Source: Paramoeba atlantica
Lineage: Eukaryota; Protista; Discosea
Reading direction: 5' to 3'
NCBI GenBank assembly: GCA_977017575.1
Contig: CDRNVI010000034.1
Location: forward strand, 1-64,000
DNA: 64,000 nt
The stretch's first letter is position 1, and each line of letters starts with the position of its first letter. Shown here piece by piece: positions 1 to 64,000 of this stretch. The position numbers and the translations under genes were made by a program. The notes beneath the pieces are model-generated. The model searched no databases, had not been told where the DNA came from, and saw only the letters and a list, made by a program, of their open reading frames with translations.

Positions 1-372
1 GGGTTGGGCTTCGCAAATTACTTCCCACTAACGTCAGACGTTTTTGTCTTGCACACGGATAAACAAGGTTTTGGCTTTATTACGGGTTGGGTATGGTGGA
101 ATTGTTGGGCTTCGCAAATAACTTCCCACTAACGTCAGATGCTTTTATCTTGCAGACGGGTAAACAAGGTCTTGGCTTATTACGGTTGGGTATGGTGGAA
201 TTGTTGGGCTTCGCAAATAGCTTCCCACTAACGTCAGATGCTTTTATCTTGCAGACGGGTAAACAAGGTCTTGGCTTATCACGGGTTGGGTATGGTGGAA
301 TTGTTGGGCTTCGCAAATAGCTTCCCACTAACGTCAGACGTTGTTATCTTGCAGACGGGTAAACAAGGTCTT
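1..372. repeat. Tandem repeat, ~100-bp unit, ~3.7 copies (runs off window start)
   Basis: TTGGGCTTCGCAAAT recurs at 4, 105, 204 and 304; units are near-identical. Confidence 0.95.
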
Positions 373-466
373 GGCTTCCGCCTTTTTTTCTAGAATTTTT
401 TTTCTAGGGCCTTTCTCCAATTTTTTTGAAGGACTCAATTTGTTTTCGAAGGGCTTGCTCAAAATA

Positions 467-646
467 TGCATTATCAGTGTGCGAGTTTTATGCATTATCA
501 GTGTGCGAGTTTTTATGCATTATCAGTGCGCCTATATGCATTATAAGTGTGCTAATATGCATTATCAGTGTGCCAATATGCATTATCAGTGTGCGAGTTT
601 TATGCATTATCAGTGTGCGAGTTTTATGCACTATCAGTGTGCGAGT
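467..646. repeat. Minisatellite, 21-23-bp unit (ATGCATTATCAGTGTGCGAGTTTT / ATGCATTATCAGTGTGCCAAT), ~8 copies
   Basis: Directly visible tandem units. Confidence 0.93.
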
Positions 647-890
647 GGCGGGGGGTCCCGAGGGGGGGGCATACCGCACGAAATATTTTTTTGAAAAAAA
701 TCTCTTTCGAAAAAAAACCGCAGAAGGGGCAGCCGGGATCTTGGCGCGTATTTTCCAACCACCTACCCGGGGGTGACAACCCCGCGTATCCGCAGTACGG
801 GTCCGCCAAACTCGGATTTTTTCAAAACAAATTGAAAAAAAATTCAACTTGGCGAAAAAAATGGCAAAAAGATATTTTCCTGATATTCTT
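647..890 (+). mobile_element. Module B, internal portion (Helitron2-like 5' region lacking its terminal hairpin)
   Basis: Matches 4110-4310, 9053-9200 and 19980-20180 (CCGCAGAA-GGG-AGCCGGG-TCTTGGCGCG...CCCGGGGGTGAC...CGCGTATCCGCAG-ACGGGTCCGCCAA). Confidence 0.8.
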
Positions 891-1036
891 CCTGCTTTTC
901 AACGCTTTTTTCAGAAAATTTTCTTCACGCTCAGGTTACTTTTCCCTCCGCCCACACTTTTGTTTCCTACTTTTCCCTCCGCCGAAGCATGAGAAAAAAT
1001 ATAAAAAAAGGGGATAAGGCTACATTTACACCACCT

Positions 1037-1833
1037 TCACTCCTCATATTCATCATCGGTTGAATCTTCATATTTCGGAACCGTTGGCAACGCTTCTTCA
1101 CGATTAACTTGGTTCTTTGGGGCATCGAAAGACGGAACAACGATGGGGACACTGGAAGATGCTCCAATGTTATACGTGTTCGTCATGGAATACGTCGCTT
1201 CACCCTTGTTGTGAGACATGCTTCGTGCTGTATTAGAGTCTTCTGAGGTACCGTGAAGTGTCTCAGCTACCTTTGCGGATGCGCGGCGAGTGGAATCTAT
1301 GTACTATTGGGCGGTCTTAGAGATCTGCCATTTAAAGAATGCCTGTAGCTCACTTACGGTTCGACCACCTTCAGTAAGATGGCAAGCTGTTGTGCGTCGC
1401 AGCGCATGTCCTGTGAAGCTTTCCGCGTCATCCAGGTTAAGATGCGCAGCCATGAACTTCGGTATTCCTCTCATAGATTGTGCCCCCATGGGCGCATTCT
1501 TTAATCCATTGGAGATACCAGATTTTTTATTCAACCACATTACGTTACGAAACAGAGGCATAAACTTTTTATCGATCGTGATTCTAGAGAGATACTTTCG
1601 TAACGCGTCTCCCGGAACAAGAAACTTTGACTGCGTCGTGGAAGATCTGTGCTTTCCTCTAAAGAGACTCACCCACAATCTCTTTATTTCCCCTGAGTCT
1701 GCTTCTGCAATGCACTTCGTTGTCAGAGTTCGTGCTTCACCCATGCGGAGGCCTCCATAGTATCCACTGCAACGAGGGCAATGTTGCGAACGCACTCATC
1801 ATCTTCTCGATTTTCCGAGAAGGGGATTTCCAT
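1037..1833 (-). pseudogene. Crypton-like tyrosine recombinase (degenerate: 1 frameshift, 1 in-frame TAG)
   Basis: Box I NIALVAV/GYYGGLRMGE (frameshift at ~1767). Box II PMGAQSMRGIPKFMAAHLNLDDAESFTGHALRRTTACHL..G...LQAFFKWQISKTAQ*YID. The TAG at 1304-1306 directly precedes the catalytic Tyr codon (1301-1303), and the frame continues to 1037. Confidence 0.85.
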
Positions 1834-1890
1834 GTGATGGGCGGTGAATATGAAAATAAAAAGAAACTGCAAAGAAAGGGGGAATACTCT

Positions 1891-2553
1891 ATGTCGCGCG
1901 AAAGTGAAACTTACACACGACCCCAGTTAAAAGATCGGACGCAAGACAATCAGTGGACACAACCTGGACAATTTATACCGGACACAGTTATAAACACTTT
2001 AGGTTCAGTACTTTCAAGACCGTCTGAAAGATATCAAGTATTGGATAGTTCTGTGGCAACTACGATTTTTAAGAGATATGCCACATCAGTAGGGGATTTA
2101 CCGGCAGAAATAAGAACAAGAATTTTCTTGGCTGACCGCACTGCCGTTCCATTCTTTTTCAATCAACACTTCGCTCTATGTGTTATCGTACCGCATGAAA
2201 ATAAAGAAGGCGGAAAGTTACTTTGGTTCGATTCCCTGCCTAACCACAATCCGAGGAGAAGAACTGAAGTGCTCTTAGATGTGCAAACTGTTGCGCAAAA
2301 TATCTTTCACGGAGCACATGGCTGGGAGATTATACAGGGCTCAACCTTGGTGCAAGATGATGGCACCAATGACTGTGCTTTATTCGTTTGCCGTTGGATG
2401 ATTCAGTGCGCAACTCCAGGTCTCGAAACACCTCCTGAACTGTCTCGTACGGAACTTGCTCAGATCGTCAGCCGGGAATCGGTAGAAGCGGTATGGGCAA
2501 AAGAGCGAAGAACAAGAAATACAGTGGAACAAGAAATGTACAGTGGAAAATAG
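1891..2553 (+). CDS. Ulp1/SENP-like (peptidase C48) cysteine protease
   Basis: Catalytic motifs in the correct order: NQHFALCVI (His), LLWFDSL (Asp), VQDDGTNDCALFV (Gln/Cys). ORF track 1720..2553; ATG 1891 taken as the likely start. Confidence 0.8.
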   Translation: MSRESETYTRPQLKDRTQDNQWTQPGQFIPDTVINTLGSVLSRPSERYQVLDSSVATTIFKRYATSVGDLPAEIRTRIFLADRTAVPFFFNQHFALCVIVPHENKEGGKLLWFDSLPNHNPRRRTEVLLDVQTVAQNIFHGAHGWEIIQGSTLVQDDGTNDCALFVCRWMIQCATPGLETPPELSRTELAQIVSRESVEAVWAKERRTRNTVEQEMYSGK

Positions 2554-2894
2554 AAAAGAAATTAGAGTAAATTGATACGAAAATCACATTCATTTTGAAT
2601 ACCTTCTTCATGAGAAGAGGGTCCTCAGACAATCATCTCTCGCCTTGACGTGGCGTCTGAGCTTAATGCCTGTTGGCTAACCAAGCAGAGATACATAAAG
2701 AACTGTCAACGAACGAAATGTTCCGTATGCACGGCCTGGTGTAAGTGTTGGGGGAACCTCGGTTCCGTCTCACTGAGCCAGTGGACGTGCCTATAGGTGC
2801 ACTTTTGCATTATTAAAGTACAACATAAAGAGCTCAATGCTTAACATAAACAAGACGTAAGTAGAATCGAACATAGACCTCCCAGAGGCAAAAT

Positions 2895-3352
2895 GTTAGC
2901 CGGGCGGGCCACTCAAAAAAAAGATTTCAGAAGCTTGTTTTCTTCAAGATTGCCCGCCACGATGTAAAGCACTCCCCGCTCCAGCGGGTCTGCACCGCCT
3001 CGAAGGGCCCGCCCGGCGGGCCCTTCAAAAAAAAGATTTCAGAAGCTTGTTTCCTTCAAGATTACCTTCCACGATGTAAAGCACTCCCCGCGCCAGCGGG
3101 TCTGCACCGCCTCGAAGGGCCCGCCCGGCGGGCCCTTCAAAAAAAAGATTTCAGAAGCTTGTTTCCTTCAAGATTACCTTCCACGATGTAAAGCACTCCC
3201 CGCGCCAGCGGGTCTGCACCGCCTCGAAGGGCCCGCCCGGCGGGCCCTTCAAAAAAAAGATTTCAGAAGCTTGTTTCCTTCAAGATTACTTGTCACGAGG
3301 TAAAGCACCACCCGCTCCAGCGGGTCTGCACCGCCTCGAACGGCCCGCCGTA
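2895..3352 (+). repeat. Module C tandem array (~112-bp unit, ~3.7 copies), each unit ending in GC hairpin GAAGGGCCCGC-CCG-GCGGGCCCTTC + A-run; Helitron-like 3' end
   Basis: Units start AAAAGATTTCAGAAGCTTG. The same unit lies just downstream of RepHel (17780-17872) and inverted at 23462-23562. Confidence 0.85.
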
Positions 3353-3353
3353 T

Positions 3354-3558
3354 AACCCAGATTGAAAGGGTCGAGGGAGATACGAAGCAACAGGCGTGGC
3401 AGATTCCCAATGAAAAGAAATGGTATCTCCCCGCACGAGAAAAGCCTTTGCGCTTTCTAGCTCGGAGGCAAACTTCGTGCGGGAGATACCATTTCTTTTC
3501 AGTGGGAATCTGCCACGCCTGTTGCTTCGTATCTCCCTCGCCCCTTTCAATCTGGGTT
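3354..3558. mobile_element. Palindromic foldback/MITE-like element D (copy 1), ~85-bp arms
   Basis: AACCCAGATTGAAAGGG... / ...CCCTTTCAATCTGGGTT inverted arms around a ~36-nt loop; second copy at 23257-23461. Confidence 0.85.
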
Positions 3559-4382
3559 GCGGTGGTTGTAAAACTACCGCTCTACACTCGATTATTGAAA
3601 AAAACAGTGAACAAAAACAGTGAAAACATAAAGAGGAGCACAGTAATATAATAGAAGAAAAAAATATAAAAGGGGGCTCCGGTGGTCCAAAACTGAAATA
3701 AAAATTGAAAAAATGGGGGGTCCATGTGGGGGTTCCAGGGGGGGTCGTCCAGGGGGGGGGTCCAGGGGGGGGGCATGAGCGGAGGTGGCGGAGTTAGCGG
3801 AGGTGGCGGAGTGGCAAGAATTCAAAGTTTGAAGCACATCGTGCTCAGACGGCGAGTTCAGACTATAAACAATTGCGGTGGTTGTAAAACTACCGCTCTA
3901 CACTCGATTATTGAAAAAAACAGTGAACAAAAACAGTGAAAATATAAAGAGGAACACAGTAATATAATAGAAGAAAAAAATATAAAAGGGGGCTCCGGTG
4001 GTCCAAAACTGAAATAAAAATTGAAAAAATGGGGGGTCCATGGGGGGGGGGTCCATGGGGGGGGTCCAGGGGGGGCGTCCATGGGGGGGTCCATGGGGGG
4101 GTCCAGGGGGGGGTCCAGGGGGGAGGGTCATGGTCGAGCAAATTTTTTCGAAAAAATTAGTTTTCGAAAAAAAACCGCAGAAAGGGTAGCCGGGGTCTTG
4201 GCGCGCATTTTCCACCCTCCTACCCGGGGGTGACCCCCCCGCGTATCCGCAGGACGGGTCCGCCAAGTTCGGATTCTTTCGGAAAATGTTTTTTGAAAAA
4301 AATTTCAACTGCGATTTCTTTTTTAGGCTCTTCGTTAAACGCGGTGGTAGTTTTCAACTCGAAGAGCGCAGCATGAGTGACT
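3557..4382 (+). mobile_element. Two B modules (3557-3775, 3873-4310), separated by an ~85-bp fragment of the ZnF ORF 3' end and followed by half of hairpin A
   Basis: Both start TTGCGGTGGTTGTAAAACTACCGC. About 3795-3860 matches 11271-11335. 4312-4382 is the A left arm plus loop. Confidence 0.8.
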
Positions 4383-4674
4383 TATTGATAGTTTTATAGT
4401 TTCTGCAAACCCTGGAAAAAAGAATTACACCGCCAGAAAATGCTACAAAAAAGGGCTGTACGTAATGGGCTAAAGTGCTTTGTGCTAAAATCGCGTCTTT
4501 CTGATATTGGTTGAGTTTTTTTGATTCTAATTTCGATCTTTTTTGATGGTTTTGGCTAGTCTTTATTTTTACGTTTTTCAAGAGTTTCAATTTATTGGGC
4601 TTAACGAATCTTCTAAACCCCATTTTTATTCGTTTTAAAATATTTTTCCAAAATTGTTTCACCTATTGTATTTT

Positions 4675-4945
4675 GATAACCATTTTTATTAAGATAACAA
4701 TTTTTATTAAGATAACAATTTTTATTAAGATAACAATTTTTATTAAGATAACAATTTTTATTAAGATAACAATTTTTATTAAGATAACAATTTTTATTAA
4801 GATAACAATTTTTATTAAGATAACAATTTTTATTAAGATAACGATTTTTATTAAGATAACAATTTTTATTAAGATAACAATTTTTATTAAGATAACAATT
4901 TTTATTAAGATAACAATTTTTATTAAGATAACAATTTTTATTAAT
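4675..4945. repeat. 18-bp minisatellite (AAGATAACAATTTTTATT)n, ~15 copies
   Basis: Directly visible and near-perfect; abuts the LINE 5' end. Confidence 0.97.
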
Positions 4946-7900
4946 GGCAATTAATAATAATTGGGCGGAGGCGTCCGGACCTTTTGGGGGCTTCTTGGCG
5001 GTCAAAGGAAAATTCCGATTGGCCACGTGTTGTCGGGGAAACCTGTTTCTACCTAAAAAGCGGAAATGGGGAGTAGCCAAACTCCGACCGCGGGACCTGT
5101 TTCGAATGTCATGTCTTTTTTCTCCTGGAAAACGCTTTGCTGTTTCCTGGAGTATGTCATATGATTTGTGTACGAGGTTGTGGGAGGGGACTGTTAAATC
5201 TATACTTCCGGACGGTAGACGTCTAGTGAAGTATGATTTAGTGGATGATCGCCTTTTCCTGTTTCCTCCGAAAGATGAACGAGTTCAAATTCTGGGTGGT
5301 AGGGTAGGTTTCTTGGGAAAATGGAAATCCAAACGGAATAGGAAACGCACCAACTGTCCTCGAAGTGGCTACCGGGGTCAGGGATCCGAGAAGAATGCTA
5401 ATAGAGGGGGTTTTACGATAAGTGCCCTAAACGTGGACACCTTGAAAGTCAAAGCGACTGATACTTTCACGCTTCGGAAGTCGATTAGACTATATCAAGT
5501 GGCAGGTTTCATGAGGAGTCAACATGTTGACCTCATGGCGCTTCAGGAAACAAGGTTAAAATTTGATGATAAGGTTTCTATTTTACATAGGCAGCTCTTT
5601 TTAAACGGCATCTCACTTCACCTCTACCTGATGAGTGCAATCAACGGGTACAATGGCATGGCATTTTTGAGCACTAAACCTCTATCTGTTCAGAAGATTA
5701 GCGATCGCATTATGAGTGGACACTTCATCCTAGGTGAAACGAAATCCTGCATTTACAACGTCTATTCACCTACAGCGAAAGCTAACAAATCGACGCAACA
5801 AAATTTTGACGAAGACTTATTCGATGCATGTTATGGCGATGATAGTATGGTAAGAATCATTAGTGGAGATCTAAATTCGCCGCTACTCAACCCAGGGGGG
5901 AGAAAATGTTATACAAAGCGTGCAAAACAGTTACTAAAGCTACTATGCTCGCTTGGAGCTCAATCTGTACATGAAGGCTGTTGTGAAAGAAGAAAATGGA
6001 CGTATATATTTCCTAAAACGCGTCGGCATCCAGAGGGAATGACCAAGCAACTTGACCACATCGTTGTTAACAAAAGGTTTTTCTCTTCTATACGATCCAC
6101 GAAATGCCACATCGCACCCATACCTACCAGACATTGTGCTTTGACATCGAACTTCAATTTTCGATGGAAAAATCAAAAACTGTCTCAACAAAAGCCTTTT
6201 TGGGAGGCATTGAAAAATGATGAAATCCGAAATAAGTTTGTTTCGAAAGTAAAGGAATCTTTAAAATCTGTGCCAAAAAGAATTCGGTCGGAGGATCAGA
6301 AGTCCGAAAACGCGCCAAAAATGGAAATAGATAAGGCCAGCGAAATATCTTGGACAAGACCCTCTTCTGCTGTTAGAGTGACCGCATCTAGTCTGCCTAA
6401 GAAAACTAGTAACGCAAAAGAAATTCGCATTGATGCTGAAACAGATCTATCCGGATTTGACATGAAGTCTCTGCTGAAGATTGTGGGCAATAAAACTATG
6501 TTTGCTACTGCATGAAAAGAATTCTCTGAAAAGCTAGGCTCCTCTATTATAAATGAGTGCGACGCCCTGGAAAAAGAGCTTAAATCAACTCCAAAATCCG
6601 CGTACAGAACAATTCGAAAAATTGTAGGGGACAAGAAGCAAGATTTTCCGCTAGTTTCAACTACTGTAAACAGCAGCCTTAATATAGTGAAGAATCATTT
6701 CAGCATGGTAGGGGGTAGTGCTTACAAAGGTCATGAAGCAATAAGTTTACCTACTGCACCAAAACGACTGGCAAAAATTGATGATGGTGAATTTCGAGTG
6801 GAGGAACTAACTGCTGCGATGGTAAAGATTAAGTCAGGAAAAGCTACAGGCGATGATCATATCCCGATTGAAGCTCTACGTGCTATTTCAGCTGATCAAG
6901 ACTTGCATAATGCTCTCCTGGATATAATGAACGAAGTACGAAAAACCGGAAAAGCGGATGAATCTTGGAAATCGATATTGCAGGTCCCGTTGCCAAAGAA
7001 AGGTAACTTGCGCTCACTCACAAATTGGAGACCAATCTGTCTTGTGAATCATGTAGTGAAGATTTTGAATCGAATCAATTTAGACAGAATACAACCAGCA
7101 GTGGAAAGTTCGCTTCGCGGGAATCAATTCGGCTTTCGACCAAACCGCTCAACAGCTGGCGCTCAGGCAACGTTTTTAGAAATAATGGAAAAATCACGCC
7201 GAGGGGCTGGGCTGTTCGTCTGTTTTGTCGACTTTCAACAAGCCTTTCCTTCATTATCATTCGCTGCGATAAAAGAGACATTACGTGCTTTCGATATTCC
7301 CGAAAATCTCAGTTCTACGGTCATGTGTATTTATCAAAATCTCAAATCGCACGTGAAAACACCATACGGTAATACAGACTCATTTCCACTTTTACAGGGG
7401 ACTCTTCAAGGTGACGTTCTGGCCCCATACCTGTTTATTATGGTTCTTGATCGTATTTTAGTTGAATCTATCGACATAAATCGCTTAGGGCTTGTGACAC
7501 ATAGCTCAGAAACTAGGAGCAGAGGCCTAAAGGAACTGCGTGTATCTGATATAAATTATGCTGATGATATAGTTTTCTTCTCCGAATCCAAGGAGGAGCT
7601 AAGCACAATGTTGCACAAACTTAAAACTTCCGCAGAAAAAGCTAATTTGAAAATAAATGTCGGACCAAACAAAACGGCACGGATGACACTAGGTAAAGTT
7701 AAGGATGATGGAAGACCTTTGCAAGTAGTGACACTCGGCGATATACCAAAAGTCAAACAAAAAAAAATACCAAAAGTTACATATTATCGCTACTTGGGTA
7801 GCACTCAGAACGAGGAGGATCGCAGCTCAAACTCACAAGAAAGTGTACGATTAGGTTGGGCAATAATGCACAAACTCAAAGCCATATGGAGTTCTACTAT

Positions 7901-9052
7901 ATCACCAAAAAGCAAATTACACATCTTTAAGTCTCTCGTTCAATCAGTGGTCTATTATAATCCAGGGACTTGGAGTTTAAATAAGATAGAGCTACATGAA
8001 GTGGAAGTCCAAATGAACAGAATGAGGAGGGTCATGTTGGGAGTCAAGTGCTCGAAAGAGGCGCATTGCAGAGTAGACTCTCTTTACCCCACTGACCTAA
8101 AGCCCAATACTGTGATACAATTGCAACGTGCCTCGCTAGTAGGCCACCTTATTCGTCACCCTACTCCATTCGTAACTGCCGTACTATGGAGAACGAATGA
8201 TGAGAGTTCCAAGCCATCGCTATCAGAAAGATGTGCAAAAGAGTTACATTCTGACGTACCTGAGATTCTAAAACTTGGTCAAAATCGGTCTTAATGGTGC
8301 AAGAAACTTGAAAATCTTCAAAATCAGCTTGAACCCAGGCCCTCGTACACTAAAACAACTTCAAAACTATGGGAAAATCTTTTGGTAAAGGGGGTAAACA
8401 AGGGGTGCTACGAAACCCTACAATACATTGAAGAAGGGCGGCAACCATTTCCGATGGGGCCAAATGAAACACACATTTATACAGATGGAGCACGAATCGT
8501 TAAAAAGGATGAAACTCACACAGGTTGTGGGGTAGTCTGCCCCGCCGCGGGCCCTCTATATCTCTTGGGTTAAAACCTCCTCATGAATTCTCTCAATCTA
8601 TTCAGGAAATAGAATCCTTTGCCGCGCACGAGGCTCTTCTCATCGCATTGTCCTACGACGGAGATGTCATTTTGCACACGGATTCTGAGTATGTTTGGGA
8701 TTTCTTTCATGGAGCTATCCATAGGTTCAGATTCATAGGATTTAAATCATTTGAGGGAGGCGCTATACTTCAGAAATTGCAAGAAACATATATTTCGCTA
8801 AGATGGACAAAGCGCTTCTACTGCGTAAAAGTTAAAGCGCATAACGAAAATCCACATAATTATATGGCAGACTGGGTGGCTAAACAAGCAAGTAAAATAA
8901 GCAAGGGAGAAAAGGCTTTGAGATTCTACGGCGAGATTCCTCATGCAGAAGACAAGCGCAAAAACCATACCAACGGTGATTCTAATGGCAGCAAAATGCA
9001 GCGCAAACTTAAATCGGTAACCTCTAGCCAAATATGCACCCATGGTGAGCAC
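4944..9052 (+). mobile_element. Non-LTR retrotransposon (LINE): single decayed ORF Tudor-like + APE endonuclease + RT + RNase H
   Basis: ORFs 4944-6515, 6687-8294 and 8382-8573 share one frame, split by TGA 6513 and TAA 8292; a frameshift at ~8540 leads into 8525-9100. APE motifs: ALNVDTL, LMALQETR, NVYSPT, SGDLNS, LDHIVV. RT motifs: WRPICL, QFGFR, FVDF, LQGDVLAPYLF, YADD. RNase H motifs: IYTDG, EIE, HTDSEY, KVKAH, NYMADWVAK. Confidence 0.93.
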
Positions 9053-9262
9053 GTAGCCGTGGTCTTGGCGCGCATTTTCCACCCCCTTACCCGGGGGTAA
9101 TCCCCCCGCGTATCCGCAGGACGGGTTCGCCAAGTTTAGATTTTTTCAAAAAAAAAAATTTGAGAAAAAATTCAACTTGGCGGAAAAAATGGTAAAAAAA
9201 ATATTTTTTCAAATTTTTTTTCGCTATTGTATTTTGAGAGTTTGGGACCTATACTAGCCATT
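9053..9262 (+). mobile_element. Module B internal portion fused directly to the ZnF ORF
   Basis: Follows the B consensus up to GGGACCTATACTAGC, then switches to ZnF repeat sequence. Confidence 0.85.
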
Positions 9263-9309
9263 CGTTTCGAGAGCATCTCTCGAGTGCGAATCACAAAACC
9301 GAGAAGGAG

Positions 9310-11304
9310 ATGTACGACATGTGGGTGGACCTTGAGGTGCAAGGCACCATGTCTGCAGGCTTTCGGTGCACGAAATGTGCCACAACACAGGGCGATCAAA
9401 ACCCTAAACATCGTACTTTCAAGTATGATGACATGCGCAAACATGTTTTCGAACATGGGCGCGGGGATTATTCCCATTGCAAAGAGTGCTCCTTCTTCGA
9501 GGCGTTGCAAGGGATACCCCCCATAAGACGTACTCGAGAGCATCTCTCGAGTGCGAATCACAAAACCGAGAAGGAGATGTACGACGTGTGGATGGACCTT
9601 GAGGTGCAAGGTACCATGTCTGCAGGCTTTCGGTGCACAAAATGTGCAGAATCACGGGGTAAAGTAAACCCTAAACATCGTACTTTCAAGTATGATGACA
9701 TGCGCAAACATGTTTTCGAACATGGGCGCGGGGATCATTCCCATTGCAAAGAGTGCTCCTTCTTCGAGGCGTTGCAAGGGATACCCCCCATAAGACGTAC
9801 TCGAGAGCATCTCTCGAGTGCGAATCACAAAACCGAGAAGGAGATGTACGACGTGTGGATGGACCTTGAGGTGCAAGGTACCATGTCTGCAGGCTTTCGG
9901 TGCACAAAATGTGCAGAATCACGGGGTAAAGTAAACCCTTCGTCGTACACGTTTATGTACTACTACATGCGCAAACATGTTTTGGAACATGGGCGCAGAG
10001 ATCACGACATTTGTGAAACATGCTCCTTTTTTTCGAGTATGCATGGACAGCGTCCTATCTTGAAAACTCGAGAGCATATTTCGAGTATCAGCCACGAACA
10101 CGAACAGCAACTGTTCGAACTATGGCAAGAGCTTCCCATAGCTCACGCAAGCGCAGGGACAGAATCCGGTTACAAGTGTGTTGCGGACGCTTGTTCCGGG
10201 GAAGTGATGAGCCTCGGCGCTGCAAGAAAGCACGTCGAAAAAAAGCATATGAAAACAGGTGAACAAAGCTGTGAAGCTTGCTCATTCTTTGATGCTGGGG
10301 ATATGCCCCACAAGAAGCACAATCCTGCGAAGTGCTCTGAGCGCAAGCAGTGGTACGCATTTTGGGAAGAAAACGTCCTTGAAACGGAAAACATATACCA
10401 GTGCAAACTGCCTGGGTGTTCTGAAACACCTCTTGAAAAAGAGGCTATAATGAAGCATGTAGCACAACATTGCGAAGGAATGCATTTATGTATTCCTTGC
10501 AATTACTTTTCTATCTTGCAAGATTTCCCGCCAGTCATGGTGGATACTAATCACGCGAATTCTCTGAAACATCGGGAAATGGCGTATCTACATCCGAAAT
10601 GGGAGCTTCACGTAAGTTTCCCTAATGGATCGTATGTATGCGCACTGCACGCCATGCGCAAACTAAGTGTCAAATCTATGATGCGACACATACTCAGTAT
10701 GGGACACCCTTCACAGGTGCTCCAAACTGATATGAATGTTCCTCTGTGCGAAGTATGTGCGTATTTCGCACAGATTCAAGGAACAACGGGTATTATCCCA
10801 GCAGATCAATATCATTTGGTATCAAGTGAGCATACACGTTATGTTCAAACAAAAGTCGACTGGATCGAATTTGCCCCCCACTGCGAACAGAACAAGTTCA
10901 AGTGCACTTTGTGCGCTACCGAACAAATGTTCACGTTTAATGGGCTTCAAAAGCATTTTTACCGCCATCCGCGGCATGCTGAAGCTCGGGCTTTTCGACT
11001 TCGGATCACACAAGCTGAGCGCAATAGAGCTCATGCAGTATCGCAGGATGATGATCTGGAACGTGTGAAGCAATGCTCCACGCTAACACTCACATCTTTT
11101 CAACTGATTGCGAATATTCTCATCAATTCACACATTGTTTGTGATGAAACCCTCCAAAGCGATGGAGATAAAAGATGCTCTATTCAGAGACATCATGATG
11201 GACATAACGTCGTTTACGTTAAAGGCAATGGCGATTGCCTCGCCATGGTATGTCTGACTAAACGACGAGCGGAGGTGGCGGAGTGGCAAGAATTCAAAGT
11301 TTGA
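9310..11304 (+). CDS. Tandem zinc-finger protein (89-aa units, each with a C2H2 and a U1/matrin-like C2H2 finger); probably 5'-truncated
   Basis: 267-bp units at 9310, 9577 and 9844 (CTKC...MRKHVFEH; CKEC...REHLSSANH), then diverged units. The frame is open from 9238. Confidence 0.8.
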   Translation: MYDMWVDLEVQGTMSAGFRCTKCATTQGDQNPKHRTFKYDDMRKHVFEHGRGDYSHCKECSFFEALQGIPPIRRTREHLSSANHKTEKEMYDVWMDLEVQGTMSAGFRCTKCAESRGKVNPKHRTFKYDDMRKHVFEHGRGDHSHCKECSFFEALQGIPPIRRTREHLSSANHKTEKEMYDVWMDLEVQGTMSAGFRCTKCAESRGKVNPSSYTFMYYYMRKHVLEHGRRDHDICETCSFFSSMHGQRPILKTREHISSISHEHEQQLFELWQELPIAHASAGTESGYKCVADACSGEVMSLGAARKHVEKKHMKTGEQSCEACSFFDAGDMPHKKHNPAKCSERKQWYAFWEENVLETENIYQCKLPGCSETPLEKEAIMKHVAQHCEGMHLCIPCNYFSILQDFPPVMVDTNHANSLKHREMAYLHPKWELHVSFPNGSYVCALHAMRKLSVKSMMRHILSMGHPSQVLQTDMNVPLCEVCAYFAQIQGTTGIIPADQYHLVSSEHTRYVQTKVDWIEFAPHCEQNKFKCTLCATEQMFTFNGLQKHFYRHPRHAEARAFRLRITQAERNRAHAVSQDDDLERVKQCSTLTLTSFQLIANILINSHIVCDETLQSDGDKRCSIQRHHDGHNVVYVKGNGDCLAMVCLTKRRAEVAEWQEFKV

Positions 11305-11630
11305 AGCACATGGTGCTCAGACGGCGAGTTCAAACCCGCTCATCGCAATATTCCCGGCGGCCTCACTCTAAGAGGCTGGGCTGATAACCGACTAGGCCCA
11401 GTACTCGGAGGACCGTCCCGGACCCTCCCGTCAGGGAACCAGCTCCCTTACCCGGCTTACACCTCTTGGGCAAGCCGTGTTGACGTACAGTTCGTCGACG
11501 CAGCGTGTTGGTAACAGCACGTTGGTGCCGCCTTGGACAAGCGGAAACTGGTAGAGGACGTCGGCCTCGGAACTTCCAAATCTGTATGTGAAGGGTCTGG
11601 CTTGCCAGTGACCATCCGGAGCAATCCGGA

Positions 11631-14600
11631 ATGATTTGGATTTTTTGGATTTGGAAACGACGAGTGTTCACATACAATTGCGCAGCTTCTATGGAAACAC
11701 AGATAGCGGCAATTCGAACAGTCTACAATATTGGAAACATGGCTACTACGCCAGTTCCTTTAGTAGGAAACGATGAAGGTGAGCTCTCCCTGGGAGCGAT
11801 AGCCTACACTATCACGCAAGACCGTGATTGGCCGAAACTGACAGAACGTGATAAACTTTTATCACTCTGGAAGTGGCTCGAAGCTTCACTGGAAAAAGGC
11901 GAAGTGGGGGTTATACCCCTCACTTTGTATCCACAAGAAAAGCGTACCAAAGAAGCATTCACAAGGCTAGATCATCCACTAAAATCAGTAGAGATTCTCT
12001 ACTTTGTGGAAAATGTATTATGTAAAACCATTAACACACGACGATTTCCTGTGAAAGTATGTCCATTCAATGAATGTGACAAGTTCACTTCAAGGAACCG
12101 TGTGGGTTTACACATATTTACATACTTGGAAACAGATGAATCATCGGGACCCATATGGGTCCTTGTTTCCTTGAAAAAGAAGGGTGAAAAGAACGTTTAT
12201 ACGTTTATTAAGAGTCCCTCTCTTGAAAATGAAATTGTTTCAATTTTGAATCAAGCAACTGTCACGAATGTGACGAATGCTAGCACTATTGACAGTGCAG
12301 CATATGCTATCATGCAGGTGTGTGAAAATACCATCTTTCACACAAACGAAATATGCAAAGAATCTTCAGCCAATGAACTTCGGTACTGGCTTGAACGATG
12401 TTGCATCGCGAAATGTATTGTCAATTTTGACACATACGAAGTCAATGGAGATGGCTCACGTCGAACACGTTTCGACATTGAGCGCAATCCAAAAGACGCA
12501 CTAAAATACTTCTATGAGACTTCCTACATTGATCGTCTTCCTTTGGAAGATTTTTCAGTCAGTACGGAAGCTCAAGAAGAGTGCATGAAAAGGTACAAAA
12601 AGAGAATGAACGACGACCAACGTATCACAAGTTGTGATTCTTGTAAAGTTATTCTTCTCGAAAGTGACCTTCCGAATCCCGAAGCGCAACTTTGTGCAAG
12701 GGATCAAAGAATAATGGACAAAAAAGGGAGAATTCCCCGCGGTCCAGTAGAACAACCTTCTACAAATCACCTTCCAGTACCCACGCTGGTAGAAGAGATC
12801 CTTCTTCAAAAGGTGTTTTTACACTGCACAATCATCAGTGTACATAGGAAAGGTGGCGCATATGCCGCATCCTTAAGGCCAGACACGAAGTTCACTGGAC
12901 ACGTGACGGCTACAGCACGCGAAACCCTTGAGCTCTTGCAACTTGAAAGAGTTCCTGATCTCGAGGGCGCGATTAAGAACATCCAAATTGTTTGGATAGC
13001 AAACGAACGGAGAACGAAACGTAGTCAAAGACTATGTTCTGCACAGCTGAGTGGCATATTCGGCGTGAAATCAGAGACCCTGAACACCTGGGTAAACTTC
13101 CTCTGTGAGCATAACCACGTGTATGCTCAACTGAAAGAGGAAGGAAAGATCAACGTTGTTACCGAGAAACATTGTAGAGACGTTGTCTCACATCTTTGGG
13201 ATAGATCTGTTTCCCAGGAGGGTGAAAACGCCATCAACAGTATGGTCACCCAAGAAGTGGCTTCCGATACGTTACATCGCGATCCTCGCGGTGAAATCAC
13301 ACGATCTTTTGTAACTGATCACAGCCCTGTAAGCAATGCGCCGGCGGGTGCGCAAATTACGCATGCCGTGGCGATGCAACTGAAACAAAAAGAAGGTTTA
13401 CTCAATGAGTATACCGACATGGAAAACATCTTGCTCGGAGCATTTCCGACGCTGATGCAAAAGTACCCTTTTAAGGGTTCAACGTTTGAACTATATGAAA
13501 TCAAGGAAATTCTAGAGCAATCGGATTCCCGATTTGCAAAGAATACTGGATTCATATTTTACTGCTACGATGTGCTTCGGCGCCGTGCAGTCTCATCAGC
13601 AGTAGTGCAAAATCTGAAGCATAACAAAGATATGCACAGAAGCCTCATGAATTTTTGCAATGCTGATGCTTTCTATCACATTGTACAACAGGCTATAAGG
13701 AACCCAAACAGTTCCGAGGCGAAACTTCTGGAAACAAAGTTTCTGCCATTTGTGCAAGTATGCGCAAAAACGATACCCTTTTCGCCAGCAAAGCGAAAGG
13801 CATCACAAGGCCAGATCTACTCCTTATACAGGCGATACGGGCTGCCAAGTTACTGGGTCACAGTGAGTCCAAACATGAACGATAACGTTCTAGCTCTAAG
13901 AATCATCACAAATGATGAGAGCGAAAAAATGCAGGAAATGGGGGCCAACCTTCTCAAGCGATGTGAGCTTGTGCAAGGGAATCCTGTCAGATCCACTAGC
14001 ATTTTCGAACGGCAAATCCGTACTCTTCTTACCGAATTGTACGGAATGTCGAATGTAGATGAGGTAAAGAAGGAACGTGACGTTCTTGAAGGCCTCTTTG
14101 GTCGCCCTCGAGCATTTTTTGGTGTTGTAGAATGCCAGAAAAGAGGTGCGCTACACTTTCATAGTGTGCTATGGAACAATCTTAGTCCACATTACGTCTC
14201 CGAATTAATTCACATTGTGAAGGAGCACGATGGTCTCGCGAAGTCTTTGGGTACGACGATGCGCGCTGATCTGCCCGAGCGGGCGCAAAGGATCAGTAAG
14301 GAGCTCTACGGCCCTGCAACGCTCGACTACTCAAAGATGTATCGCGGAGGTCTACATATCATTCCTGATGAAAAGGATGATTATTTCAGGGAACATGTGG
14401 CCGAATGTGCTGTTGATGTTCAGAAGCACGTTGGTCACAAACCCATGTGTTTCAAAATGAAAGGAAACATTATCAAGAACAAATGCCGATATGGCATTCC
14501 ATCCGTACTTCATGAAAATGAAACGGAAGTTAGAGAGGTTGAGGTTCAGATGGATGAATCCGGACAACCGGAATTCCGGCCCAAGGCTCCAACACGGCCG

Positions 14601-17578
14601 CTTAAAAATGATACCATTTGGCCAGTACTTGATGAAAGGTCTCTGATTGTGCTTCTTCGCAATAACCAGGACCCGACACAACACACTAAACGGGGATCCA
14701 TCACCGTTCCGTACAATGAAACACTCATTGCTTGCGTAAGATGCAATACATGTGTTGTTTTCATTGGGAGCGAAGGTCCCGGCATAAAAATTATGCAATA
14801 TCTCATAAAATATATGAGCAAGGACATTGGTCCACCTGTGTACATTGTACCAGCACTTCGCGCAGCCAATGACCACCTTCAAATGGTTCTGAATTCAGAG
14901 CACAGAGTGCAAACTGACATTCCGATGGCACGCTTAATTCTACAGAAATTGTCGAACATGACACATCGAAAGATAGAAGTTTCAATCGAAATAGCAACTG
15001 CCTTTTGTCTCGGCCAATCCTCCGAGTATATGAGCCATAACTTCACATGGATCAATATGAACCGTGTAATGAAGTTCCTGGCAAATATCTCAAGTGATTC
15101 AGATCACAGAGATCTAGAAATCAGTGACGATGATTCGTCACAAGACTCTGATATGGAGTTCGACAACGGTATCTTAGAGGCTCCTCTAATGATCAACGAA
15201 CATGATTGTGCAGTTCTTGCACCACTCCATGTGAGTTACATGCGCAGGGGCGAAGATCTTCAAGACCTTGACCTGTATTCCTATGCAGGCATTGTCAGCG
15301 TAAAGAAGAAAAGAGCTGAACTAGCTCAAGAAGAGCCCGGTCATGATTCAGATTTTGAGTCAGGGACAAATCGAAGACGTCGTCGCGGACGTCGTGCTAA
15401 TGGGAGATACGCCTTTGAGGACATTGAAGGCCTCCCGGGTTTTGAGCCTGGAGATATTGTTGAGCAACAGTTGCGCTCTTTGCACACTGTGCCAGCTATA
15501 CCAGGTTTTCCCATATTGAGTTCTTCAAAAGAACCTGGGGCACGAGCTCGAATCCATCTTCGAGTAGCGAAACACATGGTGGCATTGTTTTCCCCATGGA
15601 CGAAAGGCTCACCGAGCCATGAAATGACCCTAGAAGGGTTTGAAAAGCTTCTCAATGAAGCGAAAATAAATACGCCTGGAAAGTATGACATAATGTGCAA
15701 CTTTCTTCGGCTTTTACATGCTTCGAAGAATACAGAGAACGCGGCAGATTTGTATCGACGCAAAGATGCTTGCACTCTGGAAGAAGCAAGATTAGCACGC
15801 AACATTGCGTACGAAAATGAGCTTGAAGTGCGAGAGGTTGAACCTCATCTTCAAGATGCTCTTGAAGCACAGCAGAACACTGCAGTGGTTAATGAAGAGC
15901 GATTGGTTCAGCAGAATGCATACTGCGAACTACAAACGCGAGCTTTAACGGCCGCGTTAGGAGGTTCTACTGAGAACTCCTCTGAAGAAAATGTTGATCT
16001 TGCATCGAAAATGACAAGGACGAGGTCCAATATTTCAGTCATAAATGCGCGAGAGCGCTATGCTGAAATGATCCAAAACGAACGATTTGCAACTTCGGCT
16101 CAATCTGAGCCAAGTGCACCAGTGGACAGAGCTCATTTTAATGAGGATCGTCCACTGGCTCGCAGTAATCAATACGAGTTTGATCGCAGCTACATATTGC
16201 GCGAAGACAACAGTTCCATTGAACTGTTGCAAGCACAGAAACAGTGCGTAAATCAAATTGAAGATTTACTAAACGGGAAACTAGACCCCGAGCGGAAATG
16301 TATGTTTCTGCTCGGTGGCCCCGGAACCGGGAAAAGTCTAGTTTTCCGTTTCATAATGCAAGAACTGGGAAGCCAATGTATTGCAATGTCGCCCACTGGG
16401 ATCGCCGCATCAGTACTGCACTGTTGCACAATACACGCTTCCCTCTGCATACCGATAGGGGCTACTGCAAGAAATTTGAAACATCTTTCAAGCAGTAGCC
16501 TTCTACTAACAAAGGTATGAGAAATGTCGATTAATCATAGTCGACGCAGTGTCAATGATCAGCAAGTGTTTCCTTTCCTGTATCAACACTAGGCTGCAGC
16601 AAATCAAAGGAAATGAGCAGCTTCCCTATGGAGGCATCAACATGCTCTTTGTTGGAGATTTTTATCAGCTGAGACCAGTACAAGGAGCGTCTCTTACCAT
16701 AGAAGATAGCTCTCCTGGTAATAATCCCATTTTTGAGAATATTTTTCAAGTCAGGTATGTGTTTGCACTCAAACAGCAAATGCGAGCACGACAAGATACT
16801 GTATTTTCAGATATCTTGCGTCTTCTTCGAAAAGCTCCCAATGAGGGGTTGAAGAAGTTCATCCAATTGGTAAAACCTCTTACCTCTGAGGACTAAGAAA
16901 AGTTCCGCAATGCAATTGTCATTGTTGGAACAAATATTGAACGGCACAAGATTAATGTCGCAATGGCAAGAAATTTTGCCAGACGTCACAATTGCCCATT
17001 GTTCGCATGGACAGGCGATAACGTCCAAGGTAAACTCATTGACACACACCCTGAAGCATTTTCTGTATTTGTAAAAGGAGCACCCGGTGTAATCACCGAG
17101 AACATTGCTCCTTATACCACGAAAATTGCGAATGGGACAGTGATTGAAATGAGAGACCTTGTGTCAAACGATTTGTCATACGACACTATTGATGGTGTAA
17201 GCCCCTTCTTTTATGCAATGCATTGAGAAGGGGTCAGGTGTAGAATTTTACGCCAAAAAGACGCAGCACCATGATAAGGCTTCCCAAGGAAACTTTCAAG
17301 TGGAATTGGGATTTGCCTATACGTATCACAAAGTACAAGGTATCACCGTGAAGAACGGTGTTATTCTTGACTTGAATGATAAGGCGTGGTCCAAGAGACC
17401 GGAACTCGCCAAGCTCACAGTAGCAATATCCAGGGCACAATGCCTCGATGATATTCGAGTGCTCCCTGGCATGGGAACAGATCGCCCAGGAACACACCTG
17501 ACTTCAGGTTACCATAGGCCTAAATTTCCGGCCATGGAAAAAGCAAATCGGCTTACCGATTTGACTTATCAATTCTAA
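11631..17578 (+). pseudogene. Helitron2/Helentron-type RepHel (HUH Rep + Pif1 helicase), disrupted in the helicase
   Basis: DUF6570-like segment (PTLVEEILL...GHV...WVNFLCEHNHVY). Rep motifs: GLPSYWVTVSP, GVVECQKRGALHFHSVLW, YLIKYMSK. Helicase motifs: GGPGTGKS, PTGIAA, IHASL, LIIVDAVSMIS (after frameshift ~16510), VGDFYQLRPV, TAA 16894 in frame, frameshift ~17215, AYTYHKVQGIT, TVAISRA. Likely start ATG 11691. Confidence 0.92.
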
Positions 17579-17779
17579 GAAATTAGATTGAAACGACCTT
17601 CTTAGGAAGACCTCTCTAGGGGGGAAGCACGCTTGATACCGGTCACAAGCCCGGCGTCTTCAGCTTCGGCAGAAGAAGTGCGAGTGACCCCAACGCTCAC
17701 GCGCCCTCTAACAAAAAAAAATGTCTCCATCGTAGCTGCAGAATTACGCTCCGTCAAAATTGCTTTCAATTTTTTTTAT

Positions 17780-17872
17780 CGAAATTTCAGAAGCTTGTTT
17801 GCTTCAAAAGCACCCACCGCGGCAGCGGGTCTGCACCCTCTCGAAGGGCCCTCCGGGCAGGCCCTTCAAAAA
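17780..17872 (+). terminator. Module C copy: putative Helitron 3' terminus (subterminal IR CACCCACCGC 17811-17820; hairpin GAAGGGCC/GGCCCTTC 17843-17867; A-run)
   Basis: Lies ~200 bp after the RepHel stop and is homologous to the 2895-3352 units. Confidence 0.65.
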
Positions 17873-17959
17873 CAAGACTTCTACGTTCATGTATTGCTTT
17901 TTAAGTTGAATGTTTCTAGACTCAGCTTGATTTTTTTGAAAACTTTCTTTGAATTTACT

Positions 17960-18301
17960 ATGGACTCGGCGGAGAATCAATCAACCAATGGTAACGACAT
18001 TTCCGACAAGGAAAGAGATACAAAGTGCAAAAGAGATGATTACTTAGAATCTCTACACGTTTTGCGCTCTGCGCGCGAAGAGCGTGACGAGCGCTCAATC
18101 ACAATAGAACACCTTCCCTCCTCTACGAATAAAGAAGACCTTACCAAGCATTACGCTTCGTATGGTGAAATCGATTGCATAACAATCGTATCAAAAAAGG
18201 GACTGGCGCACGTGTGTTTTAGCACTACGGAAGAAGCGAAGCGCGCATCGAGCGTTTACTTCAAAGGGAAAAAGAAGAGAAACAGATACTTAAATTTCTG
18301 A
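17960..18301 (+). CDS. RRM-domain protein or gene fragment
   Basis: RNP2-like ITIEHL and RNP1-like KGLAHVCF with correct spacing; may continue by frameshift to ~18535. Confidence 0.6.
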   Translation: MDSAENQSTNGNDISDKERDTKCKRDDYLESLHVLRSAREERDERSITIEHLPSSTNKEDLTKHYASYGEIDCITIVSKKGLAHVCFSTTEEAKRASSVYFKGKKKRNRYLNF

Positions 18302-18962
18302 ATAAGTGTGTAAGAAGACGTTTGGAAGTGAAAGTTGGTTTAAAATTTTGAAGTCATGATTCGAAGGTTGGAGAAGGAAAGAAAACACTTTTCTTTCGAG
18401 AAATTTTCGGCTTAAATTCGTCCACAGCACCGTTTCTTTTTACGATTCATCGCATCAAAGTTTTTCTGTGGTATTACTTTGTGTCTCGGAAACCCTCTGT
18501 AAGTATTTGTAACTTCGCATTTTCTAAACTCAAATAAATACAATTGAAACTAAATTTGTTAAAAAAATGTTTACATTTACATAGCAGATCTACATTCGCA
18601 GTCATCACTTCTTCTATTTTTAGCCTGATCATTCAACAAATATGCTTTTGATGACTCAATTAGTGCATACCCAACGTACTGTCAGAAAAGCGTTCCGACA
18701 TGGCATTAACTGCACCCCTGGCGTAAACCAAATGAATCAAAACGAAGAAGTAAATCCACGAGGTAAAGCCCCCCCTTCAAAAGCCGGGGTGAATTCAAGT
18801 GCCTTTCAAAAAAAGGGTCTCCACCCTGCTTCATTCAAAATCGTGCGAACCGAAGGAAAACACATGTGAGCGGAAATATGCAAAAACAACCCTATTTTTG
18901 CCCAACTATCGGCTCTTTTTGGACCAAATCCAGAATTATCCCTCTGGTTTCTTTTACTCTCC

Positions 18963-20662
18963 TGTCAAATTTTTCTTTTCTAGGCTCTTCGTTAAACGCG
19001 GTAAAGGAAAAAAATATAAAAGGGGGATCCGGTGGTCCAAAATTGAAAACAAAAATTGAAAAAAATGGGGGGTCCATGGGGGGGGGGCATACCTTACCCG
19101 GGGGTGACCCCCCCTCGTATCCGCAAGACGGGTCCAAGTTCCGATTTTTTCGGAAAAAAACAATTGAAAAAATTTTCAACTTGACGAAAAAATTGGTAAA
19201 AAGAATATTTTTCCAAAGTTGTTTCGCCTATTGTATTTTTATAGTTTGGGACCTATTCTAGCTTTTTGCGTCATTGGTTTTGCGAGGTGTCGCTTCTTGA
19301 AGCCGTGGTACGCCTCCTAAAATGTCCCATTTTTGATCAAAAAATGCGAAAAAGTAATTTTTGGACCCCAAGAGGTCTTTTTGGGTCGTACGAATCGTGT
19401 GGTTGGAGTCGCATTCTCTACCCAATACGTTCTGTAGCCTCGAATGCATGCCTACGAGTCATTTCCCACACGCAAATGTCATCTTTAGTGCTCTATATAC
19501 AAAAATCACCCCATTTTTACCTAAAAATCGGCTATTTTTGGCTCAAATCCTTCCGTTTTCTTCCGCGTCCCTGATCAATTTTTTTTTTAGGCTCTTCGTA
19601 AAACGCGGTGGTAGTTTTCAACGCGAAGCGCGCAGCATGAGTGACTTCTAAGTTGAAAACAAAAACCGCGTTTAACGAAGATCCTAAAAAAGAAAATTAT
19701 TGCGGTGGTTGTAAAACTACCGCTCTACCCTCGATTATTGCGGTGGTTGTAAAACTACCGCTCTACACTCGATTATTGAAAAAAAAGTGAACAAAAACAG
19801 TGAAAATATAAAGGGGAACACAGTAATATAATAGAAGAAAAAAATATAAAAGGGGGCTCCGGTGGACCAAAACTGAAAAAAAAATTTGAAAAAAATGGGG
19901 GGTCCAGGGGGGGGGTCCAGGGGGGGGGGTCCAGGGGGGGGGTCCAGGGGGGGGGGGTCCAGGGGGGGGGTCATGGTCGAGCTAATTTTTTCGAAAAAAT
20001 TAGTTTTCGAAAAAAAACCGCAGAAAGGGTAGCCGGGGTCTTGGCGCGCATTTTCCACCCCCCTACCCGGGGGTGACCCCCCCGCGTATCCGCAGGACGG
20101 GTCCGCCAAGTTCGGATTTTTTCGGAAAAAAAAATTTGAAAAAAATTTCAACTTGGCGAAAAAAATGGCAAAAAAAATATTTTTCCAAAAACGTTTCCCC
20201 TATTGTATTTTTTTAGTTTGGGACCTACACTAGCTTTCTCCGCAGTTGTTTTCGCAAGGTATCACTTCTTCGAACCGTGGTGCGCCCCTCAAAATGACCC
20301 ATTTTTGACCGAAAAAGGTGAAAAAGTATTTTTCGGACCTAAAGGGGCATTTTTGGGTCGAAAGAATGGTATGGTTGGAGTCGTATTCTCTACCCAATAC
20401 GTTCGGTAGGCTTTCATTCATGCCTACGAGTGATTTCCCACGCGCAAATGTCGGATTTAGTGCTCTGAGAGCAAAAGTACGCGAAAATCACCCCATTTTT
20501 ACCCGAAATTCGGCTATTTTTGGCCATAATCTTTCCGTTTTCCAGGCCAAATTTTCTTTTTTAGGCTCTTCGTTAAACGCGGTGGTAGGTTTCAACGCGA
20601 AGAGCGCAGCATGAGTGACTTCTAAGTTGAAAACAACCACCGCGTTTAACGAAGAGCCTAAA
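18963..20662 (+). mobile_element. Tandem array of B-A non-autonomous Helitron-like units (A hairpins at ~19578-19697 and ~20552-20662)
   Basis: Alternating B modules (starts ~19699/19738) and ~100-120-bp A hairpins TTAGGCTCTTCGTTAAACGCGGTGGT...ACCACCGCGTTTAACGAAGAGCCTAA. Confidence 0.85.
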
Positions 20663-21214
20663 TTGATGGAGATACTACTCCCTCGCTACCGTAGGTTAAT
20701 TGGTCGTGCCCGATTTGTGGCCCGATTTCGTGCCCGATATCGTTTCAGGTGAGTTTTCGAAAAAAATATTTACAAAGACGTATGAATCGAATTGAGTGAC
20801 AAGATTACTAGTTTTTCAACAATTCCGATGGGTACCCCCTGCCCCCCCCACCTCCCCACCTGGGTGATCATAGCAATTTTTGAAATGTTTTAAAAAAAAA
20901 CTAAAAATTTGTGGGTGAAAGTGAAAAAATATATTTTTCCCAAATCAACTCCTAGACCTTTTTTTGAGAGTTTGGGGCCTGATATACGTGTATACGCTTT
21001 GGTTTCATTCGATATTTCTCCACCCTGTTCTGGTAATACACCTACAAAGTTCAAATTTTACCTGGAAGTGTGTGACACGCAAGGCCGTAGAGGAAGGAGG
21101 AGGCGCAAGGCAAAAAGGAAGAAGGCGGACCCTTCTGTCTTTTTGCCGCGGCGACGACGACTTCCTCGCGTGGGAAGCTGTAAGGGGTCTTAGGGAGCAT
21201 GTTCCGATGGCTAT

Positions 21215-21413
21215 CTAATCCAGGCTAAAGTGGATGAGGGGGATACCAAAGTCACCTTTGGAAAACCACCTCGAAACTGGAACGGTATCTCCCGGTTTGT
21301 AGAGCATTCTGATGTGGCAAAAGAGTCTTTAACGGGTGATACCGTTCCAGTTTCGAGGTGGTTTTCCAAAGGTGCCTTTAGTATCTCCCTCGTCCACTTG
21401 AGCCTGGATTTAG
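21215..21413. mobile_element. Palindromic foldback element E (~80-bp arms) sharing the GGGAGATAC scaffold with D
   Basis: AATCCAGGCTAAAGTGGATGAGGGGGATACC... / ...GTATCTCCCTCGTCCACTTGAGCCTGGATT. Confidence 0.8.
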
Positions 21414-21778
21414 AAAGATAATTTGAGACTAAATCCTAATCACTCGATCAAAAACTAATGACTGCTATCTAGTTAAGAAAATTCCAAGTCTCTGCGTAGA
21501 ATTTCTACGTAGAACGCGTAGAATTCTACGTAGACTACCAACTATGTTTAAGTGACAATTCGCTTTTTTTGCCTATTCGGTATTTGTAATTCTAATTTGA
21601 TATGTTAAAAGCTACCAGTGCAAAGACATACAACTCTGCGAGAGCTCTCGAATGCGCTATAAATTTCCGAAACTGAAAAGTTTTTGCAAATTTTAGACCC
21701 CCCCAGATTGAAGTTTTCACCCCTGTAAGTGGTTGGGTACCCCACGGGACTATAAGTGGGGGGGGGCACAGTAATGTT

Positions 21779-23075
21779 ATTGCGGTGTTTGTAAAACTAC
21801 CGCTCTACACTCGATTATTGAAAAAAACAGTGAACAAAAACAGTGAAAATATAAAGAGGAACACAGTAATATTTATAATAGAAGAAAAATTTATAAAAGG
21901 GGGCCCCGGTGGTCCAAAACTGAAATAAAAAATTCAAAAAATGGGGGGTCCATGTGGGGGGGGGCATACGTCGCGAAATTTTTTTGCTTTTCGAAATCGA
22001 GCGCAGGGAAGTGGTAGAGTATGCCGCGGCGATAACTTCCCCCCCCTGGTACGCGCAGGAGGGGTCCGACAAGGTCAAAATTTCCGAAATTTTTGGGGCG
22101 ACCCAAAAAAGTTTTTTGACCCAAAAAAAAGTAAAAATAATATTTTTCCAAAATCGACTCCTAAAATGTGTTTTAGGAGTTTGGGGCCCCAGTTACCAGT
22201 CTACGATGTTTTTTTCGACAGATTCGCCTCCTACCCATACTGGTAAGGCATCAAAAAAGGCCCAAATTCGGGTTAAAATTTCGCAATAATCGCTGAAAAA
22301 TCGAGCTTTTTTACCCCAAAAAATAGATTATTCATGATCTTTTCGCGATTTTTCTTTTTTAGGCACTTCGTTAAACGCGGTGGTAGTTTTCAACGCGAAG
22401 CGCACAGCATGAGTGACTTCTAAGTTGAAAACGACTACTGCGTTTAACGAGGAACCTAAAAAAGAATTTGAAAAAAAAGTGAATAAAAACAGTGATTCTT
22501 AATTGCGGTGGTAGTATAACTACCGCTCTATCCTCGATTATTGAAAAAAAAGTGAACAAAAACAGTGAATATATGAAGAGGAACACAGTAATATAATAGA
22601 AGAAAAATTTATAAAAGGGGGCTCTTCGTTTAGGCTCTTCGTTAAACGCGGTGGTAGTTTTCAACGCGAAGAGCGCAACTTGAGTGACTTCTAAGTTGAA
22701 AACAACCACCGCGTTTAACGAAGAGCCTAAAAAAGAAATTAATGTTTCACCAGTATATTTTTTTCCTTTATTATATTACTGTGTTCCTCTTTATATTTTC
22801 ACTGTTTTTGTTCACTTTTTTTTCAATAATCGAGGATAGAGCGGTAGTTATACGATCACCGCAATTCTTTTCTTCTATTATATTACTGTGTTTCTCATAT
22901 TTTCACTGTTTTTGTTCACTTTTATTTTCAATAATCGAGGGTAGAGCGGTAGTTATACGATCACCGCAATTCTTTTCTTCTATTATATTACTGTGTTTGT
23001 CATATTTTCACTGTTTTTGTTCACTTTTATTTTCAATAATCGAGGGTAGAGAGGTAGTTATACAACCACCGCAAT
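21779..23075. mobile_element. B'-A unit, further A hairpin, and three inverted tandem copies of the B 5' end
   Basis: B' 21780-22345; A ~22350-22465 and ~22630-22738; ~100-bp inverted B-terminus repeats 22745-23075 ending ACCACCGCAATT. Confidence 0.8.
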
Positions 23076-23256
23076 TACTCAACGCTAAAATAGTGCGAGA
23101 GAGGAACCATTCCGAGCCTGCTCAAATCTTGCCTTAGCTTTCCGCGGCATTCCAAGCGTTTCTTTACGACGAGCGTCTGATCTTTCAATGGCTTCCCTGC
23201 GTGCCCTAATTTCCTGCGTTTCTGGTCAAAACACAAAAAAATGATCGATACTAATA

Positions 23257-23562
23257 AACCCAGATTGAAAGGGGCGAGGGAGATACGAAGCAACAGGCGT
23301 GGCAGATTCCCACTGAAAAGAAATGGTATCTCCCCGCACGAGAAAAGCCTTTGCGCTTTCTAGCTCGGAGACAAACTTCGTGCGGGAGATACCATTTCTT
23401 TTCAGTGGGAATCTGCCACGCCCGTTGCTTCGTATCTCCCTCTCCCCTTTCAATCTGGGTTATACGGCGGGCCGTTCGAGGCGGTGCAGACCCGCTGGTG
23501 CGGGTGGTGCTTTACCTCGTGACAGGTAATCTTGAAGGAAACAAGCTTCTGAAATCTTTTTC
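23257..23562. mobile_element. Element D copy 2 followed by inverted module C
   Basis: D 23257-23461; 23462-23562 is the reverse complement of the C unit and junction seen at 3250-3353. Confidence 0.85.
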
Positions 23563-23584
23563 TTGAAGTATGACCCTGCTCGTT

Positions 23585-25935
23585 TTTTTTCTCTACATAT
23601 ATACAAAATGCAAACCGTGTTTTTGGTGGCCAGCTGGCCACTTTTCGACGAAGCACAAACCGTGTTTTTGGTGGCCAGCTGGCCACCCTTCCACAACACG
23701 GCCAGCTGGCCACCCTTCCACAAATTGGCCACTTCTAAAACATGGTCACTTCCACAACATGGCCACTTCCAAAACATGGTCACTTCCACAACATGGCCAG
23801 CTGGCCACCCTTCCACAACATGGCCAGCTGGCCACTCTTCCACAACACTCTCCCACCCCCGTGGGACTCACTCAGTGGACTCACTCAACGTGAGTCACTG
23901 CCCCACGTGGCAGTACACTTACTCTCTCACGTGCCACTGTATCTACACTGCAGTCGCTGCCTCACGTGACACTACTCTTACTATCGCACGTGCCAATGCA
24001 GCTGCACTGCGATCACTGCCTCACGGGGCACTGCTCTCACTCTCTCACGTGCTACTGCAGCTACACTGCAGTCACTGCCTCACGTGGCACTACTCTTACT
24101 CTCGCACGTGCCACTGCAGCTACACTGCATCACTGCCTCACGGGGCACTGCTCTCACTCTCTCACGTGCCACTGTAGGTACAGTGCCGATGCAGTCACTG
24201 CCTCACGTGGCAGTACTCTCACTCTCTCACGTGCTACTGCAGCTACACTGCATCACTGCAGTCACTGCCTCACGTGGCACTGCCTGTCACTCTGCCACTG
24301 TATCTACACTGCAATCACTGCCTCACGTGGCAGTACACTTACTCTCTCACGTGCTACTGCAGCTGCACTGCATCACTGCAGTCACTGCCTCACGTGGCAC
24401 TGCCTGTCACTCTGCCACTGTATCTACACTGCAATCACTGCCTCACGTGGCACTACTCTCACTCTCTCACGTGCTACTGCAGCTACACTGCATCACTGCA
24501 GTCACTGCCTCACGTGGCACTGCCTGTCACTCTGCCACTGTATCTATACTGCAATCACTGCCTCACGTGACAGTACACTTACTCTCTCACGTGCTACTGC
24601 AGCTGCACTGCATCACTGCAGTCACTGCCTCACGTGGCAGTACTCTCACTCTCTCACGTGCTACTGCAGCTGCACTGTATCACTGCAGTCACTGCCTCAC
24701 ATGGCAGTGCACTTACTCTGGCACGTGCTACTGCAGCTGCACTGCATCACTGTGCAATCACTGCCTCACGTGGCACTGCCTGTCACTCTGCCACTGTATC
24801 TACACTGCAATCACTGCCTCACGTGACAGTACACTTACTCTCTCACGTGCTACTGCAGCTGCACTGCATCACTGCAGTCACTGCCTCACGTGTCACTGCC
24901 TGTCACTCTGCCACTGTATCTACACTGCAATCACTGCCTCACGTGGCAGTACACTTACTCTCTCACGTGCCACTGTATCTACACTGCAGTCGCTGCCTCA
25001 CGTGACACTACTCTTACTCTCGCACGTGCCAATGCAGCTGCACTGCGATCACTGCCTCACGTGGCAGTACTCTCACTCTCTCACGTGCTACTGCAGCTAC
25101 ACTGCAGTCACTGCCTCACGTGGCACTACTCTTACTCTCGCACGTGCCACTGCAGCTACACTGCATCACTGCCTCACGGGGCACTGCTCTCACTCTCTCA
25201 CGTGCCACTGTAGGTACAGTGCCGATGCAGTCACTGCCTCACGTGGCAGTACTCTCACTCTCTCACGTGCTACTGCAGCTACACTGCATCACTGCAGTCA
25301 CTGCCTCACGTGGCACTGCCTGTCACTCTGCCACTGTATCTACACTGCAATCACTGCCTCACGTGGCAGTACTCTTACTCTCGCACGTGCTACTGCAGCT
25401 GGACTGCATCACTGCAGTCACTGCCTCACGTGGCACTGCCTGTCACTCTGCCACTGTATCTACACTGCAGTCGCTGCCTCACGTGGCACTACTCTTACTC
25501 TCTCACGTGCTACTGCAGCTGCACTGCATCACTGCAGTCACTGCCTCACGTGGCACTGCCTGTCACTCTGCCACTGTATCTACACTGCAATCACTGCCTC
25601 ACGTGGCAGTACACTTACTCTCTCACGTGCTACTGCAGCTGCACTGCATCACTGCAGTCACTGCCTCACATGGCAGTGCACTTACTCTCTCATGTGCCAC
25701 TGCAGCTACACTGCATCACTGCAGTCACTGCCTCACATGGCAGTGCACTTACTCTGGCACGTGCTACTGCAGCTGCACTGCATCACTGTGCAATCACTGC
25801 CTCACGTGGCACTGCTCTCACTCTCTCAAGGGCCACTGTAGGTACACACTGTACCACTCGGACCTGCACATTATTTTTCTCTCTATATATATACAAAATG
25901 CAAACCGTGTTTTTGGTGGCCAGCTGGCCACTTTT
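23585..25935. repeat. Complex satellite (CACGTG/CACTGC-rich, 120-bp higher-order unit, ~1036-bp duplication) bounded by ~60-bp direct repeats
   Basis: GTCACTGCCTCACGTGG at 24261, 24381 and 24501. 23925.. matches 24961.., and 24169.. matches 25206... Flanking direct repeats ATATATACAAAATGCAAACCGTGTTTTTGGTGGCCAGCTGGCCACTTTT at ~23597 and ~25887. Confidence 0.95.
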
Positions 25936-26022
25936 TTCAAGAAAAAAAAATCTAAACAAAAAAAATCGTTCCGAATTTGTTTTTTTCGCGATTTTGAGCA
26001 TAAAATTTGTTTTGTTCAAAAA

Positions 26023-26096
26023 TGTTGATGCCGGGAATCGAACCGCGGACATCCAGCGTCAAAATGGAACCCCTTTACCAACTGGACTACTCAAAG
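26023..26096 (-). pseudogene. tRNA-like element / tRNA pseudogene with intact Pol III A and B boxes
   Basis: Minus strand: TAGTCCAGTTGG (A box), GGTTCGATTCC (B box), then TTTTT. Acceptor and anticodon stems are imperfect (loop TTTTGAC, Gln-like). Confidence 0.6.
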
Positions 26097-26401
26097 GACT
26101 CTCCTTAGTCAACCAGTTTGTCGTATCGCAGACCTTTGCAGACGCACTTTTTTTTACCAAAAGTGTTCTACAATTTGGGAAATGAGGTCGTTGTAGATGA
26201 TTTTTCGAGTATTAAAGAGTTCATCTAATGAGCTACTGCTACGTTTTAAAATTTTGAAAAAACTCGATCTCTCGCTTCTTTGAGGGGCATTTTCAAGTTT
26301 TGGAATTAACCTTAGTAAGCGAGTTAGATACTCCGTATCTCCCTCAATACAATACTTTTTGTGTCGGCCATTTTTGTGAATAATACTTTTTAGCGGGGGT
26401 G

Positions 26402-26513
26402 TAACCTACGGTAGCGAGGGAGTAGTATCTCCCTCAATGATTTCTTTTTTAGGCTCTTCGTTAAACGCGGAGGTAGTTTTCAACGCGAAGCGCGCAGAAT
26501 GAGTGACTTCTAA
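26402..26513. repeat. Motif F (GAGGGAG-TAGTAT-CTCCCTC) plus half of hairpin A
   Basis: F is the reverse complement of 20664-20697; A left arm and loop follow. Confidence 0.7.
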
Positions 26514-28506
26514 GGAGTCTGTGCAGTCAGCGCGTGACGTTTCGTGATGCTTCGTGACGGCGCGTGACGTTTCGTGACAGCCAAGATCGAGGTTTACTTG
26601 GCGTTGGCTTGACACTTGTCAGTGCCGAGCGCCTCAATCATTCAAATCCATTTCTCTAAATTGTGGCGACACAACAACCCAGTGACTGTCGTCCATGGTG
26701 ATGTACGTCATCCATGGTGATATCGGCAGCGAAGATGAGAAACGTGCGACCCCGCAGTAGTTGATGAGGACGGGATCTGTTATCCTCTTGAATCTCTGTA
26801 CCATAATGCGCTACATAACAATACAATCCATCGCATTGATCGAGCGCGCCTTGTGGGTCACCAAATAAGGGACTCAGAAACCTACCGTTCTCTAGTAAGA
26901 CGGGGCTCCTGGGAAAAAGCGAAATTTCCATTGCCTTCCGAAGCATGCGTACTTCGATATCCAATCCCGCCTCTCGAAGACTTTGCAGCATGTGGGAATG
27001 GAAAGATTCCACAACCTGACTTTGCCCACACGAAAGGCTGGACGATTAGGCCGTGCGATTGTGAAGGGAGTCAAGATCTTAGTGCCGTTCCAGCCATATT
27101 GCAACAAACATTTCGCTCTTAGAAAATGTCGTCAGGTGAAATAAGTGATGGAAACGCATCATCTAGGGTCAGGACTTTGGCGCAAAGTTAGTTTATTGAA
27201 ACAGTTTTAAGATTTTTCAATTTGTTTTTGAGTCAAAATATTGGGCGGGAGGTAATTTTAGAACCCAATTTTTGTCGAAAGTCTCCTGTAAAAAAATTAC
27301 ACTATACAACTATACACTATACAACTATACACTATACAATTATACACTATACAACTGTATTTTTCATTCGCATTGTGAATCCCAGTATAATATGCACATA
27401 AATCGGTCGTGCTTGGGATTAATAGCCGATAACAAAACAAGTTCAAAGAAAGTATCAGTCCATGAATATTGGCATCATATCGTGCCTTCCATAATAGCAT
27501 CAACAAATACTCCGCTCTCCGTCGCTTTCGTTCGTCATTGGAAAAATGGAGGAATGGCGCCACCGTCTTCCGCGAATATTCCCATCGAAGCCATGGGCAA
27601 AGGTGCCCCCAGAACATCGGAGGATTTAGAGAATGACATAGGCTTACTTGCACGTGACGTTCTGAAGCATTTCTATAGTATAACTATATTCTAAGTAAAT
27701 TATATTTTATGTAATACGTATTTCAAAGGGTGCGCTCTTTTCCACTACACATTAAGGAACATGATTGGTATACACAAAGAAAAGTATCTTTGTATATTGC
27801 ATCGCAATTTAAAGTATATTTCATAGATGCGCAAGAGCATAGCTGCGCTTACCATAATCGATACGTATATACCATACTCGATAAGTATACGTCGTTGGAA
27901 TTATTATAATCATGCCATTATTAATCTTTCTTATAAATTATATGTCTAAAACAAGTATAAACTATTCTTATGCTTATTTTCATAGTCATGTTACAGGCCG
28001 ACCAACTGCCCTTCGTGTGAGTGACAATATGTCCTGCGTTGGTCTCAAAGCGATAAAACGAATAACTTATGAATAATTCACTCATTCTGTCCCCGTTATT
28101 GCAATCTTCTAGTTCAGAATAGCTGTATGATATGCCATCGTATCCACCCTGCAAAAGTGGTTCAATTGGTTCAGTATTTGGTTCAGTTAACCATTGAACC
28201 AGCCCAAAATAGATTTGGTTCAATGAACCAAAAGGTATGGAGCACGAAGGCGCTTTTTTTCAATTCTCATTTTTGAGTGTAAAATTGAATTGAACGTTGA
28301 CACATGACCGAAGCTCCATTCTCATTTTTCAAGGTACATTCTTATTTTAGCCAGTTGTACGTTGACAGCCCAATTCTCATTTTTAGCGACTCTCAGAATA
28401 GTGACGTTTACTGTACCTATTAGGTGTACTAAGTGGGCATGGGTATACTATCCTGGAACATGGTTTAATTTAAAAAAAGTAGATGAAATGAAATCAAATT
28501 CTTTGA

Positions 28507-28976
28507 CCGTATACCCCCCCAGTAATAGAATCGATTTTGGGTCAAAATGGCCAAATCCTTGTTGCTGGGGGGGTATGCTTTTTGGGTGAGAAAGGACCTT
28601 TTTTGTTCATGAGTGCGTTGATTTTCAGCCCACCCAACCCCGCAACCACGCCATTCGCTCCCTCGCAATCGCCCTCACCCCGCCCAAACACCCCCCCGTC
28701 CAACGACCCTCCCGAGCCAAATCCTTGTTACTGGGGGTCAGCCGAAAAAGGGTCAAATACTTGTTACTGGGGGGATCTATTACGGGGGGGTCTGCGGTAG
28801 ACGAAAATCCTCGAAAAAGAGAAAAACTCTAAAAAAAGGTAACTACTAAAAAAAACTTTACTATTTGGGAAAACTGCTTTTTGGGACTTTACTAACTGGG
28901 CGCACTGTACCCCCCAGTAAGAGAAATTTGGCCATTTCGAATCAAAACCCATTCTCTTACTGGGGGGGGTATACGG
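28507..28976. mobile_element. MITE, Tc1/mariner(pogo)-like termini CCGTATACCCCCCAGTAA, TA on the right flank
   Basis: Terminal inverted repeats CCGTATACCCCCCCAGTAATAGAA / TTCTCTTACTGGGGGGGGTATACGG; homologous to 55884-56168. Confidence 0.7.
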
Positions 28977-29384
28977 TACTAAAAAAAGCTTTACCATTTG
29001 GGAAAACCGTTTTTTGGGACTTTACCAACTGGGCGCACACTGTAACCGGGTTTAGTAAATTTTTTCACGGGGTTGTTATTGGTCGATCATTCGAGCCTCA
29101 AAAAAATACCTACAGCGTTCGCCATCGGTCGTCAGCGGTCACCATTGGTTGCTACCGTTAGGCAGTGATCCCCAAGTACTATCTGCACCCCCTCCATTGG
29201 CAGAGATAATTTTTCATACAAAATCCGAAAGGTGAAATAAAAAAACGGAATCGTAAGTATGTTTTCGGAATAATAAGTGCTTCCGGAATAAAAAAACGGA
29301 ACGAAACATAATACTAGTTTACATTGAATGCAGAGTTTCAATCACAAGTGGAACCCCATTGTTCGAATGGCAAACCCCGTTAGG

Positions 29385-31160
29385 TTATTTAAGAAAGGCT
29401 TTTTGAGTTCTTGTAGCCCGAGCCTTAAGTTTTACGTTAAATTTTTTATCACTGTGCTGTGCGGTACTCGACTTTTGCTCCAATGAAGAGTTAAAACATG
29501 AATCTTCCGATGGTTTGGAAGAAGCGCGATCATTATTTTTTGCTCTGCATTTCTTGGCCTTATATTTTGAGGGAGGCATGGCGTGTTCTACGGATTCACA
29601 TAACGATTTTGCGATATGCGCAGCAGAAGGCATTGCGTTCGTACCTTGACAATCTTGATTTTGAACTTCAATTTCTTCAGGACTGCAAACATCTTGGGCT
29701 CCTCGTCTTCGGCGGTAGCGACTACGGGTACGCTCAACGAGCTGCTGCATTGTACCTTCGGAGAACTCACCTGCGATATCTTCAAGGCGGACATCTTCCA
29801 GATCCTCACCTTGAAGCTCGCGCTGCTGCTCCATCACCAAAGCAATCGGACGACTAGGGTAGCTACTCTCTGTGGCGCACGCCGCACTAAAGTACTCAGA
29901 AGACGCAGAACGCTCCAAGTGGGACACAAGAAACGGATCCTCCTCCATCTCCTTGTCTCGACTCTGTATGGATTCATTTCTGCCTGTAAGAAGAGACTCT
30001 TTCTCTTCGATGTCCTGTGATAGACATTTTCTATGACCACCGATGGTTAACTCATCCGGGACATATACTGCATTTGTATTGGTGGCTTCCTCCAACTCCT
30101 CCCCCAATTCTGACTCCTCTGCGGCATCAAACGAACACGCTGTGGAGGGTACAGAGGCTTGTTGTTTCTCCGAGACAGATACAGAAGCCGGAGCCGAAAT
30201 AACCGACGACGACGCACGCTTGCCTACGCGAGCCGCCGCTCTGTCCTTATCTACCGCCGGCACGTAGCGATACAACAACCGCTGTGCCATGGTTCGAATC
30301 TCACCACTGTTCCGCAGCTCTTGATCCATCCAACGTCGCCGAGCGGTGTAATTCACATACATTAGCTCCTTGTTCACGGCATAGCTAATCTGCGGGCTGT
30401 GCTCGCGCAGCAAATCAATCGCGAAATCCGCCAGCGTGTTCTCACCAAATTCGCGCGCCGCAGAAAGCAGAAGGTGAGCAAGACGGGTACTACGCTCCGC
30501 AAAGTCCCCAGGAAGCGGATTCTCCTGCGGTACCTCCCCATTTCGTATCGCTTGAATCACCTGCGCCAACTGCCGACGATGTGCACGATCCGTATTCACA
30601 TAAAGCACAGCATTCCGCAAAAACGACCCCCAAGGCGTCATCCTCGAAACCTCCACCCCCCCCTCCACCCTCTCCACACCCCCTCCTTTTCCTTTTTCCT
30701 CCCCTCCCCTCTTCTCCATCCCAAACGCCCGTAGCGCCCTTGAAACCGGAAGCACGCCCTGTCCATCCCACCGTCTTAACCGCTCCGTCAGCAGGGCCGC
30801 CAGCACCCCCCAGCGTTCCCCCCCCATCCGGAGTTCCATCACCTCCTCGGAGAGCAACCGGTCCGGGATGGACAGCCACTGGGCTAACGCCCCCTCGGTG
30901 TCCCGGACCGGCAGCAATCCGTTTCGACAGATCAAAATCACAACATCCACTAAGGGGAACATACGAAGCGCGTAGAGCGCGGCCGGGAGGGTTTGGGCCA
31001 TGGCGGCAAATTTGAGCTGTGCCGCGGCGGGGGAGAGCGGCGCCGTGGGGGAGAGACGCGCGTCGAGATCGGTCTTCACATCCCGCGCGCTTTTGTACAG
31101 TGTGCTTTCAAATTCGTCGATGTGCGCCCCGCCGTCGTTTTTGCACCCTTTTTTTTCCAT
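29385..31160 (-). CDS. Hypothetical protein (~590 aa from likely ATG 31160)
   Basis: Long ORF on the cluster strand; upstream of MEKKGCK is pyrimidine-rich low-complexity sequence; no family recognised. Confidence 0.7.
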   Translation of the reverse strand: MEKKGCKNDGGAHIDEFESTLYKSARDVKTDLDARLSPTAPLSPAAAQLKFAAMAQTLPAALYALRMFPLVDVVILICRNGLLPVRDTEGALAQWLSIPDRLLSEEVMELRMGGERWGVLAALLTERLRRWDGQGVLPVSRALRAFGMEKRGGEEKGKGGGVERVEGGVEVSRMTPWGSFLRNAVLYVNTDRAHRRQLAQVIQAIRNGEVPQENPLPGDFAERSTRLAHLLLSAAREFGENTLADFAIDLLREHSPQISYAVNKELMYVNYTARRRWMDQELRNSGEIRTMAQRLLYRYVPAVDKDRAAARVGKRASSSVISAPASVSVSEKQQASVPSTACSFDAAEESELGEELEEATNTNAVYVPDELTIGGHRKCLSQDIEEKESLLTGRNESIQSRDKEMEEDPFLVSHLERSASSEYFSAACATESSYPSRPIALVMEQQRELQGEDLEDVRLEDIAGEFSEGTMQQLVERTRSRYRRRRGAQDVCSPEEIEVQNQDCQGTNAMPSAAHIAKSLCESVEHAMPPSKYKAKKCRAKNNDRASSKPSEDSCFNSSLEQKSSTAQHSDKKFNVKLKARATRTQKAFLK

Positions 31161-31550
31161 TTTGTCGCGTCGGACTTTGCGGGGACGGAGGTGGACGGGA
31201 CGGGTGGGTTGGGTGAAAAGAGAAGACGAAGAAGAAGAAGGGGAAAAGAGTAAAAGAGAAAGGGGGGAAAAAGAAAAAGGGGAAAAAGAAGAAGGAGGTG
31301 AGGGGGTGAGGGGGTGAAGGCGTCGGAGGGTGAAGCGAGGGTGGGGGAGAGGCATGGGGGAGGGTGGGGAGAAAGGGAAGGGTGAGGGTTAGGAAGAGAG
31401 ATAGAGGTAGAGAGGGAAGGAGTGGGTGAAAAAGGGAAAAAGAGAGAAAAGGGAAAGGATAAGAGTAGAGAAATGGCGTGTTTTCTATACAAAAAGAAGA
31501 AAATGATGTACAAAAAATACGGAAAATGTTGCTACAAATCGTGTCACCTG

Positions 31551-33578
31551 TTACTCCTGTAAGGCGTTCGACGGACTCCCGCGTTCACACGTTGTCTTTA
31601 ACTCATGTGCTTGTTTGCGTAGTCGAGGAATGGCGTCCTGCAGGATGCCACTTAGTGCACTGAGCCGAAATCGGGGCACCACACCTATCGTAGAGAGCAC
31701 GCGATCGGGATTCTCTCCTAACGCGTTCCGCAGCTTTGGCCTTACCTCGGACCACAAATCCGCACAATCTGCCGGGTACGGACTTTTTCGCAGCCGTCCC
31801 GCGAACTCTGTGCGAAAGATTCGATCCAAATTTGCACCGGCGAGGCTTCCTAATTGTTGTCGCAGCCGATAGAGAAGAAAAGCCGCGAGTGCGGTGCTAC
31901 ACAACACGCTGCTAGCTCCAAGAGCTACAAAAAACATACTCCATCCCAGACCTGGCCAGAGTACCCAGCCCAGCAACGGTGTCCATAAACATAACAAGAA
32001 AACTAAAATATACGTTTTCATCCGACTGTGTGTGTACTGTCTCCGAAGCGCGTTTAACAACACCGTCGACATTTGCAACCGCCGGGTGGCTACATCTAAA
32101 TCTGAGATTAAGTGATCCACGTGACGAAGCGGCGCGTACTGTATTTCACGAAGCACCTCATGTCGAGTATGACGAAAATCACGTAAAAGGGTGTGAGAAT
32201 CCGAACCGGGGTTCTCCTCATCGCTCGCAAATGGTTCCTGCGAAAAAGAAGAAGTGTTTTCAGCACTGAGAGCAGCACCCGTCCGCTCACGGTACGGTTC
32301 TCGTTGCCGAAATTCCCGCGCTGCACCGGGGGTATACATTGTGTGGATTCGAGGCAAATCTTTTCGCTCAATCACTTTTGCCAAATTCCAACAAAGCGCA
32401 CCGTAGCACCGAGCCAAATCCTGTACTTTAGTAAACACATCCACCTTGTTAAACACTATGAGGAATTTATGCTCCATCCCTCGTAAGCTGTGGTTGAGCA
32501 CATCCAGTGTCTCTCCGGTGGTTCCTGGATTACTCGGATCAAACAACAGCAAAATCAAATCACAACGGGTCGCAAACCATCGCACGGTGCTGAGAAAATC
32601 ATACCCACGTTCAAAACGTCGTGGAATCGGTGAGGACGCGATGGGTGTTGTCCCCACAATCGCCGAATTCTCAGCAAACCATTCATTTTCTCCTTTTCTT
32701 ACCGTTTTCTCCATTTTCATTCCATTTTCCCTCCCCTGTTCCCGATCCGGGGTATCAATCATCCCCGGGGTATCAATCAACATCACCTTTGGAGGAAGCC
32801 AGCACCCTGGCCCCAACTTTCGTGTTTTAACTTTCAGGTGGGAAAAGAAACCTTGTCCAAACCCTCTCAAACCCTCTAAATCGTATTTCGGATTCGACAG
32901 CGCCGTGGGGCCGTCCTCATCCATATCGCTCTCCCCTTTGAGCAAAACCGTAAACCCATCATCGGTGGGGGCGACGCCTGTGGTCTGGACCTCCTCCCCA
33001 AGGACCGAGTTGATTAGGGTTGATTTCCCACTACTGTGGTTCCCGAGGAACATCACGGTGGGAAGCCGTGGGGTGGAGGAATTTGTGTTTTCGAATTTGT
33101 TTTCGAAATTTTGGTTTTGTGGTTTTGAGGCTAAGGATAAAGAAGAGGAAGATAAAGAAGAATTTGAAGATTTATAAAAAGGTGAAAAAGAAGATAAGGA
33201 AGAAGATGAAGATGAAATGGAGCTCGTGAATAACCCTAGAGGATCGGTGGGCTGTAAAACGTTTTGCCATAAGGTGGAGACTTCGCTGTGGATTTCCTGG
33301 ATAGCGCTTTCACAACGAGAGGAGTCGAGGAAGGTGTGGAGGGGGGAGGCTTGGGGGTGGGAAGAAGAAAATGCAGCAAGGGAATTGGAAGGAGGGGGAG
33401 ACGTTGAGGAAAGAGGCTCTTTGCTGCTGCTGGGAGGGTGACGTAGGCGAGCGGAGGTAAGGGGGGAGGTGTGAAGCTGTCGTAGTGGGGCAGACGAAAA
33501 GAGGGGAAGATAAGAAAGGGTGTTTGTGGGCTTTTTTATGAAGCGGAAAGTGTTGGAATTGCGACGGAAAGCCTGCAT
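31551..33578 (-). CDS. EHD/dynamin-superfamily GTPase with predicted N-terminal mitochondrial presequence and two C-terminal TM helices (MfnL-like)
   Basis: G1 LGNHSSGKSTLIN, TGVAPTDDGF, G3 LIDTPG, RGYDF, G4 FNKVD; Arg/Ser-rich, acid-free N-terminus MQAFRRNSNTFRF; hydrophobic hairpin YILVFLLCLWTPLLGWVLWPGLGWSMFFVALG. Confidence 0.85.
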   Translation of the reverse strand: MQAFRRNSNTFRFIKKPTNTLSYLPLFSSAPLRQLHTSPLTSARLRHPPSSSKEPLSSTSPPPSNSLAAFSSSHPQASPLHTFLDSSRCESAIQEIHSEVSTLWQNVLQPTDPLGLFTSSISSSSSSLSSFSPFYKSSNSSLSSSSLSLASKPQNQNFENKFENTNSSTPRLPTVMFLGNHSSGKSTLINSVLGEEVQTTGVAPTDDGFTVLLKGESDMDEDGPTALSNPKYDLEGLRGFGQGFFSHLKVKTRKLGPGCWLPPKVMLIDTPGMIDTPDREQGRENGMKMEKTVRKGENEWFAENSAIVGTTPIASSPIPRRFERGYDFLSTVRWFATRCDLILLLFDPSNPGTTGETLDVLNHSLRGMEHKFLIVFNKVDVFTKVQDLARCYGALCWNLAKVIERKDLPRIHTMYTPGAAREFRQREPYRERTGAALSAENTSSFSQEPFASDEENPGSDSHTLLRDFRHTRHEVLREIQYAPLRHVDHLISDLDVATRRLQMSTVLLNALRRQYTHSRMKTYILVFLLCLWTPLLGWVLWPGLGWSMFFVALGASSVLCSTALAAFLLYRLRQQLGSLAGANLDRIFRTEFAGRLRKSPYPADCADLWSEVRPKLRNALGENPDRVLSTIGVVPRFRLSALSGILQDAIPRLRKQAHELKTTCERGSPSNALQE

Positions 33579-33791
33579 TGGGGTGGGAGAAAGTGATTGG
33601 TTTGGGAAAAAGAAGTTAGAATAAGGATAAAGAATGAGTTTGTACAGTTTGGTGAGGACGTGCCTATTATTTGCGATCAAAAAAAGAAACATGGTACTTT
33701 TTTAGACAAGTAAATATTCTGATAACTTTTCGTCGAACCTCAAAATTATTCGTTTCCCCACTCAATTGCGATCAGAGAATTATGCACAAGA

Positions 33792-34547
33792 TTACAAACC
33801 AATAAACCGCCAGTACAGGAGAAAAATGAAAAATAGAACAGAAAGTGCAGATACGGCACGAGCTCTCCAGTTCGGACGATTCAGCTTCACGGCACGGTGA
33901 CGAAACTTCGCGCTGTGTTCCTTAAGTTCCGCGCTGTAGTGCGACATTGTCTCCAGCGTCTCTCCGCGAAGTACCATGTCGTTTAAATTGGAACGTAGCA
34001 GAGATTCTACCTCACCCAATTTAATCGCAACCTCTCCATGTGCCCCGGAAGTCATGGATGTTTCCTCCGAAGATCGGATGGTATCCACTGCAGGAATACT
34101 GCGTTTCTCGACGCCAAGAGCTAAACGAGACTCAAAATTGTAAGTTTGCTGTTTGAGATCTGCAGAAAAACTACCGAAGGCGTAAGGAGTGTTCGCCTCG
34201 CGAATTGAGTCAGAAGAGAAACGAGTCGAAAAATGAGCAGCCATTTGAAGCAACAGCTCACGAGTGCTTCCCACAGGAAGTGAAATTTCTTTCCGAAAAA
34301 GGAGAATAAAAACTACAGGTTGTCGAGGACTATCCAACAAAGCATGTAAAACACCCGATAAAAGTTCTTCTGTACAAAACGTAGGTGCAGATTCTTGCAG
34401 TTTCGATGGATGCCATAGTTCTGGATGTCTTCTTTGTAGCTCTTGGATGCATGTGTGCTCTTGTACCGTTGGTGTGTTGTCTAATGAGCATAGCGGTAGG
34501 CTGTCAGGGAGACGAAGTAGGGAAGCCGCAATAACAGGAGAAGGCAT
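33792..34547 (-). CDS. Longin R-SNARE (Sec22-like; VAMP7 not excluded)
   Basis: Longin N-terminus with PYAF motif, SNARE motif NLNDMVLRGETL...KFRHRAVKLN, C-terminal TM. Confidence 0.8.
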   Translation of the reverse strand: MPSPVIAASLLRLPDSLPLCSLDNTPTVQEHTCIQELQRRHPELWHPSKLQESAPTFCTEELLSGVLHALLDSPRQPVVFILLFRKEISLPVGSTRELLLQMAAHFSTRFSSDSIREANTPYAFGSFSADLKQQTYNFESRLALGVEKRSIPAVDTIRSSEETSMTSGAHGEVAIKLGEVESLLRSNLNDMVLRGETLETMSHYSAELKEHSAKFRHRAVKLNRPNWRARAVSALSVLFFIFLLYWRFIGL

Positions 34548-34721
34548 GAGGTGAGTAAAATATTACATGACCAAACCTTCGTGCTTGAGATACAGAATAT
34601 ACATGTATGAATTCATCGAAGATTCGAGTTCATAGAATAACATTGGTTTTATCATTTGATGTTTGAGCTACAAGATTTCATACAGGGATATAGCGGAGTT
34701 TATCAGGAAGAAGATTAAGCA

Positions 34722-35434
34722 TTAGGCTCTTCGTTAAACGCGGTGGTTGTTTTCAACGTAGAAGTGACTCATGCTGCGCGCTTCGCGTTGAAAATTACCG
34801 CCGCGTTTGACGAAGAGCCTAAAAAAAATCTCCAAATGATCATGAATAATCTACTTTTTGGGGTGCAAAAGCTCGATTTTTCGGCAAAAATTGCAAAATT
34901 TCACACCGAATTTGAGCCGTTTTGGATGCCTTAGCAGTAGTGGCAGGAGTCGAATCTGTCGACAAAAACATCGTAGAATGGTAGCTGAGGTCCCAAACCC
35001 TCCGAATACGTTCTAGGAGTCGATTTTGGAAAAATAATATTTTTACTTTTTTTGGGTCAATTTCTTTTTTTTTTGGTCATCCCAAAAATTTCGGAAATTT
35101 TGACCTTGTCAGACCCCTCCCGCGCTTACCAGGGGGGGGGGTACCCCCAGGTGGGGGGGTGGAGAGTCATCGCTGCGGCCTACTCTACCACTTCCTTGCG
35201 CTCGATCTCGAAAATCAAGATTTTAAAAATTTCAAAAAACGACGTATGCCCCCCCCCTGGACCCCCCCTAGACCCCCCATTTTTTTGATTTTTTTTTTCA
35301 GTTTTGGACCACCGGGGCCCCCTTTTATATTTTTCTTCTATTATATTACTGTGTTCCTCTTTATATTTTCACTTTTTTTGTTCACTTTGTTCGCAATAAT
35401 CGAGGGTAGAGCGGTAGTTATACAACCACCGCAA
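34722..35434 (-). mobile_element. Solo non-autonomous Helitron-like element (B'-A unit, 713 bp) inserted between A and T with no TSD
   Basis: Minus strand reads A|TTGCGGTGGTTG...CAACCACCGCGTTTAACGAAGAGCCTAA|T; homologous to 21780-22460. Confidence 0.8.
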
Positions 35435-35596
35435 TGTCGATAATAGACGCATACGTAATGTTGGTAAACATCGTTTTGAGGTGAGCTCGTGGAAATAGCA
35501 CAGTCAGGGGAAAGATTGATTCATTTCACAACCAGAAGATTTTGCCAAAACTAATCTTTCTCTTCAGTATGGATAAAAGCAAAAACTTTAACTGTG

Positions 35597-37270
35597 TTAC
35601 CTTTCCACATTTACCAACGAGTGTAGACTTTTCGCAAATTCGCCTTGCGAGAAACGCTGACACGCCTCTCTCGCGTTTATCCGTATTTGAAGCTGTTCCC
35701 CAGGCGTTAACTTCAACACGTGCGTCAACGTTTCTACATAATCCTCCTCTGTTTTTGCCAAAAACCCCACCGACTGCGTTATTTCTTCTTCCCTTCTCCT
35801 TTTTTCCGCATGATCCAAATCTCTCCTCATAATCCGACTACAGGGTTTTACAATATTACTTCTCGGACCCCCGCTGTCATGGGCGACAACCACACATCCA
35901 GCAGCCATGTACTCCACGAGGCTAATTCCGAAATGTTCCTCGACCATGGTGTGCAGCCCAATCGCACTGGTCTGTAGACGAAACAAAAGCTGTGAAAAAT
36001 GGACATTTAAATCCCATTCGACATGGGCCTCGATTTTCAGCAAACGAGCGATTTCCTGTAAATCCTGCACCCGTTTCCTATCCAACTCATTTCGAGTCCC
36101 ACCAAGAAGAATTAATTTCAGATGAGGAAATTGAGGAATCAGTCCCGAGAGAATACGGAGCTGAAGTGCATGATTTTTTTCTGGACGAAATTGACCCACC
36201 GAGAGGATTTGAAAAGCATTTCGTTTGTTTCGGGTCACACGGCCACGTGAGGAGGAGGGCGAGAGACAAGACAACGAATTTGAATTCTTTTGAAGCAAAG
36301 AAGCGTTTTCGTGAGTATCGATTAGAGAAAGCTTCACCAACGGTTCGATCGGGGTAGGTGGATAGATCAGATGTACCCTCGAAGGGTCTCTTTTCCACAT
36401 TTCAACCATGTGGTTTTTTGTCCAATGTGAATTCACAAGGACAAGGGTGACACAATTTCCACAAAACAAGTAAAGACGCATCAAAAAACGGTAATACACT
36501 TTTTTCAGAAACGTAAGGAAAGTTGAGTGGGCAATAAAAGGAGCGTGATTGTAAGTTGCACTTGTTTTTGTAATTTTGTCCAGCATATCGTGGGACAGGG
36601 TGGGGTAGTGGACATAGGCAAGAATCCGACACCCGAACGAATGCACCAGGGGATAGGCAAAAGGAACCCCCGTGGTGTCTAGAAAAAGTTCGGGGACGAA
36701 TTCCTGGAGTCCGCGAGCGACGAGACGAACCGAACCGAGGGCTTGACGGAGTAGGGTGAGGGAAGGGTACCGCGAGGGGTCGATTTCATGAACATTGGGA
36801 AGAGCGATCAATTTAAGCCTTTGGGTTGCGTTATCTAGAGGAATATGGATGTCAAACTGCTGGCGAACGGTTTCCAGTAAAAGATGAAGAGAAGGGATCT
36901 CCGAACTGACGTAGAGTGCAATGAAAAGCGGACGTGTGGGATCAAAAACAGGAAGACAGGAATAGAGCCACGTGTTATCTAGCTGTGTAGCGTGTAATAA
37001 CGAGTGTAAAAGGACCCAAAGTACGCGTTCGCCTCCTCCTCCGGCATGAGCATGGGGGTGGAAAATGCCCACCCAGAGAGGAGAGGATTCTTGAATAGTG
37101 GCATCGGATGAGGGAGATTTTTGTTTAATACGGTTGGGTTTGTTTTTGAGTTCGATGTTGTCCGGTTTGTCTGAAGAACGTTGAAAGAGGGTATACCACC
37201 AGAAAGTAAGACGAAGAACTCCAAGTAGAAAGAAAAAGAGCGGGAGAAATGCTATGACTATCCAAAGCAT
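35597..37270 (-). CDS. ALG11: GDP-Man:Man3GlcNAc2-PP-Dol alpha-1,2-mannosyltransferase
   Basis: FHPHAHAGGGGERVLW, YVHYPTLS, VNSHWT, SVGQFRPEKNH, EHFGISLVEYMAAG, AHDSGGP; N-terminal TM. Confidence 0.95.
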   Translation of the reverse strand: MLWIVIAFLPLFFFLLGVLRLTFWWYTLFQRSSDKPDNIELKNKPNRIKQKSPSSDATIQESSPLWVGIFHPHAHAGGGGERVLWVLLHSLLHATQLDNTWLYSCLPVFDPTRPLFIALYVSSEIPSLHLLLETVRQQFDIHIPLDNATQRLKLIALPNVHEIDPSRYPSLTLLRQALGSVRLVARGLQEFVPELFLDTTGVPFAYPLVHSFGCRILAYVHYPTLSHDMLDKITKTSATYNHAPFIAHSTFLTFLKKVYYRFLMRLYLFCGNCVTLVLVNSHWTKNHMVEMWKRDPSRVHLIYPPTPIEPLVKLSLIDTHENASLLQKNSNSLSCLSPSSSRGRVTRNKRNAFQILSVGQFRPEKNHALQLRILSGLIPQFPHLKLILLGGTRNELDRKRVQDLQEIARLLKIEAHVEWDLNVHFSQLLFRLQTSAIGLHTMVEEHFGISLVEYMAAGCVVVAHDSGGPRSNIVKPCSRIMRRDLDHAEKRRREEEITQSVGFLAKTEEDYVETLTHVLKLTPGEQLQIRINAREACQRFSQGEFAKSLHSLVNVER

Positions 37271-37454
37271 TGGTGGGGAAGAAGAGTGCTACCTCTGCAT
37301 ATTTCAAATTGCTTGACCAATAAAATATGCCTTTTGGCAATTAAAAAAGAAATATAGTAAAAAGGCATAAAAAACCCTGAAAACAAGAACTTATTTTTTT
37401 GAGTCACAAATTTGACACTCAAAGATAAAAAAATGAAGAAAGGTGCAGGATGAC

Positions 37455-38060
37455 TTATTCTTTCCCGTGAATAATACGTGCCATCGCGCCCCATGTATTT
37501 ACAGACATTACGAACCGTTGCGCATCAGTTGATGGTACACGATCGTGATCCCATAAAATTACATTAGAAAACTCGGTGAGAGGTTGTGAATCAGTTTCTG
37601 AGGTGCTTTTTTCTTGTTCAGTATCAGAACATTTCTTTTTCTGATCCTCCGTAACGCGGGAAACAAATGGTATTCGAAAGGTGGTGCCATCTTTTATTTC
37701 CTCTGCGAGGTAGAAACCTGCGTTCGTAGTGATGTTGACGTCTTTCAGAGCTGCACTCTCAGATGTCTCACTGGAATTTGTTGGGTTTCTTGTGTTGACG
37801 TCTTGTTCGACCGACTCTTTCTTTAAGTTGGGAAAGTTGTTCTTCGTGCGGATAATGGAACCTTTCAAGGAGCGTCCACGAAAAATTGTTTCGAGAGAAT
37901 TGCCGGACATGGAATTCGTATTCGCGACGGACGTAGATGTAGCAGGAGTCGGTACGGTAGGAAATAATTCATGAAAAACAGAAGACTCTCCACAACGAAA
38001 ATTGTGCGGTACGCCAAACGGGAGGATATGAAGTGTTTTATCTATGGAATCCTGCGACAT
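37455..38060 (-). CDS. RNASEH2C: Ribonuclease H2 subunit C
   Basis: LHILPF, FRGRSLKG, LWDHDRVP, C-terminal W..MARIIH match the family pattern. Confidence 0.8.
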   Translation of the reverse strand: MSQDSIDKTLHILPFGVPHNFRCGESSVFHELFPTVPTPATSTSVANTNSMSGNSLETIFRGRSLKGSIIRTKNNFPNLKKESVEQDVNTRNPTNSSETSESAALKDVNITTNAGFYLAEEIKDGTTFRIPFVSRVTEDQKKKCSDTEQEKSTSETDSQPLTEFSNVILWDHDRVPSTDAQRFVMSVNTWGAMARIIHGKE

Positions 38061-38423
38061 GAATTATGTATAGTTTAGCAGAACTCGAGCTATTCGGTCG
38101 TAAAAGGCATCTGAAAGACAACAAGCAAAAGCTCAAAGTATTAATTATTTGATCCACATCCAAAAATAAATTCGTTTGTAGAAAAATGATTTTGCTCATT
38201 CATAAAAAATATTTCAAGGAAATTTCTCTCAAATGATGTGCCATGAAGCTGAATAGCATTCGGCTATTGCAAACAACCAATGTATTTTAAACCAGTGTAT
38301 TTTCTATTTGGATATAGAAATAAAAAAGTAGGATGCATTTTCACCAGCCGTTTGCAAGAAAAAATAGCCCAGTTCAGACGACCAATGATCCATTTATTCC
38401 ATTTATCCAACCAAAAAAATCAA

Positions 38424-39074
38424 TCAATCTAACAAAACACACCCGGGCAAAGAGAAACCTCTGCCAAGCACAATGGAATTCCCCGCAAGGTTCAGCATCG
38501 TAAGCGAATCCGGCAGTTTCGAAAAATCCGGTCGCCCACTCAACGCATTCCCTTGCAAAAGCAATTCCTCCACTAAATTCGGAAGGCGTGTGAAGTCCGG
38601 CGTTCCCTCATAGTGATTACAGCTGACATCCAACTGTTTTAAAAATGTCGGGAGATACGTAAGATCCAAATGCCCTCTCATTTCTGCATTTTGTAACACC
38701 ACGACATTTAAGCTATTGGGAAGAAGAGAGAAGTCCATCGGTTTGCGTAGTCTCGTAGGTCGAACCACCCACTCCCCATCTTCTTTTAGAAACTTAGCCG
38801 AGCTTAAATCGAGGAGTTTGAGGCCAGGCAGGAGATGCTTCCAGTGTAGAAGCCCCGTAAGGGACAGAGAAGACCACTGTATTTCGGTGACATGTTTTTT
38901 GTGATCACAACGTACCCCCCGCCACTCACAGGCAGGGGTTTGTATGTTCCAGGTGTGGTGGATGCGGTCCAGACCTTCAATGAAACGACAAAGACGATAT
39001 TCTTGGGATACCGACACGCGTTGCTTGGAAGCCCGGCGGGGGTGATCTGTGCAGTGCGCGGCGTGTAGAAACAT
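38424..39074 (-). CDS. LRR family protein (copy 1)
   Basis: N-cap W...PACEWRGVRC plus 22-aa repeats LPxxLxxLxLxxNxxxGxxD. Confidence 0.85.
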   Translation of the reverse strand: MFLHAAHCTDHPRRASKQRVSVSQEYRLCRFIEGLDRIHHTWNIQTPACEWRGVRCDHKKHVTEIQWSSLSLTGLLHWKHLLPGLKLLDLSSAKFLKEDGEWVVRPTRLRKPMDFSLLPNSLNVVVLQNAEMRGHLDLTYLPTFLKQLDVSCNHYEGTPDFTRLPNLVEELLLQGNALSGRPDFSKLPDSLTMLNLAGNSIVLGRGFSLPGCVLLD

Positions 39075-39389
39075 GTAACAGACACAGTGAGAAGACGGAA
39101 ATGTGAAAGAGAACTTTGAGAACGGCTTGGCTGTTTCAATAAAATCTTAAAAAATATCTTAATTTTATACCTTTGTAAGACTTGTTTGTAAGACTTGTTT
39201 GTAAGACTTCTTATTTTTTCTTTTGTGAATACAGGTTTGAATAAAAAGGTTGAGAAAGAGCAATACACAAGAAAATGAAAGCAAAAAAAAGGTGACACAC
39301 CGAGCCAACCGTCGTTGCGGTCAGTTTTTCATTTTTATTTTCGCAGTTCTTCAAAACGGCATGCCCCCTGCTGCCTCTGGTCTCCTGGC

Positions 39390-41054
39390 TCAAACCAACC
39401 GAAAAAGCTCTCCCCAGGAAACACTCTCCTGGAACTCTCTCCCGGCATAAATTTGCTGTCGAAAATGTCCCCCACAGACCGAGGCGCCTCGATCTCTCCA
39501 GTGTTCCCAGATCGTTCGTTGTGGTGTACTCATTTGGGACTCTGAAGAAAAAGCCCAAATCGGAAAAGACATTTTATCTTTTCCAGGCGATCGAAATTTA
39601 CTTTTATGTTTCGGATACAAACTGGAGAGGTGGTCCTCTTGTATTGAGGCCCCGACGTGAAGAATCACCAACTGGTCGAGTGGCTGGACCGGTTGGATTA
39701 ACTCCAGTAAGCCTTGTGAGGTGACGCGAGCGGAAATCGGGTAAAATTCAGGAGGCAGGGAGGGAGGAAAGCGTGAGGAATAGGATGAGGAAAAATTAGA
39801 AGGATAGGAAGAAGGAAAAGAAGAATCAGTTCTCTTCTCACCCTTGCGTTGCGGGGAAGAAGGTAAAAGAGGAGAGATTTTCCCAAAAAGAAGGGACTGG
39901 CCCAAGGAGGGGTATTGCGCTGTTGTTTGCATTATGGCGGATAACGGATCCATGTCGTTTAGGGAGTGAATAATGCGATTGGTCACCCCGGTGACGACCA
40001 GTGGAGAGCCCGCGGTCTCCATTCCGGTAATAATTTGGGACAGCGGCCGAGAGGCTTCCCATGATGGGGTAACCTCCCGGGTAAGGTTATGCTTCTCAAG
40101 ATCGGCCAAAGAATGAGAAGAGGGTTCTAACATCTTTATGTTCTTGGAACAATCCTCGGAGTAACGAACCACCTGAGAGGAGAGCAACACAAATCCGGAG
40201 AGCGCTGCGCGTTGACTTTGTTCTGTGACATGAAAAAGCACTTTTTGTTTTGGCACACTCTTTTTTTCCCCTCCTTTTTTCACCCCTTTTTGCATTGCTT
40301 TCCCGAACACCGGAAAACCTTCGTTGTTTCTTTGCCACAAATAGGTTTGCCCCACCCCCGCGCCACCAATCAAATCTTTTTGCGGAAGAAACCGACGTAG
40401 CCCCGGTAACACTCTCTCACTCTCTAACACTTGATCTAAATGACACAGTGCTATATTTTTTTGTTGTTTCAAGGAAGAAAAATGAGTGTGGAGCACAGAG
40501 GGAAGCGTTAGGACTCCGGAGGAATGAAAGCAGGCCGACTCTATGGGGAGAAAAAGCGGGAGAATTCGTATACCAGGAGGTAGCGTAAGAAGTGACAAGG
40601 TGGCGTTATCCTTTTTATCTTCTGCTAGATTTCTATCTTTTTCTAGGTTTTTATCTTCTCTCTTTTTATCTTCTTCTCCCTTTTTATCCTCTTTTACGTT
40701 TTCTACCTTCTTTACCTTTTTATCTTTTTTTACCATCTTATCTTTGTATTCTACTCTTGTTTGCTCTCTAAATAAAGGCCCGGCAAGGGTTTCAGTCGCG
40801 AGCACAAGCTCCAGGGATGAGGCCCAGGGCTGGGAGAGTAACTTGTTTAAAAATTGTCGCCATAGCACAGGGGTACAGCAGCAATGGGGAGAGAAGTAGA
40901 GATTCGCGATACGAGGAGATGAGAGAGAAGAAGAAGAAGAAAGTTGAGAAACGCATTCCGAGATCGCAGGGAGGAAGGCAGGGGAGGCGCTACGGGCGAT
41001 GCGAAGCTGGACGGGGGATGTCATAGAGGATGCATTTTTGGAGAGATGGGGCAA
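39390..41054 (-). CDS. Hypothetical protein, possible FIST-domain
   Basis: DLIGGAGVG and GSPLVVTGVTNRIIHSLNDMDPL resemble FIST motifs; the family call is tentative. Confidence 0.55.
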   Translation of the reverse strand: MPHLSKNASSMTSPVQLRIARSASPAFLPAISECVSQLSSSSSLSSPRIANLYFSPHCCCTPVLWRQFLNKLLSQPWASSLELVLATETLAGPLFREQTRVEYKDKMVKKDKKVKKVENVKEDKKGEEDKKREDKNLEKDRNLAEDKKDNATLSLLTLPPGIRILPLFLPIESACFHSSGVLTLPSVLHTHFSSLKQQKNIALCHLDQVLESERVLPGLRRFLPQKDLIGGAGVGQTYLWQRNNEGFPVFGKAMQKGVKKGGEKKSVPKQKVLFHVTEQSQRAALSGFVLLSSQVVRYSEDCSKNIKMLEPSSHSLADLEKHNLTREVTPSWEASRPLSQIITGMETAGSPLVVTGVTNRIIHSLNDMDPLSAIMQTTAQYPSLGQSLLFGKISPLLPSSPQRKGEKRTDSSFPSSYPSNFSSSYSSRFPPSLPPEFYPISARVTSQGLLELIQPVQPLDQLVILHVGASIQEDHLSSLYPKHKSKFRSPGKDKMSFPIWAFSSESQMSTPQRTIWEHWRDRGASVCGGHFRQQIYAGREFQESVSWGELFRLV

Positions 41055-41329
41055 CAGGGTGGTGGGGTGGGGAGGGTTGAGATGGTGGGGGAAAAGAGTA
41101 TAAACGATCGAAAAGAGATGAAAAACACAGCGTGAGTAGGATATAGAAAAGAAAATTTGTATTTACTTTTAGATTTGTGTTACCTTTAGATTTAACGTTT
41201 ATATTTTCAAATTACTTGGCGAAAAGACAATGAGGGTACTCAATGCTTCAATATTTCATGGTTGCTCAATGTGCAATATCGGAGTCAGACAAGCAGCATA
41301 AAGGTGAAGAACTTTTAGCTAAAAAGACA

Positions 41330-42094
41330 TTAATGAGTGAGAGTAATTAGCGTATTCTTCACAGTAAAACTGTTACAAATGGATGTCGGGATCTGAGAGT
41401 GTTTGATATGACCAGAGAGATCCTGGTTGTTAAATAAATAGAAACATGTCAATGATTCTGGAAGGCTGGATAAATCTATGACTCCCGAAAAGCGGTTGTC
41501 CCGTATACTCAAATATTGCATATTGTCCGGAAGGGAAGTCAAATCTACAGGACCCGTGAGAGAATTCGAGGCAAGTGCGAGGTACTCCAGTGGTGTAGGA
41601 AGTTGATTTAAGCACACATGACCAGTAAATTCATTATTGCTTAAACACAAGCGTTCCATGTGCTGTGGAAGAGAAATTAAATCCAAAGACCCATAAAATT
41701 TGTTGTTGTGAAGGTTGAATGAGTGAAGATCAAAAGGTAACTTATTCAGTGCGACTTCTCCGGAAATGGTATTCGTTTCTACGCTAAATGTAACCAATGA
41801 ACTTGGAAGGTCAATGAAATGCAATACGCCCGACAAAACGCGTCTATCCCAATAAATATCACTCACTTTGCCATCGTCATCGCAGCGTACACCTTCCCAA
41901 CTACAGGCTGGGGTGCGCGTGCTCCAGGAGCGTGCAGTATTCAACAAATCGGAGATAAATCTTGCAAGCGCATGTTCTTGAGGGAGATTCACCAAATTAA
42001 CCTTCGCAGCACGTGACGGGTGGCATGTTCGTGAAGTGTCTGAGAAACAAGCGCTTGGAATCATGAAAAAGTAAGAGTGTAAACCGCAAAGCAC
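41330..42094 (-). CDS. LRR family protein (copy 2)
   Basis: LPQEHALARFI...PACSWEGVRC plus repeated LPxxLxxLxLxxNxFxG. Confidence 0.88.
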   Translation of the reverse strand: MLCGLHSYFFMIPSACFSDTSRTCHPSRAAKVNLVNLPQEHALARFISDLLNTARSWSTRTPACSWEGVRCDDDGKVSDIYWDRRVLSGVLHFIDLPSSLVTFSVETNTISGEVALNKLPFDLHSFNLHNNKFYGSLDLISLPQHMERLCLSNNEFTGHVCLNQLPTPLEYLALASNSLTGPVDLTSLPDNMQYLSIRDNRFSGVIDLSSLPESLTCFYLFNNQDLSGHIKHSQIPTSICNSFTVKNTLITLTH

Positions 42095-42297
42095 AAAATT
42101 AAAGAACGAGTTGATCCACCAGGAGAACCATAAAAATAAGGAAGGAGGGCTCGTTTATTGATTTTTTTTTGGGCATTTTATGCTAACGCTAATCGAACCT
42201 TTTTTGACTTTTTAAATTGTACTCCCATTTTTTTAGTTGCAGGTTGATCGCCCAATTCTCATTCTTCGTGATTATCAGAAATGTGACTTTTAATGTA

Positions 42298-43641
42298 AAC
42301 CGGGGTGCGGATTATTATTGCACTGCAGTAGGCCTATTGTAGTGCAATAAGCTATTGCAGTGCAATAATAATCCGCAAGTGGTCGAAATGCAATAATAAT
42401 CCGCAAGCACATTATTATTGCATTGTCACATGTTCTCCCCGCAAAAAGCAAAAGTAAAAATGCCCCTCTTGAAGAATAAACGCAACGATTTACTTCTGCT
42501 GGCACGTCCACACGGTATCCGCGATCTTTATTTTCTGATTTGGGCCTGCATGCACGGTAGTTATCCTTGACATGACGTCGTTTATGTCCAATGACATCGG
42601 GTGTGCTTGCACTATCAGAGGCGATCTCATTCTGAGATATACAAGGTTTAAGTGGGATTCCTGGATAATGCACGCTATCAAAAAGATACAACTTCTGTAC
42701 CTTGTTGGTACTTAACCTTAGTTCATCCTTTCTTTCCCCGGCAACGGGCATACCCTTACTGTATTTTCATGCCCGTTTCTGGCCGGCGCTAAGGCTGGAA
42801 CTGTCCCTCTTTATCGCTGAAACAGAGGACGCTCCTTCATCCCTTCACCCCTCCCCGATTCACTCCCCTGGAGTGAGTGCTTCCCTCTCTCGGCTTCTTT
42901 CCTCGCGACCCTTACCTCTCCGAGAGGGCTAGGAGTCACGGTGGCCTCCCTTGAGGACCACTAGACGTGTCCCTCGCTGCCCGCGTTTACGGCTCTCTGC
43001 ACCTGACGGTCGCCCAGCTCTCCGCACCTCGGCTCTCTGCACCCGGATTGCCCCCGAAACTGTAATATGGAGATTACGCAACCGGCTCTCTGCACCTGCA
43101 CATGACAACCGAGTTCTCTGCACCTGGGACGTCAGCTCTCTGCACCCATTCTCCTCCAGCGAGGGCAAATCCTCACGTGATCCACCCGTCGTATGCGGGT
43201 AAGGACAATGTGAGGCAAATCTCTGCACTCTAAGTGCATGAATAAACAAGGATCTATGGATCCTTCCTCAAGGTCACTCATTTTCTCTAGGTCGCTGCTT
43301 TCTTAACGAAGCAACCCTTCACGGATAGAGTAGGTATCGAGATTGCTCATATCTTCTTCGACTCCAAGTTCATCTACGGCACCTTCGTCCCCTTTCAGTG
43401 ATACACATTCTCCGTCTGTGTCCACCGTTTATACAAAATCAGAGGCTTGTTCCCGATGCCGAATAGCCCCTTCTTTAAATAAATTATCCATCCGAAAAGT
43501 GAAATGCAATAATAATCCGAAATACAAGAATAATCCGAAAGTGCAATAATAATGTGTAAAATGCAATAATAATCCGAAAGTGCAATAATAAACCGAAATG
43601 CAATAATAATCCAAAATGCAATAATAATCCGCACCCCCGTT
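42298..43641. mobile_element. Non-autonomous TIR element, TA-flanked, with subterminal GCAATAATAATCCG repeats
   Basis: TA|AACCGGGGTGCGGATTATTATTGCA ... TGCAATAATAATCCGCACCCCCGTT|TA. Confidence 0.75.
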
Positions 43642-43679
43642 TAGATACGTCTATCAGCATTCTGCCTCTTATCGCAATA

Positions 43680-44291
43680 TCAAATTATTGTTATCTTCGT
43701 GCTTTCAATGTTCACGCTCATTATTCGGGCAGCTAAAAAACGAGACACATGTCCAGAAAGGCTGCCATTGTAAGCAAGCGATACTGTTTTTATAGTACTG
43801 GGAAGATGATCTAGAGATATTTCACCAGAAAAACAATTATCTGAGAGATCCACGTAGGTTAATCCAGCAGGACATCGTGTGAAGTCTGGTGTCCCAGAAA
43901 ACGCGTTTCCGGAAATGTCCAAATAATGCATGTCGTTTGGAAGAAGAGTAAAGTCGGGACACCCAGTAAAAAGATCATCATCAAACATTTTCGAAATACT
44001 TAGGCGAATCAACGTGGCGGGTAAAAGTGAGAAATCAAACTCTCCGTACGAGAGAACGTGATCCCAATTTATCTCGATTATTTTGCCATCATCATTACAA
44101 TCAACTCCATACCATTTACATACCGGAACGTCCTCTTTCCACGAGTCGTCGTCGAGTAGTTCAAACTTCGCGACAAGTTGAGCCATTAGAAATTCCTGAG
44201 AAAGAAATGAACCCCGAATACGACCGGGGCGTACTTTTGCACGTTCTGCATCACTACCGTGAACCATCATCGCAAAGAGTGGAGCACACAT
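43680..44291 (-). CDS. LRR family protein (copy 3)
   Basis: PVCKWYGVDC cap plus LPxxL..GNxFSG repeats. Confidence 0.85.
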   Translation of the reverse strand: MCAPLFAMMVHGSDAERAKVRPGRIRGSFLSQEFLMAQLVAKFELLDDDSWKEDVPVCKWYGVDCNDDGKIIEINWDHVLSYGEFDFSLLPATLIRLSISKMFDDDLFTGCPDFTLLPNDMHYLDISGNAFSGTPDFTRCPAGLTYVDLSDNCFSGEISLDHLPSTIKTVSLAYNGSLSGHVSRFLAARIMSVNIESTKITII

Positions 44292-44554
44292 TTTAAAAGA
44301 GTGTTTAGTAAAAGCCCTTTTTAAATAGCAATAATAGATTTAAGACAAACAAAGAAACTCCTGAGTACAATTTTGTAGTAGCTGCACAAAATCCAGACAA
44401 CGAACCACACCTATCCTACACATATTCTACATAACAACGGGCGGAGTCCTTGAATTCACAACTCCACACTTCATCGTATGAAGAGTTCATACACAGCGCC
44501 ACTACACTGTACTCCCCCGGGGGTCTCACACACCGCACTTCCTTTTTCCACCCC

Positions 44555-47002
44555 CTACGCCCCATTCACACGTTGATAAATCAACCGCCACACCTCCGGG
44601 TGACCCGCCATGATCTCCACATGGTCGATCCCGGGGAAAAAGAACGTTTTGACCTCCTGCCGCTGTTCGCCCCCCCAGCGGCTACACAGCTGCAGGCTGC
44701 CAAAGGTCACGGTGCCATCCCCCTCCTGGGTCGTGTGCAGCCGCGGGTTGTACCGGTCACTGTCCGCCGTGCTGTCAATCTCAATACGGTCCGTGGTGCG
44801 TACCCCGTTGCTGTAGATACAATCCACAGGGACCCCCGGGGGGGAGTAATAGTTAGCACTCGCGGGGAGGCTCTCGAGGAGGTCACCGTAGATGTCCTCC
44901 ATGTGGGGCATGTCCCGCACGAGCTGGGGGAGGTCCCGTACGGTGTACTCCCGGAGGGGCTGGGTGGGTTTGTCGGAGAAATTCATAATGCACCCTTTGT
45001 GGGGTGATTTTAAGGATTGGGAGTTGGTATCTGGTTTTGAATTTGATTTTTCGGAAGATTTTTGAAGTAATGTTTTTGCTCGTGCGGTCTCGGTTCCGAT
45101 ACGCATCAATACACGATCGGGAGACCAAATGTGCGCTGTGGCGTTGTGTAACATGGGAAACAGCATGTACATACCTGGCCAGGTCGCGATCAACGGTTGT
45201 AGCGTCCACAACGGAAGCGGGGAGCCTACATTTTCCCCTACCACGGCCGCTTGTAGCGCATTCATTGTCCCCGCATAGGGGGCGGCGACCGAGATCAACC
45301 GAGCAATGTACGTATCCTTCCATTTCTGATCCACATAGGTGTTTAAAAACAGAACCGCCAGGGTACCTCCAAGACTGTGCCCACAAAGCGTCACCTTTGT
45401 GTTTCCATTATCTCTGTACATTTGCTCCACACGCTGCTTGACCTCGATAAAATACCCCCCATAGGCGTTCCCGGGACCAAAATGCTTGTACTTATCCGCG
45501 ACCCCAAGACGAAAATCATACGGCACCACATCTAAATTATGTTTCACCGTATACGGACGAAGTTGATACGCGGGAATGGGAGGCAGCGTTCGTGTTTTCG
45601 CCCCATACCGGTTACTTTCCTTCTTTTCCTTACTCTCCGCGCCGTTTGTTTTTTTCTTGAGCCCTGGTCTTCCCTGCGCGTTCTGTAATCCCTCCGTCAC
45701 ATTCAACGCCTCCGTGTAGTTCACCCGCACCGGAACCACCGGACTCCCCGTCGCCTCTACCGCATAACACGTCGGGTTCTCCCACACCCGCACCGTACCT
45801 CTCCCAAAGGTCTGCTGCATCTCCTTCGGGTCCGTGATGGCCACAAAAAAATCATGAAAATATTTTGTCGCATCACAGGAGGCCCCATTGGAGGGATCAA
45901 GACACCGCACCGCATGGACGGTATCTTGATGAGGGCGAACCTCAACCCCCGGGGGAAACTCAGCCCTAAAACTAAAAGTGTGGGGGTTACCTTTATTTTC
46001 CTTTTCATGACTTATATTTTCGTTGCCTTTATTTTCCTTTTCATGACTTTTATTTTCATTGCTTTTATTCCTTTCTTTTTCTTTATCTTCCTTTTCTTTA
46101 TTTTCATAACCTTTATTTTCCTTTTCCTTATCTTTATTTTCATTTCCTTTATTTTCATTTCTTTCCATTTCCTCATCTTCCCCCTCCCCCCTCCTCACCA
46201 CCAGCCGCATGGTCCGGGACCAGCACCGGTACGAGAGGGTCATGGAGCGCACGTTGACCCAGGCGATGGTCCAGTCCAGGGTGCGGGCGCACTCGAAGGG
46301 GAGACCCGTCGCGGCGGTACGCTTCTCCTCCAGCACGGAGCCCAGCAGCCCGGGGAGAACCAGCAGGGGGCCGGGCGGGGGGGAAGAAGAGGAAGAGGAA
46401 GAAGTCGTTTGTTGGTGTCGTTGTCTTTGTAGTTTTTGTTTCCTCTTTTGTGTTAGGGTTGGCTGCTGCTGCTGCTGCTGCTGCTGTTGTTGTTGTTGAA
46501 AAGGGAGAGGGGAGGGGACGAAGGAGGCCGAGGGGGTTGTGGTGGTAGGGTGGTGGAAAAAAGAGGAGGCTTCTTGTGAAGAGGGATCATGGGTTAAGGT
46601 TGAGGAGGGTGGGTTTAGGATTTTTTTCGGGGAAGAAGAAGAAGAAGAAGAAGAAAAGGGACATTTTTTAGAAGATGAAGAATCTTGCAGCGAGGCGATC
46701 TTTTTTTCGGGGGAGACGAAATCACGTCGGAGGAATGCCGCACATTGGGCGTGGATGGAGAAGAGATCGGGTCCGGTGAAGGGGTCAGTGAGATCGAGAT
46801 CGGGGATGGTGGTGGGGGTGGTTTGTGGGGCGTTGTAAGGTTGGGAGGTGCGGATGTGGGACACGGCGAGGAGGCTGAATAGGAGAATAGAAGGAAAGGC
46901 GAGATGTATACGACGTGGGGTAGAAGTAAGACCCGCGGGGGTACAGGGTACATGGGGCATTGCTGGAGAGTAATGGTGAAAAAAGACCAATAATAGGCTC
47001 AA
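44555..47002 (-). CDS. LCAT / group XV phospholipase A2-like acyltransferase with low-complexity insertions
   Basis: LLVLPGLLGSVLE, YDFRLG, GHSLGG nucleophile, VAAPYAG, GDGTV, DHVEIM; N-terminal TM/signal segment. Confidence 0.9.
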   Translation of the reverse strand: MSLLLVFFHHYSPAMPHVPCTPAGLTSTPRRIHLAFPSILLFSLLAVSHIRTSQPYNAPQTTPTTIPDLDLTDPFTGPDLFSIHAQCAAFLRRDFVSPEKKIASLQDSSSSKKCPFSSSSSSSSPKKILNPPSSTLTHDPSSQEASSFFHHPTTTTPSASFVPSPLPFQQQQQQQQQQQQPTLTQKRKQKLQRQRHQQTTSSSSSSSPPPGPLLVLPGLLGSVLEEKRTAATGLPFECARTLDWTIAWVNVRSMTLSYRCWSRTMRLVVRRGEGEDEEMERNENKGNENKDKEKENKGYENKEKEDKEKERNKSNENKSHEKENKGNENISHEKENKGNPHTFSFRAEFPPGVEVRPHQDTVHAVRCLDPSNGASCDATKYFHDFFVAITDPKEMQQTFGRGTVRVWENPTCYAVEATGSPVVPVRVNYTEALNVTEGLQNAQGRPGLKKKTNGAESKEKKESNRYGAKTRTLPPIPAYQLRPYTVKHNLDVVPYDFRLGVADKYKHFGPGNAYGGYFIEVKQRVEQMYRDNGNTKVTLCGHSLGGTLAVLFLNTYVDQKWKDTYIARLISVAAPYAGTMNALQAAVVGENVGSPLPLWTLQPLIATWPGMYMLFPMLHNATAHIWSPDRVLMRIGTETARAKTLLQKSSEKSNSKPDTNSQSLKSPHKGCIMNFSDKPTQPLREYTVRDLPQLVRDMPHMEDIYGDLLESLPASANYYSPPGVPVDCIYSNGVRTTDRIEIDSTADSDRYNPRLHTTQEGDGTVTFGSLQLCSRWGGEQRQEVKTFFFPGIDHVEIMAGHPEVWRLIYQRVNGA

Positions 47003-47124
47003 AATGTAGGTGTACGTATTTCACATGCAGTGCGCAAATAGTGCTATGGGTGAAATACAGTTATCCTATACACTACTACAACTGTCTTCAAAAGAACAAA
47101 AAAAATCAATACATTCTTTGATAA

Positions 47125-47724
47125 CTAAATAGACATCCACTTGCTATCAAAGCAACCATATGCATCAACAAAAGTGTCTCGAACTTGTAACGCGTCTAGA
47201 ACACATGGACGAGGCGTTCGCAGTAGAGCAGAAGAAGGCACCGTAAATGTCTCGGAGTGTACTTCTACTACAGGTGAGGTAGACTCTGATCTGGTATAGT
47301 CGTGGAACTTGCTTTCAGCACCGCGAGGTGTCGCCCGAACTTTGTAGCATGGACGCACACGCACCCTACCTTGACGTACATCCACACTTGCAACTTGGAT
47401 CAAAATTGTATCCTCCGAGGGACCTGAAAGGGTCCGTCCTTCCTCCCTTTCCGCGGTGTCGCAGTAATAATATTCGCCGGCAATAAGACGACGCATGTCA
47501 CACAAAAGTGATGGCTCCTCATTCTGACGTTGTGCAGGACAGGAGTCTCTATGCGCATTGTAGTTGCTGCTAACTGCTACTGGGCGAGAAGGCTTAAAAC
47601 TGTGGTACGTATGCGGTCGAATACGGTAATAAGGGGAAGAAGGGGCTTGAATAGATTCATCAGAGATCGGAACTGAGGCCATTAGATTAAGTTTACAAGA
47701 AATTAGCGAAGCATAATCATTCAA
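47125..47724 (-). CDS. Hypothetical protein (weak BAH-like pattern)
   Basis: 199-aa ORF on the cluster strand; beta-rich pattern GEYYY...IQVASV...VRVRPCY...TVPSSAL...CVL. Confidence 0.55.
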   Translation of the reverse strand: MNDYASLISCKLNLMASVPISDESIQAPSSPYYRIRPHTYHSFKPSRPVAVSSNYNAHRDSCPAQRQNEEPSLLCDMRRLIAGEYYYCDTAEREEGRTLSGPSEDTILIQVASVDVRQGRVRVRPCYKVRATPRGAESKFHDYTRSESTSPVVEVHSETFTVPSSALLRTPRPCVLDALQVRDTFVDAYGCFDSKWMSI

Positions 47725-47974
47725 TGATAGAGTCCTAAACTGGGGTACGACTTAACATGCCCCGGAATTTACCCGTAGTGAATCACTACGGTTCACTACG
47801 GGTAAACTCGGTCAAAAGGGACTTTTGCTCCCTCAAATTATTTTTTGTAAATATCTTTGAAAATTTGAGTGCTCCTACTTAACGGCACTTTGTATAGTGC
47901 CGTTAAGTCGACACCAGTGATACTGTATGTAAGGAGAGTACTGTATGTGGTACGAATACCACTTTAAGGAGTGC

Positions 47975-48778
47975 TCAAGTCTTCATACTGTTGTGCTCGC
48001 CGATTATTTCGCTGAATGAATTATTAGAAAAGGTTACAGACGTCAAACAATTTGGAAGAACACGCAGATCTAACACACCCATGAATTTATTTTCTTTGAG
48101 AAGTATCTCTGTCATTGTTTTCGGAATATTATCAAGCTGTACTATGCCTGTGAATTGGTTTCGATGAAGCCACAGCCATTGCAGGCCTAAGGGCAGATGA
48201 TTGAAATTGAGTTCCCCACTAAAATAATTCGAATTAAGGCAAAAGTATACCAATGAAGCAGGAAGGGATGTCAAATCTATAGAGCCTGTAAAATGATTAT
48301 GATTCAAATAGATTAACGATGAGTTCAAAGGAAGATAGGAACAGTCTACGTGCCCCTCAAAATGATTCCCTTGTAACTGGATCTGCTTAATCTCCCGCGG
48401 GAGGTTTTCCCAGCTCAATGTGCCCCTCAGACGCCTATAATTTGCATTAAGTTCGTGGAAAGATCCATCCTCTCTATCCAGGGACATGCCATTCCACGCG
48501 TGAAGCGGATTTGTTTCCTTCCACGTTGAATCTGGATTACTAACATTTCGAAAGAATAGAGAGATTTGAATTTCCACAGGAAGCATTATGCTCCGTACTT
48601 TATGACCAGAATGTGTGGCGGCGCAGTCGGACATAGGTACTAAGCTGAGTTCACGGGTAACAAAAGTTAAAAATATCTCCACCAAACAAAGCTTCATAAT
48701 GTACAATCGAATGCAGTAGATTTCCGCTATTGGATCGACCTTACATTTTTCCAGCTCTTGTCGTAAGCTAAGATACAA
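47975..48778 (-). CDS. LRR family protein (copy 4)
   Basis: PLHAWNGM cap variant plus 22-aa LRRs (LPxxLxxxxLNxNxFxG). Confidence 0.85.
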   Translation of the reverse strand: MYLSLRQELEKCKVDPIAEIYCIRLYIMKLCLVEIFLTFVTRELSLVPMSDCAATHSGHKVRSIMLPVEIQISLFFRNVSNPDSTWKETNPLHAWNGMSLDREDGSFHELNANYRRLRGTLSWENLPREIKQIQLQGNHFEGHVDCSYLPLNSSLIYLNHNHFTGSIDLTSLPASLVYFCLNSNYFSGELNFNHLPLGLQWLWLHRNQFTGIVQLDNIPKTMTEILLKENKFMGVLDLRVLPNCLTSVTFSNNSFSEIIGEHNSMKT

Positions 48779-49025
48779 ATAACTGTCAAAAACGTTGATT
48801 GTTTATTGTACGCCATACATTTATTGTATGCCATACAGCAGTGACTGAGACTACGAGCTGTTCTAGCGTTTCATCTTTAAAATAAGCAACTCACCAATTC
48901 TATAGACACAAATTATCAGGAAACTGAGGAGATAAATAAGAAGAATAGGTGAAAAAAGTTTCCATGTATACAAAACTTATCGTCGAAAAAATATACTTTG
49001 ATCACAATATTTCTTCATGTGCATC

Positions 49026-49655
49026 CTAGATCCATTTCGCCTCAATTTGGGTATGTTGCCATGAACGATGCACCAAACTTTTTGGAAGTTTTGGTACATC
49101 AACAAAACCAATAAGTTGATGATTGTGGTTAATGTACATTTCTCGTAAACCTACACGGATCGTCGTCAAAGCATCGCACCCAGTAAATTCATTGTGTGAA
49201 AGGTCGAGATACCGTAATGTCTGTGGCAAGCTTAAAAATGTCACATGTCCTGTGAAGCTATTTTGACCCAAATCTAATTTTGTTAACTGCATAGGAAAAC
49301 TATCGAAGTCTACTGTTCCGCTTAACTTGTTATGAGAAAGATTCAAGATAGATAATGACTCTGGTAGAAATCCCCATGCTGGAGATCCGGATAAACTGTG
49401 AGCCCCCAGTTCTACTGTTTGTACGTGTTCCGTTTTATCACATATCACCCCTTCCCACGTACAAACCGGGGTGTGGGTATTCCATGAGGCAGACGCGTTT
49501 CCAAGATGGGCGAGGAATCGTTCCAGAAGAAACGCTGGAGGTTGTATAGCGCTGCTCACCTTGGAAGGACGAGTCCGAGGAGCGTCTCTTGCAGAAAAGA
49601 GAGCGAAGTGAAAAGGAACAGGTAAAGACATAAGATTGAAAGATGGTAATAACAT
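49026..49655 (-). CDS. LRR family protein (copy 5)
   Basis: PVCTWEGVIC cap plus LRRs. Confidence 0.85.
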   Translation of the reverse strand: MLLPSFNLMSLPVPFHFALFSARDAPRTRPSKVSSAIQPPAFLLERFLAHLGNASASWNTHTPVCTWEGVICDKTEHVQTVELGAHSLSGSPAWGFLPESLSILNLSHNKLSGTVDFDSFPMQLTKLDLGQNSFTGHVTFLSLPQTLRYLDLSHNEFTGCDALTTIRVGLREMYINHNHQLIGFVDVPKLPKSLVHRSWQHTQIEAKWI

Positions 49656-49891
49656 TTCGATAAAAAAGTTTTCGAGTTCTTCGAATCAGGGATAACTCAT
49701 TTTTAAAAGCATCACAATTTAGTCCTTGTTGGCGTATCCTTTCGACATTGATATTTGTTTTAACAGTTTTTATAATTTTATAGGCTTTTAGAATCATCAA
49801 AGAACTCCTAGTGAAGCAATAATTGACCGTGTAAAAACTGAGCACGTATTGATCGTAGTACTTTAAGTGGAACGTCACGAGTACCTTCTCC

Positions 49892-50314
49892 GAAGAAGAA
49901 GAAGAAGAAGAAGACACGGAGGGCTCTGCAGCGCCAACCGTTGGGGTAGAGTCTCAGGTCACCGACCTTCATTGTCCTGTTACCCCCTTCCCAGACGGCA
50001 CTCGACGCCTTGCGGCCCGAGCACGGCTACCCAACTACCAGGACGGGCGTCCAACCGCGTTGCATTGTGTACGTTGTGTCTCAAGCCTCCTTTGCGTAAG
50101 CAGCTCGCAATTTAGCGGCTGCGCTGGAGCCTGGTTCAGCTCTGCGGTTCCGGGTCGGTCCTCCAGGGGAGCGGTGTTGGGTGTGGGCATTGAAGGCACT
50201 CCTGATCGCTTTCCCTTTGTAGTGAGGCCGTCAGGTTGCGAGTTTTGCCGATAGCGGGAATCGAATCCCCAACCTGCAGGTTGTAAGGCCCACCGTCTGC
50301 CAACTATGCCCGGA
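49892..50314 (-). mobile_element. tRNA-derived SINE (423 bp): degenerate tRNA head, GC-rich body, (CTT)7 tail, 7-bp TSD
   Basis: Head (minus) GGCATAGTTGG...GGATTCGATTCCCGCTATCGGCA at 50314-50245; (GAA)7 at 49892-49912; CTTCTCC at 49885-49891 and 50315-50321. Confidence 0.75.
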
Positions 50315-50653
50315 CTTCTCCATCCTATTTATTCCACAAGACACAAGGTGTATGATGGCTATGTCATGGCCGAAGAGCTCATGGACTACCAGTCCAGTAA
50401 CTTGGGGGAAGACCGACTTCTCAAGCTCAAAATTTTAATGGAGGGCGGTTCTACCGTAAATCACGTTGCCCGCGTTCATTGTGAGGGATTCTTAAAGACG
50501 AGCTACGACCGCATATCTCTTTTTTGTGACGATGATTCGGAAAACATAGTGATTCGGTTTTGTCGGGTGAAACTGGGCGAAAATTAAAAGGGGGGGTCAC
50601 ATGAATCGTAGTCTGTAAAAACATTTCGCGTTTTTGGCTGTTTAATCTTGAGT

Positions 50654-53600
50654 TTAGGTACAGCGTGTATGATACAGGATTTCACCAGTGGGAAAAGTCC
50701 GCGGATTCGGAACGATTGGGTCGAAAAACGGTGGTATACAGAAAATTTTTAAAGTGGGATAAACCACAAAACCTGTAGGGAGGCGTACATGTCGCTGACC
50801 ACCACTGTAGTTCCATGGTATCCTATCAAAAAAAGACATTACGTCAGGCACATCCCCTTCCCCCCTTCTCCTTGAACGCCTCACCGCACTCATTCTTGCC
50901 CCCTCTTCCATCCCCGACACTCACTACATGAAGAATCGGACCCCGGGGACAGTCCTCTATCAACTTCTCCAAGGAGCGGTACAGACGTACCAAAGCCTCC
51001 TCCATAGTGTTGGAACACACCACCCCCTTATCCCCCCCCTCTTTTCCCTCTCCCCCCTCCATCCCCCTCGTTCCCCCCTCTCCTCCCCCTTCTCCCGAGC
51101 CTATCCACTCGACACCCTTGTTCTTCCTCTCCTTTATCTTCTTTTCATCCCTTTTCCCCTTCCCCTCCCCCTCCCCCAACCCTCCCTTGCGGGAGCGGTC
51201 TTTCCCCCCTACCTCGTTGCCCTTCTCCTCCCCCTCCCCCTCCCGCTCCCCCTCTACCTCCACGTGCCGGTACACCACCGCGGGGGCCAGGTAGCACCCC
51301 CCGGGGAGGGCCACGGTGAACCCCCCGGCGAGGAGGTCCCACCCGCGGGACTGCTGGCACGCCCTGAGGTAGGCCAGGCCGTTTGCGGCGTCCTGGGGGC
51401 GTCGCAGGGGGCCGAGGGCGGCGTGGGGGTCGAGGGCGTGTCCGGGGCGTAGGGCGTGGGTGAGGGCGTGGGTGAGGGCGTGGAGGAGGGGGTGGATGGG
51501 GGGAGGGGGGGAAGAGGTAGGGGAGATAGGGGAGATAGGGGAGGAGCTAGGGGAAGAAGTAGGGGAAGAGTTAGGGGAAGAAGAGTTAGGGGAGGAAGAG
51601 GTAGGGGAGGAAGAGGTAGGGGAGGAAGAGGTAGGGGAGATAGGGGAGGAGCTAGGGGAAGAAGTAGGGGAAGAGTTAGGGGAAGAAGAGGTAGGGGAGG
51701 AAGAGGTAGGGGAGATAGGGGAAGAAGAGGTAGGGGAAGAAGAGGTAGGGGAGGAAGAGGTAGGGGAGGAAGAGGTAGGGGAGATAGGGGAAGAGTTAAG
51801 GGAAGAAGTAGGGGAAGAAGTAGGAGAAGAGTTAGGGGAAGAAGAGGTAGGGGAGGAAGAGGTAGGGGAGATAGGGGAGGAGCTAGGGGAAGAAGAGGTA
51901 GGGGAAGAGGTAGGGGAAGAAGAGGTAGGGGAAGAGGTAGGGGAAGAAGAGGTAGGGGAAGAGGTAGGGGAAGAAGAGGTAGGGGAGGAAGAGGTAGGGG
52001 AGATAGGGGAGGAGCTAGGGGAAGAAGTAGGGGAAGAGTTAGGGGAAGAAGAGGTAGGGGAGGAAGAGGTAGGGGAGATAGGGGAAGAAGAGGTAGGGGA
52101 GGAAGAGGTAGGGGAAGAGGTAGGGGAAGAGGTAGGGGAAGAGTTAGGGGAAGAAGAGGTAGGGGATATGGGGAAAGAGTTAGGGGAAATAGAAGATATA
52201 GGGGAAGAAGAGGTAGGGGAGGGGCAGGGGGAATCCTGTGATGGAGGATTGAGTTTGGAGAGGGGAATACTCTGTGAGAGAGGGTTTGGGGGAGTACCCT
52301 GTGAGAGAGGGTTTGGGGGAATATCCAGTGAGAGAGGTTTTGGAGGAGAATCCTTCGATAGAGGTTTCGAGGTTCCCTGAGAGAGCGCCTGTGATAGGGA
52401 ATCCTCTTTTGAGGGGGATTTCTCTAAGAGAGGTTTTGAAGTCCCCCGAGAGTGAGCCTCTGAGTGAGGTCTTGGGAGGGCATCCTTTAACAAGGAGTTC
52501 GAGGACCCTTGAGAGGGCGCCTCTGAGAAAGATTTTGGGGAGGCTCCCGAGGTTCGGTGAAACCGATACGGGGAGGAGGGGAGTAGAATCATAGAACAAT
52601 GGGGGAGGCTGTATCCCATGGGGAGGAAACAGTGGGAGTGGGCGATTTGAAGTGCCATGTTGGTGTATTCTTTGAAGGAAAGAGGGGAAGGGGAGTTGGT
52701 GGATTCTTGATTCTTGGTTGACATCTTGTGAAAGCACTGAGAAAAGAAACGAATGACGGGGTCGGAAGAGGGGCTGTGTTTTTCAGGTAGACGTGTGAGA
52801 TCGGGCCAGATACGATGGGTTACGGTAGGGGTGTCGAAATACCCGGTAAGGTAGGTCGGTGATGATGTCTCTAAGCCCTTCGATGGGGTGGAATTTGTAC
52901 TAGAATCGGTAACCCTACATGTTTTAAACTCTGCAGCAGGGTTGGCCTCGTTCGCAACACGTACACTTTGGACCAAAAAATGTCGCGATAATGACTCGCC
53001 AACGCATCCCTTGCCTCTGCCAAGGATTACATTAATTGAGCCAACAGGTAACGCGAGAGAAATTCCGCCCGCATCCGTAAATAGATGCTCTGCGTCAGCA
53101 GAGTTTTTTGTGGTATTGGTGCCAAATTTTTGTGGAGTGATCCCGCGGTCAGAAAAAGGAACATGTGATAGGGAATGGGCCAACGCCAAGGCGCTAAGTG
53201 GAACACTCTCGTGAGGTTTCCATACCACCGTGTCCCCACGGGCCAAAATATTTAACACACTCCACAGGCCGTAAAATAATGGAGAAACAGGCGTGCCGAA
53301 AACAGCAACGACCCCGGGTGTGCGCCCAGAACTATTTGACACGTCGTAGCACATTTTCTGAAGATGTTGACGATGAGATTTTCTGTCAATAAATTGTGCA
53401 GGAGTGGGAAAAGCGAGAGAAGTGCTGTTTCCTTCGTCACACGTTAAAACGTTCTCCGAAAATAAACAACACGTGCAATTCGTCATAAAGCATTTTTTGG
53501 TAGTTGTAACATCCTTGTGAGAGTCATGTAATGACTGATGTCGGTTTCGCATACAGTCGTGTAGACTTGAAGTAAACTGCTGTAGCAAGTTGCGCAATTG

Positions 53601-54020
53601 AGCGGATATTATCCGTAGCGGAATGCCTGTTTGGAGCGCCTCCGTTCGAGCCAGTCGCTGTAGCACGTCCTTCCTCTCTAAAGCCTCGCAGACGTAAAGC
53701 AAGCGAGTGAAACGATGTTGCGCGGAGACCCTTCTCCATTTTATACGGCTCAACTCAGCAGCTTTTACGGCTTGATCAATTTCCATCTCCGTTGCTGTTG
53801 GGTATTCACCCAAAACTACGTTGTCGGAAGGGCTGGATACGGAAATGGTCTCGCGACGAGAAGGGTTGTCGGTCCATGCTGGTTTTTGAGGTGTGCACCA
53901 CTGCGCCTTAATAAAATGAGCAAACCTGATGTAATCAGGATTCAGAATAGAATCTCGAAGCGCCGAAGAATGTTTTAACTGCGCCCAGTAGAAGTGAGAC
54001 ACGGTAGAATAATTAAACAT
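50654..54020 (-). CDS. Aldehyde dehydrogenase-fold protein, likely catalytically inactive, with a long Ser/Pro/Thr repeat insert; probable 1-nt frameshift near 50862
   Basis: [79 protein letters not shown]. No FTGS, ELGG or catalytic Cys motif visible. ORF track 50844..54020; an alternative frame continues [11 protein letters not shown]...RLPTGFV to 50654. Confidence 0.75.
51500..52220. repeat. Purine-rich coding minisatellite (GGGGAAGAAGAGGTA-type 12/15-bp units) encoding SPTSS repeats on the minus strand
   Basis: Directly visible; in frame within the ALDH-like ORF. Confidence 0.9.
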
Positions 54021-54654
54021 GTTTTGTGACAGAGAAGTAAAAAAATGGTGTTCTGCTTTGAAAAAAATAAAACGTTTTAGTAAAAAATTGCTTTTTACGA
54101 ACTAAAAAGCACTGCTGTAACTTTTTTCGGGTGAAAAAAAACTTGATTTTGTTTCGTGGTAGTTTCGCAGACACATTTTCTGTATTACCTAAGCGAGTGA
54201 TTAAGCATCATATTTTTTTTGCTCACACGACTCCGCTCTATCATTTTTCTTTGCATAGGCTGTAAAATGTCTGACCACACCACGTTTTGTAATTGGGAAT
54301 CTTGGATGACGTGGTGATAGAAGCCTGTACCGCACTATGTGAATTAGGGACTTCTTGTAATCCACTGTTTAAATAATTTAAAATCTTTTTCCAGGCTCAG
54401 AACCAGAACCAAGGTAAAGGTCATAAATTTTCTTCTTTGGTACAGTTTATTAAATAAAATACGAAGTTAAAAGCTTTTTGGGGAAAAAAGTCCCTTTTGA
54501 TCTTTTTTCGGAAATAAATTACTGCACGTTATCTTGACAATATCAAGGCAAAGTTTTGATAAAAGAAACATTAAAATTAATTTCGATTATGAACAACAAA
54601 ACAGTTCAGTTAATTACGATCTTCTATTTTAGAACTAAGTCCTTGTAGTGGAAC

Positions 54655-55410
54655 TTAGTCCTTGTAGTAGTCCAGAAGTGAGCTGGTGAGCCAGTATTTT
54701 GATGGCAGCTCCACCACCGAATGTTGCCATTCGTAATGTACATAAAAAGGAAGATCAGATGAGGCTGGAATAACACGCGTGAAATAGTTCCTTCTCATCC
54801 TCACCATCCTCATGGGCTGAAGATCTCGCAAATCTAGAAAACCGGAAAAATAACATCGACTCACGTCCAGTTCACGCAGTGTACTTGGTAGCAAGGACGT
54901 GAGACAAAGTTCCCCATGGTAGGAATTACGCTCAAAAGTGGCGTAGCGCAGCTCACGTGGCAGAACTTCCAGATCTAGCTTCCCAGAGAACTTGTTCTGA
55001 TGGAGACCAAGCGTAATTAAGGAAGCAGGGAGAGTTGCAAGATCTGGGCTTCCAGCAAACTGGTTGCAACCAAGTTGCAGCGCCAAAAGTGAAGAAGGAA
55101 GACAAGAAGTGCTAAGGGTACCCTCTAGTTCGTTTTCCAGCAAAGAAAGTGTCACTAGATAAGCGGGGAGATATTCCCAAGGAATTGTACCTTTGAGATT
55201 CATGCCCCTCCATCGCAGTACTTCAATGATGCCGTTGCCGATAAATACACCATTCCACTCCTCAGGCGGTGAGCTCGGCAGCCACGTGGAATGAGGATTC
55301 GAAATATTACGAACCAACCGCCCAAGTTGTATCTCCGGGGGTAGAACAGCGTGCTGAATACGTCCTGCCCGTGAAGAGAAGTCTTGAGCACAAGTAGGGA
55401 GTAATAACAT
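54655..55410 (-). CDS. LRR family protein (copy 6)
   Basis: LPPEIQLGRL...PPEEWNGV cap variant plus LRRs. Confidence 0.85.
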   Translation of the reverse strand: MLLLPTCAQDFSSRAGRIQHAVLPPEIQLGRLVRNISNPHSTWLPSSPPEEWNGVFIGNGIIEVLRWRGMNLKGTIPWEYLPAYLVTLSLLENELEGTLSTSCLPSSLLALQLGCNQFAGSPDLATLPASLITLGLHQNKFSGKLDLEVLPRELRYATFERNSYHGELCLTSLLPSTLRELDVSRCYFSGFLDLRDLQPMRMVRMRRNYFTRVIPASSDLPFYVHYEWQHSVVELPSKYWLTSSLLDYYKD

Positions 55411-55883
55411 AGAGGGTTAATAGAAAAAAATGAGAGTATAAGTGTCTTCTGTGTAAAGTTAGAGAAATTCCCAGATGCCTACAACTAGCCTATAAATGTC
55501 TATAACTAGGATAGAAAAAAATCTAGGAGAGTCTTGCCTCCCCGTACTCGGGCGGAGCCCGAGAACCGGAGTGGTATTTGAGGCGCTTGCATGGGGGTAT
55601 TGCAGGCGCTCTTGTTACCAACAAAAACAACAACAATTTACGCCATTCATCTCTTGCTGACGCAGTGCAAAATGTCTTATTACCTCACCAGAATGATAGC
55701 CGCGGCCCAATCTGTCACTTCCTTGGACAATATTTCAGAAAATAAAAAAAGGTGTGCCCCCCCCATGTCCCCCCATAGGGGGGTTTATGTTGCTTGTCCT
55801 CAAATTACCAAGTCTGAACTCCATAGAAGTTCACTGGAAGCGCCTAGAAGCGCCTGGATAGGAGTCACCCCTCTAAGTATTTA

Positions 55884-56168
55884 CCGTATACCCCCCAGTA
55901 ATAGAATTGATTTTGGACCAACATGGCCAAATCTTTGTTACTGGGCGGGTTTTGGTTCATCTTTTTTGTTCATGATTGCGTTAATTTTCTGCCCAGTCAA
56001 CCCCGCAAATACGCCACTCGCTCGCGCGCAACCACCCTCACCCTGCCCAGCCACCTCCACCCTCCCAAATATCCCCCCCCCCCCTCCAACCACCCTCCCG
56101 GGCCAAATCCTTGTTACTGGGGATCAGCCCAAAAATGGCAAAATCTCTGTTACTGGGGGGGTATACGG
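55884..56168. mobile_element. MITE, Tc1/mariner(pogo)-like, TA target duplication
   Basis: TA|CCGTATACCCCCCAGTAA ... TTACTGGGGGGGTATACGG|TA; internal CCAAATCCTTGTTACTGGG repeats shared with 28507-28976. Confidence 0.8.
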
Positions 56169-56309
56169 TAGTGCTACTTCATGACTTTGCACACTCCCTC
56201 ACTTTGCACACCCCCTGCAACCCCCCGAAAAACCAGATTTTTCAGTTTTCGTCGTGTACAGTCAGGGAGTACGTACGGTAATTTCGTTTTGAAACAAAAC
56301 AAGAATCTC

Positions 56310-57191
56310 TTACTGCCTTGTCAAAAAAATCTTTGTGTTAGCTATATTAAAATTCAGCAAAGTCGCAGGAAGAATGGACTTGTCAATTCGACCAAAAAGT
56401 CTGAAGTTCATATTCATAGTGAAATGCTCTAGCTGTGTCGGAAGATTGTCAATCAACACTAAGCCACTAAAACAATTGTTATTACAGAAGAATGCTTGAA
56501 GTTTCGAAGGTAAGTTCTGTACGTGGAGAGGCCCCGTAAATGTGTTGTGCGATAAGTCAAAATAAAGTAAACTTGGAGGCAGGCGATCAAAACGAACGGC
56601 ACCAGAAAACTTGTTCCGCGAAATTCCCAAATGTTCCAAATGAGGCGGTAACTGAGTAAGGTCCAGAGAGCCTTCCAACTTATTAGTATTTATCAAAAAA
56701 TGTTGCAATGAGTGCGTGAAATGACACAAATCTAGCTTGCCGCTAAAGAAATTCTTAGTTGCGTCAAAGTAGGAAAGATGTGGGGGCAACGTATTGAGCA
56801 CCACCTCTCCCGAGAGCTTATTGTGTGTTCCGCTAAAGGATAGCAAAGAATACGGTAGCCAATCCCAATGGAGAGACCCTTTAAGATCCATATCACGCCA
56901 ATCGATTCCCGTGACTTGTAGATCGTCCTGACAAGTCACACCCTTCCAATCGCAGGCATGATTTGAAGAATTCCATAGAGAATGCGGATTTTTTACATCC
57001 TCAATAAATCGTGAAAGTTGATATTCTTGCGGGAAATTCGTCGCTCGCACCTTTCCCGCTAATACTCGTCGCGCAGGGACGTCAGCGTTATGAACTGTGT
57101 GAAGCCCGAACAAAGAAAAAAAGTACATGATGAGAACATTCATTACAAAAAATATAAGATTTGTAAATATGCTGTACATGCAGCGAAACAC
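56310..57191 (-). CDS. LRR family protein (copy 7)
   Basis: FPQEYQLSRFI...HACDWKGVTC cap plus ~8 LRRs. Confidence 0.88.
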   Translation of the reverse strand: MFRCMYSIFTNLIFFVMNVLIMYFFSLFGLHTVHNADVPARRVLAGKVRATNFPQEYQLSRFIEDVKNPHSLWNSSNHACDWKGVTCQDDLQVTGIDWRDMDLKGSLHWDWLPYSLLSFSGTHNKLSGEVVLNTLPPHLSYFDATKNFFSGKLDLCHFTHSLQHFLINTNKLEGSLDLTQLPPHLEHLGISRNKFSGAVRFDRLPPSLLYFDLSHNTFTGPLHVQNLPSKLQAFFCNNNCFSGLVLIDNLPTQLEHFTMNMNFRLFGRIDKSILPATLLNFNIANTKIFLTRQ

Positions 57192-57721
57192 ATGTGTACT
57201 CTATTATACAGTGCTCGCAAAAATATAATATAATTAGTGCTCGCAAAAATATAATTAGTAAAACTTATATTGTAAAATAATAAAAAAGTTTTACTAATTA
57301 AAAATTCACTAATTTTTGTTTTACTAATTTGTGCACTGCCCCAAAAAATTTACCAACTTGATAAAATCAATTTTTACAGAAACGGTATTTCTGTCGTTTG
57401 AGTAGGTTGTCTCCTCTAAGGTCTGCGTTAGTACCATCTGCAAAATGGTAATGCTAGGGAAGGCCGCGAGGAGGTCCCGACCGTACCCCGAATCGGCACT
57501 TTTTTACACTGCTGTTACAGTGGAGTTTGCGCAGTCTGCGCGTGAAGCTTAGTGACGTTTCGTGATAGCCAGGCGTTGCACAGAAATCCAGTGTGAAACA
57601 ACCTACTCATGGTACTGACAGGTACACTAGAAAAAACATGTTACACATGGAAGTACGAAGCCAGAAACTGTTTTTATTCCCTCACACTTTGATGTAATGA
57701 TGCGTCAAAAAAATTCATTTC

Positions 57722-59332
57722 TCATTTCTGTCGTCGTCCCCTTTTTGCCGTAAATGACGGTACCACCTCCCCCTCCTCCTTTCCCCCCACCCCATGCACC
57801 TGAACCCTTCCGTGTGTTCCTTCCGACCCCTCTCCCCCTCTTCCTTTATTTTTTTCTTTCCGGGCCAGGGCCAGGGCTACCTCTCGGCGTGCGCTCTCCT
57901 GCTGGGCTCGCCGTGTCATCCGCTCCCTCTCCTCCCTGCTGTACCGCACTTTATGGTAATCATACAACGAGCCCTGTGGTTTGTAGCTTACGGCTCGTAA
58001 AACACTATGGGAAGATACGCGATTTTGTGGTTCATTTGTTTGTAAATCCCCAATGCTTTGCTCTCCTGTTGCTAATAATTCCCGCCCTGTGGTATTTCCC
58101 TCTGAAAGCCCCCAACTTGCGATTGTTTGCTCTCTGCCCTCCAACAATGCCGCTTTCACTTGTTGTAATTTTTGTTCTCCAGCTCCCGTAATGGCATGGC
58201 TTCTATTTCGATTTGGATCGTTGTTATCCGCATTCCACTCCTCCATGCGTCGACACAAATAACTTCGCATTTCATACCCTTTCGAGCCATCCGGGGCGTA
58301 GCGATAGGCATCGACTCGAGCCGCGAGTACAACTTTATGGGAAACCATTCGAACAATTTTATGTCGCACTTCCGCAGGCTGGGATTGCACAAGATCGCTG
58401 TTTAATAAGTAGCCCCCGATGGAGAGCAGGTGCGAAGGGGCTGAAGCATCCGAAGACTGCCCTGAGCTTTTCCCCAAACTCGCAACGGTCTCCGGGGACA
58501 TCTCACACAGCGACACCAAGGAACCGGAAAGCCCAAAAAGTTGAGCCGCAATCCCGGGACCGATTAAATTACAAAGATTGGGAGCGAGCAGCATAATCCG
58601 CGAGGAGAGATAATCCAACAGAATTTGTTTCACACTCTCCAGGGAGGTAAACTCCTCGGTGGCATCCAACAGCGTTGACGCGGTTGCCGTAGCTAACACC
58701 GTCCCACGCGAAACGGAAGCCACCACGAGAAGCGCCGCGCAAAGCTGGGAAGGGAGATGATCTCTTAACATCTCTATTTTCTCCCCCATTTCGGAAAGGT
58801 TTACAAAATTGCCCATCGCGTGAACAATGGCGCAGTACGCGCCTCGATCCACCACGAGCGCGGCTAACTCGGGGAGGCGCTGAGCGTAGAGCGAACGGAT
58901 CGCGTCGTAGAGTGCAATTTTCGTCCGTTCAATGTGGCCAATCATATCGGCTGTGGTGCGAAGCAGGGCGTTCTCGGGGTCCTCCGGGAGGATGGTTGTC
59001 TTTTCCATATCCATATGCTGGATGGAGTCCAGGATTTGATGGAGCGTGAGATTTTGGGTAAGGCGCTGGACCCCACAGAGTAAGGGGGGTGGGGGAGGAG
59101 AAGCAGAAGCAGAAGCAGCCGCTGCCTCGGGTGGGTGTAATTTTTGTGGAGAAAAATCATCGGGCGCAGATTTTGTGGTGAGGGGGAGGAAAGGGGGGAT
59201 AGGGGGAAAGGTTGCCTCTTCCTCAGTGCTGGAGTCGAGGCTGCTGAGGGTGTCTTCGTCACTGTATTCGTCGGTGGGATCGTCGTGAGAGGGATGGTGT
59301 GCTTTGTGAGAAGTGTCATCTGAGTCTGACAT
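57722..59332 (-). CDS. PRP31: U4/U6 snRNP protein Prp31 (NOSIC + Nop domain)
   Basis: YAQRLPELAALV, RIMLLAPNLCNLIGPGIAAQL, GSLVSL, GYL..SDLVQ..P...R.K..R.V..KVVLAARVD. Confidence 0.85.
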   Translation of the reverse strand: MSDSDDTSHKAHHPSHDDPTDEYSDEDTLSSLDSSTEEEATFPPIPPFLPLTTKSAPDDFSPQKLHPPEAAAASASASPPPPPLLCGVQRLTQNLTLHQILDSIQHMDMEKTTILPEDPENALLRTTADMIGHIERTKIALYDAIRSLYAQRLPELAALVVDRGAYCAIVHAMGNFVNLSEMGEKIEMLRDHLPSQLCAALLVVASVSRGTVLATATASTLLDATEEFTSLESVKQILLDYLSSRIMLLAPNLCNLIGPGIAAQLFGLSGSLVSLCEMSPETVASLGKSSGQSSDASAPSHLLSIGGYLLNSDLVQSQPAEVRHKIVRMVSHKVVLAARVDAYRYAPDGSKGYEMRSYLCRRMEEWNADNNDPNRNRSHAITGAGEQKLQQVKAALLEGREQTIASWGLSEGNTTGRELLATGEQSIGDLQTNEPQNRVSSHSVLRAVSYKPQGSLYDYHKVRYSREERERMTRRAQQESARREVALALARKEKNKGRGGEGSEGTHGRVQVHGVGGKEEGEVVPSFTAKRGRRQK

Positions 59333-59665
59333 TGTGCAAGGCGTGAGGAAAAGGAGTTAGAAAAGAAGATACGGGCTTAAATAAGAATAGAAAAGATATT
59401 CGAGTTTAATCCTTGAGAGTTTCCAGTGTTTTGTTCCATTTTTTAAATATTTTTTTGAGTGTAAACGAACGTAGCCTGATAAGAGTTGTGAGCAATACAA
59501 TATTATGAAATGAAGTGAACTTTATGTTGGAGTAAGCGTGTTTGTTTGAGTCTACACAAAAAAGCCAAAAATACACAACGAACACAAGTTTTTCGAACAC
59601 AAGCGCATCATCTCTCTCAAGTCACAACAACAAAATGCACACGTAACTATTGCACCATATTCTTT

Positions 59666-62600
59666 TTACAAAACACTGAATTCCTTGCCCTCACAACCCG
59701 ACCCCTTCACTCCCCCCTCACGACTTCTTGCCGATTTCGACCCCTCTCGGGACATCGACGATTGCACCACTTTTACCCTTGTATATTTTTTCTTTCCCTT
59801 CCCCCCTGCATGATTAGAGTTCTTCGTTTCCTTCTCCTCTGCGCCCCTCCCCTCATATGCCTCTACTACCCTATTTGCCTCATAGGGCTCATAGGGGGCA
59901 TAGGAGGAGGTGGCTCGAGTAGAGGACAGACCCAGCGAAGGGGACCTCTCGGTCTCCCCCTCCTCTACGCGTTCCACTACGGAAGGCGTGAGCTCGGTGT
60001 CACTCGGGAGATGAGAAAACGAGGTAGAGGGCTGAGTCCCCGTTTCTCTTGTTGCCTTTTGCTGTAGGCTCTGAAAAGGATCATAGAGCGGGGAGAGCCC
60101 ATGGGAGGAGCTAGGCAGCCCCGTAGTCTCCCCTTCGGTGGTTGTGGGGGTATACAACATGGAGAGAACCCCCTCGACCCCATCCGTAATGGATTGAAGA
60201 TTTGAAAGAGAGGTACCTTTTTTGTTATCCCCGGTTTCGTCGCCTTCCTCGGTACGAGAAAACGACAGAAACGAGGGTTCTGGGTTTTTCGAATCTCCGT
60301 GAGATCGAGGAGAGTCTGGGGCTCCAAAGAAAGGAGCGGTTTCTGAAAAACGATCCGTACTTGGGGAGTTGCGTGAGCTATCGGAGATTCCAGAGGAGGG
60401 TTGGTAGGTTCGAAGTTCCATCCCCGCAGCCGCTCGAGGCGCACTGGAGGAGGAGGAGTCGGTGGCGTGGGAAGAGGATCGAAGATTGGAAACCGACGAA
60501 CGTAGACCGGAGGCATCACGGAACGCGGAGGAGTGGGTGGAGAGCGTGGTGAACCCGGTACTGCCCTCGAGGCTTTCCTCCCGTTCGGAGGAGATTTTGG
60601 AGGAGCTGGGAGAGGGTACTGGCCCGGTTGGGGTAGCCCACACCGAGGGAACAGGTGCCGTGCGTTTATCTCCCTTTTCTGCTCTTTGAAACACCCCAGG
60701 GGTGGGCATCACACCACGTGCGGTTGCGGTAGGCATCGGGGAGGAGGCCACGGAGGAGTTCGCCCCGGTGCTGGACAACATGGGAGGGACGTAACTGCTT
60801 GAGGGGACGGAGGACACCGAGCGTGTGTCGCCTTCCCCGGAGGAAACCCCCGAGGGGGGTGGTGGGAAGTTCTCGACCCCGGTCTCACTCATTAATCCCA
60901 CCGACCCCGCACGAGAGCCGGCTGCCCCATAGCCTAGATTCAATCCATAGGCGGAGGTTTGTGCCATTGGGGTGGCAGAACTCCCGGTAGAAGAAACCAA
61001 ACCACTGCTCAAAGCGGGACTTACTAAACCAAACCCCCCTGCGCTAAGAGCGGGAGAGACCAGCCCAGGCACAGGCAGAGACAACACCGAAGAATGTCCG
61101 TGACCCATTGCGCTTTGACTGGATCCCGAGCGCAAACTTTGTGACGCTTGGCGGGTATTTCCCGCGGCGTCCCCCATACCCCATTCCGAGGCTGACCCCG
61201 GAGGCATTCCCCGCGCAATCGGCTGATCAAGAAAGGGCGTCGGATGGGAGACATCTCCACTCGCCGAGGAGCCCTCCCGTGCGGTTGAGGTGAACCCAGA
61301 ATAAGCCCCAGGACTGTGATACACCCCCTCGACCCCACGTGCTCGCACCGCCTGCTCTTGCGTCGTACCGCTTTGAATGACCCCCTCATGGAGCAACACA
61401 TCAAATGCCCCGGTGCCTCCTTTAATCGGCTGTCCGAGCATAATATTGGAACTCACCCCGGCGATCTCATCCACCTCCCCGTGTGCTGCGCCCTCCATTA
61501 AAACCTCAAGCTGCTGCTCATAGGTCGCACGCATGAGAGGACCGGAATCTGTCTTAGCCATCCCTTGACGAGTGAGTGGCGTGAGATGTCCTCGTCCGGT
61601 CATAATCTCAGCGAGCATAAGAAAATGTCGATGGTTCACATCGACACCGTATTTTTCATACACCGCAAGCATTTCTTTACACAAAACTTGCATCACGGCC
61701 TCGATGCCAAGGACTTGGAAGACTTCGGTGATGTGATTGGTGAGCGTTCGGGTGGCATCCACAATCGGGAGCCCGAGGACTTGAAGGAGATTCGACCCCT
61801 CGGTTTCGACAAAAAACTCTTTTTTCTCGACATATTCCCCGGAATGGGGATCGAGGACGAAATATTTCTCACGCTCCGTGATAAACGATTTGGTGACGCC
61901 AGGGACCCCGGAGAGACGAACACGACGGAGTAACTCGGGGAAGGTTTTACGGTACAACTCGACGGTGTCCTGGACATGAAACGGTTCCCCGGCTTCATAG
62001 GCTTGCTCCGCTTGTTTATGCAGGTCGCTTTCGTCCTCTAATCGGATGCGAAGGACCGGGACGGCAGCATTGGGATCTGAGGCCTCATAGTGCCATTTGT
62101 CCTCGACCGCACGGAGAGCTTCTCCCATTTCTTCTGGACTTAGTCGCATCAGATGCATGGTGGTGGGATCTAAGAGAAGTCGCATGACAAAACGAGAGGC
62201 GTGTTCCCGGATGCGTACCATCTCCGCTTGCCGTTCTGGGGGATGGAATTCAAGATCCCACCAGCGGGCGACAAAGTCATGGTCGGCCTCCACTACGGTC
62301 TCTGCGGGATCTGGGTCGTAGTGAATCTCCACAGTCTGCACGAGGTCGTAAAGTGTCTTGTGCTCGATTTGGGCTAACGCATGCAGAGCACCCTCTTTTG
62401 TCCCGGCGAATTCGGGGGTAAGAAAAATACTCATGTTGCTGACCTTTGGGTTACGGGTGCAGTTGATCAGCTCCTTGAGACGAGGAACCCCGAGAGTGAC
62501 GTTCTTACTCGCGACCCCAGCGAAGTGAAACGTGTTCAGGGTCATCTGGGTCGCAGGTTCGCCACAGCTCTGAGCGGCAATCGCCCCCACCATCTCTCCT

Positions 62601-64000
62601 GGGTGAACTAAGGCTTGTTGGTACCGGGAGCAGATCTCCCCGCAGAGCCAGTCAAAGGCTTTTTGGTCCAGACGATATTCTTTAATGACTCGACGGGAGT
62701 TTAAGTAGCCGTACAGTGCCATACGGAAGGTACACAGCGCGGTATCCAGCCGTAGTCGGGTCCATTTGTTGTGTCGGCCTCGGTTTCGGGTCGGAAGAAA
62801 CCTTTCTACGGTATTCAGCACCTCCCCGATGGCTTGAATCACGTGCAGCGGATTCAGCGCGCTTCGCTGGCTGGGACGTTTTCCAACATCAAATCGTTCC
62901 TGCGCGAGCTGGATGAGTCGAGGAAAGTGTACCGCGAGACCAAAGTTCTCTTTTCGAGTGTTACGAAAGAGTGCGCGGAAGGATTCGCGTTGCTGCTTCA
63001 CGGAGTCGTACTCGGTCATCAGGGTGCGGTACTCCGCTGGGTTGTCTCGGAAATACTTGCGTACCCCGGGGGAGAGGTACTCGCCACCAAACCGTGGCAG
63101 CACAGTTCCGTCGTCTGCAATTTCGTAACGGTACACCTCCGCAAAACGAGCGTTTCCCCAGGTTACAAACGGAAGATCCTGTTTCACCTCTACCTTGGGC
63201 CCATCCAAGCCATCCTCCCCGTAGGTAAACTGCAGCACGCGGTTTGCGGCGTTTCTTACGGTGCCATCATACCCGACGGTAAGATCCTCACACATTTTTA
63301 TAATCCGTCTCTGAATGTAGCCCGTGTCGGCGGTCTTACATGCGGTATCAATCAACCCCTCCCGTCCTGCCATAGCGTGGAAGAAGAAATCTGGGGCTGT
63401 AAGACCTCGGATGTAGCTGTTTTTAATGTACCCTTTACTCTGGGGTCCGTAGTCATCACGTACAAAGTGGGGAAGCGTTCGACGACGAAACCCAAACTGG
63501 ATGCGTTTGCCCTCACAATTTTGTTGCCCGACAATGGCGCCGATTTGGGAAATGTTCATTTCGTTTCCTTTACTGCCGGCCTTGTACATGCACTTGAAGC
63601 CGTTGTTGTCGCGATAGCCGTCGACAATCTTCTTACCCGCCTCGGTGCGACATTGACTTAGTACCGTGTTCACTTCCGTTTCAAACGCCTCAAGAAGCGT
63701 TTTGCCTCGCTTATCCGAAAAAGTATTATCCAGGGCGTTCTGGCAAATCTTTCTCACTTTTCCCTCCGTTTCGCGGAGTAAGTGGTCCACATCACGCACA
63801 CTTGCCTCCGTTGGGACGGAATCTTTAATCCCGACGCTAAAACTGTGATGAATGAGAAAATATGCCGTGATACGTTGTACAGCATTCATAAAGTCCTTAC
63901 ACGCGTCCGTGCCCTCGAGATTGACAATCACGTGAATCAGCGAGTTGAGCAGATTTCCCACAATCTTTTTTACCACAACCCCATGCAAAAGCTCCCCATG
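59666..64000 (-). CDS. RPB1: RNA polymerase II largest subunit (partial, N-terminus beyond window); non-heptad C-terminal extension
   Basis: SKG...NISQI, GYIKNSY..GL...[82 protein letters not shown]...GTGAF. The frame is open to the window edge. Confidence 0.97.

What the first reader, a model, noticed from the sequence alone, without database searches (positions are those of the whole stretch)
3557..20662. Modular Helitron2-like system: one 5' end, two alternative 3' ends, autonomous and non-autonomous members side by side
Seen: B starts TT-GCGGTGGTTG and folds into a hairpin (GCGGTGGTT-GTAA-AACTACCGC). Its inverse CAACCACCGC lies 18 nt from the end of module A (ends CTAA) and, as CACCCACCGC, about 22 nt before the GC hairpin of module C. 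B joins directly to the ZnF ORF at 9262 and to a ZnF 3' fragment at ~3780, which ties B physically to the ZnF-RepHel element. Known: Helitron2/Helentron elements have asymmetric terminal inverted repeats, a 5' hairpin and T-rich ends. Unusual here: the 3' IR is embedded in a ~100-120-bp near-perfect foldback (A), units form B-A tandem arrays, and the host appears to be a kinetoplastid, a group where I am not aware of described Helitrons.
Basis: partly seen in the sequence, partly recalled or inferred. Interest (0 to 1): 0.9.

Follow-up and report, generated by a model that had tools for sequence, protein, structure and literature searches.

The report
Helitron2-type transposon nest in a kinetoplastid
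This stretch is a pile-up of rolling-circle (Helitron2-type) jumping genes and their short protein-less derivatives in a kinetoplastid protist, a group said to lack Helitrons, and one derivative is present in one assembly of this locus and cleanly absent from another, so the system moved recently.

Summary
B, a hairpin always preceded by TT, is the 5' end. Foldback A is the 3' end. Both bound RepHel-carrying copies at four loci with different flanks.

Three details are wrong:
- **The window's "autonomous" copy (3873-19700) is dead.** It carries a LINE and a SINE insertion, two frameshifts, a stop and a mutated 3' repeat. An intact 2468-aa ZnF-RepHel ORF exists on another contig.
- **The "ZnF 3' fragment" at ~3780 is a SINE head.** The B-ZnF joint at 9262 is a deletion specific to this copy.
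- **Module C is not an alternative 3' end of B.** Together with a 205-bp foldback it ends a different family (G), which has its own 5' head.

Three families (B/A, G, X) share one plan. Each has a 10-12-nt 5' repeat whose exact complement lies 18-37 nt from the 3' end, inside the 3' arm of a long foldback.

G (23257-26347) is absent from an independent assembly of this locus, with no target duplication, inside a T run. RPB1 places the host among early-branching kinetoplastids.

This is a new variant of a known kind. First-stage notes on other pieces of this genome flagged the same families.

The parts
2899..3349 (+). Module C: 112-bp tandem unit x4 with a GC hairpin. It lies directly upstream of a G-type 3' foldback.
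   Evidence: TRF; alignment of ten C copies
3354..3558 (+). 205-bp foldback, the 3' end of a G-family element. The 3' repeat CGTATCTCCCTC is at 3528-3539. A B head abuts its last base.
3557..3773 (+). Truncated B unit: TT, hairpin head and G-rich repeats.
3779..3860 (+). 5' fragment of the SINE (tRNA-like head, with an 18-bp duplication).
3873..19700 (+). Defective coding HLE2 element. It runs from TT + B head (3873-3896) to foldback A plus its A-rich tail (19578-19700). Its 3' repeat is mutated to CAAAAACCGC.
   Evidence: Collinear with L003:1079-13423, L004, L001 and L009; ends
4384..9052 (+). Nested non-LTR retrotransposon: APE ORF 4944-6515, RT 6687-8294, RNase H 8525-9100, and an 18-bp x15 repeat in the leader. 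Boundaries are approximate.
   Evidence: Pfam; TRF; flanked by B-long sequence
9267..11269 (+). Zinc-finger-like N-terminal part of the RepHel ORF, including 267-bp repeats x2.8. It is cut off from the rest by the SINE.
11270..11654 (+). SINE insertion with A/B-box-like head. Target duplication AAACGACGAG at 11260-11269 and 11655-11664. Absent in L003 and L004.
11665..17578 (+). DUF6570, Rep (HFH at 14154-14162, YLIKY at 14799-14813) and Pif1-like helicase (Walker A at 16314-16337). Frameshifts lie near 16505 and 17200 and an in-frame stop at 16894-16896.
17807..17881 (+). Single internal copy of module C; L001 and L003 have two.
17960..18301 (+). RRM-domain ORF carried inside the element; the region is collinear at about 97% in L001, L003 and L009. 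An RRM ORF is called in L003.
   Evidence: Pfam
19702..20662 (+). Non-coding B...A unit in tandem behind the coding element. A 38-bp duplicated head (19702-19737) is followed by the 925-bp unit 19738-20662. Foldback A is at 20553-20662 and the 3' repeat ACAACCACCGC at 20633-20643.
20663..21425 (+). X-family unit. The 5' head TTGATGGAGATACT... starts at the last base of A. The 3' foldback has arms 21217-21294 / 21333-21410, with the 3' repeat AGTATCTCCCTC at 21380.
   Evidence: second copy in L007
21780..22472 (+). Second subfamily of B...A unit (82% identical to the solo copy), with a mutated head.
22503..22745 (+). Minimal B head + foldback A unit, about 240 bp.
22754..23076 (-). Array of three 105-bp B heads.
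23257..26347 (-). G-family non-coding element, insertion-polymorphic. On the minus strand it runs from the 5' head TTGAGGGAGATACGG (26347 downwards), through a 1.9-kb 60/120-bp tandem array and module C (23568-23466), to the 205-bp foldback (23461-23257). The ends are ambiguous by 2 nt.
   Evidence: Absent in L005; empty junction seen in runs X1, X2 and X4 (table 7); TRF
26346..26514 (-). X-type head fragment abutting the foot of a half copy of foldback A.
34722..35436 (-). Solo B...A unit in the spacer between two genes of the minus-strand cluster. Flanks are ...cgacaTT|GCGG and ...GCCTAA|TGCTT. It is present in both assemblies.

Best explanation
The region is a nest of HLE2 (Helitron2-type, no endonuclease) rolling-circle transposons in a kinetoplastid genome.

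The coding element encodes one long protein: zinc-finger-like repeats, DUF6570, a HUH/two-tyrosine Rep nuclease and a Pif1-like helicase. It also carries an RRM ORF. It is bounded by a 5' head (T/TT, then an 11-nt repeat that folds into a 9-bp hairpin) and by a 3' foldback. The 3' arm of that foldback holds the exact complement of the 5' repeat, 18-31 nt from the end.

Short non-coding units keep only these ends and are mobilised in trans. Two further non-coding families, G and X, use a different but equally matched repeat pair.

Inferred mechanism:
1. Rep nicks the top strand at the T-rich 5' boundary.
2. The helicase peels the strand 5' to 3'.
3. The 3' foldback forms in the displaced strand and presents the 3' repeat, paired to an internal near-copy of the 5' end, as the stop and cleavage signal.
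4. The strand is pasted between T and T without target duplication, often at the foot of a resident foldback.

Shown: the protein domains, the ends, the matching of the repeats, one filled/empty pair without duplication, and the host affiliation. Inferred: the roles of the hairpin and foldback, trans-mobilisation, and which RepHel serves G and X.
For: **Protein.**
- Helitron_like_N, DUF6570 and PIF1 all score above Pfam's cut-offs.
- The HUH histidines and the YxxxY tyrosines are invariant across 23 relatives.
- 19 of the 23 proteins scanned (the query and 22 relatives) carry DUF6570 and none carries an AP endonuclease.
- DUF6570 is reported as the marker of the HLE2 clade (PMC11417382).

**Ends.**
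- 33 B heads have 23 different upstream flanks. All are preceded by TT, against a TT background of 8%.
- Foldback A with its tail is followed by many different flanks.
- RepHel-bearing copies in the window, L003 and L004 start at the B head and end at A, each with different flanks. L001 and L009 supply further A-type 3' ends.
- An internally deleted copy in L004 keeps both ends.

**Repeat matching.**
- The best exact complementary matches are 10-12 nt, at head offset 2 in most elements, in eight elements tested except one with a mutated head. Between 2 and 14 of 20,000 shuffles reach the same length.
- The pairs differ by family: GCGGTGGTTGT/ACAACCACCGC, GAGGGAGATACG/CGTATCTCCCTC and GAGGGAGATACT/AGTATCTCCCTC.
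- The 3' arm of A matches the B head perfectly. The 5' arm of A carries a mismatch in nearly every copy.

**Mobility.**
- Window 23259-26345 is absent from contig L005, which is otherwise 99.8% identical.
- There is no target duplication and the site is a T run.
- The empty junction also appears as loose ends in three sequencing runs.

**Definition.** The published Helitron2 features are listed in PMC3627910.
Against: - No filled/empty pair was found for the B/A family itself, so its exact termini and T^T target rest on flank comparison in A/T-rich sequence.
- The defining Helitron2 3' hairpin downstream of the 3' repeat is absent; the repeat lies inside the foldback.
- No labelled Rep/Hel tree was built. 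HLE2 placement rests on the DUF6570 marker and on the architectures of neighbours.
- The extra loci all come from one ENA assembly of the same organism. It may share raw data with the window's assembly, so some "copies" could be alternative assemblies.
- Some arrays are plain segmental duplications (the 7.2-kb repeat in L004, the 105-bp head arrays), not transposition products.
- No partner RepHel with G/X-type ends was found here.
Confidence: 0.8

Rival explanations
1. B, A, G and X are foldback or MITE-like elements moved by a cut-and-paste DDE transposase. They merely accumulate around an unrelated dead Helitron.
For: Long near-perfect foldbacks are typical of foldback elements and MITEs. 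DNA transposons of the Merlin type are reported from relatives of the host (PMC12278014).
Against: - The ends are asymmetric: a 22-nt hairpin at one end and a 110-205-bp foldback at the other. Units are strictly oriented.
- The filled/empty pair shows no target duplication.
- Every complete A sits 3' of a B head.
- The RepHel copies at three loci whose 5' side was recovered start exactly at B, and RepHel copies at five loci end exactly at A.
Confidence: 0.05
2. The shared blocks are segmental or tandem duplications in a repeat-rich island, and the 3.09-kb difference is a deletion or an assembly artefact. Nothing here transposes now.
For: L004 holds an exact 7.2-kb tandem duplication including its spacer. 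Head arrays and C arrays are satellite-like. The ENA contigs may come from the same data as the window. The coding copy in the window is dead.
Against: - There are 23 different flanks directly upstream of TT + B head.
- Both edges of the 3.09-kb difference coincide to the base with a family-typical 5' head and with the last base of a foldback. That foldback ends at the same base at 3558.
- The empty junction is seen in three runs.
- An intact 2468-aa ORF exists, and copies are 96-99% identical.
Confidence: 0.1
3. The system is a proto-Helentron or 'HLE2-reverse' type element, with 5' TT, a 5' stem-loop and a Helitron1-like 3' CTRR end, rather than a Helitron2 with terminal repeats.
For: B/A units begin with TT and a 5' stem-loop. 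Their short form ends ...CCTAA, which fits CTRR. The HELIANO paper describes proto-Helentron as having 5' TT, 3' CTAG and a 5' stem-loop, with the DUF6570 marker.
Against: - Most A ends run on through AAAAGAAA(A)T(T)AT beyond CTAA.
- G and X end in CTGGG(TT) and CTGGATT..., not CTRR.
- The 5' stem-loop contains the repeat instead of lying upstream of it.
- No proto-Helentron sequence was available for comparison.
Confidence: 0.05

Closest known systems
Helitron2 (Bao & Jurka 2013, PMC3627910; e.g. Helitron-1_CRe and its non-autonomous derivatives in Chlamydomonas), part of the HLE2 clade
   Same: - RepHel without an endonuclease.
- Short asymmetric terminal inverted repeats.
- The 5' repeat lies 0-2 nt from the end and forms a 5' hairpin, and the element starts with T.
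- The 3' repeat is subterminal, about 20-30 nt from the end.
- Insertion after T with no target duplication.
- Non-coding derivatives share both ends.
   Different: - There is no separate small hairpin after the 3' repeat. The repeat sits in the 3' arm of a 110-205-bp foldback, and the 5' arm of that foldback is a near-copy of the element's own 5' end.
- An A-rich tail follows the foldback in two families.
- Several end-types co-exist in one genome.
- The host group was reported to lack Helitrons (PMC8788227).
- The nearest proteins outside the host organism's own assembly that span the Rep region are only 25-31% identical; one short fragment reaches 44%.
DINE-1 / HINE non-autonomous Helentrons (Thomas et al. 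2014, PMC4067079; from the title, abstract and general knowledge, not read in detail here)
   Same: Abundant short non-coding rolling-circle derivatives with subterminal inverted repeats, a 3' stem-loop, internal tandem-repeat expansions and a tendency to form arrays.
   Different: Their partner encodes an AP endonuclease; the RepHel here has none. The foldbacks here are far longer.
Proto-Helentron / 'HLE2-reverse' (Phytophthora and Fusarium; described in PMC11417382)
   Same: 5' TT, a 5' stem-loop, DUF6570-bearing RepHel, and a CTRR-like end in the short form of A.
   Different: Here the stem-loop includes the terminal repeat. Most 3' ends are not CTRR. The 3' foldback is long.

Membership tests
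HLE2 (Helitron2/Helentron clade) | RepHel protein with a HUH + two-tyrosine Rep domain and a Pif1-like helicase | tested here: met
   Pfam Helitron_like_N (76 bits) and PIF1 (88 bits) in P0009. H1319/H1321 and Y1534/Y1538 are invariant in 23 sequences. HFH and YLIKY are present in the window copy.
HLE2 (Helitron2/Helentron clade) | DUF6570 upstream of Rep, the marker that separates HLE2 from HLE1 according to PMC11417382 | tested here: met
   DUF6570 scores 44-46 bits against a cut-off of 24.3. It is present in 19 of the 23 proteins scanned, the query among them.
HLE2 (Helitron2/Helentron clade) | Rep/Hel phylogeny placing the protein inside the HLE2 clade | not tested
   No labelled HLE1/HLE2 reference sequences were available as tool references. 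Only the marker domain and the neighbour architectures stand in for a tree.
Helitron2 | Short (8-15 nt) asymmetric terminal inverted repeats: 5' one 0-2 nt from the end, 3' one about 20-30 nt from the end | tested here: met
   10-12-nt exact matches, at head offset 2 in most elements, lie 18-43 nt from the 3' end in seven of eight elements. Between 2 and 14 of 20,000 shuffles reach the same length.
Helitron2 | 5' terminal hairpin involving the 5' repeat | tested here: met
   The B head folds into a 9-bp stem (-8.0 kcal/mol as DNA). The G and X heads form shorter stems.
Helitron2 | A hairpin located downstream of the 3' repeat, next to the 3' end | tested here: not met
   The 3' repeat lies inside the 3' arm of the foldback. 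What follows it is the foot of that arm plus an A-rich tail.
Helitron2 / HLE2 | Insertion between T and T (or T/C) without target-site duplication | tested here: met
   G family: in the filled versus empty comparison (window versus L005) the insert lies in ...gtattgta^ttt^attag (minus strand) with no duplication and a 2-nt ambiguity. B/A family: only consistent (TT before all 23 distinct heads); no empty site was found.
Helentron | AP endonuclease domain fused C-terminal to the helicase | tested here: not met
   There is no Exo_endo_phos hit in the intact 2468-aa protein at E<0.1 or in 22 relatives. The APE at 4944-6515 belongs to a LINE with its own RT and RNase H.
Canonical Helitron (HLE1) | 5' TC, 3' CTRR preceded by a 16-20-nt hairpin, insertion between A and T | tested here: not met
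   The 5' end is T(T)G in all copies. The 3' ends are mostly not CTRR. DUF6570 is present.
MITE / foldback DNA transposon (DDE) | Symmetric terminal inverted repeats and target-site duplication | tested here: not met
   The ends are asymmetric and the filled/empty pair shows no duplication.

The most novel reading that the evidence does not exclude
This is an undescribed sub-type of HLE2 whose termination signal is a long 3' foldback. The 3' terminal repeat is pre-paired to an internal decoy copy of the element's own 5' end. At least two co-evolving end-types, and possibly two RepHel lineages, exist in one genome, and new copies tend to land at the foot of resident foldbacks. It is currently mobile in an early-branching kinetoplastid. 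That would make it the first bona fide Helitron, and the first demonstrably active DNA transposon, in Kinetoplastea.
Probability: 0.4. Interest if true: 0.75.

Novelty: new variant of a known kind. Interest (0 to 1): 0.62.

Why it matters
[quoted passage not shown] They also state that trypanosomatids lack DNA transposons altogether, with Merlin in Bodo and Perkinsela as the only earlier report for the group (PMC12278014). A complete and apparently recently active HLE2 system in a relative of Perkinsela changes that picture and dates the loss to later kinetoplastids.

Three families in one genome share a plan in which the 5' repeat co-varies with a 3' repeat held inside a foldback. This is a natural experiment on how HLE2 transposases recognise and pair their two ends, a step that has only been hypothesised (PMC3627910). 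The elements also sit between genes of polycistronic clusters, so they may affect transcript processing.

Tried and rejected
- **RNA searches.** Rfam at gathering thresholds and ARAGORN found nothing in the window. The tRNA-like nature of the SINE head therefore rests on its A/B-box-like motifs only.
- **Host identification.** The ESM Atlas did not resolve the host. A homology search with the Nop-domain protein returned only itself. RPB1 finally gave named relatives.
- **Solved structures.** The sequence search found only Pif1-type helicases and no solved Helitron transposase at E<=0.001.
- **Distant relative L002.** This contig does not reach the element's ends, so its inverted repeats look like chance.
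- **C as a 3' end of B.** Rejected. The motif reads CACCCACCGC, CACCCCCCGC, CACTCCCCGC or CACCACCCGC in different copies. C is always followed by another C, by the 205-bp foldback or by internal sequence.
- **OTU protease motif.** A GNGDCL motif at the ZnF/Rep joint looked like one, but no OTU hit appears at E<0.1 and the intact copy has Ser at that position.
- **Tiny GT-AG introns in the helicase.** Rejected. Frames do not close, and the intact copy shows plain frameshifts.
- **Read laying.** Most of the joints table is uninterpretable because the repeats are multi-copy. Only the loose ends at 23258 and 26346 were used.


Full report
**1. What is in the sequence**

The hairpin GCGGTGGTTGTAAAACTACCGC ("B") occurs ten times in the window at up to three mismatches, where none is expected. 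It folds into a 9-bp stem.

A self-comparison and tandem-repeat search resolve the following modules.
- **B-long.** A ~925-bp unit (19738-20662) starts with TT + B.
- **Foldback A.** B-long ends in this foldback: arms 20560-20596 / 20626-20662, 95% complementary.
- **Shorter B...A units.** These lie at 21780-22472 and 22503-22745. A solo unit lies on the minus strand at 34722-35436.
- **Module C.** A 112-bp tandem unit sits at 2899-3349.
- **205-bp foldback.** It occurs at 3354-3558 and at 23257-23461.
- **LINE.** The ORFs at 4944-9100 are the endonuclease, reverse transcriptase and RNase H of a non-LTR retrotransposon.
- **RepHel.** The ORF at 11631-16520 carries DUF6570, Helitron_like_N and the start of PIF1.

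**2. More copies from the same organism**

A homology search and one 90% cluster led to contigs of a single ENA assembly. I fetched eight loci from it: L001, L003, L004, L005, L007, L008 and L009, plus one unrelated metagenomic relative, L002.

L005 is the same locus as window 21396-44535 at 99.2-99.8% identity. The assembly is therefore the same species. It also independently confirms that the repeat island and the gene cluster are one molecule.

L003 holds an intact 2468-aa ORF (P0009) that fuses the zinc-finger-like region to DUF6570-Rep-helicase.

**3.

Relative to L003 and L004 the window has a 385-bp insertion at 11270-11654, flanked by a 10-bp duplication AAACGACGAG.
- The insertion begins with an A/B-box-like, tRNA-like head and ends in a T-rich tail. 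I read it as a SINE.
- It supplies the last 12 codons and the stop of the "ZnF ORF".
- The 65 bp at 3796-3860 match the head of this SINE, not ZnF.

The B-ZnF joint at 9258/9267 is a deletion of about 1 kb that L003 and L004 retain.

The helicase has frameshifts near 16505 and 17200 and an in-frame stop at 16894. A LINE of about 4.7 kb sits in the 5' region. The copy's own 3' repeat is mutated to CAAAAACCGC.

**4. B and A are the ends of the RepHel element**

*5' end.* In the window (3873), L003 (1082) and L004 (6380), the block shared by the coding copies begins exactly at TT + B, with unrelated sequence upstream.

*3' end.* In the window/L001, L003, L004 and L009 the block ends at foldback A and its tail AAAAGAAA(A)T(T)AT, with unrelated sequence downstream.

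*Deletion derivative.* A copy in L004 joins mid-Rep to 45 bp upstream of A and keeps both ends.

*Flank counts.* Over all sequence in hand, 33 B heads have 23 different upstream flanks. All 23 end in TT, against a dinucleotide background of 8%, and 20 of 23 have A at -3.

*Linkage.* Every complete A lies 3' of a B head in the same orientation.

*Origin of B-long.* It is a deletion-type derivative. Positions 2-861 match the 5' region of the L003 element at 94%, and positions 325-926 match its 3' end at 84-87%.

*5' leader.* In the coding element the 5' region contains about 1.7 further B-long units. Their A foldbacks all lack the 3' arm, so they carry no second functional end.

**5. One ground plan, three families, matched repeats**

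The first 11 nt after TT in B (GCGGTGGTTGT) have their exact complement (ACAACCACCGC) in the 3' arm of A. It lies 18 nt before ...GCCTAA, or 31 nt before the end of the tail.

The 5' arm of A reads GGTAGT at that place in nearly every copy. The 3' arm therefore stays complementary to the distant 5' end rather than to its own partner arm.

| Family | 5' repeat | 3' repeat | Position of 3' repeat |
|---|---|---|---|
| B/A | GCGGTGGTTGT | ACAACCACCGC | 18 nt before ...GCCTAA (31 nt from tail end) |
| G (minus strand, 26347 to 23257) | GAGGGAGATACG | CGTATCTCCCTC | 17-19 nt from the last base of the 205-bp foldback |
| X (20663-21425; second copy L007:1952-3310) | GAGGGAGATACT | AGTATCTCCCTC | In the 3' arm of a 194-bp foldback, followed by an A-rich tail |

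G and X differ by a compensating change at the last repeat position.

In seven of eight elements the best exact match is 10-12 nt, at head offset 2 in most of them. Only 2-14 of 20,000 shuffles of the 3' end reach that length. The eighth element has a mutated head.

**6. Module C**

C occurs in three contexts:
- inside the coding element, downstream of the helicase (one copy in the window, two in L001 and L003);
- in front of the 205-bp foldback of G elements;
- as an array at 2899-3349.

The decamer that resembles the A repeat varies between copies, and no unit ends at C. C plus the 205-bp foldback is the 3' end of family G, which has its own 5' head. It is not a second 3' end for B.

**7. 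Evidence of movement**

Contig L005 lacks window 23259-26345.
- The empty site reads ...actaataaa|tacaatac...
- The filled site has the G element between the same bases.
- There is a 2-nt ambiguity and no duplication.
- On the element's strand the target is gtattgta^ttt^attag. The insertion is therefore inside a T run behind an A, the same A-T-T context that precedes all B and X heads.
- Both edges coincide with family landmarks. One is the head shared with X copies elsewhere. The other is the last base of the foldback, the same base at which the 3558 copy ends.
- Contigs of three sequencing runs show the empty junction as loose ends at 23258 and 26346 (table 7).
- Word depth over B and A is one to two orders above neighbouring sequence in those runs. 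This agrees with high copy number but is not a count.

**8. Classification**

The published Helitron2 definition (PMC3627910) has four structural features.

| Feature | Here |
|---|---|
| 5' repeat 0-2 nt from the end, inside a 5' hairpin | Met |
| 3' repeat 20-30 nt from the end | Met |
| T at the 5' end, insertion after T without duplication | Met |
| Hairpin after the 3' repeat | Not met: the repeat lies inside a long foldback |

At the protein level, DUF6570 is reported as the HLE2 marker, and UCH as typical of HLE2 subgroups c/d (PMC11417382).
- The protein has DUF6570.
- 19 of the 23 proteins scanned (the query and 22 relatives) have it too, and none has an AP endonuclease.
- The two best hits of the first search carry UCH.
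- Identity to proteins outside the host organism's own assembly is 25-31% over the Rep region; one short JGI metagenome fragment reaches 44%.

I could not build a labelled tree.

**9. Host**

The minus-strand gene cluster is intron-free and unidirectional. RPB1 lacks heptad repeats in its tail.

| RPB1 relative | Identity |
|---|---|
| EukProt PhF_6 | 60% |
| Perkinsela sp. CCAP 1560/4 | 57% |
| EukProt PhM_4 | 57% |
| Trypanosomatids | 38-41% |

PhM-4 is named in the paper that describes Papus ankaliazontas, a free-living prokinetoplastid (PMC7859406). The host is therefore a kinetoplastid close to Prokinetoplastina. Its name is coded in the tools.

[quoted passage not shown] Helitron-like ORFs are mentioned for Diplonema (PMC10161547).

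**10. Mechanism (inferred)**

1. Rep nicks at the T-rich 5' boundary.
2. The helicase unwinds 5' to 3'.
3. The 3' foldback snaps back in the displaced strand. It presents the 3' repeat paired to a decoy of the 5' end as the termination and cleavage signal.
4. The strand is inserted between T and T.

Two observations fit this model. Upstream units that lack the 3' arm are read through. Heads of one family often sit exactly at the foot of a foldback of another family: B at 3558/3559 after G, and X after A at 20662/20663 and at 26433/26441. This suggests insertion targeted to foldback feet rather than read-through.

**11. Limits**
- There is no empty site for B/A.
- All extra loci come from one assembly.
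- Copy numbers were not measured.
- No partner was found for G and X. Only a 59%-identical DUF6570 fragment lies beside an X unit in L007.

Noticed in passing
window 11270-11654; fragment 3779-3860; L001:9887-10659: A ~385-bp SINE-like element with an A/B-box-like (tRNA-like) head and a 10-bp target duplication. In L001 it lies directly behind what looks like a tRNA gene by eye (not run through ARAGORN) and forms an inverted triple arrangement. ARAGORN does not call its head as a tRNA.
   Followed up: partly
window 4384-9052: A non-LTR retrotransposon (APE, RT and RNase H in three ORFs) whose leader holds fifteen copies of an 18-bp repeat ending at the ORF1 ATG. It lies directly behind a half copy of foldback A.
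   Followed up: partly
window 17960-18301; L003:11468-12247: An RRM-domain ORF is carried inside the Helitron downstream of the helicase; the region is collinear at about 97% in all four copies that reach that far. It looks like a captured host gene. Its source gene was not sought.
   Followed up: no
window 23895-25847: A 1.9-kb array of 60/120-bp repeats containing CACGTG motifs fills the inside of the polymorphic G element.
   Followed up: no
window 3-377 and L003:950-1080: A ~100-bp satellite at the window's start shares a 20-nt core (GTTGGGCTTCGCAAAT...) with the 56-bp satellite into which the L003 Helitron's 5' end is joined.
   Followed up: no
window 49892-50312; L001:10925-11352; L003:19307-19727; L007:5565-5967: A further ~420-bp dispersed repeat (89-93% identical) lies next to Helitron debris on three other contigs, and here just downstream of (3' to) an aldehyde-dehydrogenase-like ORF on the minus strand.
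   Followed up: no
L008:9391-9677: A small foldback with a G/X-type repeat (GTATCTCCCTCG) replaces about 400 bp inside a RepHel copy. It may be the hairpin element that another first-stage note called intron-like.
   Followed up: no
window 59666-60700 (minus strand): The RPB1 C-terminal tail is serine-rich without YSPTSPS heptads, as in trypanosomatids.
   Followed up: partly
window 19696-19778; L001:8032-8105; L008:5989-6090: The 38-bp B head is locally duplicated two or three times. The motif ATTATTG occurs both at the A-tail/B-head joint and 30 nt inside B.
   Followed up: no
window 51501-52230: An imperfect internal tandem repeat lies inside the 1058-aa aldehyde-dehydrogenase-like ORF.
   Followed up: no
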